From Alphaproteobacteria bacterium (GTDB taxonomy: Bacteria > Pseudomonadota > Alphaproteobacteria > CAAGCB01 > CAG-977): DNA of 35,286 nt. Shown here piece after piece: positions 1 to 35,286 of this stretch. Each line of letters opens with the position of its first letter. Positions within the stretch are counted from its first letter, which is position 1. The notes beneath the pieces are model-generated. The model was given only the letters and a program-made list of their open reading frames with translations, did not search any database and had not been told where the DNA came from. The position numbers and the translations under genes are program-made. The stretch covers positions 1 through 35,286 of the forward strand of contig JAJXEL010000003.1 in NCBI GenBank assembly GCA_021639925.1, given 5' to 3'.

Positions 1-231
1 CAACAGGATCAGCAGCAGCAACAGGATCAGCAACAGCAACAACAAGATCAGCAACAGCAACAAGATCAACAGCAACAAGATCAACAGCAACAGCAACAAG
101 ATCAGCAACAGCAACAGGATCAGCAGCAGCAACAAGATCAGCAACAGCAACAGGATCAGCAGCAACAACAGGATCAGCAACAGCAACAACAACAGGATCA
201 GCAGCAGCAACAGGATCAGCAAAACCAGTCT
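1..231 (+). repeat. Coding CAG/CAA microsatellite-like tract (Gln runs punctuated by GAT Asp codons)
   Basis: Direct reading gives caacaggatcagcagcagcaacaggatcag... repeated with irregular 15-24 nt spacing of GAT. It is in frame with the partial CDS at 1-432. Confidence 0.8.
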
Positions 232-432
232 GCTTTAAATCCGGAACAGCAGCGGGAAGAAAACCGTCAGCCGAATTCACAACAAAAAGCGCCGCCCGAA
301 CAAAAAACGGATCAGGACGACCGGGAAAAACAGGAACAACGGCAATGGCTCAGCGTGATTGAAGACGATCCGTCGGGGCTTTTGCGCGAACGTATCCGCC
401 GGCGCAATTTGATTAAAGGAGGAAAAAGATAA
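1..432 (+). CDS. 3' end (partial at window edge) of a Bat-operon-type VWA/TPR protein (BatB/BatC-like)
   Basis: Frame 1 is open from base 1 to TAA at 430-432 and is not in the ORF track. It translates to long QQDQQQQ runs and ends ...WLSVIEDDPSGLLRERIRRRNLIKGGKR. The W-L-x-x-I/V-x-DDP-x-GLLR tail is, from memory, typical of the VWA/TPR proteins that precede batD. The stop overlaps the batD start (TAATG). Confidence 0.5.
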   Translation, partial: QQDQQQQQDQQQQQQDQQQQQDQQQQDQQQQQQDQQQQQDQQQQQDQQQQQDQQQQQDQQQQQQQDQQQQQDQQNQSALNPEQQREENRQPNSQQKAPPEQKTDQDDREKQEQRQWLSVIEDDPSGLLRERIRRRNLIKGGKR

Positions 433-2294
433 TGAAAAATAAAATTGTCTTTGCATTTCTTGTCATGTTTGCTTTTTGCCGCACGGCTCTGGCGGGGTTT
501 CAGGCCGACGTCAGCCGCACCGTTATTCCCGAAGGCGAAAGTTTCCAGCTTTACCTGCGTCAGGACGGCGACGCCGCGCAGCCGGATATTTCCGTTTTAA
601 ATGAAGATTTCCTGATCGTGATGGAACGTAAAAGTTTTAAGTCCACCTATGTTAACGGTAAAACGCAAACCTTTAATGAAAACGTTTTAACGCTGATTCC
701 CAAAAAAACAGGGGAAGTGACTCTGCCGTCTATCCGCGCGGGCAAGGAACAGACAAAACCGCTGAAACTGACGGTTGTCGCCGGCGGGCAGGCTTTGCCC
801 GACGATCCGGCGGACAGAAAAAAAGCGCAGGCCGCCCAGCCGAATGTGTTTATCCGCTATACCGTGGACAATCAGACGCCTTATGTCGGCCAACAGGTGC
901 CTTTGAGTGTAAAATTGTATTCTTTTGTTCAAACGCCGCTGCTGGACGGGGCGGTCACGCCGCCGCAGGCCGACGGAATTACGGCCGAACAATGGGGGGA
1001 CGTCAAACGGTCGCGCGAAACGGTTAACGGCAGAACATATGACGTGCTGGAATATAAATTTCTGCTGTTTGCCCAGAAAAGCGGACGGATTACATTATCT
1101 CCCGTTCGTTTCAGAGGGACGATCAGCGATCCGGAAGGACGCGATGAAACAATGGAAGATCTGTTCGGTTTCGGCGGATCGGACTTTTTTTCGGGCTTTT
1201 TCGGCCAGAAAAATATTGCCGTACAGTCTTCGGCCGTTGTTCTGGATATTCGGCCGAAACCGGATCAGGCCGGAACGGGGATCTGGCTGCCGGCAACGGA
1301 CGTCGCCGTTTCCGAAGATTTTACCCCGCCCAAACAAACGATTTCTTTGGGGGAAGCTTTGACACGGACGGTTACCGTTATGGCTGCGGGCGTGCGTGAC
1401 AGTCAAATTCCCGATTTGGCATTTCCTGACGGAACGGATTATAAACAGTATCCGGGCAAGACGGATTCAAAAAATCTGTTTGACAACAACGGGATTGTCG
1501 GCGTGAAAACGCGACAGATCGTTTTTATGCCGACCAAAGCGGGGCAGATTGTTTTGCCGCGAATGGAAATCCCCTGGTTTGACGTAAAATCGAAACAGAT
1601 AAAAAAAGCCGTTCTGCCTGCCCGGACGATTACGGTAACGGGGGCGGAAAGCAAACGGCCGGCCGAACCGCCTGTTCTGCCTGCGGCCGCCGCAGATTCA
1701 GGTGCTGCCGCTGCCGCGCCTGCGGTACCGCCGTCTGCCGTCGCGGCAGAATCCGAATTTGCCAAAGCTTTTTCCCAGCCGCCGGAAAATACGGCGGAGC
1801 AAAAAGCTGCCGCGGCGTTTTGGGAAAAATATGTTCATCAGCCGCCCCTGCGCCTGTTTTTGGCCGGCATTTTGGCCGGCGGAGCTGTTGTGACGGTTTT
1901 ATGGCTTTTGCTTCATTTTTTAATTTTTAAAAAAGCGGCTGGAACAAAACCTGCCGGCGGCCAAGATGAAATGCCGCAGCGCCGCGAAGCCGTCAGCCGG
2001 ATAAAGGAAGCCTGTCTGTCCGGTTCCGCCGAACAGGCAAAACGGGCTTTGCTGGATCTGGGGCGCGTGCTGTGGGCTCAAAATCCGCCTTTGACCCTTT
2101 CCGAACTGGCCGGCCGGTTTGATGATAAAGAACTGTCGGAACAGATGGAAAATCTGAACCGGGCTTTATATGCGGGCAATGCCGCCGGCTGGGACGCGAA
2201 GACGTTCTGGACCGTGTTTAAAAAGGTTGAAACCGGCGGAAAAAAACAAAAAAAGAATGAAAAAATTCCCGTTCCTCCGCTTTATCCGGATTAA
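432..2294 (+). CDS. batD: BatD-like oxygen-tolerance family membrane protein
   Basis: 620-aa ORF with an N-terminal signal peptide (MKNKIVFAFLVMFAFCRTALA) and a BatD-like start of the mature protein (DVSRTVIPEGESFQLYL). It also has a Pro/Ala-rich linker, a single C-terminal TM (LFLAGILAGGAVVTVLWLLLHFLIF) and a cytoplasmic tail. It is translationally coupled to the upstream Bat-type gene. Confidence 0.65.
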   Translation: MKNKIVFAFLVMFAFCRTALAGFQADVSRTVIPEGESFQLYLRQDGDAAQPDISVLNEDFLIVMERKSFKSTYVNGKTQTFNENVLTLIPKKTGEVTLPSIRAGKEQTKPLKLTVVAGGQALPDDPADRKKAQAAQPNVFIRYTVDNQTPYVGQQVPLSVKLYSFVQTPLLDGAVTPPQADGITAEQWGDVKRSRETVNGRTYDVLEYKFLLFAQKSGRITLSPVRFRGTISDPEGRDETMEDLFGFGGSDFFSGFFGQKNIAVQSSAVVLDIRPKPDQAGTGIWLPATDVAVSEDFTPPKQTISLGEALTRTVTVMAAGVRDSQIPDLAFPDGTDYKQYPGKTDSKNLFDNNGIVGVKTRQIVFMPTKAGQIVLPRMEIPWFDVKSKQIKKAVLPARTITVTGAESKRPAEPPVLPAAAADSGAAAAAPAVPPSAVAAESEFAKAFSQPPENTAEQKAAAAFWEKYVHQPPLRLFLAGILAGGAVVTVLWLLLHFLIFKKAAGTKPAGGQDEMPQRREAVSRIKEACLSGSAEQAKRALLDLGRVLWAQNPPLTLSELAGRFDDKELSEQMENLNRALYAGNAAGWDAKTFWTVFKKVETGGKKQKKNEKIPVPPLYPD

Positions 2295-2364
2295 ACATTC
2301 ACTGTTTATTTACGATACGGGCGTATAACCTGTAAATAACAGTATTGTCGGGAAAGTCGGATTG

Positions 2365-3429
2365 ATGCGCAGTCAGCATTTAACTCATGCCGTTTTGGCT
2401 TCGCTTTTGTGGTGCGCGGTCGTGTTCGCGTTTGTCGGCATGAACTTTATGAAATTTGAATCCGCTTCCCGCGCTTTGCGGGATTCCAGAATTGAAACGG
2501 CGCTGACCGAATTGCAAAGGGCAATGCAAACCGACATGGATAAAGGAACTTCTTTGTCCGGAATTGAAAAAGCCGAAGACCGTTTGTTTCATTATGCTTC
2601 GGAAAACGACGACGTTTTGTCCGTCATGGTTTTTGCCGCGGGGTCGGGAAAGATTTTATTCAGCACTGTCGCCGCGCAGGTCGGCATGACCGTTCCGTCC
2701 GCCTGGCGTGAAAAATGCGGCCTGCCCGGAACGGTGTTCGTGGAAACGGCTGAAAACAAAGAAACGGTCGGCTTGCCGATATTGAATGCTTTTTTGGAAA
2801 CCGAAGGGTGCCTGGCCGCCGAGTATAAAACCGGAACAAACGAAGAGATCCGGGAAAAAATGATCGCGACGGCTTTTCATTTTGCCTTCCGGCTGGCGCT
2901 GATCGGGGTCGCGGCATGTTTTCTGATTTGTTTTTTTAAAACGATCAGCGCGTTTGTTTTCGGCGGTAAAAAAATTCGTTCGGCGGCAGTTTTGATTTTA
3001 TGTACAGGGGTGTTGTTTTTAATGCTGCAGCTGAATTTTTCGGCGATGTTCAGAGCTTTTGAACAAGATCTGCGCCAGGAAACGGCGGCAAAAACGCAGA
3101 CGATCGCCCGGCAGGTGAAAAATTTGATCGAACGGGTTGTGCGCGGCGGCGAACCGTTTAAATCAATAAACGGGCTGGAAGCTTACCTGGATCAGATCCG
3201 CCAGAAAAACAAGGAAATCCTGTTTATTTTGGTGACGGATAAAACGGGGCGCGTATTATATGAATCGGGGGCGGCCGCAAAAGCGTTTGACGCGGATCCG
3301 CGCACAGGCAAAATTTCTTTGCGCGAAGGGTATTATAACGCTGCCGAACCCGTCAACGATCTTGAATCCGCGGCGGGCTGGGTACAGATCGGCGTCAATG
3401 AAAGGTTCGCGCGTGAAAAAATTTTTTAG
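2365..3429 (+). CDS. Membrane protein with sensor-like topology and no recognisable output domain
   Basis: The ORF has an N-terminal TM (AVLASLLWCAVVFAFVGMNF), an extracytoplasmic segment of about 150 aa and a TM cluster (about aa 175-225). A cytoplasmic segment of about 120 aa ends in GWVQIGVNERFAREKIF. ATG at 2365 is preferred over TTG at 2362. I recognised no family motif. Confidence 0.45.
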   Translation: MRSQHLTHAVLASLLWCAVVFAFVGMNFMKFESASRALRDSRIETALTELQRAMQTDMDKGTSLSGIEKAEDRLFHYASENDDVLSVMVFAAGSGKILFSTVAAQVGMTVPSAWREKCGLPGTVFVETAENKETVGLPILNAFLETEGCLAAEYKTGTNEEIREKMIATAFHFAFRLALIGVAACFLICFFKTISAFVFGGKKIRSAAVLILCTGVLFLMLQLNFSAMFRAFEQDLRQETAAKTQTIARQVKNLIERVVRGGEPFKSINGLEAYLDQIRQKNKEILFILVTDKTGRVLYESGAAAKAFDADPRTGKISLREGYYNAAEPVNDLESAAGWVQIGVNERFAREKIF

Positions 3430-4414
3430 TCTTTTTTTCTTTTTGCTGTTTTTTCCTTTTTTCTGCGCGCAGGCCGCGGCGCCGTCGAAAGTGTATATGG
3501 TTTTATGGGACGGCTGCGAAGATGCCTGCCGGGGATTTCTGGATTATTTAAAATCGGCGCGCGCGAATGTGGAAATTATTCAGCGCAACCTGAATAAAAA
3601 AACGGATAAAATTCCGGCTTTGACCGCCGAAATTAAAGAAATTTCGCCCGATCTGCTGGTCACATGGGGGACTTTGGCAACACTGGAAATGCTGGGGACG
3701 GAAAACAACGGTCCCGTTTCAAAATACGGCGCGGTTCCGGCTTTGTTTATGGTCGTATCGCAGCCGGTGGAAAGCGGGCTGGTTTCTTCGTTGGTTTCTC
3801 AGGGGCGCAATATTACGGGGGTTATGCATTTGGTTCCTTTGTCCGAACAGCTGCAGTATGCCCGCCAGATTGTGGCGTTTAAACGTCTGGGCATTGTTTA
3901 TAATCCGGCGGAAACAAACGCGCAGATTGCCGTCGACCAGTTAAAACGCTATGCGTCCATGATGAATTTTGAATTGCTGGAACGGCCGGTGCCTTTGGAT
4001 AAAAATGACAGGCCGGACGTCAGGGCCGTCGCCGGTTTGGTGGCAGAACTGGCCGAAAGCAAAGCGGATTTGATTTATTTGGGGCCGGACGCTTTTATGA
4101 ATGCCAACCGCAGGATTTTAACCGATACAGCGGCGGCTTTTTCCATTCCTGTTTTTTCGGCTTCCGAAGGGGCGGTGCGCCACGATAACGCTTTGTTCGC
4201 TTTTGTTCACCGCTATTATACGGTCGGACAAATGGCCGGCCGGAAAGCAATGAAAATTTTAAAAGACAAAATTCAGGCTTATGACATTCCGATTGAAGCG
4301 CCGCCGCGCGCTTTGCTGGTTGTCAATATGTCGGCGGCGCAGAAAACGGGGATATACCCGCCGCTGACGTTGATGCAGAACGCGGATCTGATCAATATTC
4401 CCGAAAAGAAATAA
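3398..4414 (+). CDS. Periplasmic ABC-transporter-type substrate-binding protein (PF04392 / ABC_sub_bind-like)
   Basis: Signal peptide MKGSRVKKFFSLFFFLLFFPFFCAQA. The body matches the family pattern as I remember it (VSQPVESGLV...GRNITGV, LGIVYNPAETNAQ, ADLIYLGPD, IPVFSASEGAVRHDNALFAF, LVVNMSAAQKTGI). I chose the start at ATG 3398 (GTG 3413 is an alternative) rather than the track start at 3260. Confidence 0.65.
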   Translation: MKGSRVKKFFSLFFFLLFFPFFCAQAAAPSKVYMVLWDGCEDACRGFLDYLKSARANVEIIQRNLNKKTDKIPALTAEIKEISPDLLVTWGTLATLEMLGTENNGPVSKYGAVPALFMVVSQPVESGLVSSLVSQGRNITGVMHLVPLSEQLQYARQIVAFKRLGIVYNPAETNAQIAVDQLKRYASMMNFELLERPVPLDKNDRPDVRAVAGLVAELAESKADLIYLGPDAFMNANRRILTDTAAAFSIPVFSASEGAVRHDNALFAFVHRYYTVGQMAGRKAMKILKDKIQAYDIPIEAPPRALLVVNMSAAQKTGIYPPLTLMQNADLINIPEKK

Positions 4415-4417
4415 TCA

Positions 4418-4861
4418 TTATTTGCGCCGCTGCGGTTTGGGATAAGTTCTTTCGGCGCCGTCGGCGAGTTTCTTTTGCCCGCGCGGGTATAAGAATTTGC
4501 CGTCCGGCGTTTTAATCGAACCGTCCGAATAAAGTTCGAATTTAAAAATATCCATTTTTGAAAAATCGGCAATGGTTTGAGCGCAGTCCCTTTTGCTGCG
4601 GCCGCGCTGAAACGTATAACTGTTCGCTTTTGCCGAAGCGTATAAACGCAAGGCGGCTTCTTCAGCGGCCTGAGACGGCGCCGTATTGCTGAAATACCGG
4701 CTGAGGATTTCTTCAAACTGATATAACTGGCGGTAAGCTCCGCAAGCCAGCACAACGCCGGCCAAAGTCCCGATGCTTTCGGTGTCTCTTCCCGACTGTG
4801 ACTGGGCCGAAGCGTTAAACGGCGCAAGAAAGATCATGAAAATAAGCAGAAAAACGCGCAT
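4418..4861 (-). CDS. Small secreted hypothetical protein
   Basis: 147-aa ORF with a signal peptide (MRVFLLIFMIFLAPFNASA) and no recognised motif. It is convergent with the binding-protein gene, with a 3-nt gap. Confidence 0.45.
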   Translation of the reverse strand: MRVFLLIFMIFLAPFNASAQSQSGRDTESIGTLAGVVLACGAYRQLYQFEEILSRYFSNTAPSQAAEEAALRLYASAKANSYTFQRGRSKRDCAQTIADFSKMDIFKFELYSDGSIKTPDGKFLYPRGQKKLADGAERTYPKPQRRK

Positions 4862-4965
4862 TTTAAAACTCTTTTGAAAAATACCCTGCGAATTAATTTA
4901 ACAGACAAAGGTTCATAAAATACTAACGATTCGCCGCGGCGGGCCCATAATTTTTCAATCATTGT

Positions 4966-4995
4966 TTGACGATTGTTTCGCGTCTCGTTTACACT
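4966..4995 (+). promoter_or_regulatory. Candidate sigma70-type promoter for pfk
   Basis: TTGACG (4966-4971), an 18-nt spacer, then TACACT (4990-4995), about 30 nt upstream of ATG 5028. A GGGGGG-rich RBS lies at about 5014-5021. Confidence 0.3.
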
Positions 4996-5027
4996 AAAAG
5001 GAAATATCTGTTTAAAAGGGGGGCCTT

Positions 5028-6299
5028 ATGCCATATGAAAAAATCAAAGGCAAACTTTTAGTCGCGCAGGGCGGCGGACCGACGGCCGTTATTAATCAGT
5101 CGCTGGTCGGCGTTGTGCTGGAAGCGCGTAAATTTAACCGTGTCGATCTGGTTTACGGGGCTGTGCACGGCGTGCGCGGTATCGTGAACGAAGATCTGGT
5201 CAATCTGTCCAGCGAAACGTCGCATAATCTGGAAATGGTCGCCAATACGCCGTCGTCGGCTTTGGGGACGACGCGCGACAAACCGGATCTGAAGTATTGC
5301 CGGCAAATGCTGAAAGTCATGCAGGCGCACGATATCCGTTACTTTCTGTATATCGGCGGCAACGATTCCGCCGATACGATCCGGATTATCAGTGAAGAAG
5401 CCAAAAAAGCGAACTATCAGCTGCGCTGTATCCATATCCCCAAAACGATTGACAACGATCTGATGCACAACGACCATTGTCCGGGGTATCCTTCTGCCGC
5501 GCGTTATGTTTCTCAGGCTTTTGTCGGGCTGAACCGTGACAGCTGGGCGTTGGGCGGAACGGTTATTGCCGTTGTCATGGGACGGCATGCGGGCTTTTTA
5601 ACCGCCGCCGCCGCTATGGGCAAAAAGTTTCCCGACGACGGGCCGCATTTGATTTATATGCCGGAACGGACTTTCGATATTAATGTTTTTGCCGAAGACG
5701 TCCGGCGTGTTTATGAAAAGTACGACCGCTGCGTCGTTGCCGTCAGCGAAGGCATTCACGACGCGGACGGTCAGCCGGTTATTACAAAACTGACAAATTG
5801 CCGGGATCGCGACGCACACGGCAATATCCAGCTGTCGGGATCCGGCGCTTTGGGCGATTGTCTGGCGCAGGTGCTGCGGGAAAAGGTCGGTATCAAACGC
5901 GTTCGCGCCGATACGCTGGGATATATGCAGCGTTCTTTTGTCGGCTGCGTTTCCGACGTGGACCAGCGCGAAGCCCGCGAAGTCGGCGAAAAAGCCGTTC
6001 AGTTCGCCATGTGGGGAAACAGCGACGGATCGGTCGCCATTAAACGGATCGGGTTTTATATGTGCGATTATGATTTAATTCCTTTGGACAGGGTGGCGGC
6101 AAAAACGCGTACGATGCCCGACGAATTTATCACGCCCGAAGGCAATGACGTAACGGACGCTTTCCGCATGTACCTGCGGCCGCTGCTGGGATCAAAAATG
6201 CCGGACGCGTACCGGCTGCGTGCGCCGTTTATTCCGAAAATCTTAAACGAGGGCGCGCCGTGTTCTTCGGAACGCCAGCCGAAACTGCCGCAGTGGTAA
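5028..6299 (+). CDS. pfk: 6-phosphofructokinase, PfkA family (phosphoryl donor uncertain, possibly PPi)
   Basis: Motifs GGGPTAVINQS, YIGGNDSADT, IPKTIDNDL and VMGRHAGFL are present in a 423-aa protein. Confidence 0.85.
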   Translation: MPYEKIKGKLLVAQGGGPTAVINQSLVGVVLEARKFNRVDLVYGAVHGVRGIVNEDLVNLSSETSHNLEMVANTPSSALGTTRDKPDLKYCRQMLKVMQAHDIRYFLYIGGNDSADTIRIISEEAKKANYQLRCIHIPKTIDNDLMHNDHCPGYPSAARYVSQAFVGLNRDSWALGGTVIAVVMGRHAGFLTAAAAMGKKFPDDGPHLIYMPERTFDINVFAEDVRRVYEKYDRCVVAVSEGIHDADGQPVITKLTNCRDRDAHGNIQLSGSGALGDCLAQVLREKVGIKRVRADTLGYMQRSFVGCVSDVDQREAREVGEKAVQFAMWGNSDGSVAIKRIGFYMCDYDLIPLDRVAAKTRTMPDEFITPEGNDVTDAFRMYLRPLLGSKMPDAYRLRAPFIPKILNEGAPCSSERQPKLPQW

Positions 6300-6300
6300 G

Positions 6301-7014
6301 CTATTTCCCGGTGAAATGAATCCGGCTTAAAAACACGCGCCAGGCCGCCGTGACGGCCGCGGGATTTTCCAGCGGCGGCAGATGTCCGCTGTCCGCGATA
6401 ACGGCATGAACGGCTGTTGGAATCTGCGCCGTCATACGGTCCAGGGATTCCGGCGGGGAAAGGGCGTCCTGCGCGCCGCCCATGACCAGCGCGGGACACG
6501 GAATCTTTTTTAACAACTCTGTTGAATCCGGGCGGCTCATGATTGTTTTTTGTTCGTTGACATACTTATCAACGCCTGTCGTCCGCGCCATGTGTTCCAG
6601 AATATGACGGATAATGTCGTTATTGCGGTGATCAGGGGAAATGATGCCGAACAAAGCGGATTCCATAACGGCTTCGATGCCCTGCGTTTGCGCCGTTTCA
6701 ATCATTTCCTGCCGTTTTTTGCGCGCCGGTTCCGGATCGGCAAGGGCGTTCGTGTCCATTAAAATCAGTCCTGCGACACGTTCCGGCGCTTGCCGTAAAA
6801 TTTCAAAAGCGACATATCCGCCCATTGAAATGCCGCCCAAAACAAATTTTCCGCGGATTTGGGACAAAATCCGCTTCGCCGTGTCCGTAACGTCGGTGTC
6901 CAGCCCCAAATCGGGAACAAAAAAATCGGCGTCGTTTTCCAACGCTTTGATCTGATGAATAAACAAACCGGCGTTACATAACAGCGCGGGCAGCAAAACA
7001 ACAGGCGTTTTCAT
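6301..7014 (-). CDS. Alpha/beta-fold hydrolase
   Basis: 237 aa with a nucleophile elbow GGISMGG and a C-terminal DSGHLPPLE (catalytic His region). It is convergent with pfk, with a 1-nt gap. Confidence 0.75.
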   Translation of the reverse strand: MKTPVVLLPALLCNAGLFIHQIKALENDADFFVPDLGLDTDVTDTAKRILSQIRGKFVLGGISMGGYVAFEILRQAPERVAGLILMDTNALADPEPARKKRQEMIETAQTQGIEAVMESALFGIISPDHRNNDIIRHILEHMARTTGVDKYVNEQKTIMSRPDSTELLKKIPCPALVMGGAQDALSPPESLDRMTAQIPTAVHAVIADSGHLPPLENPAAVTAAWRVFLSRIHFTGK

Positions 7015-7029
7015 GAAGTAAATTTCCTT

Positions 7030-7593
7030 TTATCTGATCAATCGGTTTTGAATGTCTTTAAACTCCGGCGTTCCTGATTTCCTGAGCCATTCAAACAAAA
7101 CCATTTCTACGGTTGTCAGGAAAATGCCTTCCTGTTTAAAACGGGTTTCGGCAGCGGTTTCGTTTTCGGCGGCGCGGCTGCCCGAAGCGTCTGTCACGAT
7201 GAAAACGTCAAACCCTTTTTCCTTTAATTCAACGGCGGTCTGCAAAACGCAGATGTGTTCTTCGATACCGGCGATGATGATTTGTTTTTTTTCCAAAGCG
7301 TTTATTTTTTCCATAAACCCTTCCTCTTGTACGGCGGACAAACTCGTTTTGGGGAAATAAAGCGTGTTTTGCGGCGCGGCGTCTTTAATGTCGAAAATAG
7401 ACGGCCCCAGCCCTTTGGGGTACTGCTCTGTAATAATGACGGGAACGTTTAAAATATCCGCGCCTTTTAATAAACGGGAACACCCTTCGATCACGCGCCT
7501 GGGATCGTTTGCCGCCGGCGCCAGACGTTCCTGGACGTCTATAATCAAAAGACATGAATTGGTTTTGCTGATTAACATTGTTCTGCCTTTCAT
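7030..7593 (-). CDS. Isochorismatase-family cysteine hydrolase
   Basis: Motifs CLLIIDVQERL, VIITEQYPKGLG and IIAGIEEHICVLQTA (catalytic Cys). I placed the start at an internal Met (7593, or 7578) because the track start at 7641 leaves only 8 nt to the divergent helicase gene. Confidence 0.75.
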   Translation of the reverse strand: MKGRTMLISKTNSCLLIIDVQERLAPAANDPRRVIEGCSRLLKGADILNVPVIITEQYPKGLGPSIFDIKDAAPQNTLYFPKTSLSAVQEEGFMEKINALEKKQIIIAGIEEHICVLQTAVELKEKGFDVFIVTDASGSRAAENETAAETRFKQEGIFLTTVEMVLFEWLRKSGTPEFKDIQNRLIR

Positions 7594-7649
7594 TTCGGTA
7601 TATAACTTTTTTATTCGTGCCACACTTTTAACGGAATACAAACATAAAA

Positions 7650-9065
7650 ATGAAATTTTCTGATTTAGGACTCAATGAAAACACGCTTAAAGCCGTCGCC
7701 GATGTCGGGTATGAGGAACCGACGCCGATCCAGGAAAAGGCAATTCCCGAAATTTTAAAACGCAACGACGTTATGGGGATCGCGCAGACGGGAACCGGAA
7801 AAACCGCGGCTTTTACTTTGCCGATGATCGATATTCTGGCAAACGGCCGGGCAAAAGCGCTGATGCCCAGAACGCTGATTTTATCGCCGACGCGCGAACT
7901 GGCAACGCAGATCGCCGAATGTTTCCAGAAATACGGCAAATACCAAAAATTGTCGATGGCTTTGCTGATCGGCGGAGAATCAATGATAGAACAACAAAAA
8001 ATCCTGTCTCGCGGGGTTGACGTTCTGATCGCCACGCCGGGGCGTATGATTGATTTGTGCGAACGCGGCCGGATTTTGCTGCGCGACGTGCAGGTGTTCG
8101 TATTGGACGAAGCCGACAGAATGCTGGATATGGGCTTTATTCCCGATGTTGAAAAGATCGCCGCGAAACTGCCGGCGATGCGGCAGACTCTGCTGTTTTC
8201 CGCAACGATGCTGCCGGAAATCAAAGCGCTGGCGAAAAAGTTTATGAAATTCCCGGTCGAAGTCCGCGTCGATCCTGCAATGTCGACGGCCGATACGGTC
8301 GAACAGTTTATCGTAAAAACCAACGAACGCGGCAAACGCGAGGTGCTGCGCAATCTGATCCGCGCGGAAAACGTTCAAAACGCGATGATTTTCTGCAACC
8401 GTAAAAAAGACGTGGATATTTTGTTTAAGTCGTTTACGAAACATCATTTTTCGGTTGCCGCTTTGCACGGCGACATGGCGCAGGGGGCGCGGACGGAAAC
8501 GCTGAACGCTTTCCGCGACGGACAGGTGCAGCTGCTGGTTTGTTCCGACGTTGCGGCGCGCGGACTGGATCTGCCCGACGTATCGCATGTGTTCAATTTT
8601 GACGTTCCCGTTAATTCCGAAGATTACATTCACCGTATCGGCCGGACGGGGCGCGCCGGAAAAACGGGGCGGGCGTTTATGCTGATCACGTCTGCGGATT
8701 TCAAGGCGCTGGCGCAGATCGAAAAAATGATCGGCAAACAAATCGAAGAAATGTCGCGTTTTTCCGTTGAAATGGATCCGCCGCCGGAACCGAAAAGCAG
8801 ACGGCGCGGCAAAAACGCGAAACAGGGAAAAACGGAAAATCCCGGGCCGAAAAAGGAAACAAAAGAAAAACGGGATAAACAAAAACCGGCGGCCGGCGCG
8901 GACAAGACGGCGCCCGCGCGGAAAACGCAGGAAAAATCCGGTCATGGGAAAAAACGCGCCGATGTGAAAAAAATGCGGGGAGCCGGTGTTCCTGCGGCTG
9001 CGGAAATCAAAGCTTTCGGTAAATCAATGCCGGCATTTATGATGAACGAGGTTAAGCTGTCATGA
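7650..9065 (+). CDS. rhlE: DEAD-box ATP-dependent RNA helicase (RhlE-like) with a basic C-terminal tail
   Basis: Motifs AQTGTGKTAAF, PTRELA, VLDEADRM, SAT and HRIGRTGRAGKTG, followed by a Lys/Arg-rich tail. Confidence 0.9.
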   Translation: MKFSDLGLNENTLKAVADVGYEEPTPIQEKAIPEILKRNDVMGIAQTGTGKTAAFTLPMIDILANGRAKALMPRTLILSPTRELATQIAECFQKYGKYQKLSMALLIGGESMIEQQKILSRGVDVLIATPGRMIDLCERGRILLRDVQVFVLDEADRMLDMGFIPDVEKIAAKLPAMRQTLLFSATMLPEIKALAKKFMKFPVEVRVDPAMSTADTVEQFIVKTNERGKREVLRNLIRAENVQNAMIFCNRKKDVDILFKSFTKHHFSVAALHGDMAQGARTETLNAFRDGQVQLLVCSDVAARGLDLPDVSHVFNFDVPVNSEDYIHRIGRTGRAGKTGRAFMLITSADFKALAQIEKMIGKQIEEMSRFSVEMDPPPEPKSRRRGKNAKQGKTENPGPKKETKEKRDKQKPAAGADKTAPARKTQEKSGHGKKRADVKKMRGAGVPAAAEIKAFGKSMPAFMMNEVKLS

Positions 9066-9769
9066 AACAAATTCTGACTGATCTGCCGCTGCGGACTTAC
9101 GCTTCTCTGCCTGAAGGAAAGCCTGAACAGGCCGGCGTTTTTTTTCACGGATACGGGGCTGACGGGCAGGATCTGTTTAATATCAGCGGCGTTTTGCGCC
9201 GTTTTTTCCCGAAAGCGGCGTTTTATTTTCCGGACGCTCCCGAAGAGCTGGGATTTTTCGGCGGTTATCAATGGTTTTCTTTGGACGGATATGATCCGGC
9301 TGTTTTGCAGGATCCCGCCGCCGGAAAAAAATATCTGGATTCTTTGATGCCGCTGGCAGAAATTGCCCGCGGCGTGACGGATCCATATATGCGCGCCGTT
9401 TTAAAACACAGCGGCGTGTCCGCGGATAAAGCCGCGTTATGCGGTTTTTCCCAGGGCGGGCTGATGGCCGTTTATACGGCGCTGCGTTTTCCTGAAAAGC
9501 TGGCAGCTGCCGTCGGATTGTCTGCCGTGGCCGTTATGTTTGACGGCCGGACGTTTTCGCAAGACAAGATTGTTTCCAAACCGTCGGTAACCTTAATTCA
9601 CGGCGATGCGGACAACGTTGTGCCGCCTGCGGTTTTTGAGCTGAATAAACAAAACCTGAAAAGCGCGGGGGTGTCGGTTGACGGCTTTGTCGTGCCGGGG
9701 TTAATGCACGGTATAGACGAAACGGCGCTGCGCCATCTTTGTTCGGCATTGGAAAAAAGCTTTGTCTGA
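9062..9769 (+). CDS. Phospholipase/carboxylesterase-family serine hydrolase
   Basis: Motifs FFHGYGADGQDLF, GFSQGGLMAV (nucleophile), LIHGDADNVVP and LMHGI. ATGA overlap with the helicase stop at 9062-9065. Confidence 0.7.
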   Translation: MKQILTDLPLRTYASLPEGKPEQAGVFFHGYGADGQDLFNISGVLRRFFPKAAFYFPDAPEELGFFGGYQWFSLDGYDPAVLQDPAAGKKYLDSLMPLAEIARGVTDPYMRAVLKHSGVSADKAALCGFSQGGLMAVYTALRFPEKLAAAVGLSAVAVMFDGRTFSQDKIVSKPSVTLIHGDADNVVPPAVFELNKQNLKSAGVSVDGFVVPGLMHGIDETALRHLCSALEKSFV

Positions 9770-9775
9770 GAAAAT

Positions 9776-9810
9776 AAAAGAGAGCCGTTAAAAGCTCTCT
9801 TTTTTGTTTT
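9776..9810 (+). terminator. Rho-independent terminator
   Basis: Perfect 10-bp stem AAAAGAGAGC (9776-9785) / GCTCTCTTTT (9794-9803) with an 8-nt loop, followed by TTGTTTT. It separates the housekeeping operon from the vir operon. Confidence 0.7.
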
Positions 9811-9859
9811 ATTTATATTCGGAAAGGTATTTTTAACGAAATAGAGCCACTATTAAAGA

Positions 9860-10564
9860 ATGGAAAAAAGTATGTCAAATGCGTCTGTCCGCCAAAATAT
9901 CAAGAAAGCCGCGGCTTTGGGAATGCCTCCGGCAGACGGCGGACGTATGTCTACTTTTATGTGGTTATCGCGTTTTTTCAGCGTGTTATGCTTTTTTTTA
10001 ATAACATCGCTGGCTGCTTTGGCGCTTTCCCTGATTCATATTACCAAAGAAGCGGAAGTCAACTCTGTATTGGTGACGGCGCCGACATATTCGGAAAACC
10101 TGTCTTATTTTGAACCGCTGCACCCGGATATGCCCGCGATGGATATTCTGGCGGAAATGTTCGTGCGCCAATATGTGACGGCCAGAAATAACGTTTGGCG
10201 CAATGCGCCTGAAATGCGGCGTATGTGGGGGCCCGGCGGCGTTGTGCGTTATATGTCAACGCCGGCTGTATATGATGATTTTGTCCGCCGGGAAGTCGGC
10301 AGATATTTTCCCGAACCCGAATATGCTCCGAAGGTTATGGTTGAAACGGATATCAAAAAAATTATTAAAGAAGGCTGGAACAGCTGGCAGATTTTTTTTG
10401 ATACCCGTAAAATGGACACGTCAATCAGCCAGCCGGTTGTTGAACATTGGATCGCCACCATACAGTTTCGTTACTATTCCGATAACGCCGTAATGTTTTC
10501 CCGTCTGCGCAATCCGCTGGGATTTACGGTAACTCAATATCATCTGGCCCGTCAGAAAAAATAA
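9860..10564 (+). CDS. virB8: VirB8-like T4SS inner-membrane protein, paralog 1
   Basis: Bitopic topology: short N-terminus, TM (FFSVLCFFLITSLAALALSLI), then a periplasmic domain of about 170 aa. It has the C-terminal RLRNPLGFTVTQY motif, which matches the NPxGF signature of VirB8. It is clearly paralogous to 10789-11562 (shared RQYV..RN, WGP.G..R.MS...VY..F and RL.NPLGF.V..Y). Confidence 0.65.
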   Translation: MEKSMSNASVRQNIKKAAALGMPPADGGRMSTFMWLSRFFSVLCFFLITSLAALALSLIHITKEAEVNSVLVTAPTYSENLSYFEPLHPDMPAMDILAEMFVRQYVTARNNVWRNAPEMRRMWGPGGVVRYMSTPAVYDDFVRREVGRYFPEPEYAPKVMVETDIKKIIKEGWNSWQIFFDTRKMDTSISQPVVEHWIATIQFRYYSDNAVMFSRLRNPLGFTVTQYHLARQKK

Positions 10565-10582
10565 AAGGGGAGGAATAAAAAA

Positions 10583-10777
10583 ATGAAGAAAAAAATAATC
10601 GGCAGAATGTTTTTTATGATCGCTTTGTGCGCCGTGTTGAATTCATGCGGCTCTATTTATGAAAAAGAACCGATCGGAATAGGCCCGGATATTTCTGAAT
10701 TGAAACGTTCTCCGTGCGCTTGTATGCTTTTAAAACTGCCGGCCGATTTGCCTGAATGGATAACGGCTCAGGGATAA
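10583..10777 (+). CDS. Small lipoprotein in the VirB7 position
   Basis: 64 aa with a signal peptide and a lipobox-like VLNSC|G, preceded by a strong RBS (GGGGAGGA). The call rests on position between the virB8 paralogs and on size. No VirB7 sequence motif was recognised. Confidence 0.45.
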   Translation: MKKKIIGRMFFMIALCAVLNSCGSIYEKEPIGIGPDISELKRSPCACMLLKLPADLPEWITAQG

Positions 10778-10788
10778 CGGGATAAAAA

Positions 10789-11562
10789 ATGATGCCAAAA
10801 CCGGTAAAATCAAAACAACAGCTGACAGTCAAAGAATCTGACGATAAGCCTTTGCAAAAAGGCGGGCCGCGCGGCAATGTCGATTTGAAAAAAACAGCTG
10901 CGGAAGAAACGGCACGCGAAGAAATTTCGGTGGATCTGCTGCGTGAAAGGCGTTATCTGTGGACGGCTCGCGCTTTTGCGATCGTTTCCGCCGTAGCGCT
11001 GTGCGTTAATTTGGTTTTACTGCTGGCGATTGTTCATATGATGCCGTTGAAACGTGTCGAACCGTTTTTGCTGACATTCCAGAACAAAGACGAACAGGTC
11101 GTCAAGATCCGTCCTTTGGCAAAGGACATGTCGGCCGAAGACATTATTTCCGAAGCCATGATCCGGCAATATGTTTTGCTGCGTAACACTATGATTTCCG
11201 ATGTTGACGAAATGTCGTTCCGCTGGGGGCCGGACGGTCCTTTGCGCTGGATGTCTTCGGCGCAGGTGTATAACCAGTTTGCCAAAACGGTAAAAGACTG
11301 GCTGTCCAGAATTAAATTGGAAGGCTTGACGCGTGAAGTCAGAATTGAATCCGTCGTCCGCAACCAGAACATTTGGCTGGTTTATATCGTTACGCGCGAT
11401 ATGCTGCCGGAAGCCGAAGAACCTGCCATTTCGCGTTGGCGTATCCGCTTGTCAATCAAGTACTTCGCCAAAGATCAAAGAGAAGTCAAATATATCGACC
11501 GTTTGAAAAATCCGCTGGGATTTGCCGTCGATGGATATGCTATTGAAAGTGCTAACGATTAA
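10789..11562 (+). CDS. virB8: VirB8-like T4SS inner-membrane protein, paralog 2
   Basis: Cytoplasmic N-terminus of about 60 aa, TM (FAIVSAVALCVNLVLLLAIV), a periplasmic NTF2-like-sized domain and the C-terminal RLKNPLGFAVDGY. Confidence 0.7.
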   Translation: MMPKPVKSKQQLTVKESDDKPLQKGGPRGNVDLKKTAAEETAREEISVDLLRERRYLWTARAFAIVSAVALCVNLVLLLAIVHMMPLKRVEPFLLTFQNKDEQVVKIRPLAKDMSAEDIISEAMIRQYVLLRNTMISDVDEMSFRWGPDGPLRWMSSAQVYNQFAKTVKDWLSRIKLEGLTREVRIESVVRNQNIWLVYIVTRDMLPEAEEPAISRWRIRLSIKYFAKDQREVKYIDRLKNPLGFAVDGYAIESAND

Positions 11563-11574
11563 AGAAGGTGTCCC

Positions 11575-13110
11575 GTGAAAAGAAATTTTAAAATCCGCCT
11601 TTTTGCTTTTGTTTCATTGTCGTTGTGTTTTTTAACGCACACAGCTGCGGCACAGCAGACGGCGGCGCGTGAATCAATGGACGCGGCGATTGAACAGTCA
11701 AACGGACAATATTCCGAAATCGATATGCCGTTTTGGTCTTTGGGCATGCAGCAAAAAGCATGGAACAAACCGATGGAGCATTTGGGCGAAGGACAGTCCA
11801 AACCGGGGTATTCCAGATATCATTGGACGCCTGATCTGGTTTTGCCTTTGCGTATCCGGGAAGGCATGCATACGCTGATTAATTTCCCGTCCTGGGAATT
11901 GATTGAAAACGTTTTTTTGGGAAATGAAAGCGCTTTTGGCGCGCAGAAAGTCGCGCAAAACGCTTTGATGGTTTTCGCGGCAAGCGTTGATCTGGTCGGT
12001 ATGGATACGAATATGATTGTTTTCGGCCGTTCCGGCAACCGATACGTTTTTTATTTAAGAAGCGAAACCTTTAATACGGACAGAATTACAAACTCTGTCG
12101 TTGATATTGTTGTCAATGATACGAAATTTGTTCCCGACGATTCCGGACAGACGCCTTTTGCTTCCGGCGCTGTCGGCGCGGGAGCTGCTTCTGTCGCGGG
12201 GGGCGCCGGAAATTTCAGCGGCGGCAGTCTGCGCGGCGGAAAAAAAACGACGACAAAAAACGGAACGGAAGACTGGCTGGCGGATATTGAAGTCGATCCC
12301 GAAAAACTGCGTTTCGACATTGACGTTTTTATTCCGAATCCGGCTGATATGGAAATTGCGCCCGAACGTGTCTGGCGCGATGAAATTTTCACTTATATTG
12401 ACTTCGGGCCGAAAGCTTTGACAATGACGGAACGCCCGATCGTCAACCTGTTGTCGCAAGGATCCGAAGTGCCTATCGGATTCAGAACGCGCGGACCGAA
12501 CGGCAGACTGATGGTTGTCGAAGGAATCGGCGATTTGGTTTTGCGCAACGGAAAACGTATTTTATGCCTGAAAATCAGAAAAGATCCGACTTACGGCACC
12601 GAATGGGTGGAATATGAAGAATCTGTCCAGCCGAAATGGTCGCCTGGCCCGATGATTACGACGGGCGGTTATAATATGTCTGCGGGCGGTGCCGGCGGCG
12701 GCGCGGTTAATATGAATATGCAGGCGGCGGCGAATGCCATGATGATGCCGGCCGGGGCGAACGGAACGTTGTCGGCTAATCAGATCGCGCAGTTTTCACA
12801 GACAGGGCGCGGCAGTTCCCGTACGGTACAGCGTTATCGCGGCGCGCCTGTGGAAACGATTGCCGTCGAGCTGGGATCTGACAGCGAAATCGCGCCGCTG
12901 GAACAGAAATGGGATAATATTTCTCGCAGAAACAAAGATCTGCTCGGCGGGTATGAACCGTATTATTCCGTTGACGCTGTGGCGGAAGGCGAATCAAGGG
13001 ATTTGTTCCGTTTGCGCATCGGTCCTGTTGACAGTATCGAAGCCGGGGACAAATTATGTAATCAATTAGGTCGCCGCGGGGTGACTTGCATGGTTGTGCG
13101 GACACAATGA
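11575..13110 (+). CDS. virB9: VirB9/CagX/TrbG-family outer-membrane core protein with a C-terminal SPOR-like domain
   Basis: GTG start after a GAAGG RBS, with signal peptide MKRNFKIRLFAFVSLSLCFLTHTAAA. The N-terminal VirB9 domain reads LRIREGMHTLINFPSWELIENVFLGNESAF...TNMIVFGRSGNRYVFYLRSE. The C-terminal VirB9 domain reads PERVWRDEIFTYIDFG...LMVVEGIGDLVLRNGKRILCLKI. The last 85 aa or so resemble a SPOR domain. Confidence 0.8.
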   Translation: MKRNFKIRLFAFVSLSLCFLTHTAAAQQTAARESMDAAIEQSNGQYSEIDMPFWSLGMQQKAWNKPMEHLGEGQSKPGYSRYHWTPDLVLPLRIREGMHTLINFPSWELIENVFLGNESAFGAQKVAQNALMVFAASVDLVGMDTNMIVFGRSGNRYVFYLRSETFNTDRITNSVVDIVVNDTKFVPDDSGQTPFASGAVGAGAASVAGGAGNFSGGSLRGGKKTTTKNGTEDWLADIEVDPEKLRFDIDVFIPNPADMEIAPERVWRDEIFTYIDFGPKALTMTERPIVNLLSQGSEVPIGFRTRGPNGRLMVVEGIGDLVLRNGKRILCLKIRKDPTYGTEWVEYEESVQPKWSPGPMITTGGYNMSAGGAGGGAVNMNMQAAANAMMMPAGANGTLSANQIAQFSQTGRGSSRTVQRYRGAPVETIAVELGSDSEIAPLEQKWDNISRRNKDLLGGYEPYYSVDAVAEGESRDLFRLRIGPVDSIEAGDKLCNQLGRRGVTCMVVRTQ

Positions 13111-16100
13111 ACGAAGAATTACTCAGCTCATCAGACAGATACTTAAAAAAATCCAACAAGATGTTGTTGATTGTCGGGATTATAGCCTTTTTGGCTTTCC
13201 TGACAGGGGTTATTGTTTTGTTGAGCGGAGGCGAAGAAGGCAAGAAAGACGCCGAAGTCACTATTGGCGGATCGGCGGAAAGCTCCAGCAGTATTACCGG
13301 CGGCAATGCGGATACGTTTAATCTGGCCGAAGAGCCGGCTCCTTCAACCGTGCGGCTGGTCGTAACGCCGGAAACAATGCGTTTCGATCAGGTTGTGCTG
13401 GGTACTGTGGCGGAAGGAACGTTGACATTGTCGGCTTCTTCCGGCCGGATCAGTATTACTTCGATAGAGTTTGAAAATAAACAGGAAGACGGCTTTGTCC
13501 TGGAAAACAAATGCCGTAAAGACATTGTCCTGACCGGTGATGTTACCTGTAACGTTGTTGTTCGCTGGGAACCAAAGACGGCGCGGACAATCCAGTCTAA
13601 CCTGGCGGTCCGCTGGGCTGATGAAACATTCGGCGGTATCGGCAGAAAAGTCATTGTTCCCATTTCGGCAATGGCGATTGACACCAGCATGTGCGGCGTC
13701 TGCGATGAAGCGCCGGGCAGCGGCGGTTCCATGCTTGACCAGTTGCGTCAAAAAGGACGCGTTATTTTGGGGCCCGACGGAAAACCGATCGGTTATGCCG
13801 ATGAAAACGGCGTTGTTTACGGGCTGGACGGCAAACGGATAGGCACTTTGCGCGAAGACGGAACGGTCGTTGACGATCAGGGGTATGTGATCGGCGTGGC
13901 GGAAGGAACTCGGCTGGCAATCGGCCCGAACGGAGAAATTCTGGGAACGATTTTACCTGACGGGCGTGTCATTGACAAAGACGGCCGCCTGATCGGTTAC
14001 GCTTTGCCTGACGGAACGATCGTCGATCTGGACGGAAATGTTATCGGGTCGGCGGTAAGAACGGGAATAGCTTATGATAAAAACGGCAATCCGATCGGAC
14101 GGATTATGCCTGACGGAACGGTCGTTGATGAAAACGGAAATATCATCGGCTATTTAAATCCGGACGGAACGATTGTCGATGCCAACGGAAACATTATCGG
14201 ATCGGTCGCGCCGCAGGGCACCGTTGTGGACGCTTCGGGCAAAGCGTTGGGCATTGTTATGCCGGACGGAACGGTCGTTGATGCCGACGGCAACATTATC
14301 GGCCGCGTTCTGCCTAACGGTTTTGTCGTTGACAGAGACGGCAACATTATCGGCCGCGTTGTTAAAGAAGGACTGGCCATTGGTCCCGGCTGCCGTATGA
14401 TTGGCCGGATCAGTACGGACGGTTCCGTTATGTCTTCAAACCGGCAGGTCGGGCGTTTGACGGCGTCAATGACGGTTGTCGACATGTCGGGCAATCCGAT
14501 CGGCGGTTATGTGGAAGAAGGGGCTTTGATTGACTGGGCCGGAAAAATTGTCGGTAAAGTGGATCAGGACGGCCACCCGGTCAGTTTCAAAGGAGATCCT
14601 CTGGGGTGTCTGACGCCTTACGGCACAGTTGTTAATGATGCCGAAGAAATTATGGCGGCCGTTTTGCCGAAGGGAACCGTTGTCGGCACGCAATGCGGCG
14701 TTGTCGGGCGCGTTATGCCGGACGGCAGCGTTGTCGGCGACGGGCAGATCAAAGGGCGGATTTTGCCGGACAAATCATTTTTGTCGACAGAAGGAAAAAT
14801 TGAAGGAGCCCTGGCGCGTCAAAATGTCGGCGTCGGGCCGGGGTGCCTGTCTTTGGGATACGCCAATATAGACGGGCAGGTTATTACGGCGAAGGGGGAA
14901 TTTGTCGGTTGTCTGGCGGCGAACGGAGAAATTCTGGATAATCAAAAAGTCGTTTTGGGCCGGATTCTTGATTCTGCCATCGCGTTAAACGCGGACGGTC
15001 GTGTCGTCGGTATTATGGATCCCGCCGGCAAGATTCAGGATAAACAGGGAAAAATTCTGGGGTGTATGGATCCCGACGGTTTGGTAATAAATTCCAAAAA
15101 TGAATCGGTCGGTATGCTGATGCCGATAGGCGGCGTTTTGGATCGCGACGGCCGAACAATCGGCTGGGTCATGCCGGACGGGTCTGTTTCCAACGCCAAA
15201 AACAGTACGATCGGCAAAGTCATGCCGGACGGAACCGTAATTGATTTGAGCGGGCAGACGGTCGCGCGTGTCGCCCCGCATAAAGGCGTCGCGTTAAGAA
15301 GCGCCTGCGAACCGGCCGGTACCATTTTGGTTGACGGCCGTGTCGTGGACAAAGAATTTAAACGATCGGCCTATATTCAGATGAATGATACGCTGGTTGG
15401 TGAAAACGGAGATTTTGTCGGTCGTGTCGCTTACGGATCGCGGGCAATCAGTCCTAAAGACATGTATCTGGGGACAACGGCAAACGATGGCGCGCTGTAT
15501 AATCCGGCAGGGGAAAAAATCGGCTGTCTGCGTCCGGATTCCTTGTTTGTTGATTCAAATAATAAATTTTTAGGGGCAGCTTTACCCGAAGGAATCGCCA
15601 TTAATAATAAATCAGAGCTATACGCCCGCGGCGATTCGATTGCCAAAGCTTTGAATTTAAAGGGAACTGAATTTATCGGATCAATAACGCTCAGCAGTTT
15701 TGTCAAGGAAGGCGATACGATTTCCGGCGGTATTATTCCGGACAGAGCCGATGTTCTGGATATTAAAACCAGCGAAAAAATCGGCCGTCTGCTGCCTGAC
15801 GGAACGGCTTTGGATTTGCTCAGCCGTTATTTGGGGCGTTTAAGAATGCCCGGCGGCGAAATCGTGAACAAAGACGGCCGCGTCGTCGGTAAAATATTTG
15901 TCGGCATGCGGCAGGTGATCGGCCCGAACGGAGAAATTCTGGGCGTTGTCATGCCTGACGGAACGGTTGTTGACGCTTCCGGCCGCGTTATCGGCAAAGC
16001 GGATCTGAACGGAAAAGTGGTTGACGCTTCCGGGCGCGTCATCGGCGAAGTTATTCCGGTCGGCCAGCCGATTATAGGTCCTGACGGTAAAATTATCGGT

Positions 16101-19100
16101 TATGTCGGCATCGACGGGCAGATCGTTGACAAAGACGGCAATCCCGTTTTGGGTCCTGACGGAAAACCGCTGCGTTACCGGGCGGGCGGATCTGTCGTTG
16201 AAGACAGCGGAAAAGTGATCGGCAGAATCGGCGACACGCTGGAACGCCTGGTGTATGATGAAAACGGCAACGTGATCGGCCGTGTTCTGCCTGACGGAAC
16301 GGTTGTTGATTTAAACGGCAACGTGATCGGGAAAATGCTGCCCGACGGAACGGTTGTTGATTTAAATGGAAACGTTATCGGGCGGGCCGGGCCGCCGGAA
16401 CGGCTGGTATATGATGAAAACGGCAATCTGATCGGCCGTGTTCTGGCCGACGGAACGGTCGTTGATTTGAAAGGCAACGTGATCGGCCGTGTCCAGGCTG
16501 ACGGAACGGTAACCGCCCTGGGGTCAAAAGTGATCGGTTATACTGTTAAGGACGGTCTGGGGCTGAACTTTAAAAATGAAATTATCGGCAAAATCGATTC
16601 TTCCGGACAGCTGAAAGAAGCGGGATCGGATAAATCTCTGGGGGTTCTGCAGGCGGACGATACGATTACCGACAGCCGAAACGCCATTATCGGCAAAGGG
16701 GTCGTGAACGCTGTTCCCGTCGGGCTGCAATGCCAGATGCTTGGTTCGATTGATGACAAAGGGCAGGTCATTGATACGGCGGGCCGGCAGATCGGGCGGC
16801 TGAATTTTGACCGGACTTTGGTTAATTCCGGTAATTCTCAGATCGGTTTGGCTTTGGGGCAGGAATCTATCATCAACGAACCGTGCAAAATCATCGGACA
16901 AATTACGGCGGAAGGAAAAGCCGTTGATACCAAAGGCGCGGAAATCGGCTGCGTTGATTTTGAAGGATTGGTAAAAGATAAAAACGGCAAACGTTTGGGG
17001 CGTATTGTCCAAAAAGGACAAATTCGCGGCCCTGACGACCAAATGATCGGCAGGATTGTTTCCAGCGGCGAAGCGTTGGGGGCAGAGGGGAATGCCTTAG
17101 GCTGTTTTTCTGTTGACGGGGCTGTTTTAGATAAAAATAAAAAAATTCTGGGGGTCGCGGCGGACATGAAATATGCCGTTGACGATCAGGGAAAAATTGT
17201 CGCGCATATTCTGGGCGGAACGTATGGCGTTAATCCCGAAGGCGGCGCTTTTGTCGGAACGTTGAACGGGCAGAATTTAACCGGATCTGATAATAAACAG
17301 CTGGGCGTTCTGGTGCCTTCCGGCCGGCGTGTGATCGCCGTGGACGGCAAAACGATCGGTACCGTTTTGCCCCGCGGACGCGTTCATAACGACCGCGGAG
17401 AAGAAATCGGCTATGTTACGTCTTCAATGCGCGTTTTAACCGGCGACCGTAAGTTTTTAGGCCGTGTCGTTCCGATCGGCGAAGAATGTAAAGACGGTAA
17501 AAATAATGTTGTCGGAACCGTTCATTTCGACGGGACGATTGTTGATGAAAGAAAGCAGGTCCTGGGACGTTTGCTGGCCAGCGGGCAGGCTTTGGATAAT
17601 GCCGGGGCGCATTTATGCATGATCTCTTTAATCAGCACAAATGACGACGGGTCTTTGTTCCCGAAAGGGTTAATCGGCAAAATGGTTTACGGGCCGGACG
17701 GCAAACCTTTGGGGGTTGTCGGCGCTGACGGTTTTATCCGCGATGCGAACGGCAATATTATCGGCCGTGTTCTGCCTGATGGTACGGTCGTTGATTTAAA
17801 CGGCAATGTGATCGGCAAAGCGTATCCGAAAGGGGCCGTGTTCAGCCCTGACGGGAAATTCCTTGGAATTGTTGATGCGGACGGGTATCTGCGCGATGAA
17901 AACGGTAACATCATCGGCAGAATGTTGCCGGACGGAACGGTCGTCGATATTAACGGCAACATTATCGGCCGCGCTTTGCTGGAAGATGGCATTGTCGATT
18001 CAAAAGGAAATTTCCTGACCAGAGCGGGTGAAGACCGGCTGGTATATGATGAAAACGGCAACGTGATCGGCCGTGTTTTACCCGACGGAACGGTTGTTGA
18101 CTTAAACGGTAAAGTCATCGGAAAAATGCTGCCCGACGGAACAGTCGTTGATTTGAACGGCAAGGTTATTGGTAAAGCTGCTCCGGCCGGTCAGTCAAAA
18201 AATGTCCGTATAGCCGTCGGCCGTGACGGAAAGTTCTTGGGCATTGTCGGTGAGGACGGTTTTGTCCGGGACGAAAACGGCAATATTATCGGCCGTGTTC
18301 TGCCTGACGGTACGGTCGTTGATTTAAACGGTAATGTGATCGGTTCCGTTATTGAAGGGGAACCGATGCGCGACGAAAACGGCAATATCATCGGTGTTAT
18401 TATGCCCGACGGACGGGTCGTTGACCTGGACGGCAATGTGATCGGACGCATTAATGCAAACGGAGAAATCGTTGACGCGGACGGAACCGTTTTGGGAACG
18501 TGGCGCGGCGGAAAACTGACGGCGATGAGCGACAAGCTGCAACAAAAACGTTTTGCTTTCGGCAAAGACGGCAAACGGATCGGCATGATTATGCCCGACG
18601 GAACGGTCGTTGATGAAAACGGCAATATTATCGGCCGCGTTGATGAAAACGGTAATGTTATTGATCTGGACGGCAATATTATCGGGACGGTTACGGATCC
18701 GGGGGCGGTCGCCGGACAACAAGGGGGCCAAGGGGACCAAAAAGATGACCGTGTGTCTATTTTTGGCACTTTTGATCCGGATAATTACCGGTATCGCGGC
18801 AAATCTTTGGGGGCCGGCGGCGGCACCGGAAAAGGGGAACGTTACGATCCTGCCCGGATTAAACAGCTGCGGGCGCTGCAGATGGCTTACCGCCGCCAGA
18901 TCAGGCCGGGGCGGGGAATAGGTATAGCCTCTGTTGAAGAAGATTTGATGAAAAAACAAAAACGCAGCAAAAACTGGAATGCTTTGGGGATACAGAAAAA
19001 TGTTTCTTCATATCGCGTCAACATGGATAATATGATTTTGGCGGATAAAGCGATTCCTGCCGTTTTGGCGCGTTCTATTGATACGGAACAGGAAGATATT

Positions 19101-19973
19101 CCCATTTCCGCGATTGTTGAGCGCAATATTTATTCCGAATCAGGACGTAAAATTATTATTCCCGCCGGCAGCCGTATTATCGGTGAATTGTCGGGTACGT
19201 CCGCTTCTGAAGAAGTCGGGTCGGCTTCGAAAGTCGAAATTGAATGGACCCGCCTGATTCGTCCGGACGGCGCAGCGTTCCAGTTTGAAGAAGGCGTTTC
19301 CGGCGATGCTTCCGGCCGCGCGGGCGTCGGCGCGTATATGGATCGTCAGCTGATGAAGAAATACGGGCTGCCGGTGGTTCAGTCAACAATTACTTCTGCG
19401 ATTTTGTATGCGATGGCGACAAACGATTCCGCGGCTGTCGGATCTGAAGGCGAAGTCGCTATGTCCGGCCGTCAGCAGGCGGCGGAAGATGCGCGTACCA
19501 GATTTTCCGATACGATGCAGGAAATTTTTGATGATTTAATTACCGAAACGTCAAAGCTGAAAACACGTTTGTTTGTTCCGGCCGGGACGCGTATTACTGT
19601 TTTTGCTAAATCTGATCTGTGGCTGCGCAGCTCTTTGGAAGACGAGGAAGAAGAAAACGGCGAAATCACGAAGCCTAATGTTTTGTTGGATCCGGATAAA
19701 GAATTCCCTGAAGGAGAAACAACGCCGGCACAAGGCGGCGACGTCAATACCAATAATGCAAACCAGGGAAATCCGAATGATCCGAATAACTTGCAGCAGC
19801 AGCAGCAAATTTATTATAATAACTACGCCGGCCAGCAGCCGCAGCAACAGCCTCAGCCGCCGCAGCTGATTGATCCCAATAAACACAAACAGCAGCCGCA
19901 GCAACTTGTTCCGCAGCAGACAATGCAGGAAAAGAAAGAAGAACCGGTTGATCCTGTTCCCGAGCTTTTCTAA
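13107..19973 (+). CDS. virB10: Giant VirB10/TrbI-family T4SS core protein (about 2,288 aa) with a large internal tandem-repeat region
   Basis: ATG 13107 overlaps the virB9 stop (ATGA). The N-terminal TM is MLLIVGIIAFLAFLTGVIVLL. The C-terminal TrbI/VirB10 pattern lies at about 19020-19630: ILADKAIPAVLARSIDTEQEDIPISAIVERNIYSESGRKIIIPAGSRIIGEL, VEIEWTRLIRPDGAAFQF, GDASGRAGVGAYMDRQL and LFVPAGTRITVFAKSDLWL. About 1,640 aa of 17-aa repeats lie between the two ends. Confidence 0.85.
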   Translation: MNEELLSSSDRYLKKSNKMLLIVGIIAFLAFLTGVIVLLSGGEEGKKDAEVTIGGSAESSSSITGGNADTFNLAEEPAPSTVRLVVTPETMRFDQVVLGTVAEGTLTLSASSGRISITSIEFENKQEDGFVLENKCRKDIVLTGDVTCNVVVRWEPKTARTIQSNLAVRWADETFGGIGRKVIVPISAMAIDTSMCGVCDEAPGSGGSMLDQLRQKGRVILGPDGKPIGYADENGVVYGLDGKRIGTLREDGTVVDDQGYVIGVAEGTRLAIGPNGEILGTILPDGRVIDKDGRLIGYALPDGTIVDLDGNVIGSAVRTGIAYDKNGNPIGRIMPDGTVVDENGNIIGYLNPDGTIVDANGNIIGSVAPQGTVVDASGKALGIVMPDGTVVDADGNIIGRVLPNGFVVDRDGNIIGRVVKEGLAIGPGCRMIGRISTDGSVMSSNRQVGRLTASMTVVDMSGNPIGGYVEEGALIDWAGKIVGKVDQDGHPVSFKGDPLGCLTPYGTVVNDAEEIMAAVLPKGTVVGTQCGVVGRVMPDGSVVGDGQIKGRILPDKSFLSTEGKIEGALARQNVGVGPGCLSLGYANIDGQVITAKGEFVGCLAANGEILDNQKVVLGRILDSAIALNADGRVVGIMDPAGKIQDKQGKILGCMDPDGLVINSKNESVGMLMPIGGVLDRDGRTIGWVMPDGSVSNAKNSTIGKVMPDGTVIDLSGQTVARVAPHKGVALRSACEPAGTILVDGRVVDKEFKRSAYIQMNDTLVGENGDFVGRVAYGSRAISPKDMYLGTTANDGALYNPAGEKIGCLRPDSLFVDSNNKFLGAALPEGIAINNKSELYARGDSIAKALNLKGTEFIGSITLSSFVKEGDTISGGIIPDRADVLDIKTSEKIGRLLPDGTALDLLSRYLGRLRMPGGEIVNKDGRVVGKIFVGMRQVIGPNGEILGVVMPDGTVVDASGRVIGKADLNGKVVDASGRVIGEVIPVGQPIIGPDGKIIGYVGIDGQIVDKDGNPVLGPDGKPLRYRAGGSVVEDSGKVIGRIGDTLERLVYDENGNVIGRVLPDGTVVDLNGNVIGKMLPDGTVVDLNGNVIGRAGPPERLVYDENGNLIGRVLADGTVVDLKGNVIGRVQADGTVTALGSKVIGYTVKDGLGLNFKNEIIGKIDSSGQLKEAGSDKSLGVLQADDTITDSRNAIIGKGVVNAVPVGLQCQMLGSIDDKGQVIDTAGRQIGRLNFDRTLVNSGNSQIGLALGQESIINEPCKIIGQITAEGKAVDTKGAEIGCVDFEGLVKDKNGKRLGRIVQKGQIRGPDDQMIGRIVSSGEALGAEGNALGCFSVDGAVLDKNKKILGVAADMKYAVDDQGKIVAHILGGTYGVNPEGGAFVGTLNGQNLTGSDNKQLGVLVPSGRRVIAVDGKTIGTVLPRGRVHNDRGEEIGYVTSSMRVLTGDRKFLGRVVPIGEECKDGKNNVVGTVHFDGTIVDERKQVLGRLLASGQALDNAGAHLCMISLISTNDDGSLFPKGLIGKMVYGPDGKPLGVVGADGFIRDANGNIIGRVLPDGTVVDLNGNVIGKAYPKGAVFSPDGKFLGIVDADGYLRDENGNIIGRMLPDGTVVDINGNIIGRALLEDGIVDSKGNFLTRAGEDRLVYDENGNVIGRVLPDGTVVDLNGKVIGKMLPDGTVVDLNGKVIGKAAPAGQSKNVRIAVGRDGKFLGIVGEDGFVRDENGNIIGRVLPDGTVVDLNGNVIGSVIEGEPMRDENGNIIGVIMPDGRVVDLDGNVIGRINANGEIVDADGTVLGTWRGGKLTAMSDKLQQKRFAFGKDGKRIGMIMPDGTVVDENGNIIGRVDENGNVIDLDGNIIGTVTDPGAVAGQQGGQGDQKDDRVSIFGTFDPDNYRYRGKSLGAGGGTGKGERYDPARIKQLRALQMAYRRQIRPGRGIGIASVEEDLMKKQKRSKNWNALGIQKNVSSYRVNMDNMILADKAIPAVLARSIDTEQEDIPISAIVERNIYSESGRKIIIPAGSRIIGELSGTSASEEVGSASKVEIEWTRLIRPDGAAFQFEEGVSGDASGRAGVGAYMDRQLMKKYGLPVVQSTITSAILYAMATNDSAAVGSEGEVAMSGRQQAAEDARTRFSDTMQEIFDDLITETSKLKTRLFVPAGTRITVFAKSDLWLRSSLEDEEEENGEITKPNVLLDPDKEFPEGETTPAQGGDVNTNNANQGNPNDPNNLQQQQQIYYNNYAGQQPQQQPQPPQLIDPNKHKQQPQQLVPQQTMQEKKEEPVDPVPELF
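13765..18695 (+). repeat. In-frame tandem array with 51-nt (17-aa) period, consensus about P-D-G-T-V-V-D-x-x-G-N-I/V-I-G-x-V/M-L, on the order of 90-100 units
   Basis: At 14104-14360 there are five consecutive exact-length units: PDGTVVDENGNIIGYLN, PDGTIVDANGNIIGSVA, PQGTVVDASGKALGIVM, PDGTVVDADGNIIGRVL and PNGFVVDRDGNIIGRVV. Well-conserved blocks sit at about 13765-14370, 15920-16540 and 17690-18695, separated by degenerate units. The unit count is region length divided by 17, not an exact count. Confidence 0.85.
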
Positions 19974-19991
19974 AACAATACGAGGGGTAAA

Positions 19992-20969
19992 ATGAGTACG
20001 GATTCCTTTCAGGTTTTAAAATCAACATTGCGTTATCTGTCCTATTGGTATGAACAGGATAACGTGGAAGAAGTTGCCATTAACCGGCCGAATGAAATCT
20101 GGCTGCGCCTGCGCGGGCGCCGGGCTCATCCCTGGGCGTGCCAGCAGGACGCGAACCTGTCCAGAACATATTTGACGGATATTATGCATATTATCGCCAA
20201 CACTTTTGAATTGCCGTTTGACCCCGAACAGGGATCGCCGGCCGTTTATGCCACTTTGCCGGGCGATCACCGTTTTACGGGAATTGCCGGTAAAAACGTC
20301 ATGTATGATAATGAAGATTTAACCGGCGGTATCGCTATGTGCGTGCGCGTTCATTCCGACGACGTCAAATTCGGTTTGGGCGATTACGGGTTAAAATCAG
20401 GGGAACGTCTGCAAAAATTGAATAAATTAAAAGAAGTGGAAAATCCCGAAGATCCTTACGAACGTTTAATTCTGTCGATTAAACGCGGCGACCATATTTT
20501 GGTTTCCGGGGCGACGGCAACCGGTAAAACAACATTTTTGAATAACCTGCTGACAATTTTGGATTCACATAAACGGGTGATTACGATTGAAGATACCCGC
20601 GAATTGATCGTTCCGCACCCTAATCATGTTCATTTGGTGTTGTCGCGTACCGAACAGACAAATACGATGACATATCCGAAACTGATTGACCTGGTCGTCC
20701 GTTTTACGCCTGACGCGATTATCGGAGGGGAAATTTCGACGGCAAACGCGGGGGCGTTGTGGGAATTGATGGGATCCGGGCATGATAACTGCTTTGCGAC
20801 AATCCACGCCGAAAATTCCGAAGCTGCTTATAAAGCGTTTACAGACCGTATTTTGCATTGTTATCCGACGATTGACCGCGAAAAAACGATTTCCGAAATG
20901 CATGACAAACTGCGTGTTGTCCAGATTAACCGCCAGGGCAATATCCGCGCCGTAACGGAAGTAACCTGA
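19992..20969 (+). CDS. virB11: VirB11 T4SS traffic ATPase
   Basis: Motifs EVAINRPNEIWL, Walker A SGATATGKTTFLN, ITIEDTRE, GGEISTANAGALWELMGSGHDNCFATIHA. A GAGGGG RBS lies upstream. Confidence 0.9.
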   Translation: MSTDSFQVLKSTLRYLSYWYEQDNVEEVAINRPNEIWLRLRGRRAHPWACQQDANLSRTYLTDIMHIIANTFELPFDPEQGSPAVYATLPGDHRFTGIAGKNVMYDNEDLTGGIAMCVRVHSDDVKFGLGDYGLKSGERLQKLNKLKEVENPEDPYERLILSIKRGDHILVSGATATGKTTFLNNLLTILDSHKRVITIEDTRELIVPHPNHVHLVLSRTEQTNTMTYPKLIDLVVRFTPDAIIGGEISTANAGALWELMGSGHDNCFATIHAENSEAAYKAFTDRILHCYPTIDREKTISEMHDKLRVVQINRQGNIRAVTEVT

Positions 20970-21035
20970 TTTATCCGAAAAATTATCGTTTGAATTTACG
21001 GGAAAGAAAGTATATATCTGTTCCCGAAAGGTTAG

Positions 21036-22529
21036 GTGTTTGTGCAGTTAAGTTTTACGCTTTACATCTCCGGTTACCTTCTTTTGTTTTTAGGGTCGGC
21101 CATGCTTATTCCCGCCGGCTTGGATTATTTTCGGGAACAACCGGATTTTGCCTTTTCTTTTGCAACGTCGTCCGCCGTAACAATGTTTTGGGGGATGTTG
21201 TTTGTTTTGGCTTTTAAAGGCATGTATAAAAAACCGACAACGGCGCAGATGTATCTGGCGACAACGTTGTCTTGGATTTTGGTGTGTTCTTTTGCCGCCA
21301 TACCGTTTGTTTTCGCGCCGTTTTCCATTTCGTATACCGACGCTTTTTTTGAAGCGATGTCCGGGCTGTCAACCATGGGCGCGACAATTTATCCTGATTT
21401 GGATAACTGCTCCGACGGCATTATTTTATGGCGCAGTCTGCTGCATTGGTTCGGCGGGCTGGGAATTATCGCGCTGGCAATGCTGCTTTTGCCGTTTTTA
21501 CGGATCGGCGGAATGCAGCTGTTCCAAATGGAAAGTTCCGATAAAAACGATAAAATGAGGCCCAAAACCGTACAGGTTATTTGTACGGTCGCGGTTGTTT
21601 ATGTCGCTGCGACGGCGTTATGTCTGCTTTGTTTGTTAATGACGGAACTGCGTTTTTTTGAAGCGCTGAATTTCAGTCTGGCAACGATTCCGACGGGCGG
21701 ATTTGCTCCGCGGAACACTTCCGCCGTTAATTTGTCCGCCGCGGCGCAGTATATTATTGCTTTTTTTATGTTTATCTCCGGAATGCCGTTGTTTTCTTTA
21801 TATTTTTTATATAAGGGTGATTGGAAAAAAATTTTCGGGGATATTCAAATCAAAACATATTTCTGGGTCGTTGTTATTTTAACGGCTGTTTTAACGACAT
21901 GGCTGATGGTCCGCCACCCTGAAATGAATTTTTTCAAAATCATCAGGACGTCTTTGTTTAATATTATTTCCGTTCTTTCTTCGACCGGTTTTAACGCTTC
22001 GGATTTGGAAGTGGACGGCACGTTCGCCGTTTCTTTGTTTATTTTTCTGACGCCGGTCGGGGCGTGTACGGGATCAACCAGCGGCGGAATTAAGCTGTTT
22101 CGCTTTAATATATTAACAATGACAATGGTCCAGTCGCTGCGCCAGAAACTGATGCCTCATGCCGTTTTGGTGCCGAAGTTTAACTGCCGTCCGGTGACAA
22201 CGGATATTATTTTAAGCGTTCTGATTTTTATGATTACGTTTTGTATCACGGCCGTAATTTCTATTTTGCTGCTGTCCATGTGCGGGTTGGATTTTCTGAC
22301 GTCTGTTTCCGCTGTTTTTTCAGCGCTGGGGAATACGGGAATCGGCCTGGGCCCGGTAATCGGCAGCTCCGGTCCCGGTTTTTGTTCCCTGCCGTCTTTT
22401 GCCAAATGGGTGCTGTCGGCAGACATGCTGTTGGGACGTTTGGAATTTATGAGTATTTTTATCCTGATTTTGCCGATGGCCTGGAAACGCAATGTTCTGG
22501 GGCATTATAAATCGGAAGCCGCGTTTTAA
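21036..22529 (+). CDS. trkH: TrkH/KtrB-family K+ uptake membrane subunit
   Basis: Polytopic membrane protein with four P-loop-like motifs (MSGLSTMGAT, TIPTGGFAP, LSSTGFN, ALGNTGIGLG). GTG start. Confidence 0.85.
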   Translation: MFVQLSFTLYISGYLLLFLGSAMLIPAGLDYFREQPDFAFSFATSSAVTMFWGMLFVLAFKGMYKKPTTAQMYLATTLSWILVCSFAAIPFVFAPFSISYTDAFFEAMSGLSTMGATIYPDLDNCSDGIILWRSLLHWFGGLGIIALAMLLLPFLRIGGMQLFQMESSDKNDKMRPKTVQVICTVAVVYVAATALCLLCLLMTELRFFEALNFSLATIPTGGFAPRNTSAVNLSAAAQYIIAFFMFISGMPLFSLYFLYKGDWKKIFGDIQIKTYFWVVVILTAVLTTWLMVRHPEMNFFKIIRTSLFNIISVLSSTGFNASDLEVDGTFAVSLFIFLTPVGACTGSTSGGIKLFRFNILTMTMVQSLRQKLMPHAVLVPKFNCRPVTTDIILSVLIFMITFCITAVISILLLSMCGLDFLTSVSAVFSALGNTGIGLGPVIGSSGPGFCSLPSFAKWVLSADMLLGRLEFMSIFILILPMAWKRNVLGHYKSEAAF

Positions 22530-22954
22530 GGCGAATCCGGTTTTTGTTGCGCAGCCGGCGCGTTTTCGCCGTCTTGCTGTTGTTGGGCGCGGCGCAGACT
22601 TTGTTCGTTTAATCCGCGGGCAATGTTCATATTGATGCTGATCAGGATTTCCAAAGACTGAGCCGACGGTTTTGCCATTACGGCAAAAGTATGTTTAAAA
22701 ATAAAATGTGCCAGATTAAAAATATTTTGTTTTATTTCCAACGGCAGGGGGTTGGATTCTTCTGTCGCGCCGGTGACCAGAATAGTCCACAGTTTCCGGT
22801 TAAGGTCCAAAGCTTCATGCAGTTCCGTCGTCGGTACGGGCCAGCGTTCCTTGATACCGTTTAAACGCGAAGCCGTCCGGATCAGCGCGCGGGCCTCCAG
22901 TTCGTTTTGCGGCATGGCAGAAGATTCTGTGGTCATATACGGATTGGTGGTCAT
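22526..22954 (-). CDS. flaF: FlaF-like flagellar biosynthesis regulatory protein family member
   Basis: 142 aa. The pattern ELEARALIRTASRL...LHEALDLNRKLWTILVTGATEESNPLPLEIKQNIFNLAHFIFKHT matches my recollection of alphaproteobacterial FlaF (LD.NR.LW, N.LP..LR..I). Its stop codon overlaps the trkH stop on the opposite strand (TTAA at 22526-22529). Confidence 0.5.
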   Translation of the reverse strand: MTTNPYMTTESSAMPQNELEARALIRTASRLNGIKERWPVPTTELHEALDLNRKLWTILVTGATEESNPLPLEIKQNIFNLAHFIFKHTFAVMAKPSAQSLEILISINMNIARGLNEQSLRRAQQQQDGENAPAAQQKPDSP

Positions 22955-23058
22955 GGCGGCGCTCCTTAAAAAAACAGAAATATGATAACCGAAGGTGTGT
23001 TAAAAATCAAAAATCTTTGCTAGATTATAAAAACGAAAAGATTAAAGATGAGTTGAAT

Positions 23059-23505
23059 ATGACCGGAACCGAAGAACTTTTTTCATGGGAAGGCGACGTC
23101 TGCCGCGATATGGTCACGTATCGTTTTATCGAATTATCAATTGCCGCTTTAGCGACGGCGTTTGAACAAGACGCGGAACTGCGCGATAAATACGCTTTGT
23201 GGCTGTCGCAGAAAAATGACGAAACAAAACCGATTATTTTATACGCGTTTGAACTGGAACAGGAAGACAGCGTCAATATTTTCGCCATGCCGCAGGAAAA
23301 CCAGTTTTTTATTCAGTTTCGGTCATCGTCGTTTGAAACGTCTGTTTCAATCGTTTATGATATAGATTTGATGGATATCCGCGCAGCCAGAGTCGTCATG
23401 TTTTCCGGCAAAGCGCTGTATGCCGTTTCGTGGGCAGAGGCTTTGCATGCCGCCTGGGACGATGAATTGCTGGCTTTGATGCGTTCGAAAGGAGACGATG
23501 CATGA
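23059..23505 (+). CDS. Small acidic hypothetical protein
   Basis: About 148 aa from ATG 23059 (the track start at 23017 is TTG). It is Asp/Glu-rich with no signal peptide and no recognised motif. Its stop overlaps the next start (ATGA at 23502-23505). Confidence 0.4.
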   Translation: MTGTEELFSWEGDVCRDMVTYRFIELSIAALATAFEQDAELRDKYALWLSQKNDETKPIILYAFELEQEDSVNIFAMPQENQFFIQFRSSSFETSVSIVYDIDLMDIRAARVVMFSGKALYAVSWAEALHAAWDDELLALMRSKGDDA

Positions 23506-24452
23506 AAATAATATCAATGTGCGTTGCCGCAATAGCCGTTTTTTTTGTTTTTTCCGCTCCGGCTTCGTCGGCGCCGGCGGCTGCTAAAAAAAGTCCGTAT
23601 CCGACCAATACCTGCGGCGCAGAAAGCGTCGGCATGCCGTTCAGGATTGTCGGATTTAAAAATTATCCGCCTTTTTCCTGGTCTGAAATGGACGAACAGT
23701 ATTATAAGGACACCGGTTATAAACGTTATGCATATCATGGCTTTATTTTGGATCCTTTGAAACAGTCGCTGAATGATATTCATATCGTGCGGATTCAGGA
23801 CATCGCTTTTGATGATTTTAATGATGCGCTGAAAGCAATGCTGCACGGCAAAGCCGATTTGCTGTTTACCGGTTATTACGTTGACGAGGGAAAATCAGGT
23901 CTGGATTATATTTATCCGGCTTATTTCGGTAATCCGTTTATTGTGTTGTCCCGCAAATCGAAAAAAATTGATGTGGAAGACATTTCTGAATTAAAAGGCA
24001 TGAAAGGCGTTGTCCGGCGTGAAGAAGAAGTTGAATCGCTGATCCGGGGATTATTGCCGACCGATACAAAGCTGGAAGTTGTGGACGGTCCCGAAGCCGC
24101 TTTTCGTATGTTGTTGTCCGGCAATGCCGATTTTATGATCACCAGCCCTTATGCGGCCGATGCGGAAGCCAAACGGTTTAAAATTAAAGACCGCCTGCAT
24201 TTCGGCAGCAAAATATTGCGTCATATCAAATACTTTATGGCTTTTTCAAAGATGTCTATCTGCCGCCCGTATAAGGATATCTTTGCCCAGAAATTTAATG
24301 AGCGCTTTAAAAACAAAGCGGAAATTGAAAAACTGATTCATAAATACATTGATATCTGGGTCGAACAGCATGCCGATGAACCGCCGCTGGAATATACGCC
24401 GGCCGCTGACGAACAACCGGCGCCCGCCGCGGCGGCCCGGCCGCAAGGTTAA
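23502..24452 (+). CDS. Periplasmic solute-binding protein, family 3-like (amino-acid-type SBP), orphan
   Basis: Signal peptide MKIISMCVAAIAVFFVFSAPASSA. The SBP_bac_3-like pattern reads FRIVGFKNYPPFSW, GKADLLFTGYY, LKGMKGVVRREEE and GNADFMITSPY. No permease or ATPase gene is adjacent. Confidence 0.55.
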   Translation: MKIISMCVAAIAVFFVFSAPASSAPAAAKKSPYPTNTCGAESVGMPFRIVGFKNYPPFSWSEMDEQYYKDTGYKRYAYHGFILDPLKQSLNDIHIVRIQDIAFDDFNDALKAMLHGKADLLFTGYYVDEGKSGLDYIYPAYFGNPFIVLSRKSKKIDVEDISELKGMKGVVRREEEVESLIRGLLPTDTKLEVVDGPEAAFRMLLSGNADFMITSPYAADAEAKRFKIKDRLHFGSKILRHIKYFMAFSKMSICRPYKDIFAQKFNERFKNKAEIEKLIHKYIDIWVEQHADEPPLEYTPAADEQPAPAAAARPQG

Positions 24453-24474
24453 AGAAAACGGACTTTTGGTAAAA

Positions 24475-24504
24475 AAACAGGCCGCGAATGAACGCGGCCT
24501 GTTT
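24475..24504. terminator. Bidirectional rho-independent terminator between convergent genes
   Basis: Perfect 12-bp stem AAACAGGCCGCG (24475-24486) / CGCGGCCTGTTT (24493-24504) with a 6-nt loop. An A-run on the left and a T-rich right flank allow it to work on either strand. Confidence 0.75.
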
Positions 24505-24521
24505 AATTAAGCGCGGCTGTA

Positions 24522-25793
24522 TTACCGGCCGGTTGTTTTTTGCGCCAGCAGAGCGAAACGGGAAGCTTTCATTGTCTTCATCGTTTTTGCGCGCCGCTTT
24601 TGAATTTCAAGCTTTTTTGCGACTTTTTCGCTTTCGTAAACGCGGGTTTCCAACCGTTTTTTCAGATAAGGGCTTTTCGCGTTATCCGCCAGTTCTTTCA
24701 TTTCCCGGCGGTCTTCCGCCGTCATTTTTTTATAGATGTTTTCTTTTACCTGTTTGCGCGTTTTGACGTCGGCGAATGAATTTTCAACCGCGCATAAGGT
24801 AATGTCCAGCATTTCAGCCTTTGTGAAGCCGAATTTTTCAGCGCTGATCCGGTGTTCTTTGCCCGTATGCGTGCCGAAAATTCCCGCGTCGTCCGGATTC
24901 AGGGAAATGCGCACGCCCGCGTCGTACAGCTTTCGCGCGGGGTGATTGGCCAGATCGCCCTTTAAATCGGTAACCAGAATACGATTGGACGTCGGGCAGA
25001 CTTCCACCATAACATTTTTTTCTGCCAAATCCTTCATTACTGCCGGATCCTGCGGTGCCGAAACGCCGTGCCCGATCCGCGACGCCCCCAGACGGACGGC
25101 GTCCCTGATACTGTCGGGGCCGCAGATTTCGCCGGCATGCAGAGCCAGCTTTAATCCTGCGGATTTTGCAATGGACAAAGCTTCGGCAAAATCATCGAAT
25201 TTTCCGGCGCGTTCGTTACCGGCAATTCCGAATCCGGTGACCAAAGGATGCGGGTTGTCACGGATAAATTCTGCCACCTGTCTGACGTTTTCCGCCCCCA
25301 GGTTGCGCACGCCCGTCGCGATAAAACGCGTTTCCAGGCCGGTTTCTTCTTTTACTTCATCGGCTGCTTTGGTAATCGCTTCCATCATGGCGTGATAACG
25401 CGGGGCGGACAATTCGCTTTTGCCCGTTTCGGGATTGACTTCCACGGCCATATGGGCCGGGGATAAAATCAATTCGGCATAAACGCCGCCTTCCGCCGCG
25501 TTTTTACCGAGGTAATCTTTGGTTACGTCATAATAATCCTGCGGCGTGCGCATCATATCGGCGACGTTGTCGTATGTGCTGATAAACGCCCAGAAATCGC
25601 TTTCGTCATAGGCGTAGCGGCCGTTGGGAAAATCATTTTTATCATATTGTCCTTCAGCCATGACAAAGTTGTCCGGCAGCGTGATGTGATGACGCTGGGC
25701 CAGTTTTGCCGCCATTTCGGGCGTAACGGTTCCTTCTATATGTTCATGCAGTGTCGCTTTGGGCAAAGACGCCGTATTAAATTCTTTTGTCAT
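24522..25793 (-). CDS. add: Adenosine (or adenine) deaminase with a charged C-terminal extension of about 75 aa
   Basis: Motifs LHEHIEG, LHAGE, RIGHG, EVCPTSN and SLNPDDAGIF. The conserved core ends at about aa 345 of 423. Confidence 0.85.
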   Translation of the reverse strand: MTKEFNTASLPKATLHEHIEGTVTPEMAAKLAQRHHITLPDNFVMAEGQYDKNDFPNGRYAYDESDFWAFISTYDNVADMMRTPQDYYDVTKDYLGKNAAEGGVYAELILSPAHMAVEVNPETGKSELSAPRYHAMMEAITKAADEVKEETGLETRFIATGVRNLGAENVRQVAEFIRDNPHPLVTGFGIAGNERAGKFDDFAEALSIAKSAGLKLALHAGEICGPDSIRDAVRLGASRIGHGVSAPQDPAVMKDLAEKNVMVEVCPTSNRILVTDLKGDLANHPARKLYDAGVRISLNPDDAGIFGTHTGKEHRISAEKFGFTKAEMLDITLCAVENSFADVKTRKQVKENIYKKMTAEDRREMKELADNAKSPYLKKRLETRVYESEKVAKKLEIQKRRAKTMKTMKASRFALLAQKTTGR

Positions 25794-26000
25794 AGTTCAC
25801 CTTCTTGGGGCATTCCGGCCCTCTGTTTCTTTATTTCTTACACTTCCTCTATTTTTCATGATTCAGGATAACGGAGTTTTGAGCAGATGTCAATAATTTG
25901 TCTAATTTGTCCATGAAAAAATTATTAACAGTTTGTTTAGAAATAAATTTTCACGGGCGGGCATATTTTTATTTTCTGAAAAAGCGGCTGAAACTCTTTC

Positions 26001-26029
26001 TTGCGCTTTTTTTTGTGTCCCTGTAATAT
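26001..26029 (+). promoter_or_regulatory. Candidate sigma70-type promoter for the lipoprotein-hom-recJ unit
   Basis: TTGCGC (26001-26006), a 17-nt spacer, then TAATAT (26024-26029), about 40 nt upstream of ATG 26069. Confidence 0.3.
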
Positions 26030-26068
26030 CCTATGACAAGATATATTTGTTTTTTCGAGGGGGAAAAT

Positions 26069-26863
26069 ATGACGGCTTCTTCAGCGTTTATCCGGGGCGG
26101 CGCGGCGGTTCTGCTGGCGTTTCTGGGCGCTTGTTCTTCTGTCAGCGAAGAAGAAATTTACGGCTACGAAGAAAGTTTTATAATACCGCAGCCCGATATG
26201 GTTCCCGTAACGCCCGACGATAAACCGGGGCGTACGGTTGACGAAATGCTGGATTTAAAGCAGTCTGTAACGGTTAAAAAAGCCGTTTACAAGGAACCGG
26301 CCGAATCGGATCAGATGTACGAACACGCCGGACGTTTCGGGTCAAAGGAAAAAATAGCTCTGCGCAAGGGGTTGAATGCGCCCGATTCGGGAATTGTTTA
26401 CAGCTCCGGCAAACGCCGCGGCGCAGAAGTCGTCCGCCCGCTGGAATTAAAAGAACAGGAAAAAGATCCGCTGCTGGCCGTATCCGAAGAAGAAATGCTG
26501 GCCGAAATCATTGCTCCTAAAACGGAAGAAGTTGAAATGATCGAAGTTGTTTCTTCTGCCGGGGCAAAAGAAGAAACACCCCCCGCGCGGGAAGATATTC
26601 CGGCCGAACCCGCAGAACCCGCCGCGCCGGCGGTTATGCCGCTGATCGCGCTGCAGCCGCCTTTAGAAAAAACAGAGCCGGTATCGACGGCCGTAACGCT
26701 GAAAGCGCCGGAAACGCAGGAAAAAATGCCGCGGCTGTTTGTTCCCGAACCTTTGGTGCCTCCGGAACCGGCTGTTCGGCTGACTCCGCCCGGCGCCGGA
26801 AACGAAATTGTTTTAACGCCGCCGGCCGGCGAAGCGTCGGTTGAAATCTTTTTGGAAGAATAG
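26069..26863 (+). CDS. Pro/Glu-rich lipoprotein, function unknown
   Basis: ATG 26069 follows a GAGGGGGA RBS. Signal peptide with lipobox (AVLLAFLGAC|SS). The C-terminal half is low-complexity P/E/A-rich. Confidence 0.5.
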   Translation: MTASSAFIRGGAAVLLAFLGACSSVSEEEIYGYEESFIIPQPDMVPVTPDDKPGRTVDEMLDLKQSVTVKKAVYKEPAESDQMYEHAGRFGSKEKIALRKGLNAPDSGIVYSSGKRRGAEVVRPLELKEQEKDPLLAVSEEEMLAEIIAPKTEEVEMIEVVSSAGAKEETPPAREDIPAEPAEPAAPAVMPLIALQPPLEKTEPVSTAVTLKAPETQEKMPRLFVPEPLVPPEPAVRLTPPGAGNEIVLTPPAGEASVEIFLEE

Positions 26864-26870
26864 GTGAAAC

Positions 26871-28166
26871 ATGTCGGAAGTATTTAAAGTTGCCGTTGCC
26901 GGACTGGGAACCGTCGGCGGCGGTGTTGTCAGATTGCTGCGGGAACAACAAGACGTTTTGTTAAAACGCTGCGGCCGTCTGATTGAATTGACGGCGGTTG
27001 CCGATTTGAATCCTGACCGCGCCGCGGAATTAAATCTGTCCGCTTCGGTCGCTTTTTATCAAGACGCGCGCGAAATGGCCGAAAAAACGGACGCGGACGT
27101 TATTATTGAATTGATCGGCGGCGCGGACGGTATTGCGTACGAGCTGTGTTTGTCGGCTTTGAACCGGGACAAAAGCTTTATAACGGCGAACAAAGCGATG
27201 ATCGCGCACCATGGCAACGAACTGGCGCGTCTGGCGGAAGAACACGGCGTTTTTTTCGGTTATGAGGCTGCCGTCGCCGGCGGAATCCCGATTATCAAAG
27301 CGCTGCGCGAAGGGCTGGTCGGCAACAGGATTTCCGAAGTTTACGGGATTTTAAACGGCACGTGCAATTATATTTTGACAATGATGCGCGAAACGGGCCG
27401 GCCGTTCGGCGACGTGCTGGCGGACGCGCAGAAACTGGGATATGCCGAAGCGGATCCGAGCTTTGACATCGACGGGATTGATACGGCTCATAAAACGTGC
27501 ATACTGGGGGCTTTGGCTTTCGGCATGCCGATTGATTTGCAGGCGTTAAGCGTTGAAGGAATCCGCTTTATTACGGACGCGGATATCGCGTTTGCCGAAG
27601 AACTGGGCTTCAGAATCAAGCTTTTGGGGGTCGGCCGGCGTTATGACAACGGCGTTTCTTTAAACGTTTATCCGTGCATGATTCCGCAAACGGCGGAAAT
27701 AGCTCATGTCGACGGCGTATTTAACGCGGTGATTACCGAAGGCGATTTCGTCGGCCATTCAATGTTTGTCGGGCGCGGCGCGGGGGAACGTCCCACGGCT
27801 TCGGCCGTTGTCGCCGATATCGCGGACGCGGCGATGCGGCGCGGTCTGCCGTTGCTGACCGTGGCGAACAAAGAAATCAAACCGGAACCGGTCGTTTCTC
27901 TGGCGCGGCGCGAAGGGGAATATTATGTCCGTTTCGAAGTCCGGGATCAGCCCGGCGTCGTCGCGGATATCGCACGGATTTTGGGCAACGAAAACGTTTC
28001 GATCGCTTCGATGATTCAACGCGGCCGGGCGCAGGGCGGAACCGTGCCGTTGATTATGACGTTTCATAAATCGAAAGAAAGCGCGGTGACGGCGGCGCTG
28101 GCTGAAATAGAGCGGCTGGACTGCGTTTTGGATAAGCCTTGCATGATCAGGATTGAACGGTTGTAA
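26871..28166 (+). CDS. hom: Homoserine dehydrogenase
   Basis: NAD-binding motif KVAVAGLGTVGGGV, plus GILNGTCNYIL and EADPSFDIDGIDTAHK. C-terminal ACT domain (YYVRFEVRDQPGVVADIARIL). Confidence 0.9.
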   Translation: MSEVFKVAVAGLGTVGGGVVRLLREQQDVLLKRCGRLIELTAVADLNPDRAAELNLSASVAFYQDAREMAEKTDADVIIELIGGADGIAYELCLSALNRDKSFITANKAMIAHHGNELARLAEEHGVFFGYEAAVAGGIPIIKALREGLVGNRISEVYGILNGTCNYILTMMRETGRPFGDVLADAQKLGYAEADPSFDIDGIDTAHKTCILGALAFGMPIDLQALSVEGIRFITDADIAFAEELGFRIKLLGVGRRYDNGVSLNVYPCMIPQTAEIAHVDGVFNAVITEGDFVGHSMFVGRGAGERPTASAVVADIADAAMRRGLPLLTVANKEIKPEPVVSLARREGEYYVRFEVRDQPGVVADIARILGNENVSIASMIQRGRAQGGTVPLIMTFHKSKESAVTAALAEIERLDCVLDKPCMIRIERL

Positions 28167-28167
28167 G

Positions 28168-29943
28168 ATGGAACGAAATGCGGTTTTAGGGGTTGAAAGT
28201 TCTTTAACGTCACAGTTTTGGGCGGCGCGCGAAGCCGTGCCGGAAACGGTTGAAGCCATTGCGCGCGCGGCAAACGTGCCCGAAGTCGTCGCGCGTCTGC
28301 TGGCCGTGCGCCATGTCGCGCCGGAAAACGTGTCGTTTTTTCTGGCTCCGTCTTTCAGGAATCATTTGCCGGACCCGTATATTCTGCGCGATATGGAAAA
28401 GGCCGCCGAACGTATTGCCAAAGCCGTTATAAACGGCGAAAAGATCGGCGTTTTCGGGGATTATGACGTTGACGGCGCCACGTCCAGCGCCGTTATGGTT
28501 CAGTTTTTAAAAATGTTGGGCGCCGACGTTGTCGCGCGTATTCCCGAACGCGAAGAAGGATACGGCCCAAGCGACAAAGCCATGCGTGAATTCATTGACG
28601 CCGGCGTTTCACTGGCCATAACCGTTGACTGCGGCACGACGGCTTTTGAACCGCTGGGGTTTTTAACGAAACAGGGCAGGGACGTTATTGTTATTGATCA
28701 TCATGAACCTGACGTGACTTTGCCTGACGTTTATGCCGTCGTTAATCCGAAACGGCTGGACGAACCCGCGGACAATCCCTGCCGCCAAATGGCTGCCGTC
28801 GGCGTTGTTTTCATGACGATTGTCGCCGTCAACCGGCTGTTGCGCGAAAAGGGTTTTTATACGGGCAGAACCGAACCGAATTTAATGCAGTTTCTGGATC
28901 TGGTCGCGCTGGGAACCGTGTGCGATGTTGTCGCTTTGCGGGGATTAAACCGGCTGTTTGTCAAATCGGGGCTGAATGCGATGGCTCAGCGGAAAAACAA
29001 AGGGCTGTGCGTTCTCAGCGATCTGGCGAACATCAAGGAAAAACCGTCGGCGTATCATCTGGGGTTTGTTATCGGGCCGCGGTTAAACGCGTGCGGAAGA
29101 ATCGGCGACGCTTCTTTGGGAATGAAGCTGCTATGTGCCGCCGATGAAAACGAAGCGGCGGAAATAGCCAAGCGTCTGGACGAACTGAACACGATCCGCC
29201 GCCAGATGTGCGAAGAAATTTATAAACAGGCCATTGCGCAGATCGAACGTGCGCAAACTCAGGACAATATCGCTTTTGTTTACGGCAAAGACTGGCATGC
29301 CGGCGTTGTCGGCATTATTGCCGGCCGGCTGAAAGAACGCTATAATATGCCGTCTTTGGTGATGTCGCAGGAAGGCGACGAACTGCGCGGTTCGGGCCGT
29401 TCGGTCGCCGGCGCCGATCTGGGCGCGGCCGTTTTGGCGGCAAAGGAAAAAGGCATTTTGACAACGGGCGGCGGCCATGCCATGGCGGCGGGATTTTCGT
29501 TAAAGACGGAAAAGGCCGATGAATTTAAAAGCTTTTTGATTGATTATTTTGAAACGCATAAACAAGGACCGGAACACCCGGCCGATTACCCGATTGATTC
29601 CGTCGTTGATATCGGCGCTGTTTCGGGCCGGCTGCTGGAAACGTTAAACGCCATGGAACCGTTCGGCGAAGGCAACCCCGAACCGCGCTTTGCCATTCCC
29701 GACGTCGCCGTTTCTTCCGTGCGCGTCGTGGGGGCGGGGCATGTATCCTGTTCGTTTGTCGGTCGCAACGGAAAAAACCGGCTGCGCGCGATTGCGTTTC
29801 GCGCGGCGGATTCGATTATCGGGTGTTCTTTGCTGAACCATAAAGGGGCTTTGTTCCATGCCGCAGGCTATATTCGTCCCGATACTTTTCGCGGCGGGGA
29901 TAATGTCCAGTTCATTATTGAAGATCTGGCGGCGGCCGTATAA
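28168..29943 (+). CDS. recJ: Single-stranded-DNA-specific exonuclease RecJ
   Basis: Motifs GDYDVDGATS, ITVDCG, VIDHHEP (DHH) and GGGHAMAAGFS (DHHA1). ATG 28168 lies 1 nt after the hom stop. Confidence 0.9.
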   Translation: MERNAVLGVESSLTSQFWAAREAVPETVEAIARAANVPEVVARLLAVRHVAPENVSFFLAPSFRNHLPDPYILRDMEKAAERIAKAVINGEKIGVFGDYDVDGATSSAVMVQFLKMLGADVVARIPEREEGYGPSDKAMREFIDAGVSLAITVDCGTTAFEPLGFLTKQGRDVIVIDHHEPDVTLPDVYAVVNPKRLDEPADNPCRQMAAVGVVFMTIVAVNRLLREKGFYTGRTEPNLMQFLDLVALGTVCDVVALRGLNRLFVKSGLNAMAQRKNKGLCVLSDLANIKEKPSAYHLGFVIGPRLNACGRIGDASLGMKLLCAADENEAAEIAKRLDELNTIRRQMCEEIYKQAIAQIERAQTQDNIAFVYGKDWHAGVVGIIAGRLKERYNMPSLVMSQEGDELRGSGRSVAGADLGAAVLAAKEKGILTTGGGHAMAAGFSLKTEKADEFKSFLIDYFETHKQGPEHPADYPIDSVVDIGAVSGRLLETLNAMEPFGEGNPEPRFAIPDVAVSSVRVVGAGHVSCSFVGRNGKNRLRAIAFRAADSIIGCSLLNHKGALFHAAGYIRPDTFRGGDNVQFIIEDLAAAV

Positions 29944-29976
29944 ACAGCTTTCCTTTACCGGAGTCCGGAGAAAATC

Positions 29977-31737
29977 ATGCGTCGTTTTATTTTCATCTGT
30001 CTGTGCATTGTTTTTGCCGTTTTAATGACGCGCCGGTTTTATCTGCGCGGTAATGTCCTCGAATCTTTAAAGAACGACCGCGGATCTGTTTTTCTTTACT
30101 TTCCCGATGCGGCCCGCAGTGCGGTAAAAGTTCTGTCGGCCGAAGGGATCGCGTTGGAAAAAAGGCTGCCGCACTGTCAGGCCGAAGATTCAAAATGCCT
30201 GCTGTTTACGATTAATACGGAACTGTTTTTTCAAAAGGCCGAAATCCGTATTCAGTCCGCTCAGACCGGTCCGGCGGAAATTGTGTTTATGGGGCCTTTG
30301 TCCGAAAAACTGAAACAGCGCCGGATAGAAGTCGATTTTAAAAATTTTTATTTGGACGGAACGCCCGTTTTTCATCATATAGAAACCGGTTGGCGACATT
30401 TCCCGGTTGTTTACGGATTTAATGTGGAAAAAGACAGACCCGTATCGATATCGTTTGAATACCGCAGGCATTTGCCGGCCGGCGAAAACATTGACTGGCT
30501 GTTGTTAATGACGATTGCCGTTGCCGCGGGATTGATCGCAGGACGGGCGGAACCGTTCTTTTTCGGTTTTGTCCGGCGGATTTATGCAAACGGCACGATA
30601 GGGCGGAAAATTTTTCTGACTTTGTTCTTTGTGATTTTGTGCGTACCGGGATTGCGCATTAATCATGAAGACAGATCCTTTTTGGAAAACAGAGGGTTAA
30701 GGCCGAAACCCAATTTGATCATGCGCGGTAAAAACGGCGAAAACGGATTGTTTTTGAAATACGGTCAATATTTTGATTTTTGGTTTAACGATCGTTTTTT
30801 CGGGCGGCTGGAAGCCCTTTCTTTTTATCATTTTTTGCAGAAACATCTGCGTTTTCGCCTGAAAACGCCGAAAGCTTTTGTCGGAAAAGACAAAGATATT
30901 TTTCAAACGCGGGATACGGAAATTTTCAATGCCGCCTATATTGCACGGTTGAAAAAATATTTTAACCGTTATGCCCGGAATTTGAAAAAAATGAGGCTTT
31001 GGGCGGAAAAAAACAATATTAAAATGTATCTGGTTATCGTTCCCGTCAAAGAAAGCGTTTTGTATGACCGGCTGGGCAAAGGCGTTCCCGGCGATACGCG
31101 GGAATATGACCGCTGGGTTAAAAAGCTGGCGCGTAAATCCGGCGTAAATATTATTTATCCGAAAGAAAAACTGATACAAAAAGCAAAAACGGCTGAAGAT
31201 CTGATATTTTTCAAACAGGATCATCATTATACCGAATACGGTTTTTTCTTTATTTACCGGGAGCTGATGAAACAAATAAAACGCGATTTTCCGGATATTC
31301 CCGTGTTGTCGGAAAAAGATTTTTCCGTTTCTTATGATGACCGCGTGCGCCACGGGTACGATTTGCGCGAATGGCAGAAATTATCCCATTTGTGTACAAC
31401 GCTGATGATTTTTAATCAGGAAGAATGTCACAGCTATGCCCGCCCGTACCGGTATTATCAGTATCGTCATGTGGAAAAAGTGCGGATAAAAAGAATAAAC
31501 GAAAAGATTACCCGTTATTTTAATCCGGACGGCAGATACGGTCTGTATATTCTGGGGACTTCCCATGTCAATCAGCTGGCTTCGATCATGCCGTTTGCTT
31601 TTAATCGCGCGGTCAAAGAAGTCGGAGAAGACAGAGATATAACGAAAAATAACGTTCTGCCTTTTAAACCGGATATTCTGGTGCTGGTTTTGCAGTCAAC
31701 GGTTTTTGATAAGCTGGACAGGTTATTTAAGGAATAA
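29977..31737 (+). CDS. AlgX/AlgJ (DltD-like) polysaccharide O-acetyltransferase-family protein with an extra membrane-anchored N-terminal domain of about 220 aa
   Basis: The C-terminal half carries FLENRGLRPKP...FDFWFNDRFFGR and FKQDHHYTEYG, which matches the D-x-H-W/Y signature of AlgJ/AlgX SGNH-like acetyltransferases. It sits immediately upstream of an MBOAT gene. TM segments are at the N-terminus and around aa 175-225. Confidence 0.55.
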   Translation: MRRFIFICLCIVFAVLMTRRFYLRGNVLESLKNDRGSVFLYFPDAARSAVKVLSAEGIALEKRLPHCQAEDSKCLLFTINTELFFQKAEIRIQSAQTGPAEIVFMGPLSEKLKQRRIEVDFKNFYLDGTPVFHHIETGWRHFPVVYGFNVEKDRPVSISFEYRRHLPAGENIDWLLLMTIAVAAGLIAGRAEPFFFGFVRRIYANGTIGRKIFLTLFFVILCVPGLRINHEDRSFLENRGLRPKPNLIMRGKNGENGLFLKYGQYFDFWFNDRFFGRLEALSFYHFLQKHLRFRLKTPKAFVGKDKDIFQTRDTEIFNAAYIARLKKYFNRYARNLKKMRLWAEKNNIKMYLVIVPVKESVLYDRLGKGVPGDTREYDRWVKKLARKSGVNIIYPKEKLIQKAKTAEDLIFFKQDHHYTEYGFFFIYRELMKQIKRDFPDIPVLSEKDFSVSYDDRVRHGYDLREWQKLSHLCTTLMIFNQEECHSYARPYRYYQYRHVEKVRIKRINEKITRYFNPDGRYGLYILGTSHVNQLASIMPFAFNRAVKEVGEDRDITKNNVLPFKPDILVLVLQSTVFDKLDRLFKE

Positions 31738-31741
31738 AAAA

Positions 31742-33133
31742 ATGCTTTTTTCTTCAATGACTTTTTTGTTTCTGTTCCTGCCGGCCGTCTGCGCTGTTTA
31801 TTATCTGGTTCCGAAACGGTTGAAAAACGACGTTCTGCTGGCGTCCAGCTTTTTCTTTTACGCGTGGGGCGAACCGCATTACGTTTTCATTATGATCTTG
31901 TCGGTTTTTATCAATTATGCCGGCGCGCTGCTGATTGAAAAAACGAATTTTAAAAAGCTCTTTTTGGCTTTGACCATACTCTTAAACCTGGGATTTCTGG
32001 GATATTTTAAATACTTTAATTTCCTGGCTGAAAACATTAATCTGCTGCTGCGCCGTGATATTGATCCGCTGAAAATCATTATGCCGATCGGTATTTCTTT
32101 TTATACGTTTCAAGCGATGTCGTATGTGATTGACGTTTACCGTAAAACGGCGCCGGCGCAAAAAAACATATATAATCTGGCATTATATATCGTTTTGTTT
32201 CCGCAGCTGGTAGCCGGGCCGATTGTCAAATATCACGATATCGCCGCCCAAATCGACGGCAGGGAAGAGGATATTGATAAAGTATACCGCGGTATTCTGC
32301 GGTTTATCGGCGGACTGGCGAAAAAAGTGATGATTGCCAATACGCTGGGCGCCGTGGCTGATGAAATTTTTGCCGCAGATCTGCAATATATTTCCGTTTT
32401 CCTGGCCTGGATCGGGGCGTTGGCCTATATGTTCCAGATTTATTTTGATTTCAGCGGATATTCCGATATGGCGATCGGACTGTGTCTGGTTTTCGGATTT
32501 AAAATTCCCGAAAACTTTAATTATCCGTACATATCAAAATCTATTACGGAATTTTGGCGGCGCTGGCATATTTCATTGTCAACGTGGTTTAAACAGTATC
32601 TGTATATTCCTTTGGGCGGCAACCGGATATCCAAAGCCAGGACAGCCGTCAACCTGATGATTGTCTTTCTGGTAACCGGATTTTGGCACGGCGCCAGCTG
32701 GAACTTTATTTTATGGGGATTCTGGCACGGCTGCTTCATTGTTATTGAAAAACTGAGCGGACTGAATACCGAAAAACCGGGAATCTTCAGAAACGCTTTG
32801 CTGCGGGGGTATGCGATGCTGGTCGTCGTGCTCGGCTGGGTGATGTTCAGGGCGGACACGTTGCCTGCCGCCGCGGCTTATTTCAAAAAGATGTTCGGCC
32901 TGATCCCCGATAAATATGCCGCCCTGAATCCGGTTTATTATGTTGACGGACAAGAACTGCTGGCTTTTGCCTTCGCAGTTTTGCTGTCAACGCCTGCCGC
33001 GCGGAATTTTTTTGACACGCGGGGAAAATACCGTTCGGCCGCCGTTCAGATCGTTATGCTGGTTTTGTTCCTGATTTCGGCGTCGATGATTGCCGCCGGG
33101 ACATATAATCCGTTTATTTATTTCCGGTTTTAA
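31742..33133 (+). CDS. MBOAT-family membrane O-acyltransferase (AlgI/DltB-like)
   Basis: Motifs FWRRWHISLSTWFKQYLYIPLGGNR and FLVTGFWHGASWNF in a polytopic protein. I chose ATG 31742 (MLFSSMTFLFLFLP...) rather than the track start at 31706. Confidence 0.85.
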   Translation: MLFSSMTFLFLFLPAVCAVYYLVPKRLKNDVLLASSFFFYAWGEPHYVFIMILSVFINYAGALLIEKTNFKKLFLALTILLNLGFLGYFKYFNFLAENINLLLRRDIDPLKIIMPIGISFYTFQAMSYVIDVYRKTAPAQKNIYNLALYIVLFPQLVAGPIVKYHDIAAQIDGREEDIDKVYRGILRFIGGLAKKVMIANTLGAVADEIFAADLQYISVFLAWIGALAYMFQIYFDFSGYSDMAIGLCLVFGFKIPENFNYPYISKSITEFWRRWHISLSTWFKQYLYIPLGGNRISKARTAVNLMIVFLVTGFWHGASWNFILWGFWHGCFIVIEKLSGLNTEKPGIFRNALLRGYAMLVVVLGWVMFRADTLPAAAAYFKKMFGLIPDKYAALNPVYYVDGQELLAFAFAVLLSTPAARNFFDTRGKYRSAAVQIVMLVLFLISASMIAAGTYNPFIYFRF

Positions 33134-33134
33134 A

Positions 33135-34247
33135 TCAGTTGATCGGAATGATCCGTTCATATGTTTTATGTTCGTCAACGCCTTGCAGCACGACGCCGTC
33201 AAACCCCAGGTCCATAATGCTTTTGAAATATATTCCCAGTATGCGTTTCCAGGCGGGATTCCAGTAATCGACGATGATGCCCGCCGGGTTTGTTTTTGAT
33301 TGAAAACGCAGCCATGCGGGGTCGCGCAGTTTCCAGCCGTGTTCCCAGTAAAGGCGCGTGTCTTCGGCGACGGCGACGTTTAAAACGGCGAATACCAGCC
33401 GTCTGGCGCCGATTTTTTTTGCCTGGATTTCTTTGACTTCTTCTTTGGTCAGAGGAATATTGGATTTAAAGAAAGGCTCTATAATCAACAGATCGTAATT
33501 TGTATCCCCCAGCGCTTTGATCCATAAATCCTTGTCCGTAAAGTTTCTGGTGTTGGTCATGATCAGCATATTGCGGACTTTTGCCAGAGAATCAATATTG
33601 TCCGGGTTTTCCAAAAACAGCTCTGTTTGCGCCGGGATACGGTCAAAGGCTGCTTTTTTGTCCGTGTCGGCGTGGACGGGGATTTTTTTCTTTGCCAAAG
33701 CCAGGACGGCGTTTTCCCGTTCTTTTTCAGAAGCGCAGTGTTCCGCGCCGATAACGGACAATCCGTAATCTTTGACGATTTTTTCAACGCCCGGCGACAA
33801 CCTGCCCGTTTCACCGGCGCAGATCTGGTTTGCCGCCAGCAATCCGTTGACCGCCATAATATACCTGCGGACCGGCGCCCCGGCCGGAACCGGGTGTTCC
33901 GGAGAAAATAACTTTAATAAAAAACGTTCGTCGTCCGTCTGCGCCCCCGCCATTTCGGCGCGGTGCAAATCGTCCAGGTCGTTTTCCCACTGGCCGCGGG
34001 TCAGCAAATCCTGCCCGCCGTCCAAGATGATTTGAAACTCCGGACGGTTTTCGCGCGCATACTGCCCCAGCGCCACAATAACGTCGCGCATCATTTCCCG
34101 GTAATTGGGAATATAAGCGGCTTCGATTTTAAAGCGTTCTTCCAGCGGATCAAAATCTTCGGGAATCTGCGCGGATTCCTGGGCGTTTACCGCGCTCAGC
34201 ACCGCAAAAATCAAACCGATTGCGCAAAAATATGCTCTTTTGACCAT
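33135..34247 (-). CDS. Secreted GH114 / TM1410-like putative glycoside hydrolase (endo-alpha-1,4-polygalactosaminidase family)
   Basis: Signal peptide MVKRAYFCAIGLIFAVLSAVNA. The family pattern reads LNVAVAEDTRLYWEHGW, IIVDYWNPAWKRIL and LGFDGVVLQGVD. It is convergent with the MBOAT gene, with a 1-nt gap. Confidence 0.55.
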   Translation of the reverse strand: MVKRAYFCAIGLIFAVLSAVNAQESAQIPEDFDPLEERFKIEAAYIPNYREMMRDVIVALGQYARENRPEFQIILDGGQDLLTRGQWENDLDDLHRAEMAGAQTDDERFLLKLFSPEHPVPAGAPVRRYIMAVNGLLAANQICAGETGRLSPGVEKIVKDYGLSVIGAEHCASEKERENAVLALAKKKIPVHADTDKKAAFDRIPAQTELFLENPDNIDSLAKVRNMLIMTNTRNFTDKDLWIKALGDTNYDLLIIEPFFKSNIPLTKEEVKEIQAKKIGARRLVFAVLNVAVAEDTRLYWEHGWKLRDPAWLRFQSKTNPAGIIVDYWNPAWKRILGIYFKSIMDLGFDGVVLQGVDEHKTYERIIPIN

Positions 34248-34337
34248 AAAAGATTACTTTCTTAATGTTTTTTTTCCTTAATTTTAGGTATTCTATTTTA
34301 AATTCATTTGAAATTCATTAACAAAAAGAAGGGTAAA

Positions 34338-35286
34338 GTGACTGATAAAACAATATGGGTGCTGGCAGATGACAGAGCCGGCAATACGGCGCAGGCTTTG
34401 GGAACGGCGGAGGCTGTCGGCGCGGAAACGATCGTAAAAAAAGTGCGTTATACCGGGGCGGTCGTTCTGCCCAATGTGTTGCGGGGCGCGTCGACGCTGG
34501 GGATTACGCCGGAAACGCTGGCGGAAATAACGGAACCGTTCCCCGACGTTGCTATCGCCGCGGGCCGGCGCGCCGCGCCGCTGCTGCGGTATATTAAAAA
34601 ACGGTCGGGCGGAAAGACAAAAATCGTCCAGATTATGTTTCCCGGAAATTTCGGCCTGTCCGATTTTGATCTGGTTGTTTTGCCCGGTCATGACGGCTGT
34701 AAGCTGGTCCGCCCGAACATTATGCGTACGACAGGCGCGCCGCACCGCATTACGCCCGAACGGCTGGCTGCGGAAAAGGAAAAGAGGGCGGGCGTTTTTG
34801 AAAGCCTGCCGGCGCCGCGCATCGCTTTGATTGTCGGCGGCGCGACCAAAGACAAACCCTTCACCGCCGAAATGGCAAAGGATCTGGCTGCCCGTTCCGT
34901 CGCGCTTTCACAGGCGTTGGGGGGCGGATCTTTTTTGGTAACGACGTCCCGCAGAACAGGGGAAGAACAGGAAAAAATTATCCGCGACGCTTTGCCCGAC
35001 CCGAAATTTTTCTACGGCTGGGGCAATAAAGAAATTGAAAATCCGTATTTCGGTTTTCTGGCTTTGGCCGATCATATCATCGTGACCGGGGATTCCGTTT
35101 CCATGTGTTCGGAAGCCTGCGCCGCGGACGCGCCGGTTTATATTTACGCGCCGCAGGGAACGGTCGGGAAAAAACATGCTCTGCTGCATCGGGAATTATA
35201 TGAAAAAGGATATGCCGTCGAATTAACGGAAAATCCCGTTCCCGTCGCGCCCGGCGAACCGAAACGGCTGAACGCGGCCTGGGACG
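34338..35286 (+). CDS. ELM1 / DUF1022-family protein (mitochondrial-fission-ELM1-like), partial at window edge
   Basis: This ORF is not in the track because it runs off the window. GTG 34338 follows a GAAGGG RBS. My own translation gives TDKTIWVLADDRAGNTAQALG..., PFPDVAIAAGRRAAPLLRYIKKRSGGKTKIVQIMFPG, FDLVVLPGHD, PRIALIVGGATKDKPF, LVTTSRRTGEEQ and NPYFGFLALADHIIVTGDSVSMCSEA. These match the family pattern as I recall it. Confidence 0.7.
   Translation, partial: MTDKTIWVLADDRAGNTAQALGTAEAVGAETIVKKVRYTGAVVLPNVLRGASTLGITPETLAEITEPFPDVAIAAGRRAAPLLRYIKKRSGGKTKIVQIMFPGNFGLSDFDLVVLPGHDGCKLVRPNIMRTTGAPHRITPERLAAEKEKRAGVFESLPAPRIALIVGGATKDKPFTAEMAKDLAARSVALSQALGGGSFLVTTSRRTGEEQEKIIRDALPDPKFFYGWGNKEIENPYFGFLALADHIIVTGDSVSMCSEACAADAPVYIYAPQGTVGKKHALLHRELYEKGYAVELTENPVPVAPGEPKRLNAAWD

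Follow-up and report, generated by a model that had tools for sequence, protein, structure and literature searches.

We identified, in a window of 35,286 nucleotides (the whole stretch of alphaproteobacterial DNA analysed), a gene for a giant VirB10 in which beta-hairpin repeats separate an N-terminal membrane anchor from a C-terminal TrbI barrel. Because this VirB10 of about 96 hairpins is real and common to a whole clade, it is a giant VirB10 of a third kind, evolved independently of CagY and DotG. No published description of a giant beta-hairpin-repeat VirB10 was found in the literature. The best overall reading is that the array is probably a rigid, disulfide-stapled periplasmic scaffold within the VirB10 of a virB7-11 module. 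Features of the locus are listed in Table 1.

Table 1. Features of the virB7-11 locus and segments of the giant VirB10
Feature	VirB10 residues	Window position	Strand	Basis
virB8 paralog a, 234 aa		9860..10564	+	Pfam VirB8 PF04335, E 7e-15
VirB7-like small lipoprotein, 64 aa, lipobox LNSC		10583..10777	+	size, lipobox and position only
virB8 paralog b, 257 aa		10789..11562	+	Pfam VirB8, E 5e-23
virB9 with C-terminal SPOR, 511 aa		11575..13110	+	CagX PF03524 at VirB9 aa 81-332, E 6e-14
giant virB10, whole gene, 2,288 aa, 6,867 nt		13107..19973	+	ORF call, Pfam, matching assemblies
short cytoplasmic N-terminus and single TM helix	1-40	13107..13226	+	AF2 helix aa 9-40, pLDDT 86-97
ASH/PapD-like Ig beta-sandwich, Cys136/Cys148	84-191	13356..13679	+	AF2 pLDDT about 90-97; Foldseek
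linker with invariant CxxC (Cys196/Cys199)	192-224	13680..13778	+	cysteine alignment
array of about 96 units, 17-aa beta-hairpin repeat, beta-flower/DUF3659, 14 conserved Cys	225-1862	13779..18692	+	Pfam, autocorrelation, AF2
Gly-rich, basic linker with conserved ERYDP.R motif	1863-1960	18693..18986	+	alignment consensus and sequence
TrbI/VirB10 C-terminal barrel domain	1961-2180	18987..19646	+	Pfam PF03743, PDB ComB10
acidic, then Q/N/P-rich tail, end motif PELF	2181-2288	19647..19970	+	sequence
virB11-like ATPase, 325 aa		19992..20969	+	T2SSE E 6.5e-21; NCBIfam VirB11 TIGR02788 E 1.2e-42, under cut-off

The giant virB10 gene

The limits of the virB10 open reading frame are 13086/13107-19973 (+), with 2,288 residues counted from the ATG at 13107, which overlaps the virB9 stop codon as ATGA (13107-13110). 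An earlier note, made from the letters alone, had described a bona fide giant VirB10 in which one uninterrupted frame, coupled to virB9 and followed by virB11, joins four elements. This description was borne out. The transmembrane segment, the beta module, the 17-residue repeats and the TrbI barrel with its tail were all found, and the neighboring genes match Pfam CagX/VirB9 (6e-14) and T2SSE (6.5e-21).

An assembly artefact, in the form of a chimeric frame built from collapsed or misjoined repeats, might be suspected from the short-read-style contig names in all assemblies seen and from some contigs (L009, L010 and L011) that break within the gene. However, eight assemblies produced independently from different samples, under different record-naming styles, carry the same 6,867-nt gene, called at the same position with 2,288 aa; they differ from the window by 10-45 nucleotides and 1-6 amino acids, with zero indels. 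Comparably long intact VirB10 frames are present in 71 other species (38 as a split pair), and purifying selection operates at the codon level along the entire array. The probability of an artefact is practically negligible, and the 2,288-aa VirB10 is a real gene.

Distribution and a split form

The related set consists of 80 loci from distinct GTDB species, all of them metagenome-assembled genomes of gut or rumen Alphaproteobacteria according to their record titles. When virB10 length was compared among them, as the earlier note had proposed, all 71 complete orthologous loci were found to carry 2,000-3,700 aa of VirB10 in total. A single gene encodes the protein at 33 of these loci (2,037-2,684 aa in 32 of the 33), and two genes do so at the remaining 38, the halves together amounting to 2,581-3,699 aa. 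Giant VirB10 is a clade-wide trait of uncultured gut and rumen Alphaproteobacteria, not a one-off. In a library of 1.84 billion proteins, matches above about 160 bits are nearly all giants or fragments, whereas lower-scoring matches are almost all proteins of 200-830 aa.

The split lies in the middle of the array; one half is anchored in the inner membrane, and the other, which bears the barrel, is exported by Sec. The second frame starts 2 nt past the conserved end of the first (...EVAKNRRN, stop), and its product begins with a classical Sec signal peptide.

The repeat array

The array spans 1,638 aa, with an identity autocorrelation of 0.257 at lag 17 against a background of 0.077 and a 17-residue consensus of GNVIGRVLPDGTVVDLN. 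It matches PF21785 (Bflower_2) with an E-value of 1.7e-127 in 18 stretches, as well as PF12396 and PF21784, and the hairpin unit carries the [DNEQ]xxG tip motif of the beta-flower family. No pentapeptide repeat was matched by Pfam in the array, nor did any known peptidoglycan-binding Pfam family score above threshold on it. The beta-flower fold is known from prediction alone (2023), with no function assigned (PMC10584680). A structure prediction of a repeat segment, which the earlier note had suggested, was run on aa 1532-1862 and gave beta hairpins only (pLDDT 84.8), in rigid blocks of about 85, 50, 100 and 51 aa. The note had also taken the repeat to be unrelated to that of CagY. This stands, as there is no Pfam match to the CagY repeats and the model is all beta; the repeat is nonetheless of a known kind, beta-flower/DUF3659.

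All 18 cysteines of the protein lie C-terminal of the transmembrane helix, and 12 are invariant in 22 species. The remaining six are lost strictly in pairs across the same species (429/501, 530/602 and 1260/1333). The spacing within pairs is constant at 72-73 aa, with the recurring motifs GPGC..(I/L)G and G..(I/L)GC. Such pairs may correspond to conserved disulfides joining hairpin i to hairpin i+4. Some of the pairs interleave (530-602 with 580-653, and 1209-1282 with 1260-1333), which is at odds with a plain succession of individual barrels of five hairpins each. The array could fold back on itself, giving either compact barrels of the beta-flower type or a tightly wound superhelix.

Constraint on the array

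The array is under strong constraint and is conserved at least as much as the barrel. The dN/dS of the repeats is 0.035-0.09, compared with 0.09-0.13 for the TrbI barrel, and identity to the L012 ortholog is 95-97% in the repeats and 90% in TrbI. Repeat order is collinear even between species whose barrels are only about 50% identical. Where species differ by gained or lost units, the changes fall in near-perfect blocks, at about aa 1000-1200 and aa 1600-1700.

These gains and losses, and the fact that the bacterium is host-associated and has a giant VirB10 with repeats, are what a CagY-like contingency locus might present, in which recombining repeats alter protein length to tune secretion or evade immunity. 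However, nine conspecific virB10 copies from different samples have identical lengths and no indels. The DNA copies of the repeat unit are only 60-87% identical to one another, with no exact repeat longer than 33 nt, and both the interspecies collinearity and the low dN/dS of the array argue against this reading. We consider such a locus very unlikely, and a CagY-like tunable layer is unsupported. The array would be neither variable, recombining nor antigenic.

Relationship to known VirB10 proteins

The array lies where the Pro-rich periplasmic linker would be expected, with both VirB10 ends kept. Non-repeat relatives in Sphingomonadales-type T4SS clusters (for example P0113, at locus L091) share the transmembrane segment and the ASH/PapD-like module, and their barrels are homologous at 25-40% identity. 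However, these proteins are 550-630 aa long and, as in P0113, have a Pro-rich linker exactly at the array position, in agreement with the replacement proposed earlier. They are encoded in contiguous virB2-virB11/virD4 clusters beside DnaB- and UvrD-like genes, with the look of mobile elements. Canonical VirB10/TrbI/ComB10 proteins (Agrobacterium VirB10, R388 TrwE, H. pylori ComB10) likewise have an N-terminal transmembrane segment, a C-terminal TrbI barrel and a gene between virB9 and virB11. In contrast, the giant protein is 4-6 times longer, has its Pro-rich linker replaced, carries an additional ASH Ig module and a C-terminal tail, and scores under the NCBIfam equivalog cut-offs.

CagY (Cag7) of Helicobacter pylori is also giant: a big region of repeats separates its membrane anchor from a C-terminal VirB10 barrel homologous to the one described here (E 2e-6 to 5e-5). 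However, its repeats are described as alpha-helical modules (PMC2581425), whereas those of the array are 17-aa beta-flower hairpins. CagY is also described as having many direct DNA repeats that rearrange in frame (PMC2194252, PMC5954226), in contrast to the fixed length within a species and strong purifying selection seen here. In addition, the locus has no cag-specific gene context. The earlier note had named CagY as the exception among VirB10 sizes, which was incomplete: DotG/IcmE of Legionella and Coxiella is a VirB10 homologue with central repeats and a conserved TrbI C-terminus, and with a length that depends on the species (about 1,000 to more than 1,500 aa; PMC6761968). The giant VirB10 resembles DotG in its central repeat expansion and TrbI C-terminus but differs in the lack of a pentapeptide Pfam match, in its VirB-type context, and in having a collinear, conserved array.

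The array matches the beta-flower families (PF21784/PF21785, clan CL0395; Durairaj et al. 2023, PMC10584680) far above threshold. The beta-flowers described to date each consist of one small domain of about 96 residues with no known function, and some are lipoproteins (PMC10584680), whereas here about 18 domain-equivalents are fused one after another within a defined subunit of a machine. Beta-flower repeats are also appended to periplasmic CpaB/RcpC (for example P0190, at locus L093) in a genuine Tad locus. There too, the repeats are on an inner-membrane-anchored periplasmic subunit of a trans-envelope machine (the Tad/Flp pilus); however, they number only about 10, form a C-terminal add-on rather than an insertion, and belong to another machine in other organisms. 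The CpaB/RcpC repeats and the SPOR domain on VirB9 share an envelope theme.

The virB7-11 module

The giant protein is the VirB10 of a virB7-virB8-virB9-virB10-virB11 module that is chromosomal, inherited vertically and flanked by housekeeping genes. The gene for virB8 paralog a is present in 63 of the 80 related loci, and virB11 is present, highly conserved, in all 80. The VirB7-like frame, whose translation begins MKKKIIGRMFFMIALCAVLNSCGS..., is a called gene in 8 assemblies and is conserved in 55 of the 80 loci. The SPOR match of VirB9 (PF05036, aa 464-509) scores 23.3 bits (cut-off 21) with an E-value of 8e-5; SPOR is a peptidoglycan-binding domain.

None of virB4, virB5, virB6 and virD4 was found within 10 kb at any of about 80 loci, and the VirB4 search yielded the Sphingomonadales-type VirB4 alone. 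The module could therefore be an orphan that has lost secretion, its VirB10/VirB9/VirB7 complex co-opted as an envelope-spanning structure or tether. The housekeeping flanks are compatible with this, as is the split form, which severs the covalent link between inner and outer membrane that canonical VirB10 uses for energy sensing. However, VirB11, a dedicated T4SS ATPase, is retained throughout, and dispersed T4SS genes are usual in some Alphaproteobacteria, as in the scattered rvh system of Rickettsiales. Loss of secretion is quite improbable.

Possible roles of the array

The array is likely to be periplasmic, at least initially, because of its topology, the way its cysteines covary in pairs, and the export through Sec of one half in split species. 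There it may form a rigid, position-specific strut, cage or ring around the secretion channel, possibly engaging peptidoglycan, and would add roughly 2.5 MDa at a 14-fold stoichiometry assumed from canonical systems. Since about half of the related species have a split virB10, the hairpin arrays may associate with one another, or with further components of the machine, and thereby connect the two membranes.

A cell-wall-binding array, in which the hairpins bind the sacculus and, with the VirB9 SPOR domain, anchor or space the machine, overlaps the scaffold reading but adds a specific ligand claim. Besides SPOR and the presence of the same repeats on periplasmic CpaB/RcpC, the repeat model gives local Foldseek matches to choline-binding CbpF, LytA and LytC (E 1.6e-5 to 3e-3). 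However, the TM-scores of these matches are very low (0.1-0.2), known peptidoglycan-binding Pfam families are absent above threshold, and about 96 position-specific conserved units with disulfides resemble architecture more than a multivalent ligand binder. We regard sacculus binding as rather unlikely.

The earlier note had also raised a surface-exposed, adhesin-like layer through which the secretion machine would interact with host or partner cells. The organisms are host-associated according to record titles, disulfides are compatible with an extracellular location too, and the hairpins locally resemble YD/RHS and teneurin-type repeats. Surface exposure has been argued for CagY and DotG repeats (PMC6761968). 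Because those of CagY, which are topologically equivalent to the array, are reported there by citation as surface-exposed, topology alone does not exclude exposure. Nevertheless, a position between inner-membrane anchor and barrel is periplasmic by topology, and the distal half in split species has a Sec signal only, with no known outer-membrane export device. The dN/dS is very low, below that of the barrel, and the nine conspecific copies do not vary in length, whereas surface-exposed host-interaction regions typically diversify. An adhesin-like layer is thus unsupported and improbable; it, like a CagY-like variable region, is less likely than a periplasmic scaffold.

Domains flanking the array

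The N-terminal segment contains the hydrophobic stretch MLLIVGIIAFLAFLTGVIVLL. The model of the Ig module (aa 84-191) matches the PapD-like domain of HYDIN (2e6j; TM 0.73, rmsd 2.8 A) and also ASH domains of CEP192 by Foldseek, and its Cys136/Cys148 are invariant across 22 species. A profile search of the C-terminus, as the note had advised, matched TrbI (PF03743) at aa 1977-2173 with an E-value of 3.1e-28 and 99 bits (cut-off 35). The closest solved structure to the barrel by sequence is ComB10 (2bhv, E 1.8e-15), with weaker PDB matches to CagY and Xanthomonas VirB10; the NCBIfam ComB10 and VirB10 models match with scores under their cut-offs. The tail is the fastest-evolving part of the protein (dN/dS 0.15-0.29), and about 86 of 90 orthologs end in [PG]-x-L-F or a close variant.

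Gene and genomic context

The giant VirB10 is encoded by an unbroken ORF on the forward strand that begins at an in-frame TTG at 13086 or an ATG at 13107 and ends with a stop at 19973. Translation from the ATG gives 2,288 aa, and this ATG shares the sequence ATGA (13107-13110) with the stop codon of virB9. ORF calling and Pfam and NCBIfam searches bear out what the earlier note had read from the sequence, namely the uninterrupted frame, the coupling to virB9 and virB11 as the next gene. The 64-aa ORF between the two VirB8 paralogs probably encodes a VirB7-like lipoprotein, judging from its lipobox, and is kept in 55 of the 80 related loci. Coordinates of all features are collected in the table.

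The rest of the window is occupied by housekeeping genes, including those for phosphofructokinase, a DEAD helicase, TrkH, FlaF, adenosine deaminase, homoserine dehydrogenase and RecJ. Given these neighbors and the even nucleotide composition along the virB10 gene, the locus is chromosomal. The order virB9-virB10-virB11 is kept in related loci.

Such a repetitive gene could be an artefact of assembly. However, a look-up of the identical VirB11 returned eight contigs from different samples, with different styles of record naming (k141/k119, NODE and scaffold), and gene calling finds the 2,288-aa gene at this position in every one of them. These copies differ from that in the window by 10-45 nt and 1-6 residues, with no indels, which rules out an assembly artefact. 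Two more contigs break off within the virB10 gene, as is expected where a repeat is hard to assemble.

Features of the T4SS module in the window, of the giant VirB10 and of a representative split locus
Feature	Location	Strand	Evidence or remarks
Two VirB8 paralogs	9860-10564 and 10789-11562	+	Upstream of virB9
Probable VirB7-like lipoprotein ORF, 64 aa	10583-10777	+	Lipobox LNSC; between VirB8 paralogs
virB9	11575-13110	+	Pfam CagX/VirB9 match; 511 aa
VirB11-type ATPase gene	19992-20969		Downstream of virB10; Pfam/NCBIfam profile match
Short cytoplasmic tail and one TM helix	aa 1-40		AF2 helix 9-40, high pLDDT; hydrophobic segment in sequence
Linker, low model confidence	aa 41-83		AF2
Beta-sandwich, ASH/PapD-like Ig	aa 84-191		Foldseek; top match HYDIN domain 2e6j, TM 0.73, rmsd 2.8 A
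Linker with invariant CxxC	aa 192-224		
Repeat array	aa 225-1862		1,638 aa
Gly-rich, basic linker	aa 1863-1960		Conserved ERYDP.R motif; ortholog alignment
TrbI/VirB10 barrel	aa 1961-2180		Pfam PF03743 at aa 1977-2173, E 3.1e-28, 99.4 bits (cut-off 35)
Tail, acidic, then Q/N/P-rich, ending PELF	aa 2181-2288; window 19647-19970	+	
Cysteine pair	Cys429/501		Lost in L029
Cysteine pair	Cys530/602		Lost in L019, L020, L022, L023, L032
Cysteine pair	Cys1260/1333		Lost in L021
Split locus L042, ORF1	3303-6734		Translationally coupled to ORF2; split loci fall in L038-L090
Split locus L042, ORF2	6719-11155		Translationally coupled to ORF1

Domain organization of the giant VirB10

Both ends of the protein are those of a VirB10. 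The short cytoplasmic N-terminus with a single TM helix stands as proposed from the sequence, and the adjoining beta-rich module can now be named as an ASH/PapD-like Ig domain. The proposed C-terminal TrbI/VirB10 barrel was recovered by profile search well above the Pfam cut-off. The closest solved structure to the barrel by sequence is ComB10 (2bhv, E 1.8e-15), whose alignment covers the region of the helix-loop-helix insertion, and CagY and Xanthomonas VirB10 gave weaker matches. The NCBIfam equivalog cut-offs for VirB10/ComB10 are not reached (NF038091, 89 bits vs 220; NF038092, 104.6 bits vs 300), and by its profile scores, above the Pfam cut-off and under those of the equivalogs, the protein classifies as a divergent VirB10/TrbI subfamily.

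Between these canonical ends, a Pro-rich periplasmic linker is missing and the conserved 1,638-aa hairpin array lies at its position. Ordinary relatives, among them P0113 of a sister T4SS cluster (L091) and P0112, share the TM helix and the ASH module, and the non-repeat proteins P0113, P0105 and P0107 carry a Pro-rich linker exactly where the array is found. This agrees with the earlier suggestion that the linker had been replaced.

The tail is variable in sequence but its terminal motif, [PG]-x-L-F, is conserved: 66 of 90 orthologs end in PQLF or PELF and most of the others in close variants. Such an end suggests a tethered docking peptide or a C-terminal signal like that of outer-membrane proteins. 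VirB9 is also unusually long (511 aa) and has a SPOR (peptidoglycan-binding) domain at its C-terminal end (aa 464-509); this end, RRGVTCMVVRTQ, is conserved throughout the clade.

The repeat belongs to the beta-flower family

The repeat period was set at the protein level. Within the array, identity autocorrelation reaches 0.257 at lag 17, with 0.206 and 0.198 at lags 34 and 51, against an off-register background of 0.077, in keeping with the 17-residue unit of the earlier note. The consensus unit is GNVIGRVLPDGTVVDLN, and the 1,638 aa correspond to ~96 units. Near-perfect blocks (aa 225-430, 940-1135 and 1530-1862) are separated by more degenerate stretches. At the DNA level, Tandem Repeats Finder detects only 16237-16537 of the array, since the DNA copies have diverged.

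Profile searches assign the array to the beta-flower/DUF3659 sequence family, with matches to PF21785 (Bflower_2; E 1.7e-127, 418 bits vs a threshold of 38, in 18 stretches), PF21784 (Bflower; 138.6 bits vs 25) and PF12396 (DUF3659; 165 bits vs 24.8). As described in 2023 from AlphaFold models alone, the beta-flower is a shallow barrel whose 4, 5 or 6 hairpins bear a [DNEQ]xxG motif at their tips; the fold has no assigned function (PMC10584680). The consensus holds D-L-N-G and P-D-G turns that fit this tip motif.

An AF2 model of aa 1532-1862 (mean pLDDT 84.8, pTM 0.42) consists exclusively of beta hairpins, in confident blocks of ~85, 50, 100 and 51 residues joined by low-confidence joints. 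In DSSP assignments of the array model, short and long strands alternate. Foldseek comparison of the repeat model with the PDB found no global template for the array, only local hairpin matches to Rhs shells, teneurins and choline-binding repeats (TM 0.05-0.2).

The weaker matches to YD/RHS profiles (PF05593, E 2e-18 overall but no individual stretch above threshold; TIGR01643, 81 bits) raise the possibility of an RHS toxin shell, in which YD repeats close around a toxin at the C-terminus. We reject this reading, as the structural similarity to Rhs shells is local only (TM 0.05-0.13) and the C-terminus is a TrbI domain. The giant VirB10 has no toxin or protease domain.

The same family of repeats also occurs outside VirB10. 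In L093 (8001-9461), beta-flower/DUF3659 repeats have been added at the C-terminal end of a CpaB/RcpC protein with SAF and RcpC domains, whose gene lies within a complete Tad/Flp pilus locus, adjoined by genes for a secretin, a CpaF-like ATPase, TadB/C and TadE.

Paired cysteines

The giant VirB10 has 18 cysteines, all C-terminal to the TM helix. Twelve are invariant among 22 species, and the other six vanish only pairwise, both members in the same genomes (table). A recurring motif accompanies the pairs, GPGC..(I/L)G followed by G..(I/L)GC 72-73 residues on, which is seen for 429/501, 530/602, 580/653, 734/807, 1209/1282 and 1260/1333. Apart from the three pairs that are co-lost, exclusion leaves 580/653, 734/807, 1209/1282, 1461/1504, 136/148 and 196/199.

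From this pattern of loss and spacing we infer disulfides that join hairpin i to hairpin i+4. Such bonds would require an oxidising compartment and would make the array double back, each turn taking up about four to five hairpins. Two of the pairs interleave, offset by three units, and this is more easily reconciled with stacked four-fold barrels or a continuous superhelix than with a simple chain of separate five-fold ones.

The array is stable and strongly constrained

The array is collinear across species, and its conservation equals or exceeds that of the barrel. Between the window and L012, from another species, the repeats are 95-97% identical and the TrbI domain 90%; for the L030 species, the first block is 82% identical and the TrbI domain 61%. 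Gaps between species are limited to the near-perfect blocks. By the Nei-Gojobori method, comparison with five species gives dN/dS values of 0.035-0.09 in the array, 0.09-0.13 in TrbI and 0.15-0.29 in the tail. Copies of the repeat share 60-87% identity in DNA sequence, exact direct repeats reach at most 33 nt, and all nine conspecific virB10 genes are equal in length. The array is therefore very unlikely to be a contingency locus of the CagY kind; the fixed conspecific length, the short longest repeat and the low dN/dS all argue against it. The same fixed length and low dN/dS leave unsupported the idea that the repeats form an adhesin-like or tunable layer.

Distribution and split genes

Searching one genome for each GTDB species gave 80 loci, almost all, by their record titles, in MAGs of uncultured Alphaproteobacteria, whose named sources include human gut, rumen, chicken and rabbit. 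Their barrels are 40-87% identical to that of the window. Length had been put forward as a point for comparison among relatives, and every locus uncut by a contig end bears a very long VirB10 ORF. The trait is old and clade-wide.

Two architectures occur among the 71 complete loci. In 33, a single gene encodes the protein (2,037-2,684 aa measured between stops, apart from a single one of 1,658 aa), and in 38 there are two neighboring ORFs that are translationally coupled. In these split loci, ORF1 (1,113-1,579 aa) comprises the TM helix, the ASH module and 31-55 matches to the repeat motif G-x-x-[IVLM]-G, and terminates in a conserved ...EVAKNRRN*. ORF2 (1,427-2,332 aa) comprises further repeat units and the TrbI barrel, and together the halves total 2,581-3,699 aa. 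In the split locus L042, ORF2 begins 2 nt past the stop of ORF1 and opens with a classical Sec signal peptide, MKKHSKTLTRLSHKFTMFLCVLTGVFVLSTKGLAA, followed by QE. Collinear alignment matches its ORF1 to aa 1-1149 of the window protein and its ORF2 to aa 900-2202, which shows that the split form is this protein divided mid-array.

Among 1.84 billion representative proteins searched with HMMER, nearly all matches above ~160 bits are 1,100-2,400 aa long or fragments, and almost all below it are proteins of 200-830 aa, typically 500-630 aa. A word-index search of 5.8 billion proteins reached only family fragments of at most ~630 aa, with the exact 2,288-aa protein absent from that set; lengths were therefore taken from the genomic loci and the representative library. 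A plasmid database gave barrel-level matches only, of at most 36% identity, and no giant forms. Public records label such proteins only as 'TrbI/VirB10 family protein', 'hypothetical protein' or '5-fold beta-flower protein, partial'.

Comparison with CagY and DotG

Canonical VirB10 is part of a ~14-fold outer-membrane core complex with VirB7 and VirB9 and forms an antenna spanning the outer membrane. To our knowledge, it is the sole T4SS subunit that crosses both membranes. CagY and DotG, its rare giant forms, have a central part in the building and regulation of expanded machines.

CagY is likewise a repeat-expanded VirB10. However, its repeats are described as alpha-helical modules, whereas the modeled segment of our array is all beta. 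CagY is also described as having extensive direct DNA repeats, in-frame rearrangement and length variation among strains, the reverse of what is seen in the window gene. No CagY repeat family appears among Pfam matches at E <= 0.1, as would be expected from the earlier claim that the repeat is unlike the CagY motifs. Furthermore, CagY sits among CagT, CagM and Cag3 in the cag island, whereas the neighbors here are virB8, a virB7-like gene, virB9, virB11 and housekeeping genes. DotG/IcmE is also repeat-expanded, but its middle region recombines and is variable, again the reverse of the array described here. It has pentapeptide repeats, for which the giant VirB10 has no Pfam match, and is encoded in the type IVB Dot/Icm locus rather than among VirB-type genes. 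With repeats unrelated to either, a VirB-type context and the opposite evolutionary regime, the giant VirB10 belongs to neither the CagY nor the DotG group.

The giant VirB10 is a third, independent expansion, after CagY and DotG, built from a different repeat, beta hairpins. An independent giant VirB10 had been proposed in the earlier note; that much holds, but the repeat is not uncatalogued, being covered by the Pfam beta-flower and DUF3659 families, and CagY is not the only exception, DotG having been overlooked. A prior description of the architecture would also have spoken against novelty, and we found none in the literature retrieved on VirB10, gut Alphaproteobacteria, YD repeats, beta-flowers and DUF3659; a candidate paper on gut Alphaproteobacteria with reduced genomes does not mention secretion systems.

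In contrast to CagY and DotG, length is fixed within species, the array is conserved beyond the level of the barrel, it is probably disulfide-stapled, and it is often made as two polypeptides. These differences make the case that a giant VirB10 linker can be a precise architectural element and need not be a variable, host-facing region.

A proposed role for the array

Three lines of evidence, namely the topology, the pairing of the cysteines and the export of one half by Sec where the gene is split, point to a periplasmic array, which probably forms a rigid scaffold around or along the channel. If the canonical 14 copies are assumed, it would comprise ~1,300 hairpins and ~2.5 MDa. Since VirB9 has a SPOR domain and repeats of the same family occur on the periplasmic CpaB/RcpC subunit of a Tad pilus, we suggest that hairpin arrays could serve as periplasmic spacers or wall-engaging modules of trans-envelope machines.

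The split genes indicate that a covalent VirB10 link from inner to outer membrane would be dispensable in this clade, in which case the arrays probably associate non-covalently. A more tentative reading, which we consider possible rather than likely, is that the arrays are a self-associating, disulfide-stapled periplasmic T4SS scaffold (a cage, tube or multi-ring structure) of a kind not seen before, with >250 beta-flower domain-equivalents, that replaces covalent bridging of the membranes by VirB10. For this replacement, the evidence is that about half of the clade makes the protein as two parts divided within the array, one anchored and the other exported by Sec. If this is true, the beta-flower fold would gain its first cellular role, and T4SS core complexes a new architectural principle, in gut commensals that are abundant and uncultured. 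The findings place a 'dark' fold in a defined machine and, presumably, in the periplasm, making its function testable, and they flag a conserved, unusual candidate secretion apparatus in widespread uncultured Alphaproteobacteria of human and animal guts.

Other components and neighboring sequences

The virB7-like/virB8/virB9/virB10/virB11 module is kept clade-wide (L011-L090 and the window), and its flanks differ between distant species. Using tblastn with queries from L091, we found no VirB4, VirB5, VirB6 or VirD4 within 10 kb of the module in any locus or in the window, and a database search with the VirB4 of L091 reached only Sphingomonadales-type homologs. The absence of these genes near the module is the weakest point of the role proposed above. 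The cluster that encodes P0113 is contiguous, with VirB4, VirB5, VirB6, VirB8-11 and VirD4 and with DnaB- and UvrD-like genes adjoining; those homologs of its VirB4 that carry an organism name belong to Sphingomonadales genera. VirD4 of this sister cluster (L091, 15532-18708) is broken by an intein with Hint/LAGLIDADG domains. Several of the VirB4 homologs P0370 and P0376-P0378 are 1,100-1,280 aa long, also with LAGLIDADG matches.

Within the window, AT skew is strong in two places, +0.30 at 1-1000 and -0.27 and -0.22 in the TrkH/FlaF region (21001-23000), with ordinary GC content in both. Three conserved ORFs of 162, 316 and 276 aa lie at 23017-24452 (+) and 26033-26863 (+) and have no Pfam or NCBIfam matches. 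The 162- and 316-aa ORFs overlap by 4 nt; 8 related loci carry the former, and 18 the latter, beside the T4SS module.

What the first reader, a model, noticed from the sequence alone, without database searches (positions are those of the whole stretch)
12853..13107. VirB9 carries a C-terminal SPOR-like peptidoglycan-binding domain
Seen: after the two VirB9 domains and a Gly/Ala/Met/Asn-rich linker, the last 85 aa or so read IAVELGSDSEIAPLEQKWDNISRRNKDLLGGYEPYYSV...DLFRLRIGPVDSIEAGDKLCNQLGRRGVTCMVVR.

Established: SPOR domains have a repeated beta-alpha-beta-beta pattern. The motif is typically hydrophobic-Q/E-L/V-G-S/A-F, then an A-rich helix, then Y-R-V-R-x-G-P-F, then A...C..L...G..C-hydrophobic-hydrophobic. 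The paired Cys version is, as I remember it, common in alphaproteobacterial SPOR proteins. SPOR domains bind denuded glycan strands.

Canonical VirB9 is about 270-300 aa and has no peptidoglycan-binding module, whereas this protein is 511 aa.

Inference: the outer-membrane core complex may be tethered directly to the cell wall. That is interesting because no VirB1 transglycosylase lies in the window.
Basis: partly seen in the sequence, partly recalled or inferred. Interest (0 to 1): 0.65.

Follow-up and report, generated by a model that had tools for sequence, protein, structure and literature searches.

The report
VirB9 with a SPOR-like tail
The outer-membrane ring protein (VirB9) of a type IV secretion system in an uncultured gut alphaproteobacterium carries a conserved cell-wall-binding-type (SPOR-like) domain on a flexible tether, but the key sugar-contacting glutamine is replaced by glutamate, so what it binds is open.

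Summary
ORF 11575-13110 (+) is one 511-aa protein: signal peptide, VirB9/CagX core, about 85 disordered residues, and an 84-aa C-terminal domain.

- **SPOR homology:** the tail hits Pfam SPOR above the curated cut-off, though only on the second half of the model. It folds confidently as beta-alpha-beta-beta-alpha-beta, and its best structural matches are the CwlC, RlpA and DedD SPOR domains.
- **Real fusion:** all 29 complete genome loci from gut and rumen Alphaproteobacteria MAGs carry it as a single ORF. A diverged version occurs in VirB9s of cultured Erythrobacter and Sphingosinicella plasmids.
- **Interpretation only partly supported:** the glycan-contacting Gln of canonical SPOR domains (FtsN Q251, RlpA Q270) is an invariant Glu here. 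It is Glu or Asp in 29 of 31 family representatives. Q251E is the mutation reported to reduce FtsN's denuded-glycan binding. The neighbouring Phe is Asp, and the domain is neutral or acidic rather than basic. Two Arg of the basic patch are kept.
- **VirB1 link not supported:** the window holds only virB7-B11, and the same tail occurs in an operon with an SLT gene.

Best reading: a SPOR-derived periplasmic tether with an altered cleft. It is a new variant of a known kind, of moderate interest.

The parts
11575..13110 (+). virB9 gene encoding the 511-aa VirB9 with the SPOR-like tail (stop codon included)
   Evidence: Single ORF. Pfam CagX plus SPOR. More than 1160 homologues of 470-620 aa.
11575..11652 (+). 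Sec-type signal peptide (residues 1-26, MKRNFKIRLFAFVSLSLCFLTHTAAA|QQ)
   Evidence: Read directly from the sequence: basic N-terminus, hydrophobic core and an AxA-type site. No predictor was run. Helix 2-19 in the model.
11815..12570 (+). VirB9/CagX core (residues 81-332): N-terminal beta domain, a Gly/Ala-rich internal linker (about 190-240) and the C-terminal beta domain with invariant Cys331
   Evidence: PF03524 E 6e-14. Beta strands 88-179 and 250-333. Invariant columns.
12592..12852 (+). Disordered Gly/Ala/Met/Asn-rich tether (about residues 340-426), variable in length and sequence among homologues
   Evidence: pLDDT about 30. No consensus in the alignment columns. Homologue lengths 470-620 aa.
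12856..13107 (+). SPOR-like domain (residues 428-511). Beta1 is IAVELGS with Glu432 at the canonical Gln position. Alpha1 is LEQKW. Beta2 is PYYSVD. Beta3 is LFRLRIGP with Arg479 and Arg481. Alpha2 carries Cys495 and beta4 carries Cys505.
13107..13110 (+). ATGA overlap: the virB9 stop codon TGA (13108-13110) overlaps the ATG of virB10 (13107-13109), which suggests translational coupling
   Evidence: Sequence. The same overlap appears in 20 related loci.
10583..10777 (+). 64-aa lipoprotein (lipobox LNSC) between the two virB8 genes; candidate VirB7
   Evidence: ORF and sequence. No Pfam hit. Conserved in position in 30 loci. The VirB7 identity is inferred from position and lipobox only.
9860..10564 (+). 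virB8 copy 1
   Evidence: PF04335 E 7e-15.
10789..11562 (+). virB8 copy 2
   Evidence: PF04335 E 5e-23.
13107..19973 (+). Giant virB10 (about 2288 aa from the ATG): 14 beta-flower repeat matches followed by a C-terminal TrbI/VirB10 domain
   Evidence: PF21785 E 2e-127 with 14 stretches; PF03743 E 3e-28 at residues 1984-2180 of the listed ORF. Comparable size in related loci.
19992..20969 (+). virB11 ATPase
   Evidence: PF00437 E 6.5e-21.

Best explanation
The gene encodes the VirB9 subunit of a chromosomal VirB-type (type IVA) secretion system. A SPOR-derived domain has been fused to its C-terminus through an unstructured tether of about 85 residues.

VirB9 is secreted to the periplasm and assembles into the outer-membrane core complex with VirB7 and VirB10. 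That complex is 14-fold in solved systems (background knowledge, not tested here). Each copy would then dangle one SPOR-like module far enough below the outer membrane to reach the peptidoglycan layer.

I think the module most likely still docks the core complex to the cell wall through the exposed face of its beta sheet. That face is the most conserved surface of the tail: Glu432, Ser465, Asp467, Arg479 and Arg481. The two invariant Cys (495 in alpha2, 505 at beta4) probably form a stabilising periplasmic disulfide.

The cleft is not canonical. The glycan-contacting Gln is Glu, the Phe that follows the GS/GA is Asp, and the domain is not basic. So the ligand is probably not the plain denuded glycan bound by FtsN and RlpA. 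It would be either a modified form of the sacculus or the same glycan bound weakly, with avidity from many copies compensating.

Shown: the fusion, its fold class, its conservation and the residue substitutions. Inferred: periplasmic location, multimeric display, disulfide, and any binding to peptidoglycan.
For: - Single ORF with VirB9 core and SPOR hit above the Pfam cut-off.
- 22 of 23 diverse tails hit SPOR.
- Confident beta-alpha-beta-beta-alpha-beta model.
- Best PDB fold matches are the SPOR domains of CwlC, RlpA and DedD.
- hhalign to E. coli SPOR domains gives E 1e-4 across beta1-alpha2.
- The tail is more conserved than the linker and holds 15 invariant columns in 34 sequences that go down to 48% identity.
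- The beta3 motif FRLRIGP keeps the Arg equivalent to FtsN R285 in the alignment; the RxR spacing matches P. aeruginosa RlpA R309/R311 of the basic patch, a mapping made through the paper's R285 = R309 statement.
- The fusion is retained in all 29 complete loci from different MAG species, always between virB8 and virB10.
- The same tail family occurs at the extreme C-terminus of 29 cluster representatives and of two VirB9s on plasmids of cultured Alphaproteobacteria.
- Linker length and disorder fit a tether.
Against: - The Gln that SPOR domains use to contact MurNAc and GlcNAc is an invariant Glu. The same substitution in FtsN (Q251E) is reported to reduce denuded-glycan binding and septal localisation.
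- Phe274-equivalent is Asp.
- Net charge is about 0, and -3 in the window, against +3 to +8 in E. coli SPOR domains.
- Pfam aligns only the second half of the SPOR model.
- The ferredoxin-like fold is common, and non-SPOR proteins follow closely in the Foldseek list.
- No binding data exist for any member.
Confidence: 0.5

Rival explanations
1. Canonical SPOR function. The tail binds denuded (stem-peptide-free) glycan strands made by amidases, as FtsN, DamX, DedD and RlpA do. It thereby recruits or retains the core complex at division septa and new poles, or at amidase-processed gaps in the wall.
For: SPOR HMM hit above threshold and SPOR fold. Most glycan contacts in RlpA SPOR come from backbone atoms of beta1, which depend on the fold and not on side chains. 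Two Arg of the basic patch are kept. One family member has Gln at the key position (P0130).
Against: Invariant Glu in place of the key Gln, the very change that weakens FtsN binding. Phe to Asp and loss of net positive charge. Glu or Asp has been selected for across the whole family (29 of 31), which argues for a different requirement and not drift.
Confidence: 0.15
2. Protein-binding or ring-forming module. The SPOR-derived fold has lost glycan binding. It now mediates contacts within the machine, for example an extra periplasmic ring under the core complex, or docking to VirB10, VirB8 or VirB7. The extra N0-domain ring of Xanthomonas VirB7 would be an analogue (background knowledge).
For: The canonical cleft residues are replaced and the domain is not basic. 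Small alpha/beta domains of this kind often build rings in secretion machines (background knowledge). The conserved surface carries mixed charge (Glu, Asp, Arg, Arg), which suits a protein interface.
Against: A long disordered tether of variable length fits reaching a distant layer better than a fixed ring. The tail occurs with VirB10s of very different size: about 580 aa in L036 and L038, 1008 aa in L037 and about 2290 aa here. So it does not track the giant VirB10. No partner was tested.
Confidence: 0.25
3. Chance resemblance. The tail is a generic ferredoxin-like domain unrelated to SPOR.
For: Only half of the Pfam model aligns. hhalign probability is only 58%. PII-like and S6-like folds appear close behind in Foldseek. 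Most diverged tails are not detected by Pfam SPOR: 11 of 57 detected.
Against: Independent lines agree. The curated threshold is passed. 22 of 23 homologues hit SPOR. Three diverged tails give sub-threshold hits spanning profile positions 4-75. SPOR structures rank first with probability 1.0. The motifs xVxLGS and RLRxGP align in register with FtsN, RlpA and DedD.
Confidence: 0.07

Closest known systems
SPOR domains of FtsN, DamX, DedD and RlpA (E. coli, P. aeruginosa) and CwlC (B. subtilis); Pfam PF05036
   Same: About 75-85 aa with beta-alpha-beta-beta-alpha-beta topology. C-terminal position after a disordered low-complexity linker. Beta1 motif h-V-x-h-G-S and beta3 motif R-h-R-h-G-P. Arg equivalents of the basic patch. 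A Cys at beta4, as in FtsN.
   Different: Glu in place of the conserved Gln, and Asp in place of Phe. About 9 extra residues between alpha1 and beta2. Neutral or acidic instead of basic. The Cys pair lies in alpha2 and beta4, whereas FtsN pairs beta1 with beta4. It is attached to a secretion-system subunit and not to a division protein or cell-wall enzyme.
Canonical VirB9/TrbG/CagX (Agrobacterium VirB9, pKM101 TraO, R388 TrwF; Pfam PF03524)
   Same: Signal peptide, two beta domains, and a gene placed between virB8 and virB10. A VirB7-like lipoprotein gene lies nearby. There is a conserved Cys in the C-terminal domain.
   Different: Canonical proteins are about 270-300 aa and end after the C-terminal domain (background knowledge; 69 of 131 near relatives also do). 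This one adds about 170 residues. The core is diverged: it scores below the NCBIfam VirB9 equivalog cut-off (43 against 218 bits) and has no sequence hit to any solved structure.
VirB9 of Erythrobacter aureus YH-07 plasmid (WP_115418090.1, 432 aa) and of Sphingosinicella sp. BN140058 p1 (WP_129392748.1)
   Same: Same tail family at the C-terminus (iterated profile E about 5e-19 at Z = 100,000). Motifs YxVDLG, VRLRVGPF and C-x10-C.
   Different: These sit in contiguous plasmid virB2-B11 plus virD4 operons with a VirB10 of normal size. Asp replaces Glu. Pfam SPOR is below threshold (E 0.006 and 0.19). They are annotated only as TrbG/VirB9.
Peptidoglycan-binding parts of other envelope machines: DotK (OmpA-like) in the Legionella Dot/Icm core complex, the TagL/TssL extension in type VI secretion, GspA/ExeA in type II, TsaP (LysM) at the type IV pilus secretin, and MotB
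   Same: The general idea of tying a trans-envelope machine to the sacculus through a dedicated wall-binding module. This comparison rests on background knowledge and was not tested here.
   Different: Those use OmpA-like, LysM or PG_binding_1 folds that bind ordinary peptidoglycan, mostly on separate subunits. Here the module is SPOR-type and fused to VirB9 itself.
Rickettsiales vir homologue (rvh) type IV system
   Same: Gene order virB8-virB7-virB8-virB9-virB10-virB11 on the chromosome, with the other vir genes elsewhere. The rvh layout is recalled from background knowledge.
   Different: No virD4 follows virB11 here; trkH does. VirB10 is giant. The VirB9 tail is not a described rvh feature. 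No direct comparison with Rickettsia proteins was made.

Membership tests
SPOR domain (Pfam PF05036) | Profile HMM score at or above the curated gathering cut-off | tested here: met
   27.5 bits on the tail and 23.3 on the whole protein, against a cut-off of 21. Only profile positions 33-76 align. 22 of 23 homologous tails also hit.
SPOR domain (Pfam PF05036) | RNP-like fold: four-stranded antiparallel sheet with two helices on one side, in the order beta-alpha-beta-beta-alpha-beta | tested here: met
   AlphaFold2 model with domain pLDDT above 90. Foldseek top hits are the SPOR domains 1x60, 6i05/6i09 and 6ztg.
SPOR domain (Pfam PF05036) | Conserved Gln in beta1 that contacts MurNAc and GlcNAc (RlpA Q270, FtsN Q251, DamX Q351) | tested here: not met
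   Glu432, invariant in 23 of 23 tails. Glu or Asp in 29 of 31 members of the wider family. The role of the Gln comes from PMC6895207. The Q251E defect is reported.
SPOR domain (Pfam PF05036) | Basic patch on the sheet (RlpA R302/R309/R311, FtsN R285) | tested here: inconclusive
   Arg479 and Arg481 in FRLRIGP match the R309/R311 positions and are invariant or nearly so. No R302 equivalent was seen, and the net charge of the domain is about 0.
SPOR domain (Pfam PF05036) | Aromatic residue after the G-S/A of beta1 (RlpA F274, profile position 12) | tested here: not met
   Asp436 in VELGSD.
SPOR domain (Pfam PF05036) | Binds denuded glycan strands and localises to septa | not testable with these tools
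   Needs sacculus pull-down, ITC with synthetic glycans, or localisation of a fluorescent fusion.
VirB9/TrbG/CagX (Pfam PF03524) | Profile HMM score at or above the curated cut-off | tested here: met
   52.8 bits against 34.2, residues 81-332.
VirB9/TrbG/CagX (Pfam PF03524) | Gene context between virB8 and virB10, with virB11 following | tested here: met
   Conserved in related loci.
VirB9 equivalog (NCBIfam TIGR02781) | Score at or above the equivalog cut-off | tested here: not met
   43.4 bits against 217.7. This is a diverged subfamily and not the Agrobacterium-type equivalog.
rvh-type (Rickettsiales-like) type IV system | Duplicated virB8 flanking virB7, followed by virB9-B10-B11, with the other vir genes scattered | tested here: inconclusive
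   The gene order is present. The location of virB2-B6 and virD4 is unknown, and the proteins were not compared with Rickettsia.

The most novel reading that the evidence does not exclude
The Glu/Asp-for-Gln SPOR variant is a distinct specificity class. An acidic cleft residue next to two Arg could recognise a modified glycan that ordinary SPOR domains reject. One candidate is de-N-acetylated denuded strands, whose glucosamine is cationic. Such strands are now known to be made at division sites in E. coli by SddA (PMC12440217), and simulations suggest RlpA SPOR does not hold them. Fourteen tethered copies would then place or retain the secretion machine at a chemically marked zone of the wall, for example the septum and later the new pole. 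That would give a direct molecular cause for polar placement of a type IV system.
Probability: 0.1. Interest if true: 0.8.

Novelty: new variant of a known kind. Interest (0 to 1): 0.5.

Why it matters
How type IVA secretion machines cross and attach to the cell wall is poorly defined. VirB1-type transglycosylases are thought to make the hole, but no wall-anchoring element of the VirB7/9/10 core complex is established.

A SPOR-type module hard-wired to VirB9 and conserved across a whole alphaproteobacterial VirB9 lineage, including gut and rumen species and plasmids of cultured bacteria, gives a concrete and testable candidate for such an anchor or positioning device. The cultured hosts (Erythrobacter aureus YH-07, Sphingosinicella sp. 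BN140058) make experiments feasible.

The family also offers a natural experiment on SPOR specificity. It has fixed the very substitution (Gln to Glu) that is used in the laboratory to weaken denuded-glycan binding.

If the tail turns out to be only a structural spacer or a protein-contact domain, the finding is a routine domain-architecture variant.

Tried and rejected
- **Sequence search of the tail against PDB.** The single sequence found only chance hits (SEPALLATA 3, E 0.46). The profile gave a weak CwlC hit (E 0.025). The fold search was needed.
- **Full-length profile against PDB sequences.** No hit at E up to 0.01, so no solved VirB9 could serve as a close reference.
- **Full-length AlphaFold2.** Poor overall (pLDDT 50, pTM 0.27). 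It is usable only for domain limits and disorder, and it says nothing about whether the tail docks on the core.
- **Literature.** 'VirB9' with 'SPOR domain' returned 0 papers. 'VirB9' with 'SPOR' as whole words returned 2 papers that mention VirB9 only once each (a cell-wall-hydrolase review and a rhizosphere-colonisation paper, judged from titles and term counts, not read). 'SPOR' with 'type IV secretion' and 'denuded' returned nothing relevant. 'RF32' with 'type IV secretion' returned 0, and the DotK query returned 0. The library omits most subscription-journal papers, so this is absence in the library only.
- **Naming the organisms of distant representatives.** The cluster look-up gave almost no names. 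Context came from the encoding contigs instead.
- **'The tail compensates for a missing VirB1.'** Rejected, because an SLT gene accompanies a tailed VirB9 in L036 and the window holds only part of the system.
- **'The tail co-evolved with the giant VirB10.'** Rejected, because tailed VirB9s occur with VirB10s of about 580 and 1008 aa.
- **About 20 further extended VirB9 representatives** end in a Cys pair but are not linked to the tail family by the iterated profile. Their nature was left open.
- **Cys495-Cys505 distance.** It could not be measured because model coordinates are not exposed.
Full report
**1. What is in the sequence**

The ORF at 11575-13110 (+) is uninterrupted and encodes 511 aa from a GTG start. 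Its N-terminus (MKRNFKIRLFAFVSLSLCFLTHTAAA|QQ) reads as a Sec signal peptide. That is by inspection; no predictor was run.

- Pfam places a CagX/VirB9 domain at residues 81-332 (E 6e-14, 52.8 bits, cut-off 34.2).
- Pfam places a SPOR domain at 464-509. The E-value is 8e-5 on the whole protein. On the last 85 aa alone it is 3.9e-6, with 27.5 bits against a cut-off of 21.
- The SPOR match covers only profile positions 33-76, the second half of the domain.
- NCBIfam sees only a weak VirB9 match, 43 bits against an equivalog cut-off of 218.
- A profile of the whole family finds no solved structure by sequence. This is therefore a diverged VirB9 lineage.

The finding's start coordinate, 12853, is codon 427, two codons before the quoted IAVELG.

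**2. Is the tail a SPOR domain?**

Several independent tests agree that it is.

- Of 23 homologous tails chosen to be less than 75% identical, 22 hit Pfam SPOR (best E 4.4e-8).
- AlphaFold2 on that alignment gives a confident model (pLDDT 85.5 overall, above 90 within the domain). The strand and helix order is beta-alpha-beta-beta-alpha-beta.
- The same segment is the only high-confidence part of the full-length model (pLDDT 90-95 for residues 430-510).
- Foldseek against PDB ranks the CwlC SPOR domain first (1x60, E 4e-4, TM 0.70). RlpA SPOR (6i05/6i09, probability 1.0, TM 0.58-0.66) and DedD SPOR (6ztg) are among the first five. Generic ferredoxin-like proteins follow with lower TM scores.
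- I fetched the real E. coli FtsN, RlpA, DedD and DamX genes and aligned their SPOR domains to the family.
- The profile-profile comparison gives E 1e-4 (probability 58%) over 71 columns. It includes beta1, which Pfam did not align.

I conclude that the tail is a diverged SPOR homologue and not a chance look-alike.

**3. Is it a real fusion?**

Yes.

- The protein search returned more than 1160 homologues. The best 120 are 356-617 aa, and all full-length ones end in the same conserved tail.
- The genome scan found 31 loci, all in uncultured gut, rumen or faecal Alphaproteobacteria MAGs. The nearest is 95% identical and labelled 'uncultured Rhodospirillaceae bacterium UMGS1296'.
- In all 29 loci with a complete gene, core and tail are one ORF. 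Each has the xAxELG motif and a Cys pair.
- The tail holds 15 invariant columns in 34 sequences that go down to 48% identity.
- The virB9 stop codon overlaps the virB10 ATG (ATGA at 13107-13110). The same overlap is seen in 20 loci.

**4. How far does the fusion extend?**

A search of 1.84 billion cluster representatives with the VirB9 core alone (residues 60-365) found only 465 proteins at E up to 0.001.

| Group among the best 150 representatives | Count |
|---|---|
| Complete VirB9 core | 131 |
| Stop within 70 aa of the core (no tail) | 69 |
| Carry 70 aa or more beyond the core | 62 |
| Of those 62, end in a C-x(6-13)-C pair | 50 |
| Linked to the tail family by an iterated profile (E < 1e-3 at Z = 100,000) | 29 |
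| Extended representatives detected by Pfam SPOR | 11 of 57 |

All 29 profile-linked domains lie at the extreme C-terminus. Three of ten diverged tails give sub-threshold SPOR hits that span the whole model.

Contexts of diverged members are ordinary contiguous virB2-B11 operons.
- One has an SLT gene, virD4 and a relaxase-type helicase (L036).
- One lies next to a plasmid replication gene (L037).
- A third is L038.

A protein search of annotated plasmids found the nearest cultured relatives. The VirB9s of an Erythrobacter aureus YH-07 plasmid (432 aa) and of Sphingosinicella sp. BN140058 p1 both have the tail (YEVDLGSG ... VRLRVGPF ... VCKAMTAAGKSCAV). They are annotated only as TrbG/VirB9, and Pfam SPOR is below threshold.

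The module is therefore an old feature of one alphaproteobacterial VirB9 lineage that I found described in no paper of the searchable library. It is clearest in the gut clade of this window.

**5. The important departure**

- In the alignment with FtsN (WMVQCGSF), RlpA (FMVQVGAV), DedD (YVVQLGAL) and DamX (YTLQLSSS), the window has IAVELGSD.
- The Gln is the one side chain that is highly conserved among SPOR domains.
- In the RlpA-glycan crystal structures it hydrogen-bonds the lactyl carboxylate of MurNAc(1) and the N-acetyl of GlcNAc(2). The Phe three residues later stacks on the glycan (PMC6895207).
- Here the Gln is Glu, invariant in 23 of 23 tails. Across the wider family it is Glu or Asp in 29 of 31, with one Gln and one Val.
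- The Phe position is Asp.
- The tails are neutral overall (median net charge 0; the window's is -3, pI 4.8). The four E. coli SPOR domains are +3 to +8 with pI 9.5-10.3.

On the other side:
- Beta3 (LFRLRIGP) keeps Arg479 and Arg481, which correspond to RlpA R309/R311 and FtsN R285 of the basic patch.
- Most glycan contacts in RlpA SPOR are made by backbone atoms of beta1.
- From the alternation of residues in the strands, I infer that the exposed sheet face carries Glu432, Ser465, Asp467, Arg479 and Arg481, all invariant or nearly so. The classical binding face is thus the conserved face, but with its own signature.
- The two invariant Cys lie in alpha2 and at the start of beta4. FtsN's essential disulfide joins beta1 to beta4, so this pairing is different. 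A disulfide here is inferred, not shown.

**6. Mechanism**

The best reading (about 0.5) is a SPOR-derived wall tether with an altered cleft.
- Each VirB9 in the core complex hangs one module on a disordered linker of about 85 residues.
- That is long enough to reach the peptidoglycan from the outer-membrane-proximal C-terminal domain.
- Many copies would give avidity.
- The ligand is probably not the plain denuded glycan.

Rivals:
- Canonical denuded-glycan binding with septal or polar targeting (about 0.15).
- A protein-contact or ring-forming module that has lost glycan binding (about 0.25).
- Chance resemblance (about 0.07).

The window holds only virB8-B7-B8-B9-B10-B11 followed by trkH. 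The rest of the system, and any virB1, would be elsewhere. A tailed VirB9 also coexists with an SLT gene in L036.

**7. Comparison and novelty**

- The protein works like, and passes the profile and fold tests for, a SPOR domain, but it fails two of the residue-level features. It is best filed as a SPOR-like variant.
- It is a VirB9 by profile and context, but not the Agrobacterium-type equivalog.
- Wall-binding modules on other envelope machines are well known (DotK in Dot/Icm, TagL in type VI, GspA, TsaP, MotB). That comparison rests on background knowledge. The principle is therefore not new.
- A SPOR-type module fused to VirB9 appears in no paper of the searchable library.
- Automated Pfam annotation already marks PF05036 together with PF03524 on about 30 of the 120 listed database entries.

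I rate it a new variant of a known kind, with interest about 0.5. The most novel reading not excluded is that the acidic-cleft SPOR class recognises a modified glycan, such as de-N-acetylated denuded strands, and so positions the machine. I give that about 0.1.

Noticed in passing
window 13107-19973 (+): VirB10 is giant: about 2288 aa, where VirB10s elsewhere in this VirB9 lineage are about 580 aa. Between the N-terminal membrane segment and the C-terminal TrbI domain lie 14 matches to the 5-fold beta-flower repeat (PF21785, E 2e-127), with overlapping DUF3659 and RHS-repeat hits. The size is kept in the related gut and rumen loci. It recalls the repeat-expanded VirB10 homologue CagY of Helicobacter (background knowledge).
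   Followed up: partly
window 9860-11562 (+): Two virB8 genes flank a 64-aa lipoprotein gene (lipobox LNSC; candidate virB7). virB9-B10-B11 follow, and then trkH with no virD4. No virB2-B6 lies in the window. The order resembles the Rickettsiales rvh layout as I recall it. Loci L024-L031 have only one virB8.
   Followed up: partly
window 19992-20969 (+) and loci L001-L023: VirB11 is 94-100% identical in amino acids across loci L001-L023, apart from a partial 77% match in L017. In the same loci VirB8 copy 1 is 40-93% identical and the VirB9 core 68-97%. That is unusually strong constraint relative to the rest of the operon.
   Followed up: no
window 29977-33133 (+): Adjacent genes encode an AlgX-type SGNH domain protein (586 aa) and an MBOAT acyltransferase (475 aa). 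This pairing is typical of polysaccharide or peptidoglycan O-acetylation systems (background knowledge). It could bear on cell-wall chemistry in this organism.
   Followed up: no
representatives P0150, P0154, P0160, P0167, P0171, P0175, P0177, P0181, P0197, P0199, P0200, P0209-P0212, P0219, P0223, P0237, P0262, P0263: About 20 further extended VirB9 representatives end in a similar Cys pair (for example ...A..hC..h...G..C...) but are not linked to the SPOR-like tail by the iterated profile or by Pfam. They may be more diverged copies of the same module or a different one.
   Followed up: partly
window 432-2294 (+): A BatD-family protein (BatD and DUF7939 domains) lies at the left end of the window, followed by an ABC substrate-binding protein and a phosphofructokinase. 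This ordinary chromosomal context indicates that the vir cluster is chromosomal and not on a plasmid.
   Followed up: no

Follow-up and report, generated by a model that had tools for sequence, protein, structure and literature searches.

A giant VirB10 of gut Alphaproteobacteria with a long array of three-hairpin domains, a candidate periplasmic collar

The DNA analysed here (the window, 35,286 nucleotides) belongs to an alphaproteobacterial genome (G000) of 2.09 Mb and 97.7% completeness, and carries the gene order virB8-virB8-virB9-virB10-virB11 on its plus strand (Table 1). In the junction DNA the stop codon of virB9 overlaps the ATG of a giant virB10, and the virB9 product has a C-terminal SPOR domain (PF05036, E 8e-5; window 11575-13110). 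The ATG at 13107 is the likely start of virB10, because homologues begin at the same methionine, and the N-terminal helix that follows presumably serves as the inner-membrane anchor. The Pfam family matched weakly by the Ig-like domain is also annotated (precomputed) on homologue P0123, and two Cys pairs, 143/155 and 203/206, are conserved in this domain or just past it. The TrbI domain is closest among PDB entries to ComB10 (2bhv, E 4e-16), followed by TrwE (E 1e-8) and CagY (E 1e-7). The NCBIfam VirB10 equivalog cut-offs are not reached (NF038091, 89 versus 220 bits; NF038092, 104.6 versus 300 bits), and as judged from its sequence the protein is a divergent member of the VirB10/TrbI family, a subfamily of its own. 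With the canonical VirB10/TrbI/ComB10 proteins of ~400 residues it shares the transmembrane helix, the C-terminal TrbI domain and the place between virB9 and virB11, but it is five to six times longer, and the Ig-like domain and the array replace the linker. The variable tail closes with Leu-Phe (window 19960-19973) in many homologues, fused and split.

Table 1 Features of the virB8-virB11 region, in window coordinates; residue numbers follow the 2295-residue (TTG) numbering
Feature	Position	Strand	Details and evidence
virB8, paralogue 1	9860..10564	+	234 aa; PF04335 E 7e-15
virB8, paralogue 2	10789..11562	+	257 aa; PF04335 E 5e-23
virB9	11575..13110	+	PF03524 E 6e-14; TIGR02781 E 3e-11
Giant virB10	13107..19973	+	2288 aa from ATG; 2295 from upstream TTG
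N-terminal transmembrane helix	13161..13226	+	aa 26-47; sequence; hydropathy in homologues
Ig-like (ASH-like) domain	13359..13700	+	PF15780 E 0.018, below cut-off
Array of ~31 three-hairpin 51-aa domains	13755..18701	+	aa 224-1872; HMM and eye
Stapled block 1	14391..15527	+	Cys pairs 436/508, 537/609, 587/660, 741/814
Stapled block 2	16731..17105	+	Cys pairs 1216/1289, 1267/1340
TrbI/VirB10 domain	19035..19625	+	aa 1984-2180; PF03743 99.3 bits vs cut-off 35
Gln/Pro/Asn-rich C-terminal tail, variable	19626..19973	+	mean identity 0.36, 19 family members
virB11 ATPase	19992..20969	+	TIGR02788 E 1e-42

Other contigs of the genome hold virB4, two virD4, one virB2-like and three virB6-like genes. 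The rvh system of Rickettsiales has scattered loci, a duplicated virB8 and several virB6 genes; in the genome here virB8 is present twice, virB6-like genes number three and virD4 genes two. The VirB6-like genes are polytopic and in tandem, one of them above the PF04610 cut-off (G000:C24:10165-15040; C77:4902-7220; C54:7899-10118, with the VirD4 loci), and one of the two VirD4 genes adjoins a gene for a pentapeptide-repeat protein. Neither a search with one query nor tblastn found virB3 in the source genome, where the contig with virB4 is truncated at the 5' end. The TrbI domain was matched in 28 of 28 genomes of the order; the virB10 frame has 1975-2684 codons in 25 of these, is cut by contig ends in two and is broken in one. 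In G007 (L017:10564) the frame breaks inside the TrbI domain, through mutation or assembly error. The genes present are best read as a chromosomal, lineage-wide type IVA secretion system. Matches to a relaxase family, variable in length and number, occur in 21 of the 28 genomes, and because the system is present in all 28 while these matches are patchy, protein delivery or contact functions are mildly favoured over DNA transfer.

The middle of the giant VirB10 is built from a 17-residue repeat, which an earlier note had described at 14104..14360. This segment lies in frame inside the ORF 13086-19973(+), as residues 340-425 in TTG numbering, and its translation gives five 17-residue units. The strict period reported there is real: over residues 225-1875 the identity at lag 17 is 0.258, whereas 200 shuffles gave 0.082 ± 0.007 and at most 0.100. 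Lags 34, 51 and 68 also show peaks. Within the array the G-x-h-h-G motif recurs at a spacing of exactly 17 in 33 of 52 cases and the strict unit pattern is matched by 11 units. All five Cys-bearing units listed in the note (GPGCRMIG, GPGCLSLG, GLQCQMLG, EPCKIIG and GTQCGVVG) are present. The array extends well past the segment first described, over ~1650 residues, and has a structural period of 51 = 3 x 17 residues; neither feature was in the earlier note. It is not an assembly artefact, since contigs of two other public DNA runs cover all 30 of 30 bins of window 9800-21000. Contigs from RNA runs cover 10/30 and 9/30 of the bins at low depth, which does not establish transcription.

The note could not name the unit, but a Pfam search does: the repeats match Bflower_2 (PF21785, E 1.8e-127, 417.9 bits versus a cut-off of 38), Bflower (PF21784, E 1.7e-40, 138.4 versus 25 bits) and, in four stretches, DUF3659 (PF12396, E 3.1e-49, 165.1 bits versus a gathering threshold of 24.8). 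The last agrees with the DUF-annotated relatives that the note had mentioned, represented by proteins P0257, P0266, P0269 and P0275. No Pfam match was obtained to RTX, pentapeptide, MORN or cell-wall-binding repeats, as expected by eye. The note would have counted a confident match to a well-characterised repeat family of known function as its refutation, and the outcome goes halfway: the matches are confident, but the families have no known function. The hairpin-tip motif [DNEQ]xxG occurs at columns 6-9, 23-26 and 40-43 of the 51-residue domain, and by these profile matches the 17-residue unit is a known, catalogued hairpin motif.

We consider it highly probable that three such hairpin units close into a six-stranded, pseudo-three-fold domain of 51 residues. 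An Asp-Gly or Asn-Gly turn is found at the two internal linkers in 1912/3208 and 1734/3208 modules, against 93/1846 at the junctions between modules. Among 11175 pairs, the co-evolving pairs 4-38, 4-21 and 5-50 hold rank 51 or better in all three successive modules, and their nine equivalents across junctions rank 1270 or worse; the expected symmetric pairs 21-38 and 15-32 score weakly in this direct-coupling analysis (DCA), the rows of which come from related proteins. An AlphaFold2 model of three modules (region 16707-17165) has a pLDDT of 94.8 and a pTM of 0.85, and structural alignments to PDB chains land on model ranges 1-51, 51-101 and 102-153. A single-sequence model of four unstapled modules reaches a pTM of 0.47, so that rigidity outside the stapled blocks is not established. 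Neither model has a helix of four or more residues. Of the stacked hairpins or beta-solenoid suggested previously, the hairpins are present in both models and the solenoid is not, as the chain closes after every three hairpins. In terms of domains, the segment 14104..14360 corresponds to the second and third hairpins of domain 3 (aa 326-376), followed by domain 4 (aa 377-427). The profile was seeded with 22 window modules set by hand, and the count of ~31 domains consists of 29 distinct HMM-detected domains and about two degenerate ones read by eye. Among 4276 modules only glycines and core hydrophobic positions are conserved, and no polar residue is invariant.

Beta-flowers (PF21784, PF21785 and PF21786, clan CL0395) have 8, 10 or 12 strands in 4-, 5- or 6-fold arrangement, and many, not all, enclose a C-terminal helix (Durairaj et al. 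2023, PMC10584680). The array has in common with them the hairpin unit and its [DNEQ]xxG tip; it differs in having six strands, three-fold symmetry, no helix, ~31 copies in tandem and Cys pairs between domains. DUF3659 has a related VDxxGxVIG motif, and the linkers of the DUF3659-rich proteins follow a different pattern. Closure after six strands, seen in co-evolution, in turns and in the linker positions of DotG and CpaB proteins, speaks against a string of ordinary 4- or 5-fold beta-flowers and indicates that the 4- and 5-fold Pfam labels misstate the architecture of these proteins. Three small proteins of G232 (L040:3679-4185, L041:2686-3981 and L041:4143-4457), encoded outside any secretion cluster, have an unbroken 17-residue period and a terminal hydrophobic segment, and are probably true beta-flowers.

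The domains are arranged head to tail and all dock in the same way, with position 9 of domain i facing position 31 of domain i+1. This contact is Cys-Cys in two blocks and elsewhere mostly Gly against Arg or Lys. The earlier note had treated cysteine as a mark of degenerate units; on the contrary, the cysteines are the most strongly co-evolving positions of the array. Cysteine occupies column 9 in 12.1% and column 31 in 12.2% of 4276 modules, and at most 0.6% at other columns. Among 3061 adjacent module pairs (spacing 46-58 with both columns filled, others being dropped), Cys9(i) and Cys31(i+1) are both present in 511, only one or only the other in 1 + 1, and neither in 2548, so that Cys9 has its partner in 511 of 512 cases; other offsets give 0.17-0.27. 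Shuffling the order 1000 times gave a mean of 69 and a maximum of 99, against 514 observed, and Cys9(i)-Cys31(i+1) is the top DCA pair (9.5, versus 2.5 for the next). Where 9/31 is not a Cys pair, Gly usually faces Arg (662) or Lys (439). As the DCA and module-pair rows come from related proteins, orthologous sites were checked separately: nine pairs in 20 family members gave 174 Cys-Cys, one gap and five losses, all five of which take out both cysteines. The partners lie ~73 residues apart and bridge neighbouring modules, and this pattern of joint presence and loss makes them most probably inter-domain disulfides. Two DsbA-like proteins are encoded in the genome; DsbB was not found in six of six genomes searched (G000 and five relatives), despite the conserved Cys pairs. 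In Helicobacter pylori, which lacks DsbA/DsbB, the repeats of CagY were modelled with disulfides (PMC10706595).

The domain is not confined to VirB10. An alignment profile matched 1986 representatives; among the 150 matches listed, 62 also matched the TrbI or N-terminal queries, 46 were scanned with Pfam and 26 with NCBIfam. At least 18 DotG/IcmE-like proteins of 605-914 residues (P0164, P0168, P0170 and 15 more) carry it in their middle region; they score 272-373 bits with NF033900, below its cut-off of 750, their modules follow at a spacing of 54 in 32 of 81 cases, and the 9/31 Cys staples are absent from all 18. At least six Tad-pilus CpaB proteins that pass the CpaB cut-off (P0173, P0177, P0212, P0219, P0241 and P0272), from Gammaproteobacteria where named, hold 2-11 copies. 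In both the DotG and the CpaB proteins three-hairpin units are set apart by variable linkers. Further carriers are the four DUF3659-rich proteins named above, in which the Pfam scan found no secretion-system domain, an OmpA-domain protein (P0198) and a divergent VirB10 of 1973 residues. Because the TrbI domain of the window has no significant BLASTP match to the DotG-like P0168, it is plausible that type IVA VirB10 and DotG took up the domain separately.

In a sample of 401 genomes from the class the repeats were matched at E<=1e-8 in 23. Loci were examined for 16 of the 19 matching genomes outside the own family, and 15 of these 16, from ten families, adjoin virB9/virB11 homologues or carry TrbI; the exception is G232. 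A protein search with the TrbI region gave 1067 proteins of 1262-4017 residues, and the best 120 of them all carry PF21784 and PF03743 (78 fused forms, 31 C-terminal halves preceded by a leader, and 11 that are truncated or of another type). Fused forms have 23-41 modules (102 proteins). Relatives that carry a name belong to uncultured Alphaproteobacteria, among them UMGS1296, RUG12246, HGM16787 and UBA2903, which we assume to be RF32-like gut lineages. In G382 and G049 the cluster runs virB2, a virB3-sized gene, virB4, several secreted proteins, virB8, virB8, virB9, virB10 and virB11. Behind virB4 or ahead of virB8 lie genes for four to six secreted proteins (L018:2137-7051; L048; L049; L050; L051; L052), almost none of which belongs to a Pfam family; they may be VirB5-like. 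In three genomes a type IVb-pilus-like cluster (TcpQ, secretin, PilO and ATPase) lies divergently beside virB2 (G000:C142; L052:12313-18987; L050:2820-4439).

VirB10 is encoded by two genes in some families, unlike canonical VirB10. The chain is split at a module junction at four loci (L030, L039, L031 and L036, in G083, G382, G134 and G186), and L045/L046 of G081 is probably a further case. One product is the half anchored by the transmembrane helix, the other the TrbI half with a signal-peptide-like leader, and both new ends are conserved. The best 30-row tree places four changes, and a single origin is compatible with the data (p-AU 0.152).

VirB10 connects the inner membrane to the outer-membrane ring, and in small systems a Pro-rich linker lies where the array lies here. 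We place the array with good confidence in the periplasmic middle part of the giant VirB10, where it would be flanked by the helix in the inner membrane and the TrbI domain at the outer membrane. By analogy with other large VirB10 proteins, we suggest that it forms a collar or scaffold around the channel, a reading to which we give a probability of roughly 0.55. A volume estimate of ~2.3 nm per 5.3-kDa domain would give ~70 nm for 31 domains, longer than the usual periplasm of 20-30 nm, so that the copies would have to coil or pack around the channel. The O-layer of small systems is 14-fold (PMC9371333). With ~14 copies, ~2.4 MDa would surround the channel as a collar, in which the Cys staples would stiffen two segments into two belts, and the unstapled segments could vary in length. 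A TrbI half secreted with its own leader would fit a self-assembling periplasmic mass. For DotG and CagY, too, the collar is a proposal: 10.1101/2023.03.22.533729 suggests that their repeats form one, which conjugative systems lack.

Alternatively, the array could be an extensible strut, a spacer or telescoping linker that spans an unusually wide envelope or extends in secretion and transmits the force of the inner-membrane ATPases to the ring in the outer membrane. The rigid docking between modules predicted by the three-module model would suit such a role, as would the near-constant lengths of the stapled blocks in family members (405-412 and 153-156 aa) beside the variable unstapled ones (59-368 and 275-502 aa). 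However, the 23-41 modules of the fused forms are a wide range for a ruler, and covalent continuity must be dispensable because several families cut the chain into two genes inside the array, which makes the strut unlikely.

An adhesin or variable antigen displayed on the cell surface, a role that has been proposed for the repeats of CagY and suggested for those of DotG, would agree with the variable number of modules and with hosts that record titles and gut metagenomes associate with the gut, and PMC6761968 argues that the DotG and CagY repeat regions are exposed. Against it, the array lies between a single transmembrane helix and the TrbI domain, no second transmembrane helix being found in homologues of the giant VirB10, and conservation is higher in the first four modules (0.82) than in TrbI (0.69). 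The domain also recurs in CpaB, a periplasmic ring protein, and we regard surface display as improbable.

Little also speaks for units that bind a ligand (cation, peptidoglycan or lipid) and anchor the machine in the cell wall by avidity. The turns are rich in Asp and Asn, the array is net acidic (209 D+E versus 172 K+R), P0198 joins the domain to an OmpA domain, and the clan of the beta-flowers also includes Tubby and scramblase domains (PMC10584680). The cation binding once proposed for the turns is nevertheless unsupported: the turn Asp is present in 40-53% of modules and is often Asn, Ser or Gly, and just 13% of 3361 modules have the three symmetric Asp at once. Nor is any polar residue invariant, which speaks against ligand binding in general. 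Tubby-like binding, moreover, needs a 12-strand barrel around a helix, both of which the array lacks. Finally, summed scores exceed the cut-offs for PF21785, PF21784, PF05593 and TIGR01643, and going by the Pfam labels the array would be made of ordinary 4- or 5-fold flowers or be a sheet of the Rhs kind. This is very improbable: the chain closes after six strands, no stretch passes alone for the two YD/RHS families, Rhs chains align at a TM of 0.11-0.15 with an rmsd above 16 Å, and the flower-like proteins of G232 are unlike the array.

The collar reading invites comparison with the two systems for which large VirB10 repeat regions have been debated. Helicobacter pylori CagY (1927 aa) is likewise a giant VirB10; its TrbI domain is homologous and its middle is taken up by a long stretch of repeats. 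These are alpha-helical, however, and the two cysteines of a pair stand three residues apart in one module, whereas the array is all-beta with pairs across modules. Legionella DotG/IcmE (1048 aa, type IVB) is homologous to VirB10 and also has repeats in its middle region, which is variable; unlike the array, its repeats are 10-residue or pentapeptide-like and poorly predicted. NF033900, the DotG/IcmE model, has no match to the window protein at E<=0.001, and the TrbI domain of the window is type IVA-like, unlike that of DotG.

The array is a third repeat type at the same position of VirB10, unrelated to the CagY and DotG repeats. Those large repeat regions model poorly, which is in part why their role stays debated (10.1101/2023.03.22.533729). 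As the domain here folds confidently, has an interface defined by covariation and occurs naturally in DotG-like proteins, the collar idea is testable with small fragments, and if true this would be the first collar-forming repeat open to atomic-level modelling. A broader proposal, which we hold tentatively and at somewhat less than even odds, is that the 51-residue unit extends the beta-flower series by a three-fold form whose structure is still unsolved, and that it serves as a building block of the periplasm in general, which type IVA VirB10, type IVB DotG and the CpaB of Tad pili each acquired on their own. In gut Alphaproteobacteria it would then build a megadalton, disulfide-stiffened collar, whose self-assembly would be good enough for VirB10 to function as two separate proteins. 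That the repeat motif is catalogued and that giant repeat-bearing VirB10s exist is already known. The core type IV secretion system found here in at least 11 families of small-genome Alphaproteobacteria is apparently undescribed: the literature covered, mainly open-access papers, yielded no paper on this giant VirB10, the text of PMC12306168 that was covered does not mention secretion, and a passage of 10.1101/2024.03.18.585509 only cites the beta-flower.

Two further observations concern the remainder of the window. At 1-221 an 18-bp tandem repeat codes for a Gln-rich stretch, upstream of a BatD-like gene, and at 29977-33133 an AlgX-like SGNH gene is paired with an MBOAT gene, likely a unit for the acetylation of a surface polymer.

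Follow-up and report, generated by a model that had tools for sequence, protein, structure and literature searches.

The window, a 35,286-nt stretch of contig from an uncultured gut alphaproteobacterium, carries a T4SS locus with the gene order virB8-virB8-virB9-virB10-virB11, and the same order is found at related loci. The open reading frame at 13107-19973 is the giant VirB10 of this chromosomal T4SS (Table 1), and both its TrbI domain and its virB8, virB9 and virB11 neighbours bear out the gene assignment made by an earlier, sequence-only reading of the same DNA. An origin of the virB cluster as a foreign island was rejected on the basis of GC content, which stays uniform from the cluster into the DNA on either side.

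Table 1. Features of the giant virB10 gene and its neighbourhood (positions are those of the window)
Feature	Position	Strand	Basis or remark
Two tandem virB8 paralogues	9860..11562 (9860-10564; 10789-11562)	+	Pfam search
virB9/CagX homologue with C-terminal SPOR domain	11575..13110	+	Pfam search
Giant virB10 CDS	13107..19973	+	2,288 aa; ATG overlaps the virB9 stop (ATGA); Pfam TrbI and Bflower_2
Putative N-terminal hydrophobic membrane anchor	13161..13226	+	aa 19-40, MLLIVGIIAFLAFLTGVIVLLS; read from the translation by inspection only
Repeat region	13779..18731	+	~97 units of 17 aa (51 nt); beta-hairpin / beta-flower / DUF3659 type
N-terminal group of 51-nt units with higher conservation; minor indel site	13959..14353	+	Repeat family D1
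51-nt-spaced near-duplicate	15969..16045	+	24/26
Hotspot A	16197..16571	+	~105-aa insert of two 156-nt units (16237-16537); copy of hotspot-B block; TRF period 156
Pair 2, copy A	16248..16318	+	33-nt exact run from 16254
Third, more diverged copy	16404..16474	+	63/71 to 16248-16318
Hotspot B	17649..18239	+	Chief in-frame indel site among relatives
Pair 1, copy 1	17748..17815	+	Closer to its paralogue than to the L003 orthologue
204-nt (4 x 51) segment missing in close relative L001/P0006	17922..18125	+	Allele alignment
Pair 2, copy B	18039..18109	+	66/71 to 16248-16318
Pair 1, copy 2	18276..18343	+	66/68 to 17748-17815
C-terminal TrbI/VirB10 domain	19035..19625	+	aa 1977-2173; Pfam PF03743, E 3.1e-28
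Q/P/N-rich tail	19632..19970	+	Length varies among orthologues; terminates in conserved DPVPELF
virB11 ATPase	19992..20969	+	HMM matches

The TrbI domain scored 99.4 bits against PF03743 (cutoff 35) in the Pfam search. Its matches among PDB sequences were ComB10 (2bhv), CagY and VirB10, with ComB10 as the best solved structure (E 1.8e-15). CagY chains aligned solely to aa 1985-2100, and the PDB sequence search returned no match for the protein outside the TrbI domain. NCBIfam equivalog cutoffs were missed for both T4SS_VirB10 (89 versus 220 bits) and ComB10 (104.6 versus 300 bits). Judged by these profile scores, the protein is best classed as a divergent member of the VirB10/TrbI family and not as an equivalog. 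It shares with canonical VirB10, TrbI and ComB10 proteins the C-terminal TrbI domain and the virB8-virB9-virB10-virB11 order, to which a putative N-terminal membrane anchor, recognised here by eye, may be added. Canonical proteins measure approximately 250-450 aa (406 aa in the Xanthomonas chain 6gyb_c, 246 aa in the ComB10 chain 2bhv_A), whereas the present protein reaches 2,288 aa. They contain a short proline-rich linker, in place of which the giant VirB10 has some 1,650 aa of 17-aa beta-hairpin repeats that separate the putative inner-membrane anchor from the C-terminal TrbI barrel. DotG (IcmE) of the Legionella and Coxiella T4BSS also places a VirB10-like C-terminus after a long repetitive central region, although its pentapeptide-type repeats and its T4SS class are unlike those of the giant VirB10.

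Assignment of the repeats to the Beta-flower clan (CL0395) draws on scores above the gathering cutoffs of PF21785/PF21784 (418 bits against 38, and 138.6 bits against 25), and Bflower_2 covers the repeat region in 17 stretches (Pfam, 1.7e-127). Autocorrelation of the protein peaks at 17, 34, 51, 68 and 85 aa. An AF2 model of aa 1489-1818, built with an 8-sequence alignment, is all-beta by DSSP with a strand every ~8.5 aa; the model is only moderately confident (pLDDT 65.7, pTM 0.32), and its secondary structure is compatible with hairpins, of which the closed 4-, 5- or 6-fold barrel of the beta-flower clan is made. Among PDB structures, Foldseek matched the model best to Rhs/YD shells, but locally and with TM ~0.1, which gives no fold assignment. 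The repeats share with beta-flowers (CL0395: PF21784/PF21785; DUF3659) the [DNEQ]xxG motif that marks the hairpin tip in this fold (PMC10584680). The beta-flowers described so far are small stand-alone domains of ~96 aa (PMC10584680), whereas ~17-19 domain-equivalents are fused here in one T4SS subunit.

At the DNA level, four near-identical direct repeats had been aligned by hand in the sequence-only reading, and their identities and offsets were reproduced exactly. They comprise pair 1 (66/68 identical, offset 528 nt), pair 2 (66/71, offset 1791 nt), the first pair 2 copy with the third copy (63/71, offset 156 nt), and the short near-duplicate at 15969-15994 and 16020-16045 (24/26, offset 51 nt). 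In a self dot-plot of the coding sequence, covering all offsets in 60-nt windows, the flagged pairs head the ranking of diagonals (58/60 and 56/60), and the best 40 diagonals are all in frame (40/40). The offsets are indeed multiples of three, as that reading had stressed, but the point is trivial, because the similarity arises from homologous coding repeats and the offsets are not independent evidence. For the same reason, the argument that multiples of three reveal selection for in-frame recombination was rejected, the pattern being automatic in coding repeats. Counted as exact direct repeats of at least 16 bp, the metric of Aras et al. 2003, the gene contains 51 pairs, all of them in frame (51/51), against none in three 6.9-kb control stretches. 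The description of the repeats as long holds for similar blocks (68 nt at 97% and 140 nt at 87%) but not for exact runs, the longest of which are 33 and 32 nt. Both the 51-nt unit and a 156-nt higher-order unit at 16237-16537 were recovered by repeat search and TRF. Tandem Repeats Finder detects only the 16.2-16.5 kb array, the remainder being too degenerate or dispersed.

Part of this similarity exceeds what the protein sequence imposes. Shuffling synonymous codons under an unchanged protein sequence brought the best 66-nt window to 55.8 +/- 1.5 identities (maximum 61) over 300 shuffles; the 64 identities observed in pair 1 were reached in 0/300, while pair 2 (60-61 identities) only equals the largest shuffled maximum. 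The 926 candidate windows average 48.4 identities in the real sequence and 44.65 +/- 0.34 after shuffling. Identical codons account for 20/22 in pair 1 and 18/22 in pair 2, compared with a median of 0.60 among repeats and ~0.3-0.5 predicted from codon usage. The allele L003 (89.3% nucleotide identity) carries both copies of each pair in collinear arrangement. Measured against L003, the best paralogue equals or exceeds the orthologue only in 14091-14150, 16302-16387, 17724-17824, 18031-18142 and 18244-18350. Synonymous states follow the same division, with CCT/GGT/TTA in both copies of the query (Q) and CCC/GGG/CTG in both L003 copies. Gene conversion makes paralogues resemble each other more than their orthologues in the nearest species, and this comparison indicates that the flagged near-identical blocks probably bear that signature, in agreement with the conversion that the sequence-only reading had suspected. 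Lineage-specific codon or GC drift may inflate paralogue similarity inside one genome.

Orthologues of the giant VirB10 in gut Alphaproteobacteria MAGs range from 2,015 to 2,341 aa. Across 23 related alleles (53-94% aa identity), indels of 10 aa or more in the repeat region fall without exception in 16197-16571, 17649-18239, 13974-14126 or the array end, and no indel of that size occurs in ~3 kb of degenerate repeats. The differences measure 15, 49, 51, 52, 54, 68, 79, 105 and 189 aa. Gain and loss of in-frame blocks at the flagged places, as had been anticipated, is therefore found among relatives, which differ there by 15-189 aa, but the sizes do not simply step in multiples of 51 nt. The hotspot A insert is missing from L007 and from the P0001-P0009 clade, and L002 has an additional 51 aa there. 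Relative to the window, hotspot B is shorter in L001 (-68 aa), L007 (-54) and P0007 (-159/-189), longer in L004 and L006 (+52) and in L011 and L012 (+49), and dimorphic by 79 aa in P0001/P0136. The P0007 deletion of 567 nt lies between the orthologues of pair 1, so that the role proposed for this pair as a recombination substrate is matched by an event in another lineage. At nt 13974-14126, P0002 and P0165 (99.6% identical) differ by 51 aa (3x17). Overall, indels separate alleles at 96.6-99.8% nucleotide identity. The hotspots show non-allelic exchange: blocks have been copied within the gene, paralogues are more alike than orthologues, and whole hairpins are inserted or deleted.

The nearest species offers a mixed outcome for the allele comparison that had been suggested, as L003, L013 and L014 are collinear and one deletion variant, L001, was found. 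The flanks of the L001 deletion share only 8 nt of exact identity (46/60 overall), and because of this poor match the deletion is attributed to microhomology slippage or artefact. The pair P0036 and P0297 (2279 versus 2097 aa) was rejected as a length allele, the difference being a terminal truncation.

Length varies within the sister species (P0001), where a 237-nt dimorphism shows several different crossover points. Alleles compared across this indel are 98.9% identical, and the flanking units agree at 228/237 positions with a 60-nt exact run. The short alleles L021-L025 display differing hybrid patterns (222222222, 212222222, 211111122), and the length classes are intermixed among strains 1-13 aa apart. 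Dimorphic sets comprise the P0001, P0012 and P0002 clusters plus L001 versus L003; in the P0012 cluster, the two lengths stem from a single old event. Length is invariant in 10/14 clusters (90% identity) across many independent assemblies, although clustering at 90% identity may separate very different length alleles and thereby overstate invariance. The size polymorphism predicted for strain comparisons therefore holds for the sister species, with its independent crossover points, and not for the 10/14 clusters of one invariant length. An exact look-up of the protein in a public gene index did not find the window's own-species allele. A metagenome scan yielded seven loci, two of which (L015 and L016) are truncated or chimeric within virB10 and uninformative. 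The alleles used for comparison are all drawn from short-read metagenome assemblies, in which repeats can be collapsed or broken.

The known system closest to this arrangement is CagY (Cag7) of Helicobacter pylori, a VirB10 orthologue with FRR/MRR that likewise spans ~2,000 aa and places huge repeats N-terminal of the VirB10/TrbI domain. The cagY gene contains many direct DNA repeats, and the insertions or deletions that arise by recombination among them always keep the frame (PMC2194252, PMC3585145), so that the precedent invoked in the sequence-only reading is real. Identical repeats of 33-156 bp border the deletions in cagY; in each strain, exact repeat pairs of 16 bp or longer number more than 300, and change occurs within the host in weeks. 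The giant virB10, in contrast, has ~6-fold fewer such pairs (51), a maximum of 33 nt and mostly invariant alleles. CagY repeats are reported to be alpha-helical modules (PMC2581425), whereas those of the giant VirB10 are 17-aa all-beta hairpins of the beta-flower/DUF3659 type that are not homologous to the CagY MRR modules. Sequence similarity between the two proteins is confined to the TrbI domain in the PDB sequence search. The hosts also differ, the present one being an uncultured gut alphaproteobacterium and not a known pathogen. Compared at the sequence level, in-frame length change in virB10 appears to resemble that of CagY but to be far slower.

In-frame recombination is the probable source of length variation in the virB10 array, and a fast contingency locus is unsupported. 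Most of the array is old, degenerate in DNA and collinear across all relatives examined, with younger or homogenised copies at ~16.2-16.6 kb and ~17.65-18.45 kb and in a minor segment at ~13.96-14.35 kb. Non-allelic exchange between copies in the 51-nt register has there copied blocks, kept paralogues alike and gained or lost whole hairpins, presumably by gene conversion together with unequal crossing-over or replication slippage. With a repeat unit of 17 codons, every exchange product stays in frame. Events would build up over strain and species divergence, and exchange may be frequent only with a fresh tandem duplication of at least 100 nt at ~96% identity. Hairpin number, and so the size of the VirB10 linker, would then shift without destroying the protein.

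A reading without recombination would attribute the similarity to purifying selection on the hairpin motif plus codon bias and regard the length differences as ancient. The protein repeat is strongly conserved and background codon identity among repeats is already 0.60, both of which suit that reading. It is nonetheless already disfavoured and highly improbable, given that pair 1 lies above all 300 synonymous shuffles, that paralogue identity exceeds orthologue identity at the flagged blocks only, that both copies show parallel synonymous states within each lineage, and that indels occur between alleles 96.6-99.8% identical in nucleotides. It is also quite improbable that the relatives' length alleles are products of repeat collapse or expansion in short-read assembly and that the true genes all have one length. 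Such artefacts would account for the L015 and L016 contigs, which break or turn chimeric in virB10, and for L001, a 6.3-kb contig that begins with Ns and whose deletion is poorly flanked by homology; sporadic collapse would likewise produce intermixed length classes among near-identical strains. However, the alleles recur in independent samples and assemblers (MEGAHIT k141 and k119, SPAdes, NCBI MAGs), exact identity within the 237-nt duplication extends over 60 nt at most, far below k=119-141, and the species-level indels of L002, L004, L006, L007, L011 and L012 lie in a context that has itself diverged.

Slow in-frame recombination must further be set against a CagY-like contingency locus or rheostat, in which frequent within-host recombination, selected by immunity, phage or competitors, switches or tunes the T4SS. 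The sequence-only reading leaned towards this type of locus, and the gene family and in-frame repeat logic are indeed those of cagY (PMC2194252, PMC3585145). A 33-bp identical repeat sufficed for in-vivo deletion in cagY, and virB10 has exact repeats of 33 and 32 nt; near-identical strains of the P0001 species have one length or the other, with different crossover points. The proposal is unlikely all the same, since 10/14 clusters keep one length over many samples, the P0012 dimorphism traces to one old event, and exact pairs of 16 nt or longer number 51, with a maximum of 33 nt, against over 300 in each cagY. Nor does virB10 have the long perfect or simple-sequence repeats of a hypermutable locus, its blocks being 87-97% identical over 68-140 nt.

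It is unlikely that the beta-hairpin array evolved independently as another CagY-like tuning module, one in which in-frame recombination at the two hotspots changes hairpin number in these gut commensals and thereby alters T4SS activity or antigenicity. Were it so, host immunity, phage or competitors would select on hairpin number, and a repeat-driven "rheostat" would be a convergent trait of host-associated T4SSs instead of a Helicobacter peculiarity. The literature covered, which is incomplete, contained no paper on a beta-flower or giant alphaproteobacterial VirB10 family, and a prior description is possible. VirB10 proteins of CagY-like size with an unrelated all-beta repeat fold are present in a large clade of uncultured gut Alphaproteobacteria. 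If this finding holds, it would place the recently defined beta-flower fold in an actual machine, the T4SS, and supply a second natural system in which to probe giant repeat linkers and the functional tuning of unit number. At least 120 protein clusters (90% identity) have the giant VirB10 architecture, with members of 1,376-2,609 aa.

Recombination and gene conversion have genuine hotspots in the window's virB10 gene, where length varies in frame among strains as well as among species. The repeat unit comprises 17 codons; conversion maintains or creates similarity in a few blocks, and it is there that in-frame indels cluster.

The open reading frame at 13107-19973 encodes a 2,288-aa product (hereafter Q), and its start codon overlaps the upstream gene's stop (ATGA at 13107-13110). 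A putative N-terminal hydrophobic anchor is followed by about 1,650 aa with 17-aa periodicity (autocorrelation peaks at 17, 34, 51, 68, and 85). This region matches Pfam Bflower_2 (1.7e-127, 17 stretches), with further matches to DUF3659 and Bflower and weaker ones to RHS/YD repeats. The C-terminal TrbI domain (aa 1977-2173; 99.4 bits, cutoff 35) precedes a Q/P/N-rich tail (19632-19970), whose length differs between orthologues and whose last residues form a conserved DP(V/A)PELF motif. Scores fell below the NCBIfam equivalog cutoffs, and matches among solved structures were confined to the TrbI domain (ComB10, CagY, VirB10). Both domain content and gene context place Q in the VirB10 family, and its earlier label is right: besides the TrbI domain, it has as neighbours a pair of VirB8 paralogues, a SPOR-bearing VirB9/CagX homologue, and VirB11. 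The VirB8 paralogues lie in tandem at 9860-11562; the VirB9/CagX homologue (11575-13110, 511 aa) carries its SPOR (peptidoglycan-binding) domain C-terminally, and its TGA stop overlaps the virB10 ATG. Housekeeping genes flank the cluster, and GC content is even throughout. The window lacks virB2-virB7 and virD4, and TrkH and FlaF come after virB11, so the T4SS genes must lie at more than one place on the chromosome. A non-repeat domain between anchor and array (13360-13700, aa ~85-200) weakly matches 'choice-of-anchor D' (Ig-like; NCBIfam E 0.0027), with a conserved CGVC motif just downstream, ahead of the repeats. Many minus-strand ORFs of 90-210 aa lie opposite the array (e.g., 18324-18959) and are most likely not genes but by-products of its repetitive, G-rich codon pattern.

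The beta-flower fold was defined in 2023 from AlphaFold models as a shallow barrel of beta-hairpin 'petals' with the tip motif [DNEQ]xxG (PMC10584680). The AF2 model built for aa 1489-1818 is all-beta (pLDDT 65.7), with low-confidence breaks at aa ~1632-1643 and ~1692-1698; its best matches to solved structures are local, to Rhs/YD shells (TM ~0.1). Because a strand is modeled every ~8.5 residues, each 17-aa unit corresponds to one hairpin. Among 8,000 scored candidates, 927 proteins match. The best 120 span 1,376-2,609 aa, and 119 of them combine beta-flower and TrbI domains. Matches named by their source are, with few exceptions, annotated as hypothetical or DUF3659 proteins of 'Alphaproteobacteria bacterium' MAGs. 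Scans of genomes and metagenomes recovered orthologous loci in MAGs from the human gut, the rumen, and other guts, and an exact look-up did not find the Q protein in the public gene index. This family of giant repeat-bearing VirB10 proteins is apparently undescribed.

At the DNA level, all four hand alignments of the sequence-only reading proved exact on recomputation (see table). A self-comparison of the virB10 coding sequence at all offsets in 60-nt windows, the dot-plot it had asked for, returned pairs 1 and 2 as the best diagonals (58/60 and 56/60), and the 40 best diagonals were all in frame. Between 13.8 and 18.7 kb, a repeat search grouped a 51-nt unit in 10-25 copies, and TRF reported a 51/105/156-nt array at 16237-16537. 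The repeats described as long and near-identical are indeed near-identical, but their length is modest: the longest exact runs are 33 nt (16254/18045) and 32 nt (17748/18276), and the longest similar blocks span 68 nt (97% identity) and 140 nt (87%). Counting identical repeats of 16 nt or longer gives 51 pairs in virB10, against none in three control stretches. All 51 are in frame; multiple-of-3 offsets are automatic for coding repeats and add no evidence.

Repeats, conversion stretches, and indel sites in virB10 (window positions unless stated)
Feature	Position (nt)	Identity or scope	Offset or unit
Pair 1	17748-17815 vs 18276-18343	66/68	528 nt
Pair 2	16248-16318 vs 18039-18109	66/71	1791 nt
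Third copy	16248-16318 vs 16404-16474	63/71	156 nt
Short near-duplicate	15969-15994 vs 16020-16045	24/26	51 nt
Paralogue >= L003 orthologue	14091-14150, 16302-16387, 17724-17824, 18031-18142, 18244-18350	60-nt windows	
Hotspot A	16197-16571	indels >=10 aa, 23 alleles	
Hotspot B	17649-18239	indels >=10 aa, 23 alleles	
Minor site	13974-14126	one event	
Array end	18684-18749	indels >=10 aa, 23 alleles	
P0001 tandem duplication	L019 CDS 4471-4944	96.2%	237 nt

The DNA similarity of the flagged repeats exceeds what the protein repeat demands, as codon identity, synonymous shuffles, and paralogue-versus-orthologue comparison indicate. Median codon identity at identical residues was 0.60 across 926 pairs of 22-codon windows, each sharing 15 or more identical residues, and the extremes were pair 1 (20/22 codons) and pair 2 (18/22). 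When synonymous codons were permuted with the protein held fixed, the best 66-nt window scored 55.8 +/- 1.5 (maximum 61 in 300 shuffles) against 64 observed for pair 1; pair 2, at 60-61, was only borderline. The mean over all windows was 48.4 observed versus 44.65 +/- 0.34 shuffled. The array is collinear throughout with that of L003 ('uncultured Rhodospirillaceae UMGS1296'; identity 94% in aa, 89.3% in nt), so the two copies in each pair predate the Q/L003 split. The best paralogue equals or exceeds the orthologue at only five stretches, which are the flagged blocks, with the caveat that drift in codon usage or GC content may raise similarity within a genome. At sites in the 68-nt core of pair 1 where the two Q copies have CCT, GGT, and TTA, the two L003 copies have CCC, GGG, and CTG. 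Synonymous states shared in this way by a lineage's two paralogues, in parallel in each lineage, are the classic mark of gene conversion and, with the paralogue excess, bear out the conversion suggested earlier.

The allele comparison proposed with that suggestion aligned Q with 23 alleles (53-94% aa identity). Relatives differ by in-frame blocks at the flagged places: all repeat-region indels of at least 10 aa fall in four sites, and none lies in the degenerate stretches 14130-16190 and 16650-17640. Relative to Q, hotspot A gains 51 aa in L002 and loses 105 aa in L007; hotspot B gains 52 aa in L004 and L006 and 49 aa in L011 and L012, and loses 54 aa in L007. Between conserved anchors, the LC[MS]IS-to-VRIAVGRDGKF segment measures 124, 184, 192, 199, 244, 278, or 324 aa by lineage. 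Hotspot A's 105-aa block (ERLVYDENG...RAGPPERLVYDENG...) copies the one that L004 and L006 carry at hotspot B, so it is a dispersed intragenic duplication, which explains the 1791-nt pair. P0007 (2,015 aa) differs from P0004 (2,201 aa) by a 567-nt deletion edged by the orthologues of pair 1, ~100 nt of high identity. In the species closest to the window, L003, L013, and L014 (99.5-99.99% identical) carry no indel. L001/P0006 (96.6% identical) has a 204-nt deletion of 68 aa (4 x 17; nt 17922-18125), whose flanks share only 8 nt exactly (46/60 identity); it reflects either microhomology slippage or an assembly artefact. In the AF2 model the span (aa 1606-1673) runs from a confident segment's tail through a low-confidence linker into the next segment, and as register is kept, its loss would fuse hairpins, not break one.

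As a population proxy, full-length members of 14 multi-member clusters were compared; the 90%-identity clustering may hide very different alleles, and all comparison alleles are short-read assemblies, some with contigs breaking inside virB10. Ten of the 14 have a single length, 1-aa differences aside (for example, 2,201/2,202 aa in the 15 members listed for a cluster of 141, 2,156 aa in 15, and 1,581 aa in 14), and three have two length classes. The P0012 classes (2,428 vs 2,350 aa, a 79-aa indel) form two clean clades ~50 substitutions apart and thus reflect one old event. P0002 proteins of 2,205 and 2,154 aa are 99.6% identical, differing by 51 aa (3 x 17) at aa 282-332. The family's clearest case of recurrent unequal exchange is the P0001 cluster, a sister species with at least seven long (2,290 aa) and at least six short (2,211/2,212 aa) sequences. 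The long allele contains two freshly duplicated tandem units (228/237 identical, longest exact run 60 nt). Only 16-39 substitutions in 6.6 kb separate long from short alleles, no more than separate long alleles from one another, and length classes mix among strains 1-13 aa apart. At nine diagnostic sites, the single unit of short alleles shows differing hybrid patterns (222222222, 212222222, 211111122). Together, low divergence, mixed classes, and differing hybrids argue for several independent exchanges within a single species. Sources of the short alleles are MEGAHIT assemblies (k141 and k119), SPAdes, and an NCBI MAG; both MEGAHIT word sizes exceed the exact run. Two short-read contigs of close relatives (L015, L016) end or turn chimeric inside virB10, L016 directly after its hotspot-A equivalent, a warning of how fragile assemblies are at this locus.

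The sequence-only reading had suggested that virB10 may be a contingency-type locus with population-level size polymorphism, on the precedent of Helicobacter pylori CagY. The polymorphism stands between strains and species, but available evidence argues against fast contingency: most clusters are invariant, and cagY holds >300 identical repeat pairs per strain at the same 16-nt threshold. The precedent is apt in kind, not in tempo or repeat family. Q is a variant form of CagY-type repeat-bearing VirB10, but it is not of the CagY repeat family, since its repeats are beta rather than alpha and similarity is limited to the TrbI domain. Rearrangement of cagY is RecA-independent, and a 33-bp identical repeat suffices for deletion in vivo. 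In virB10, exchange may proceed by unequal crossing-over or RecA-independent slippage, at a rate probably set by the freshness of a duplication.

Elsewhere in the window, the 3' end of an upstream ORF (1-430) encodes a low-complexity (QQDQQQ)n tract that contains 23 pairs of exact direct repeats of 16 nt or longer (multiple-of-3 offsets in all five listed), followed by a BatD-like ORF at 432-2294.
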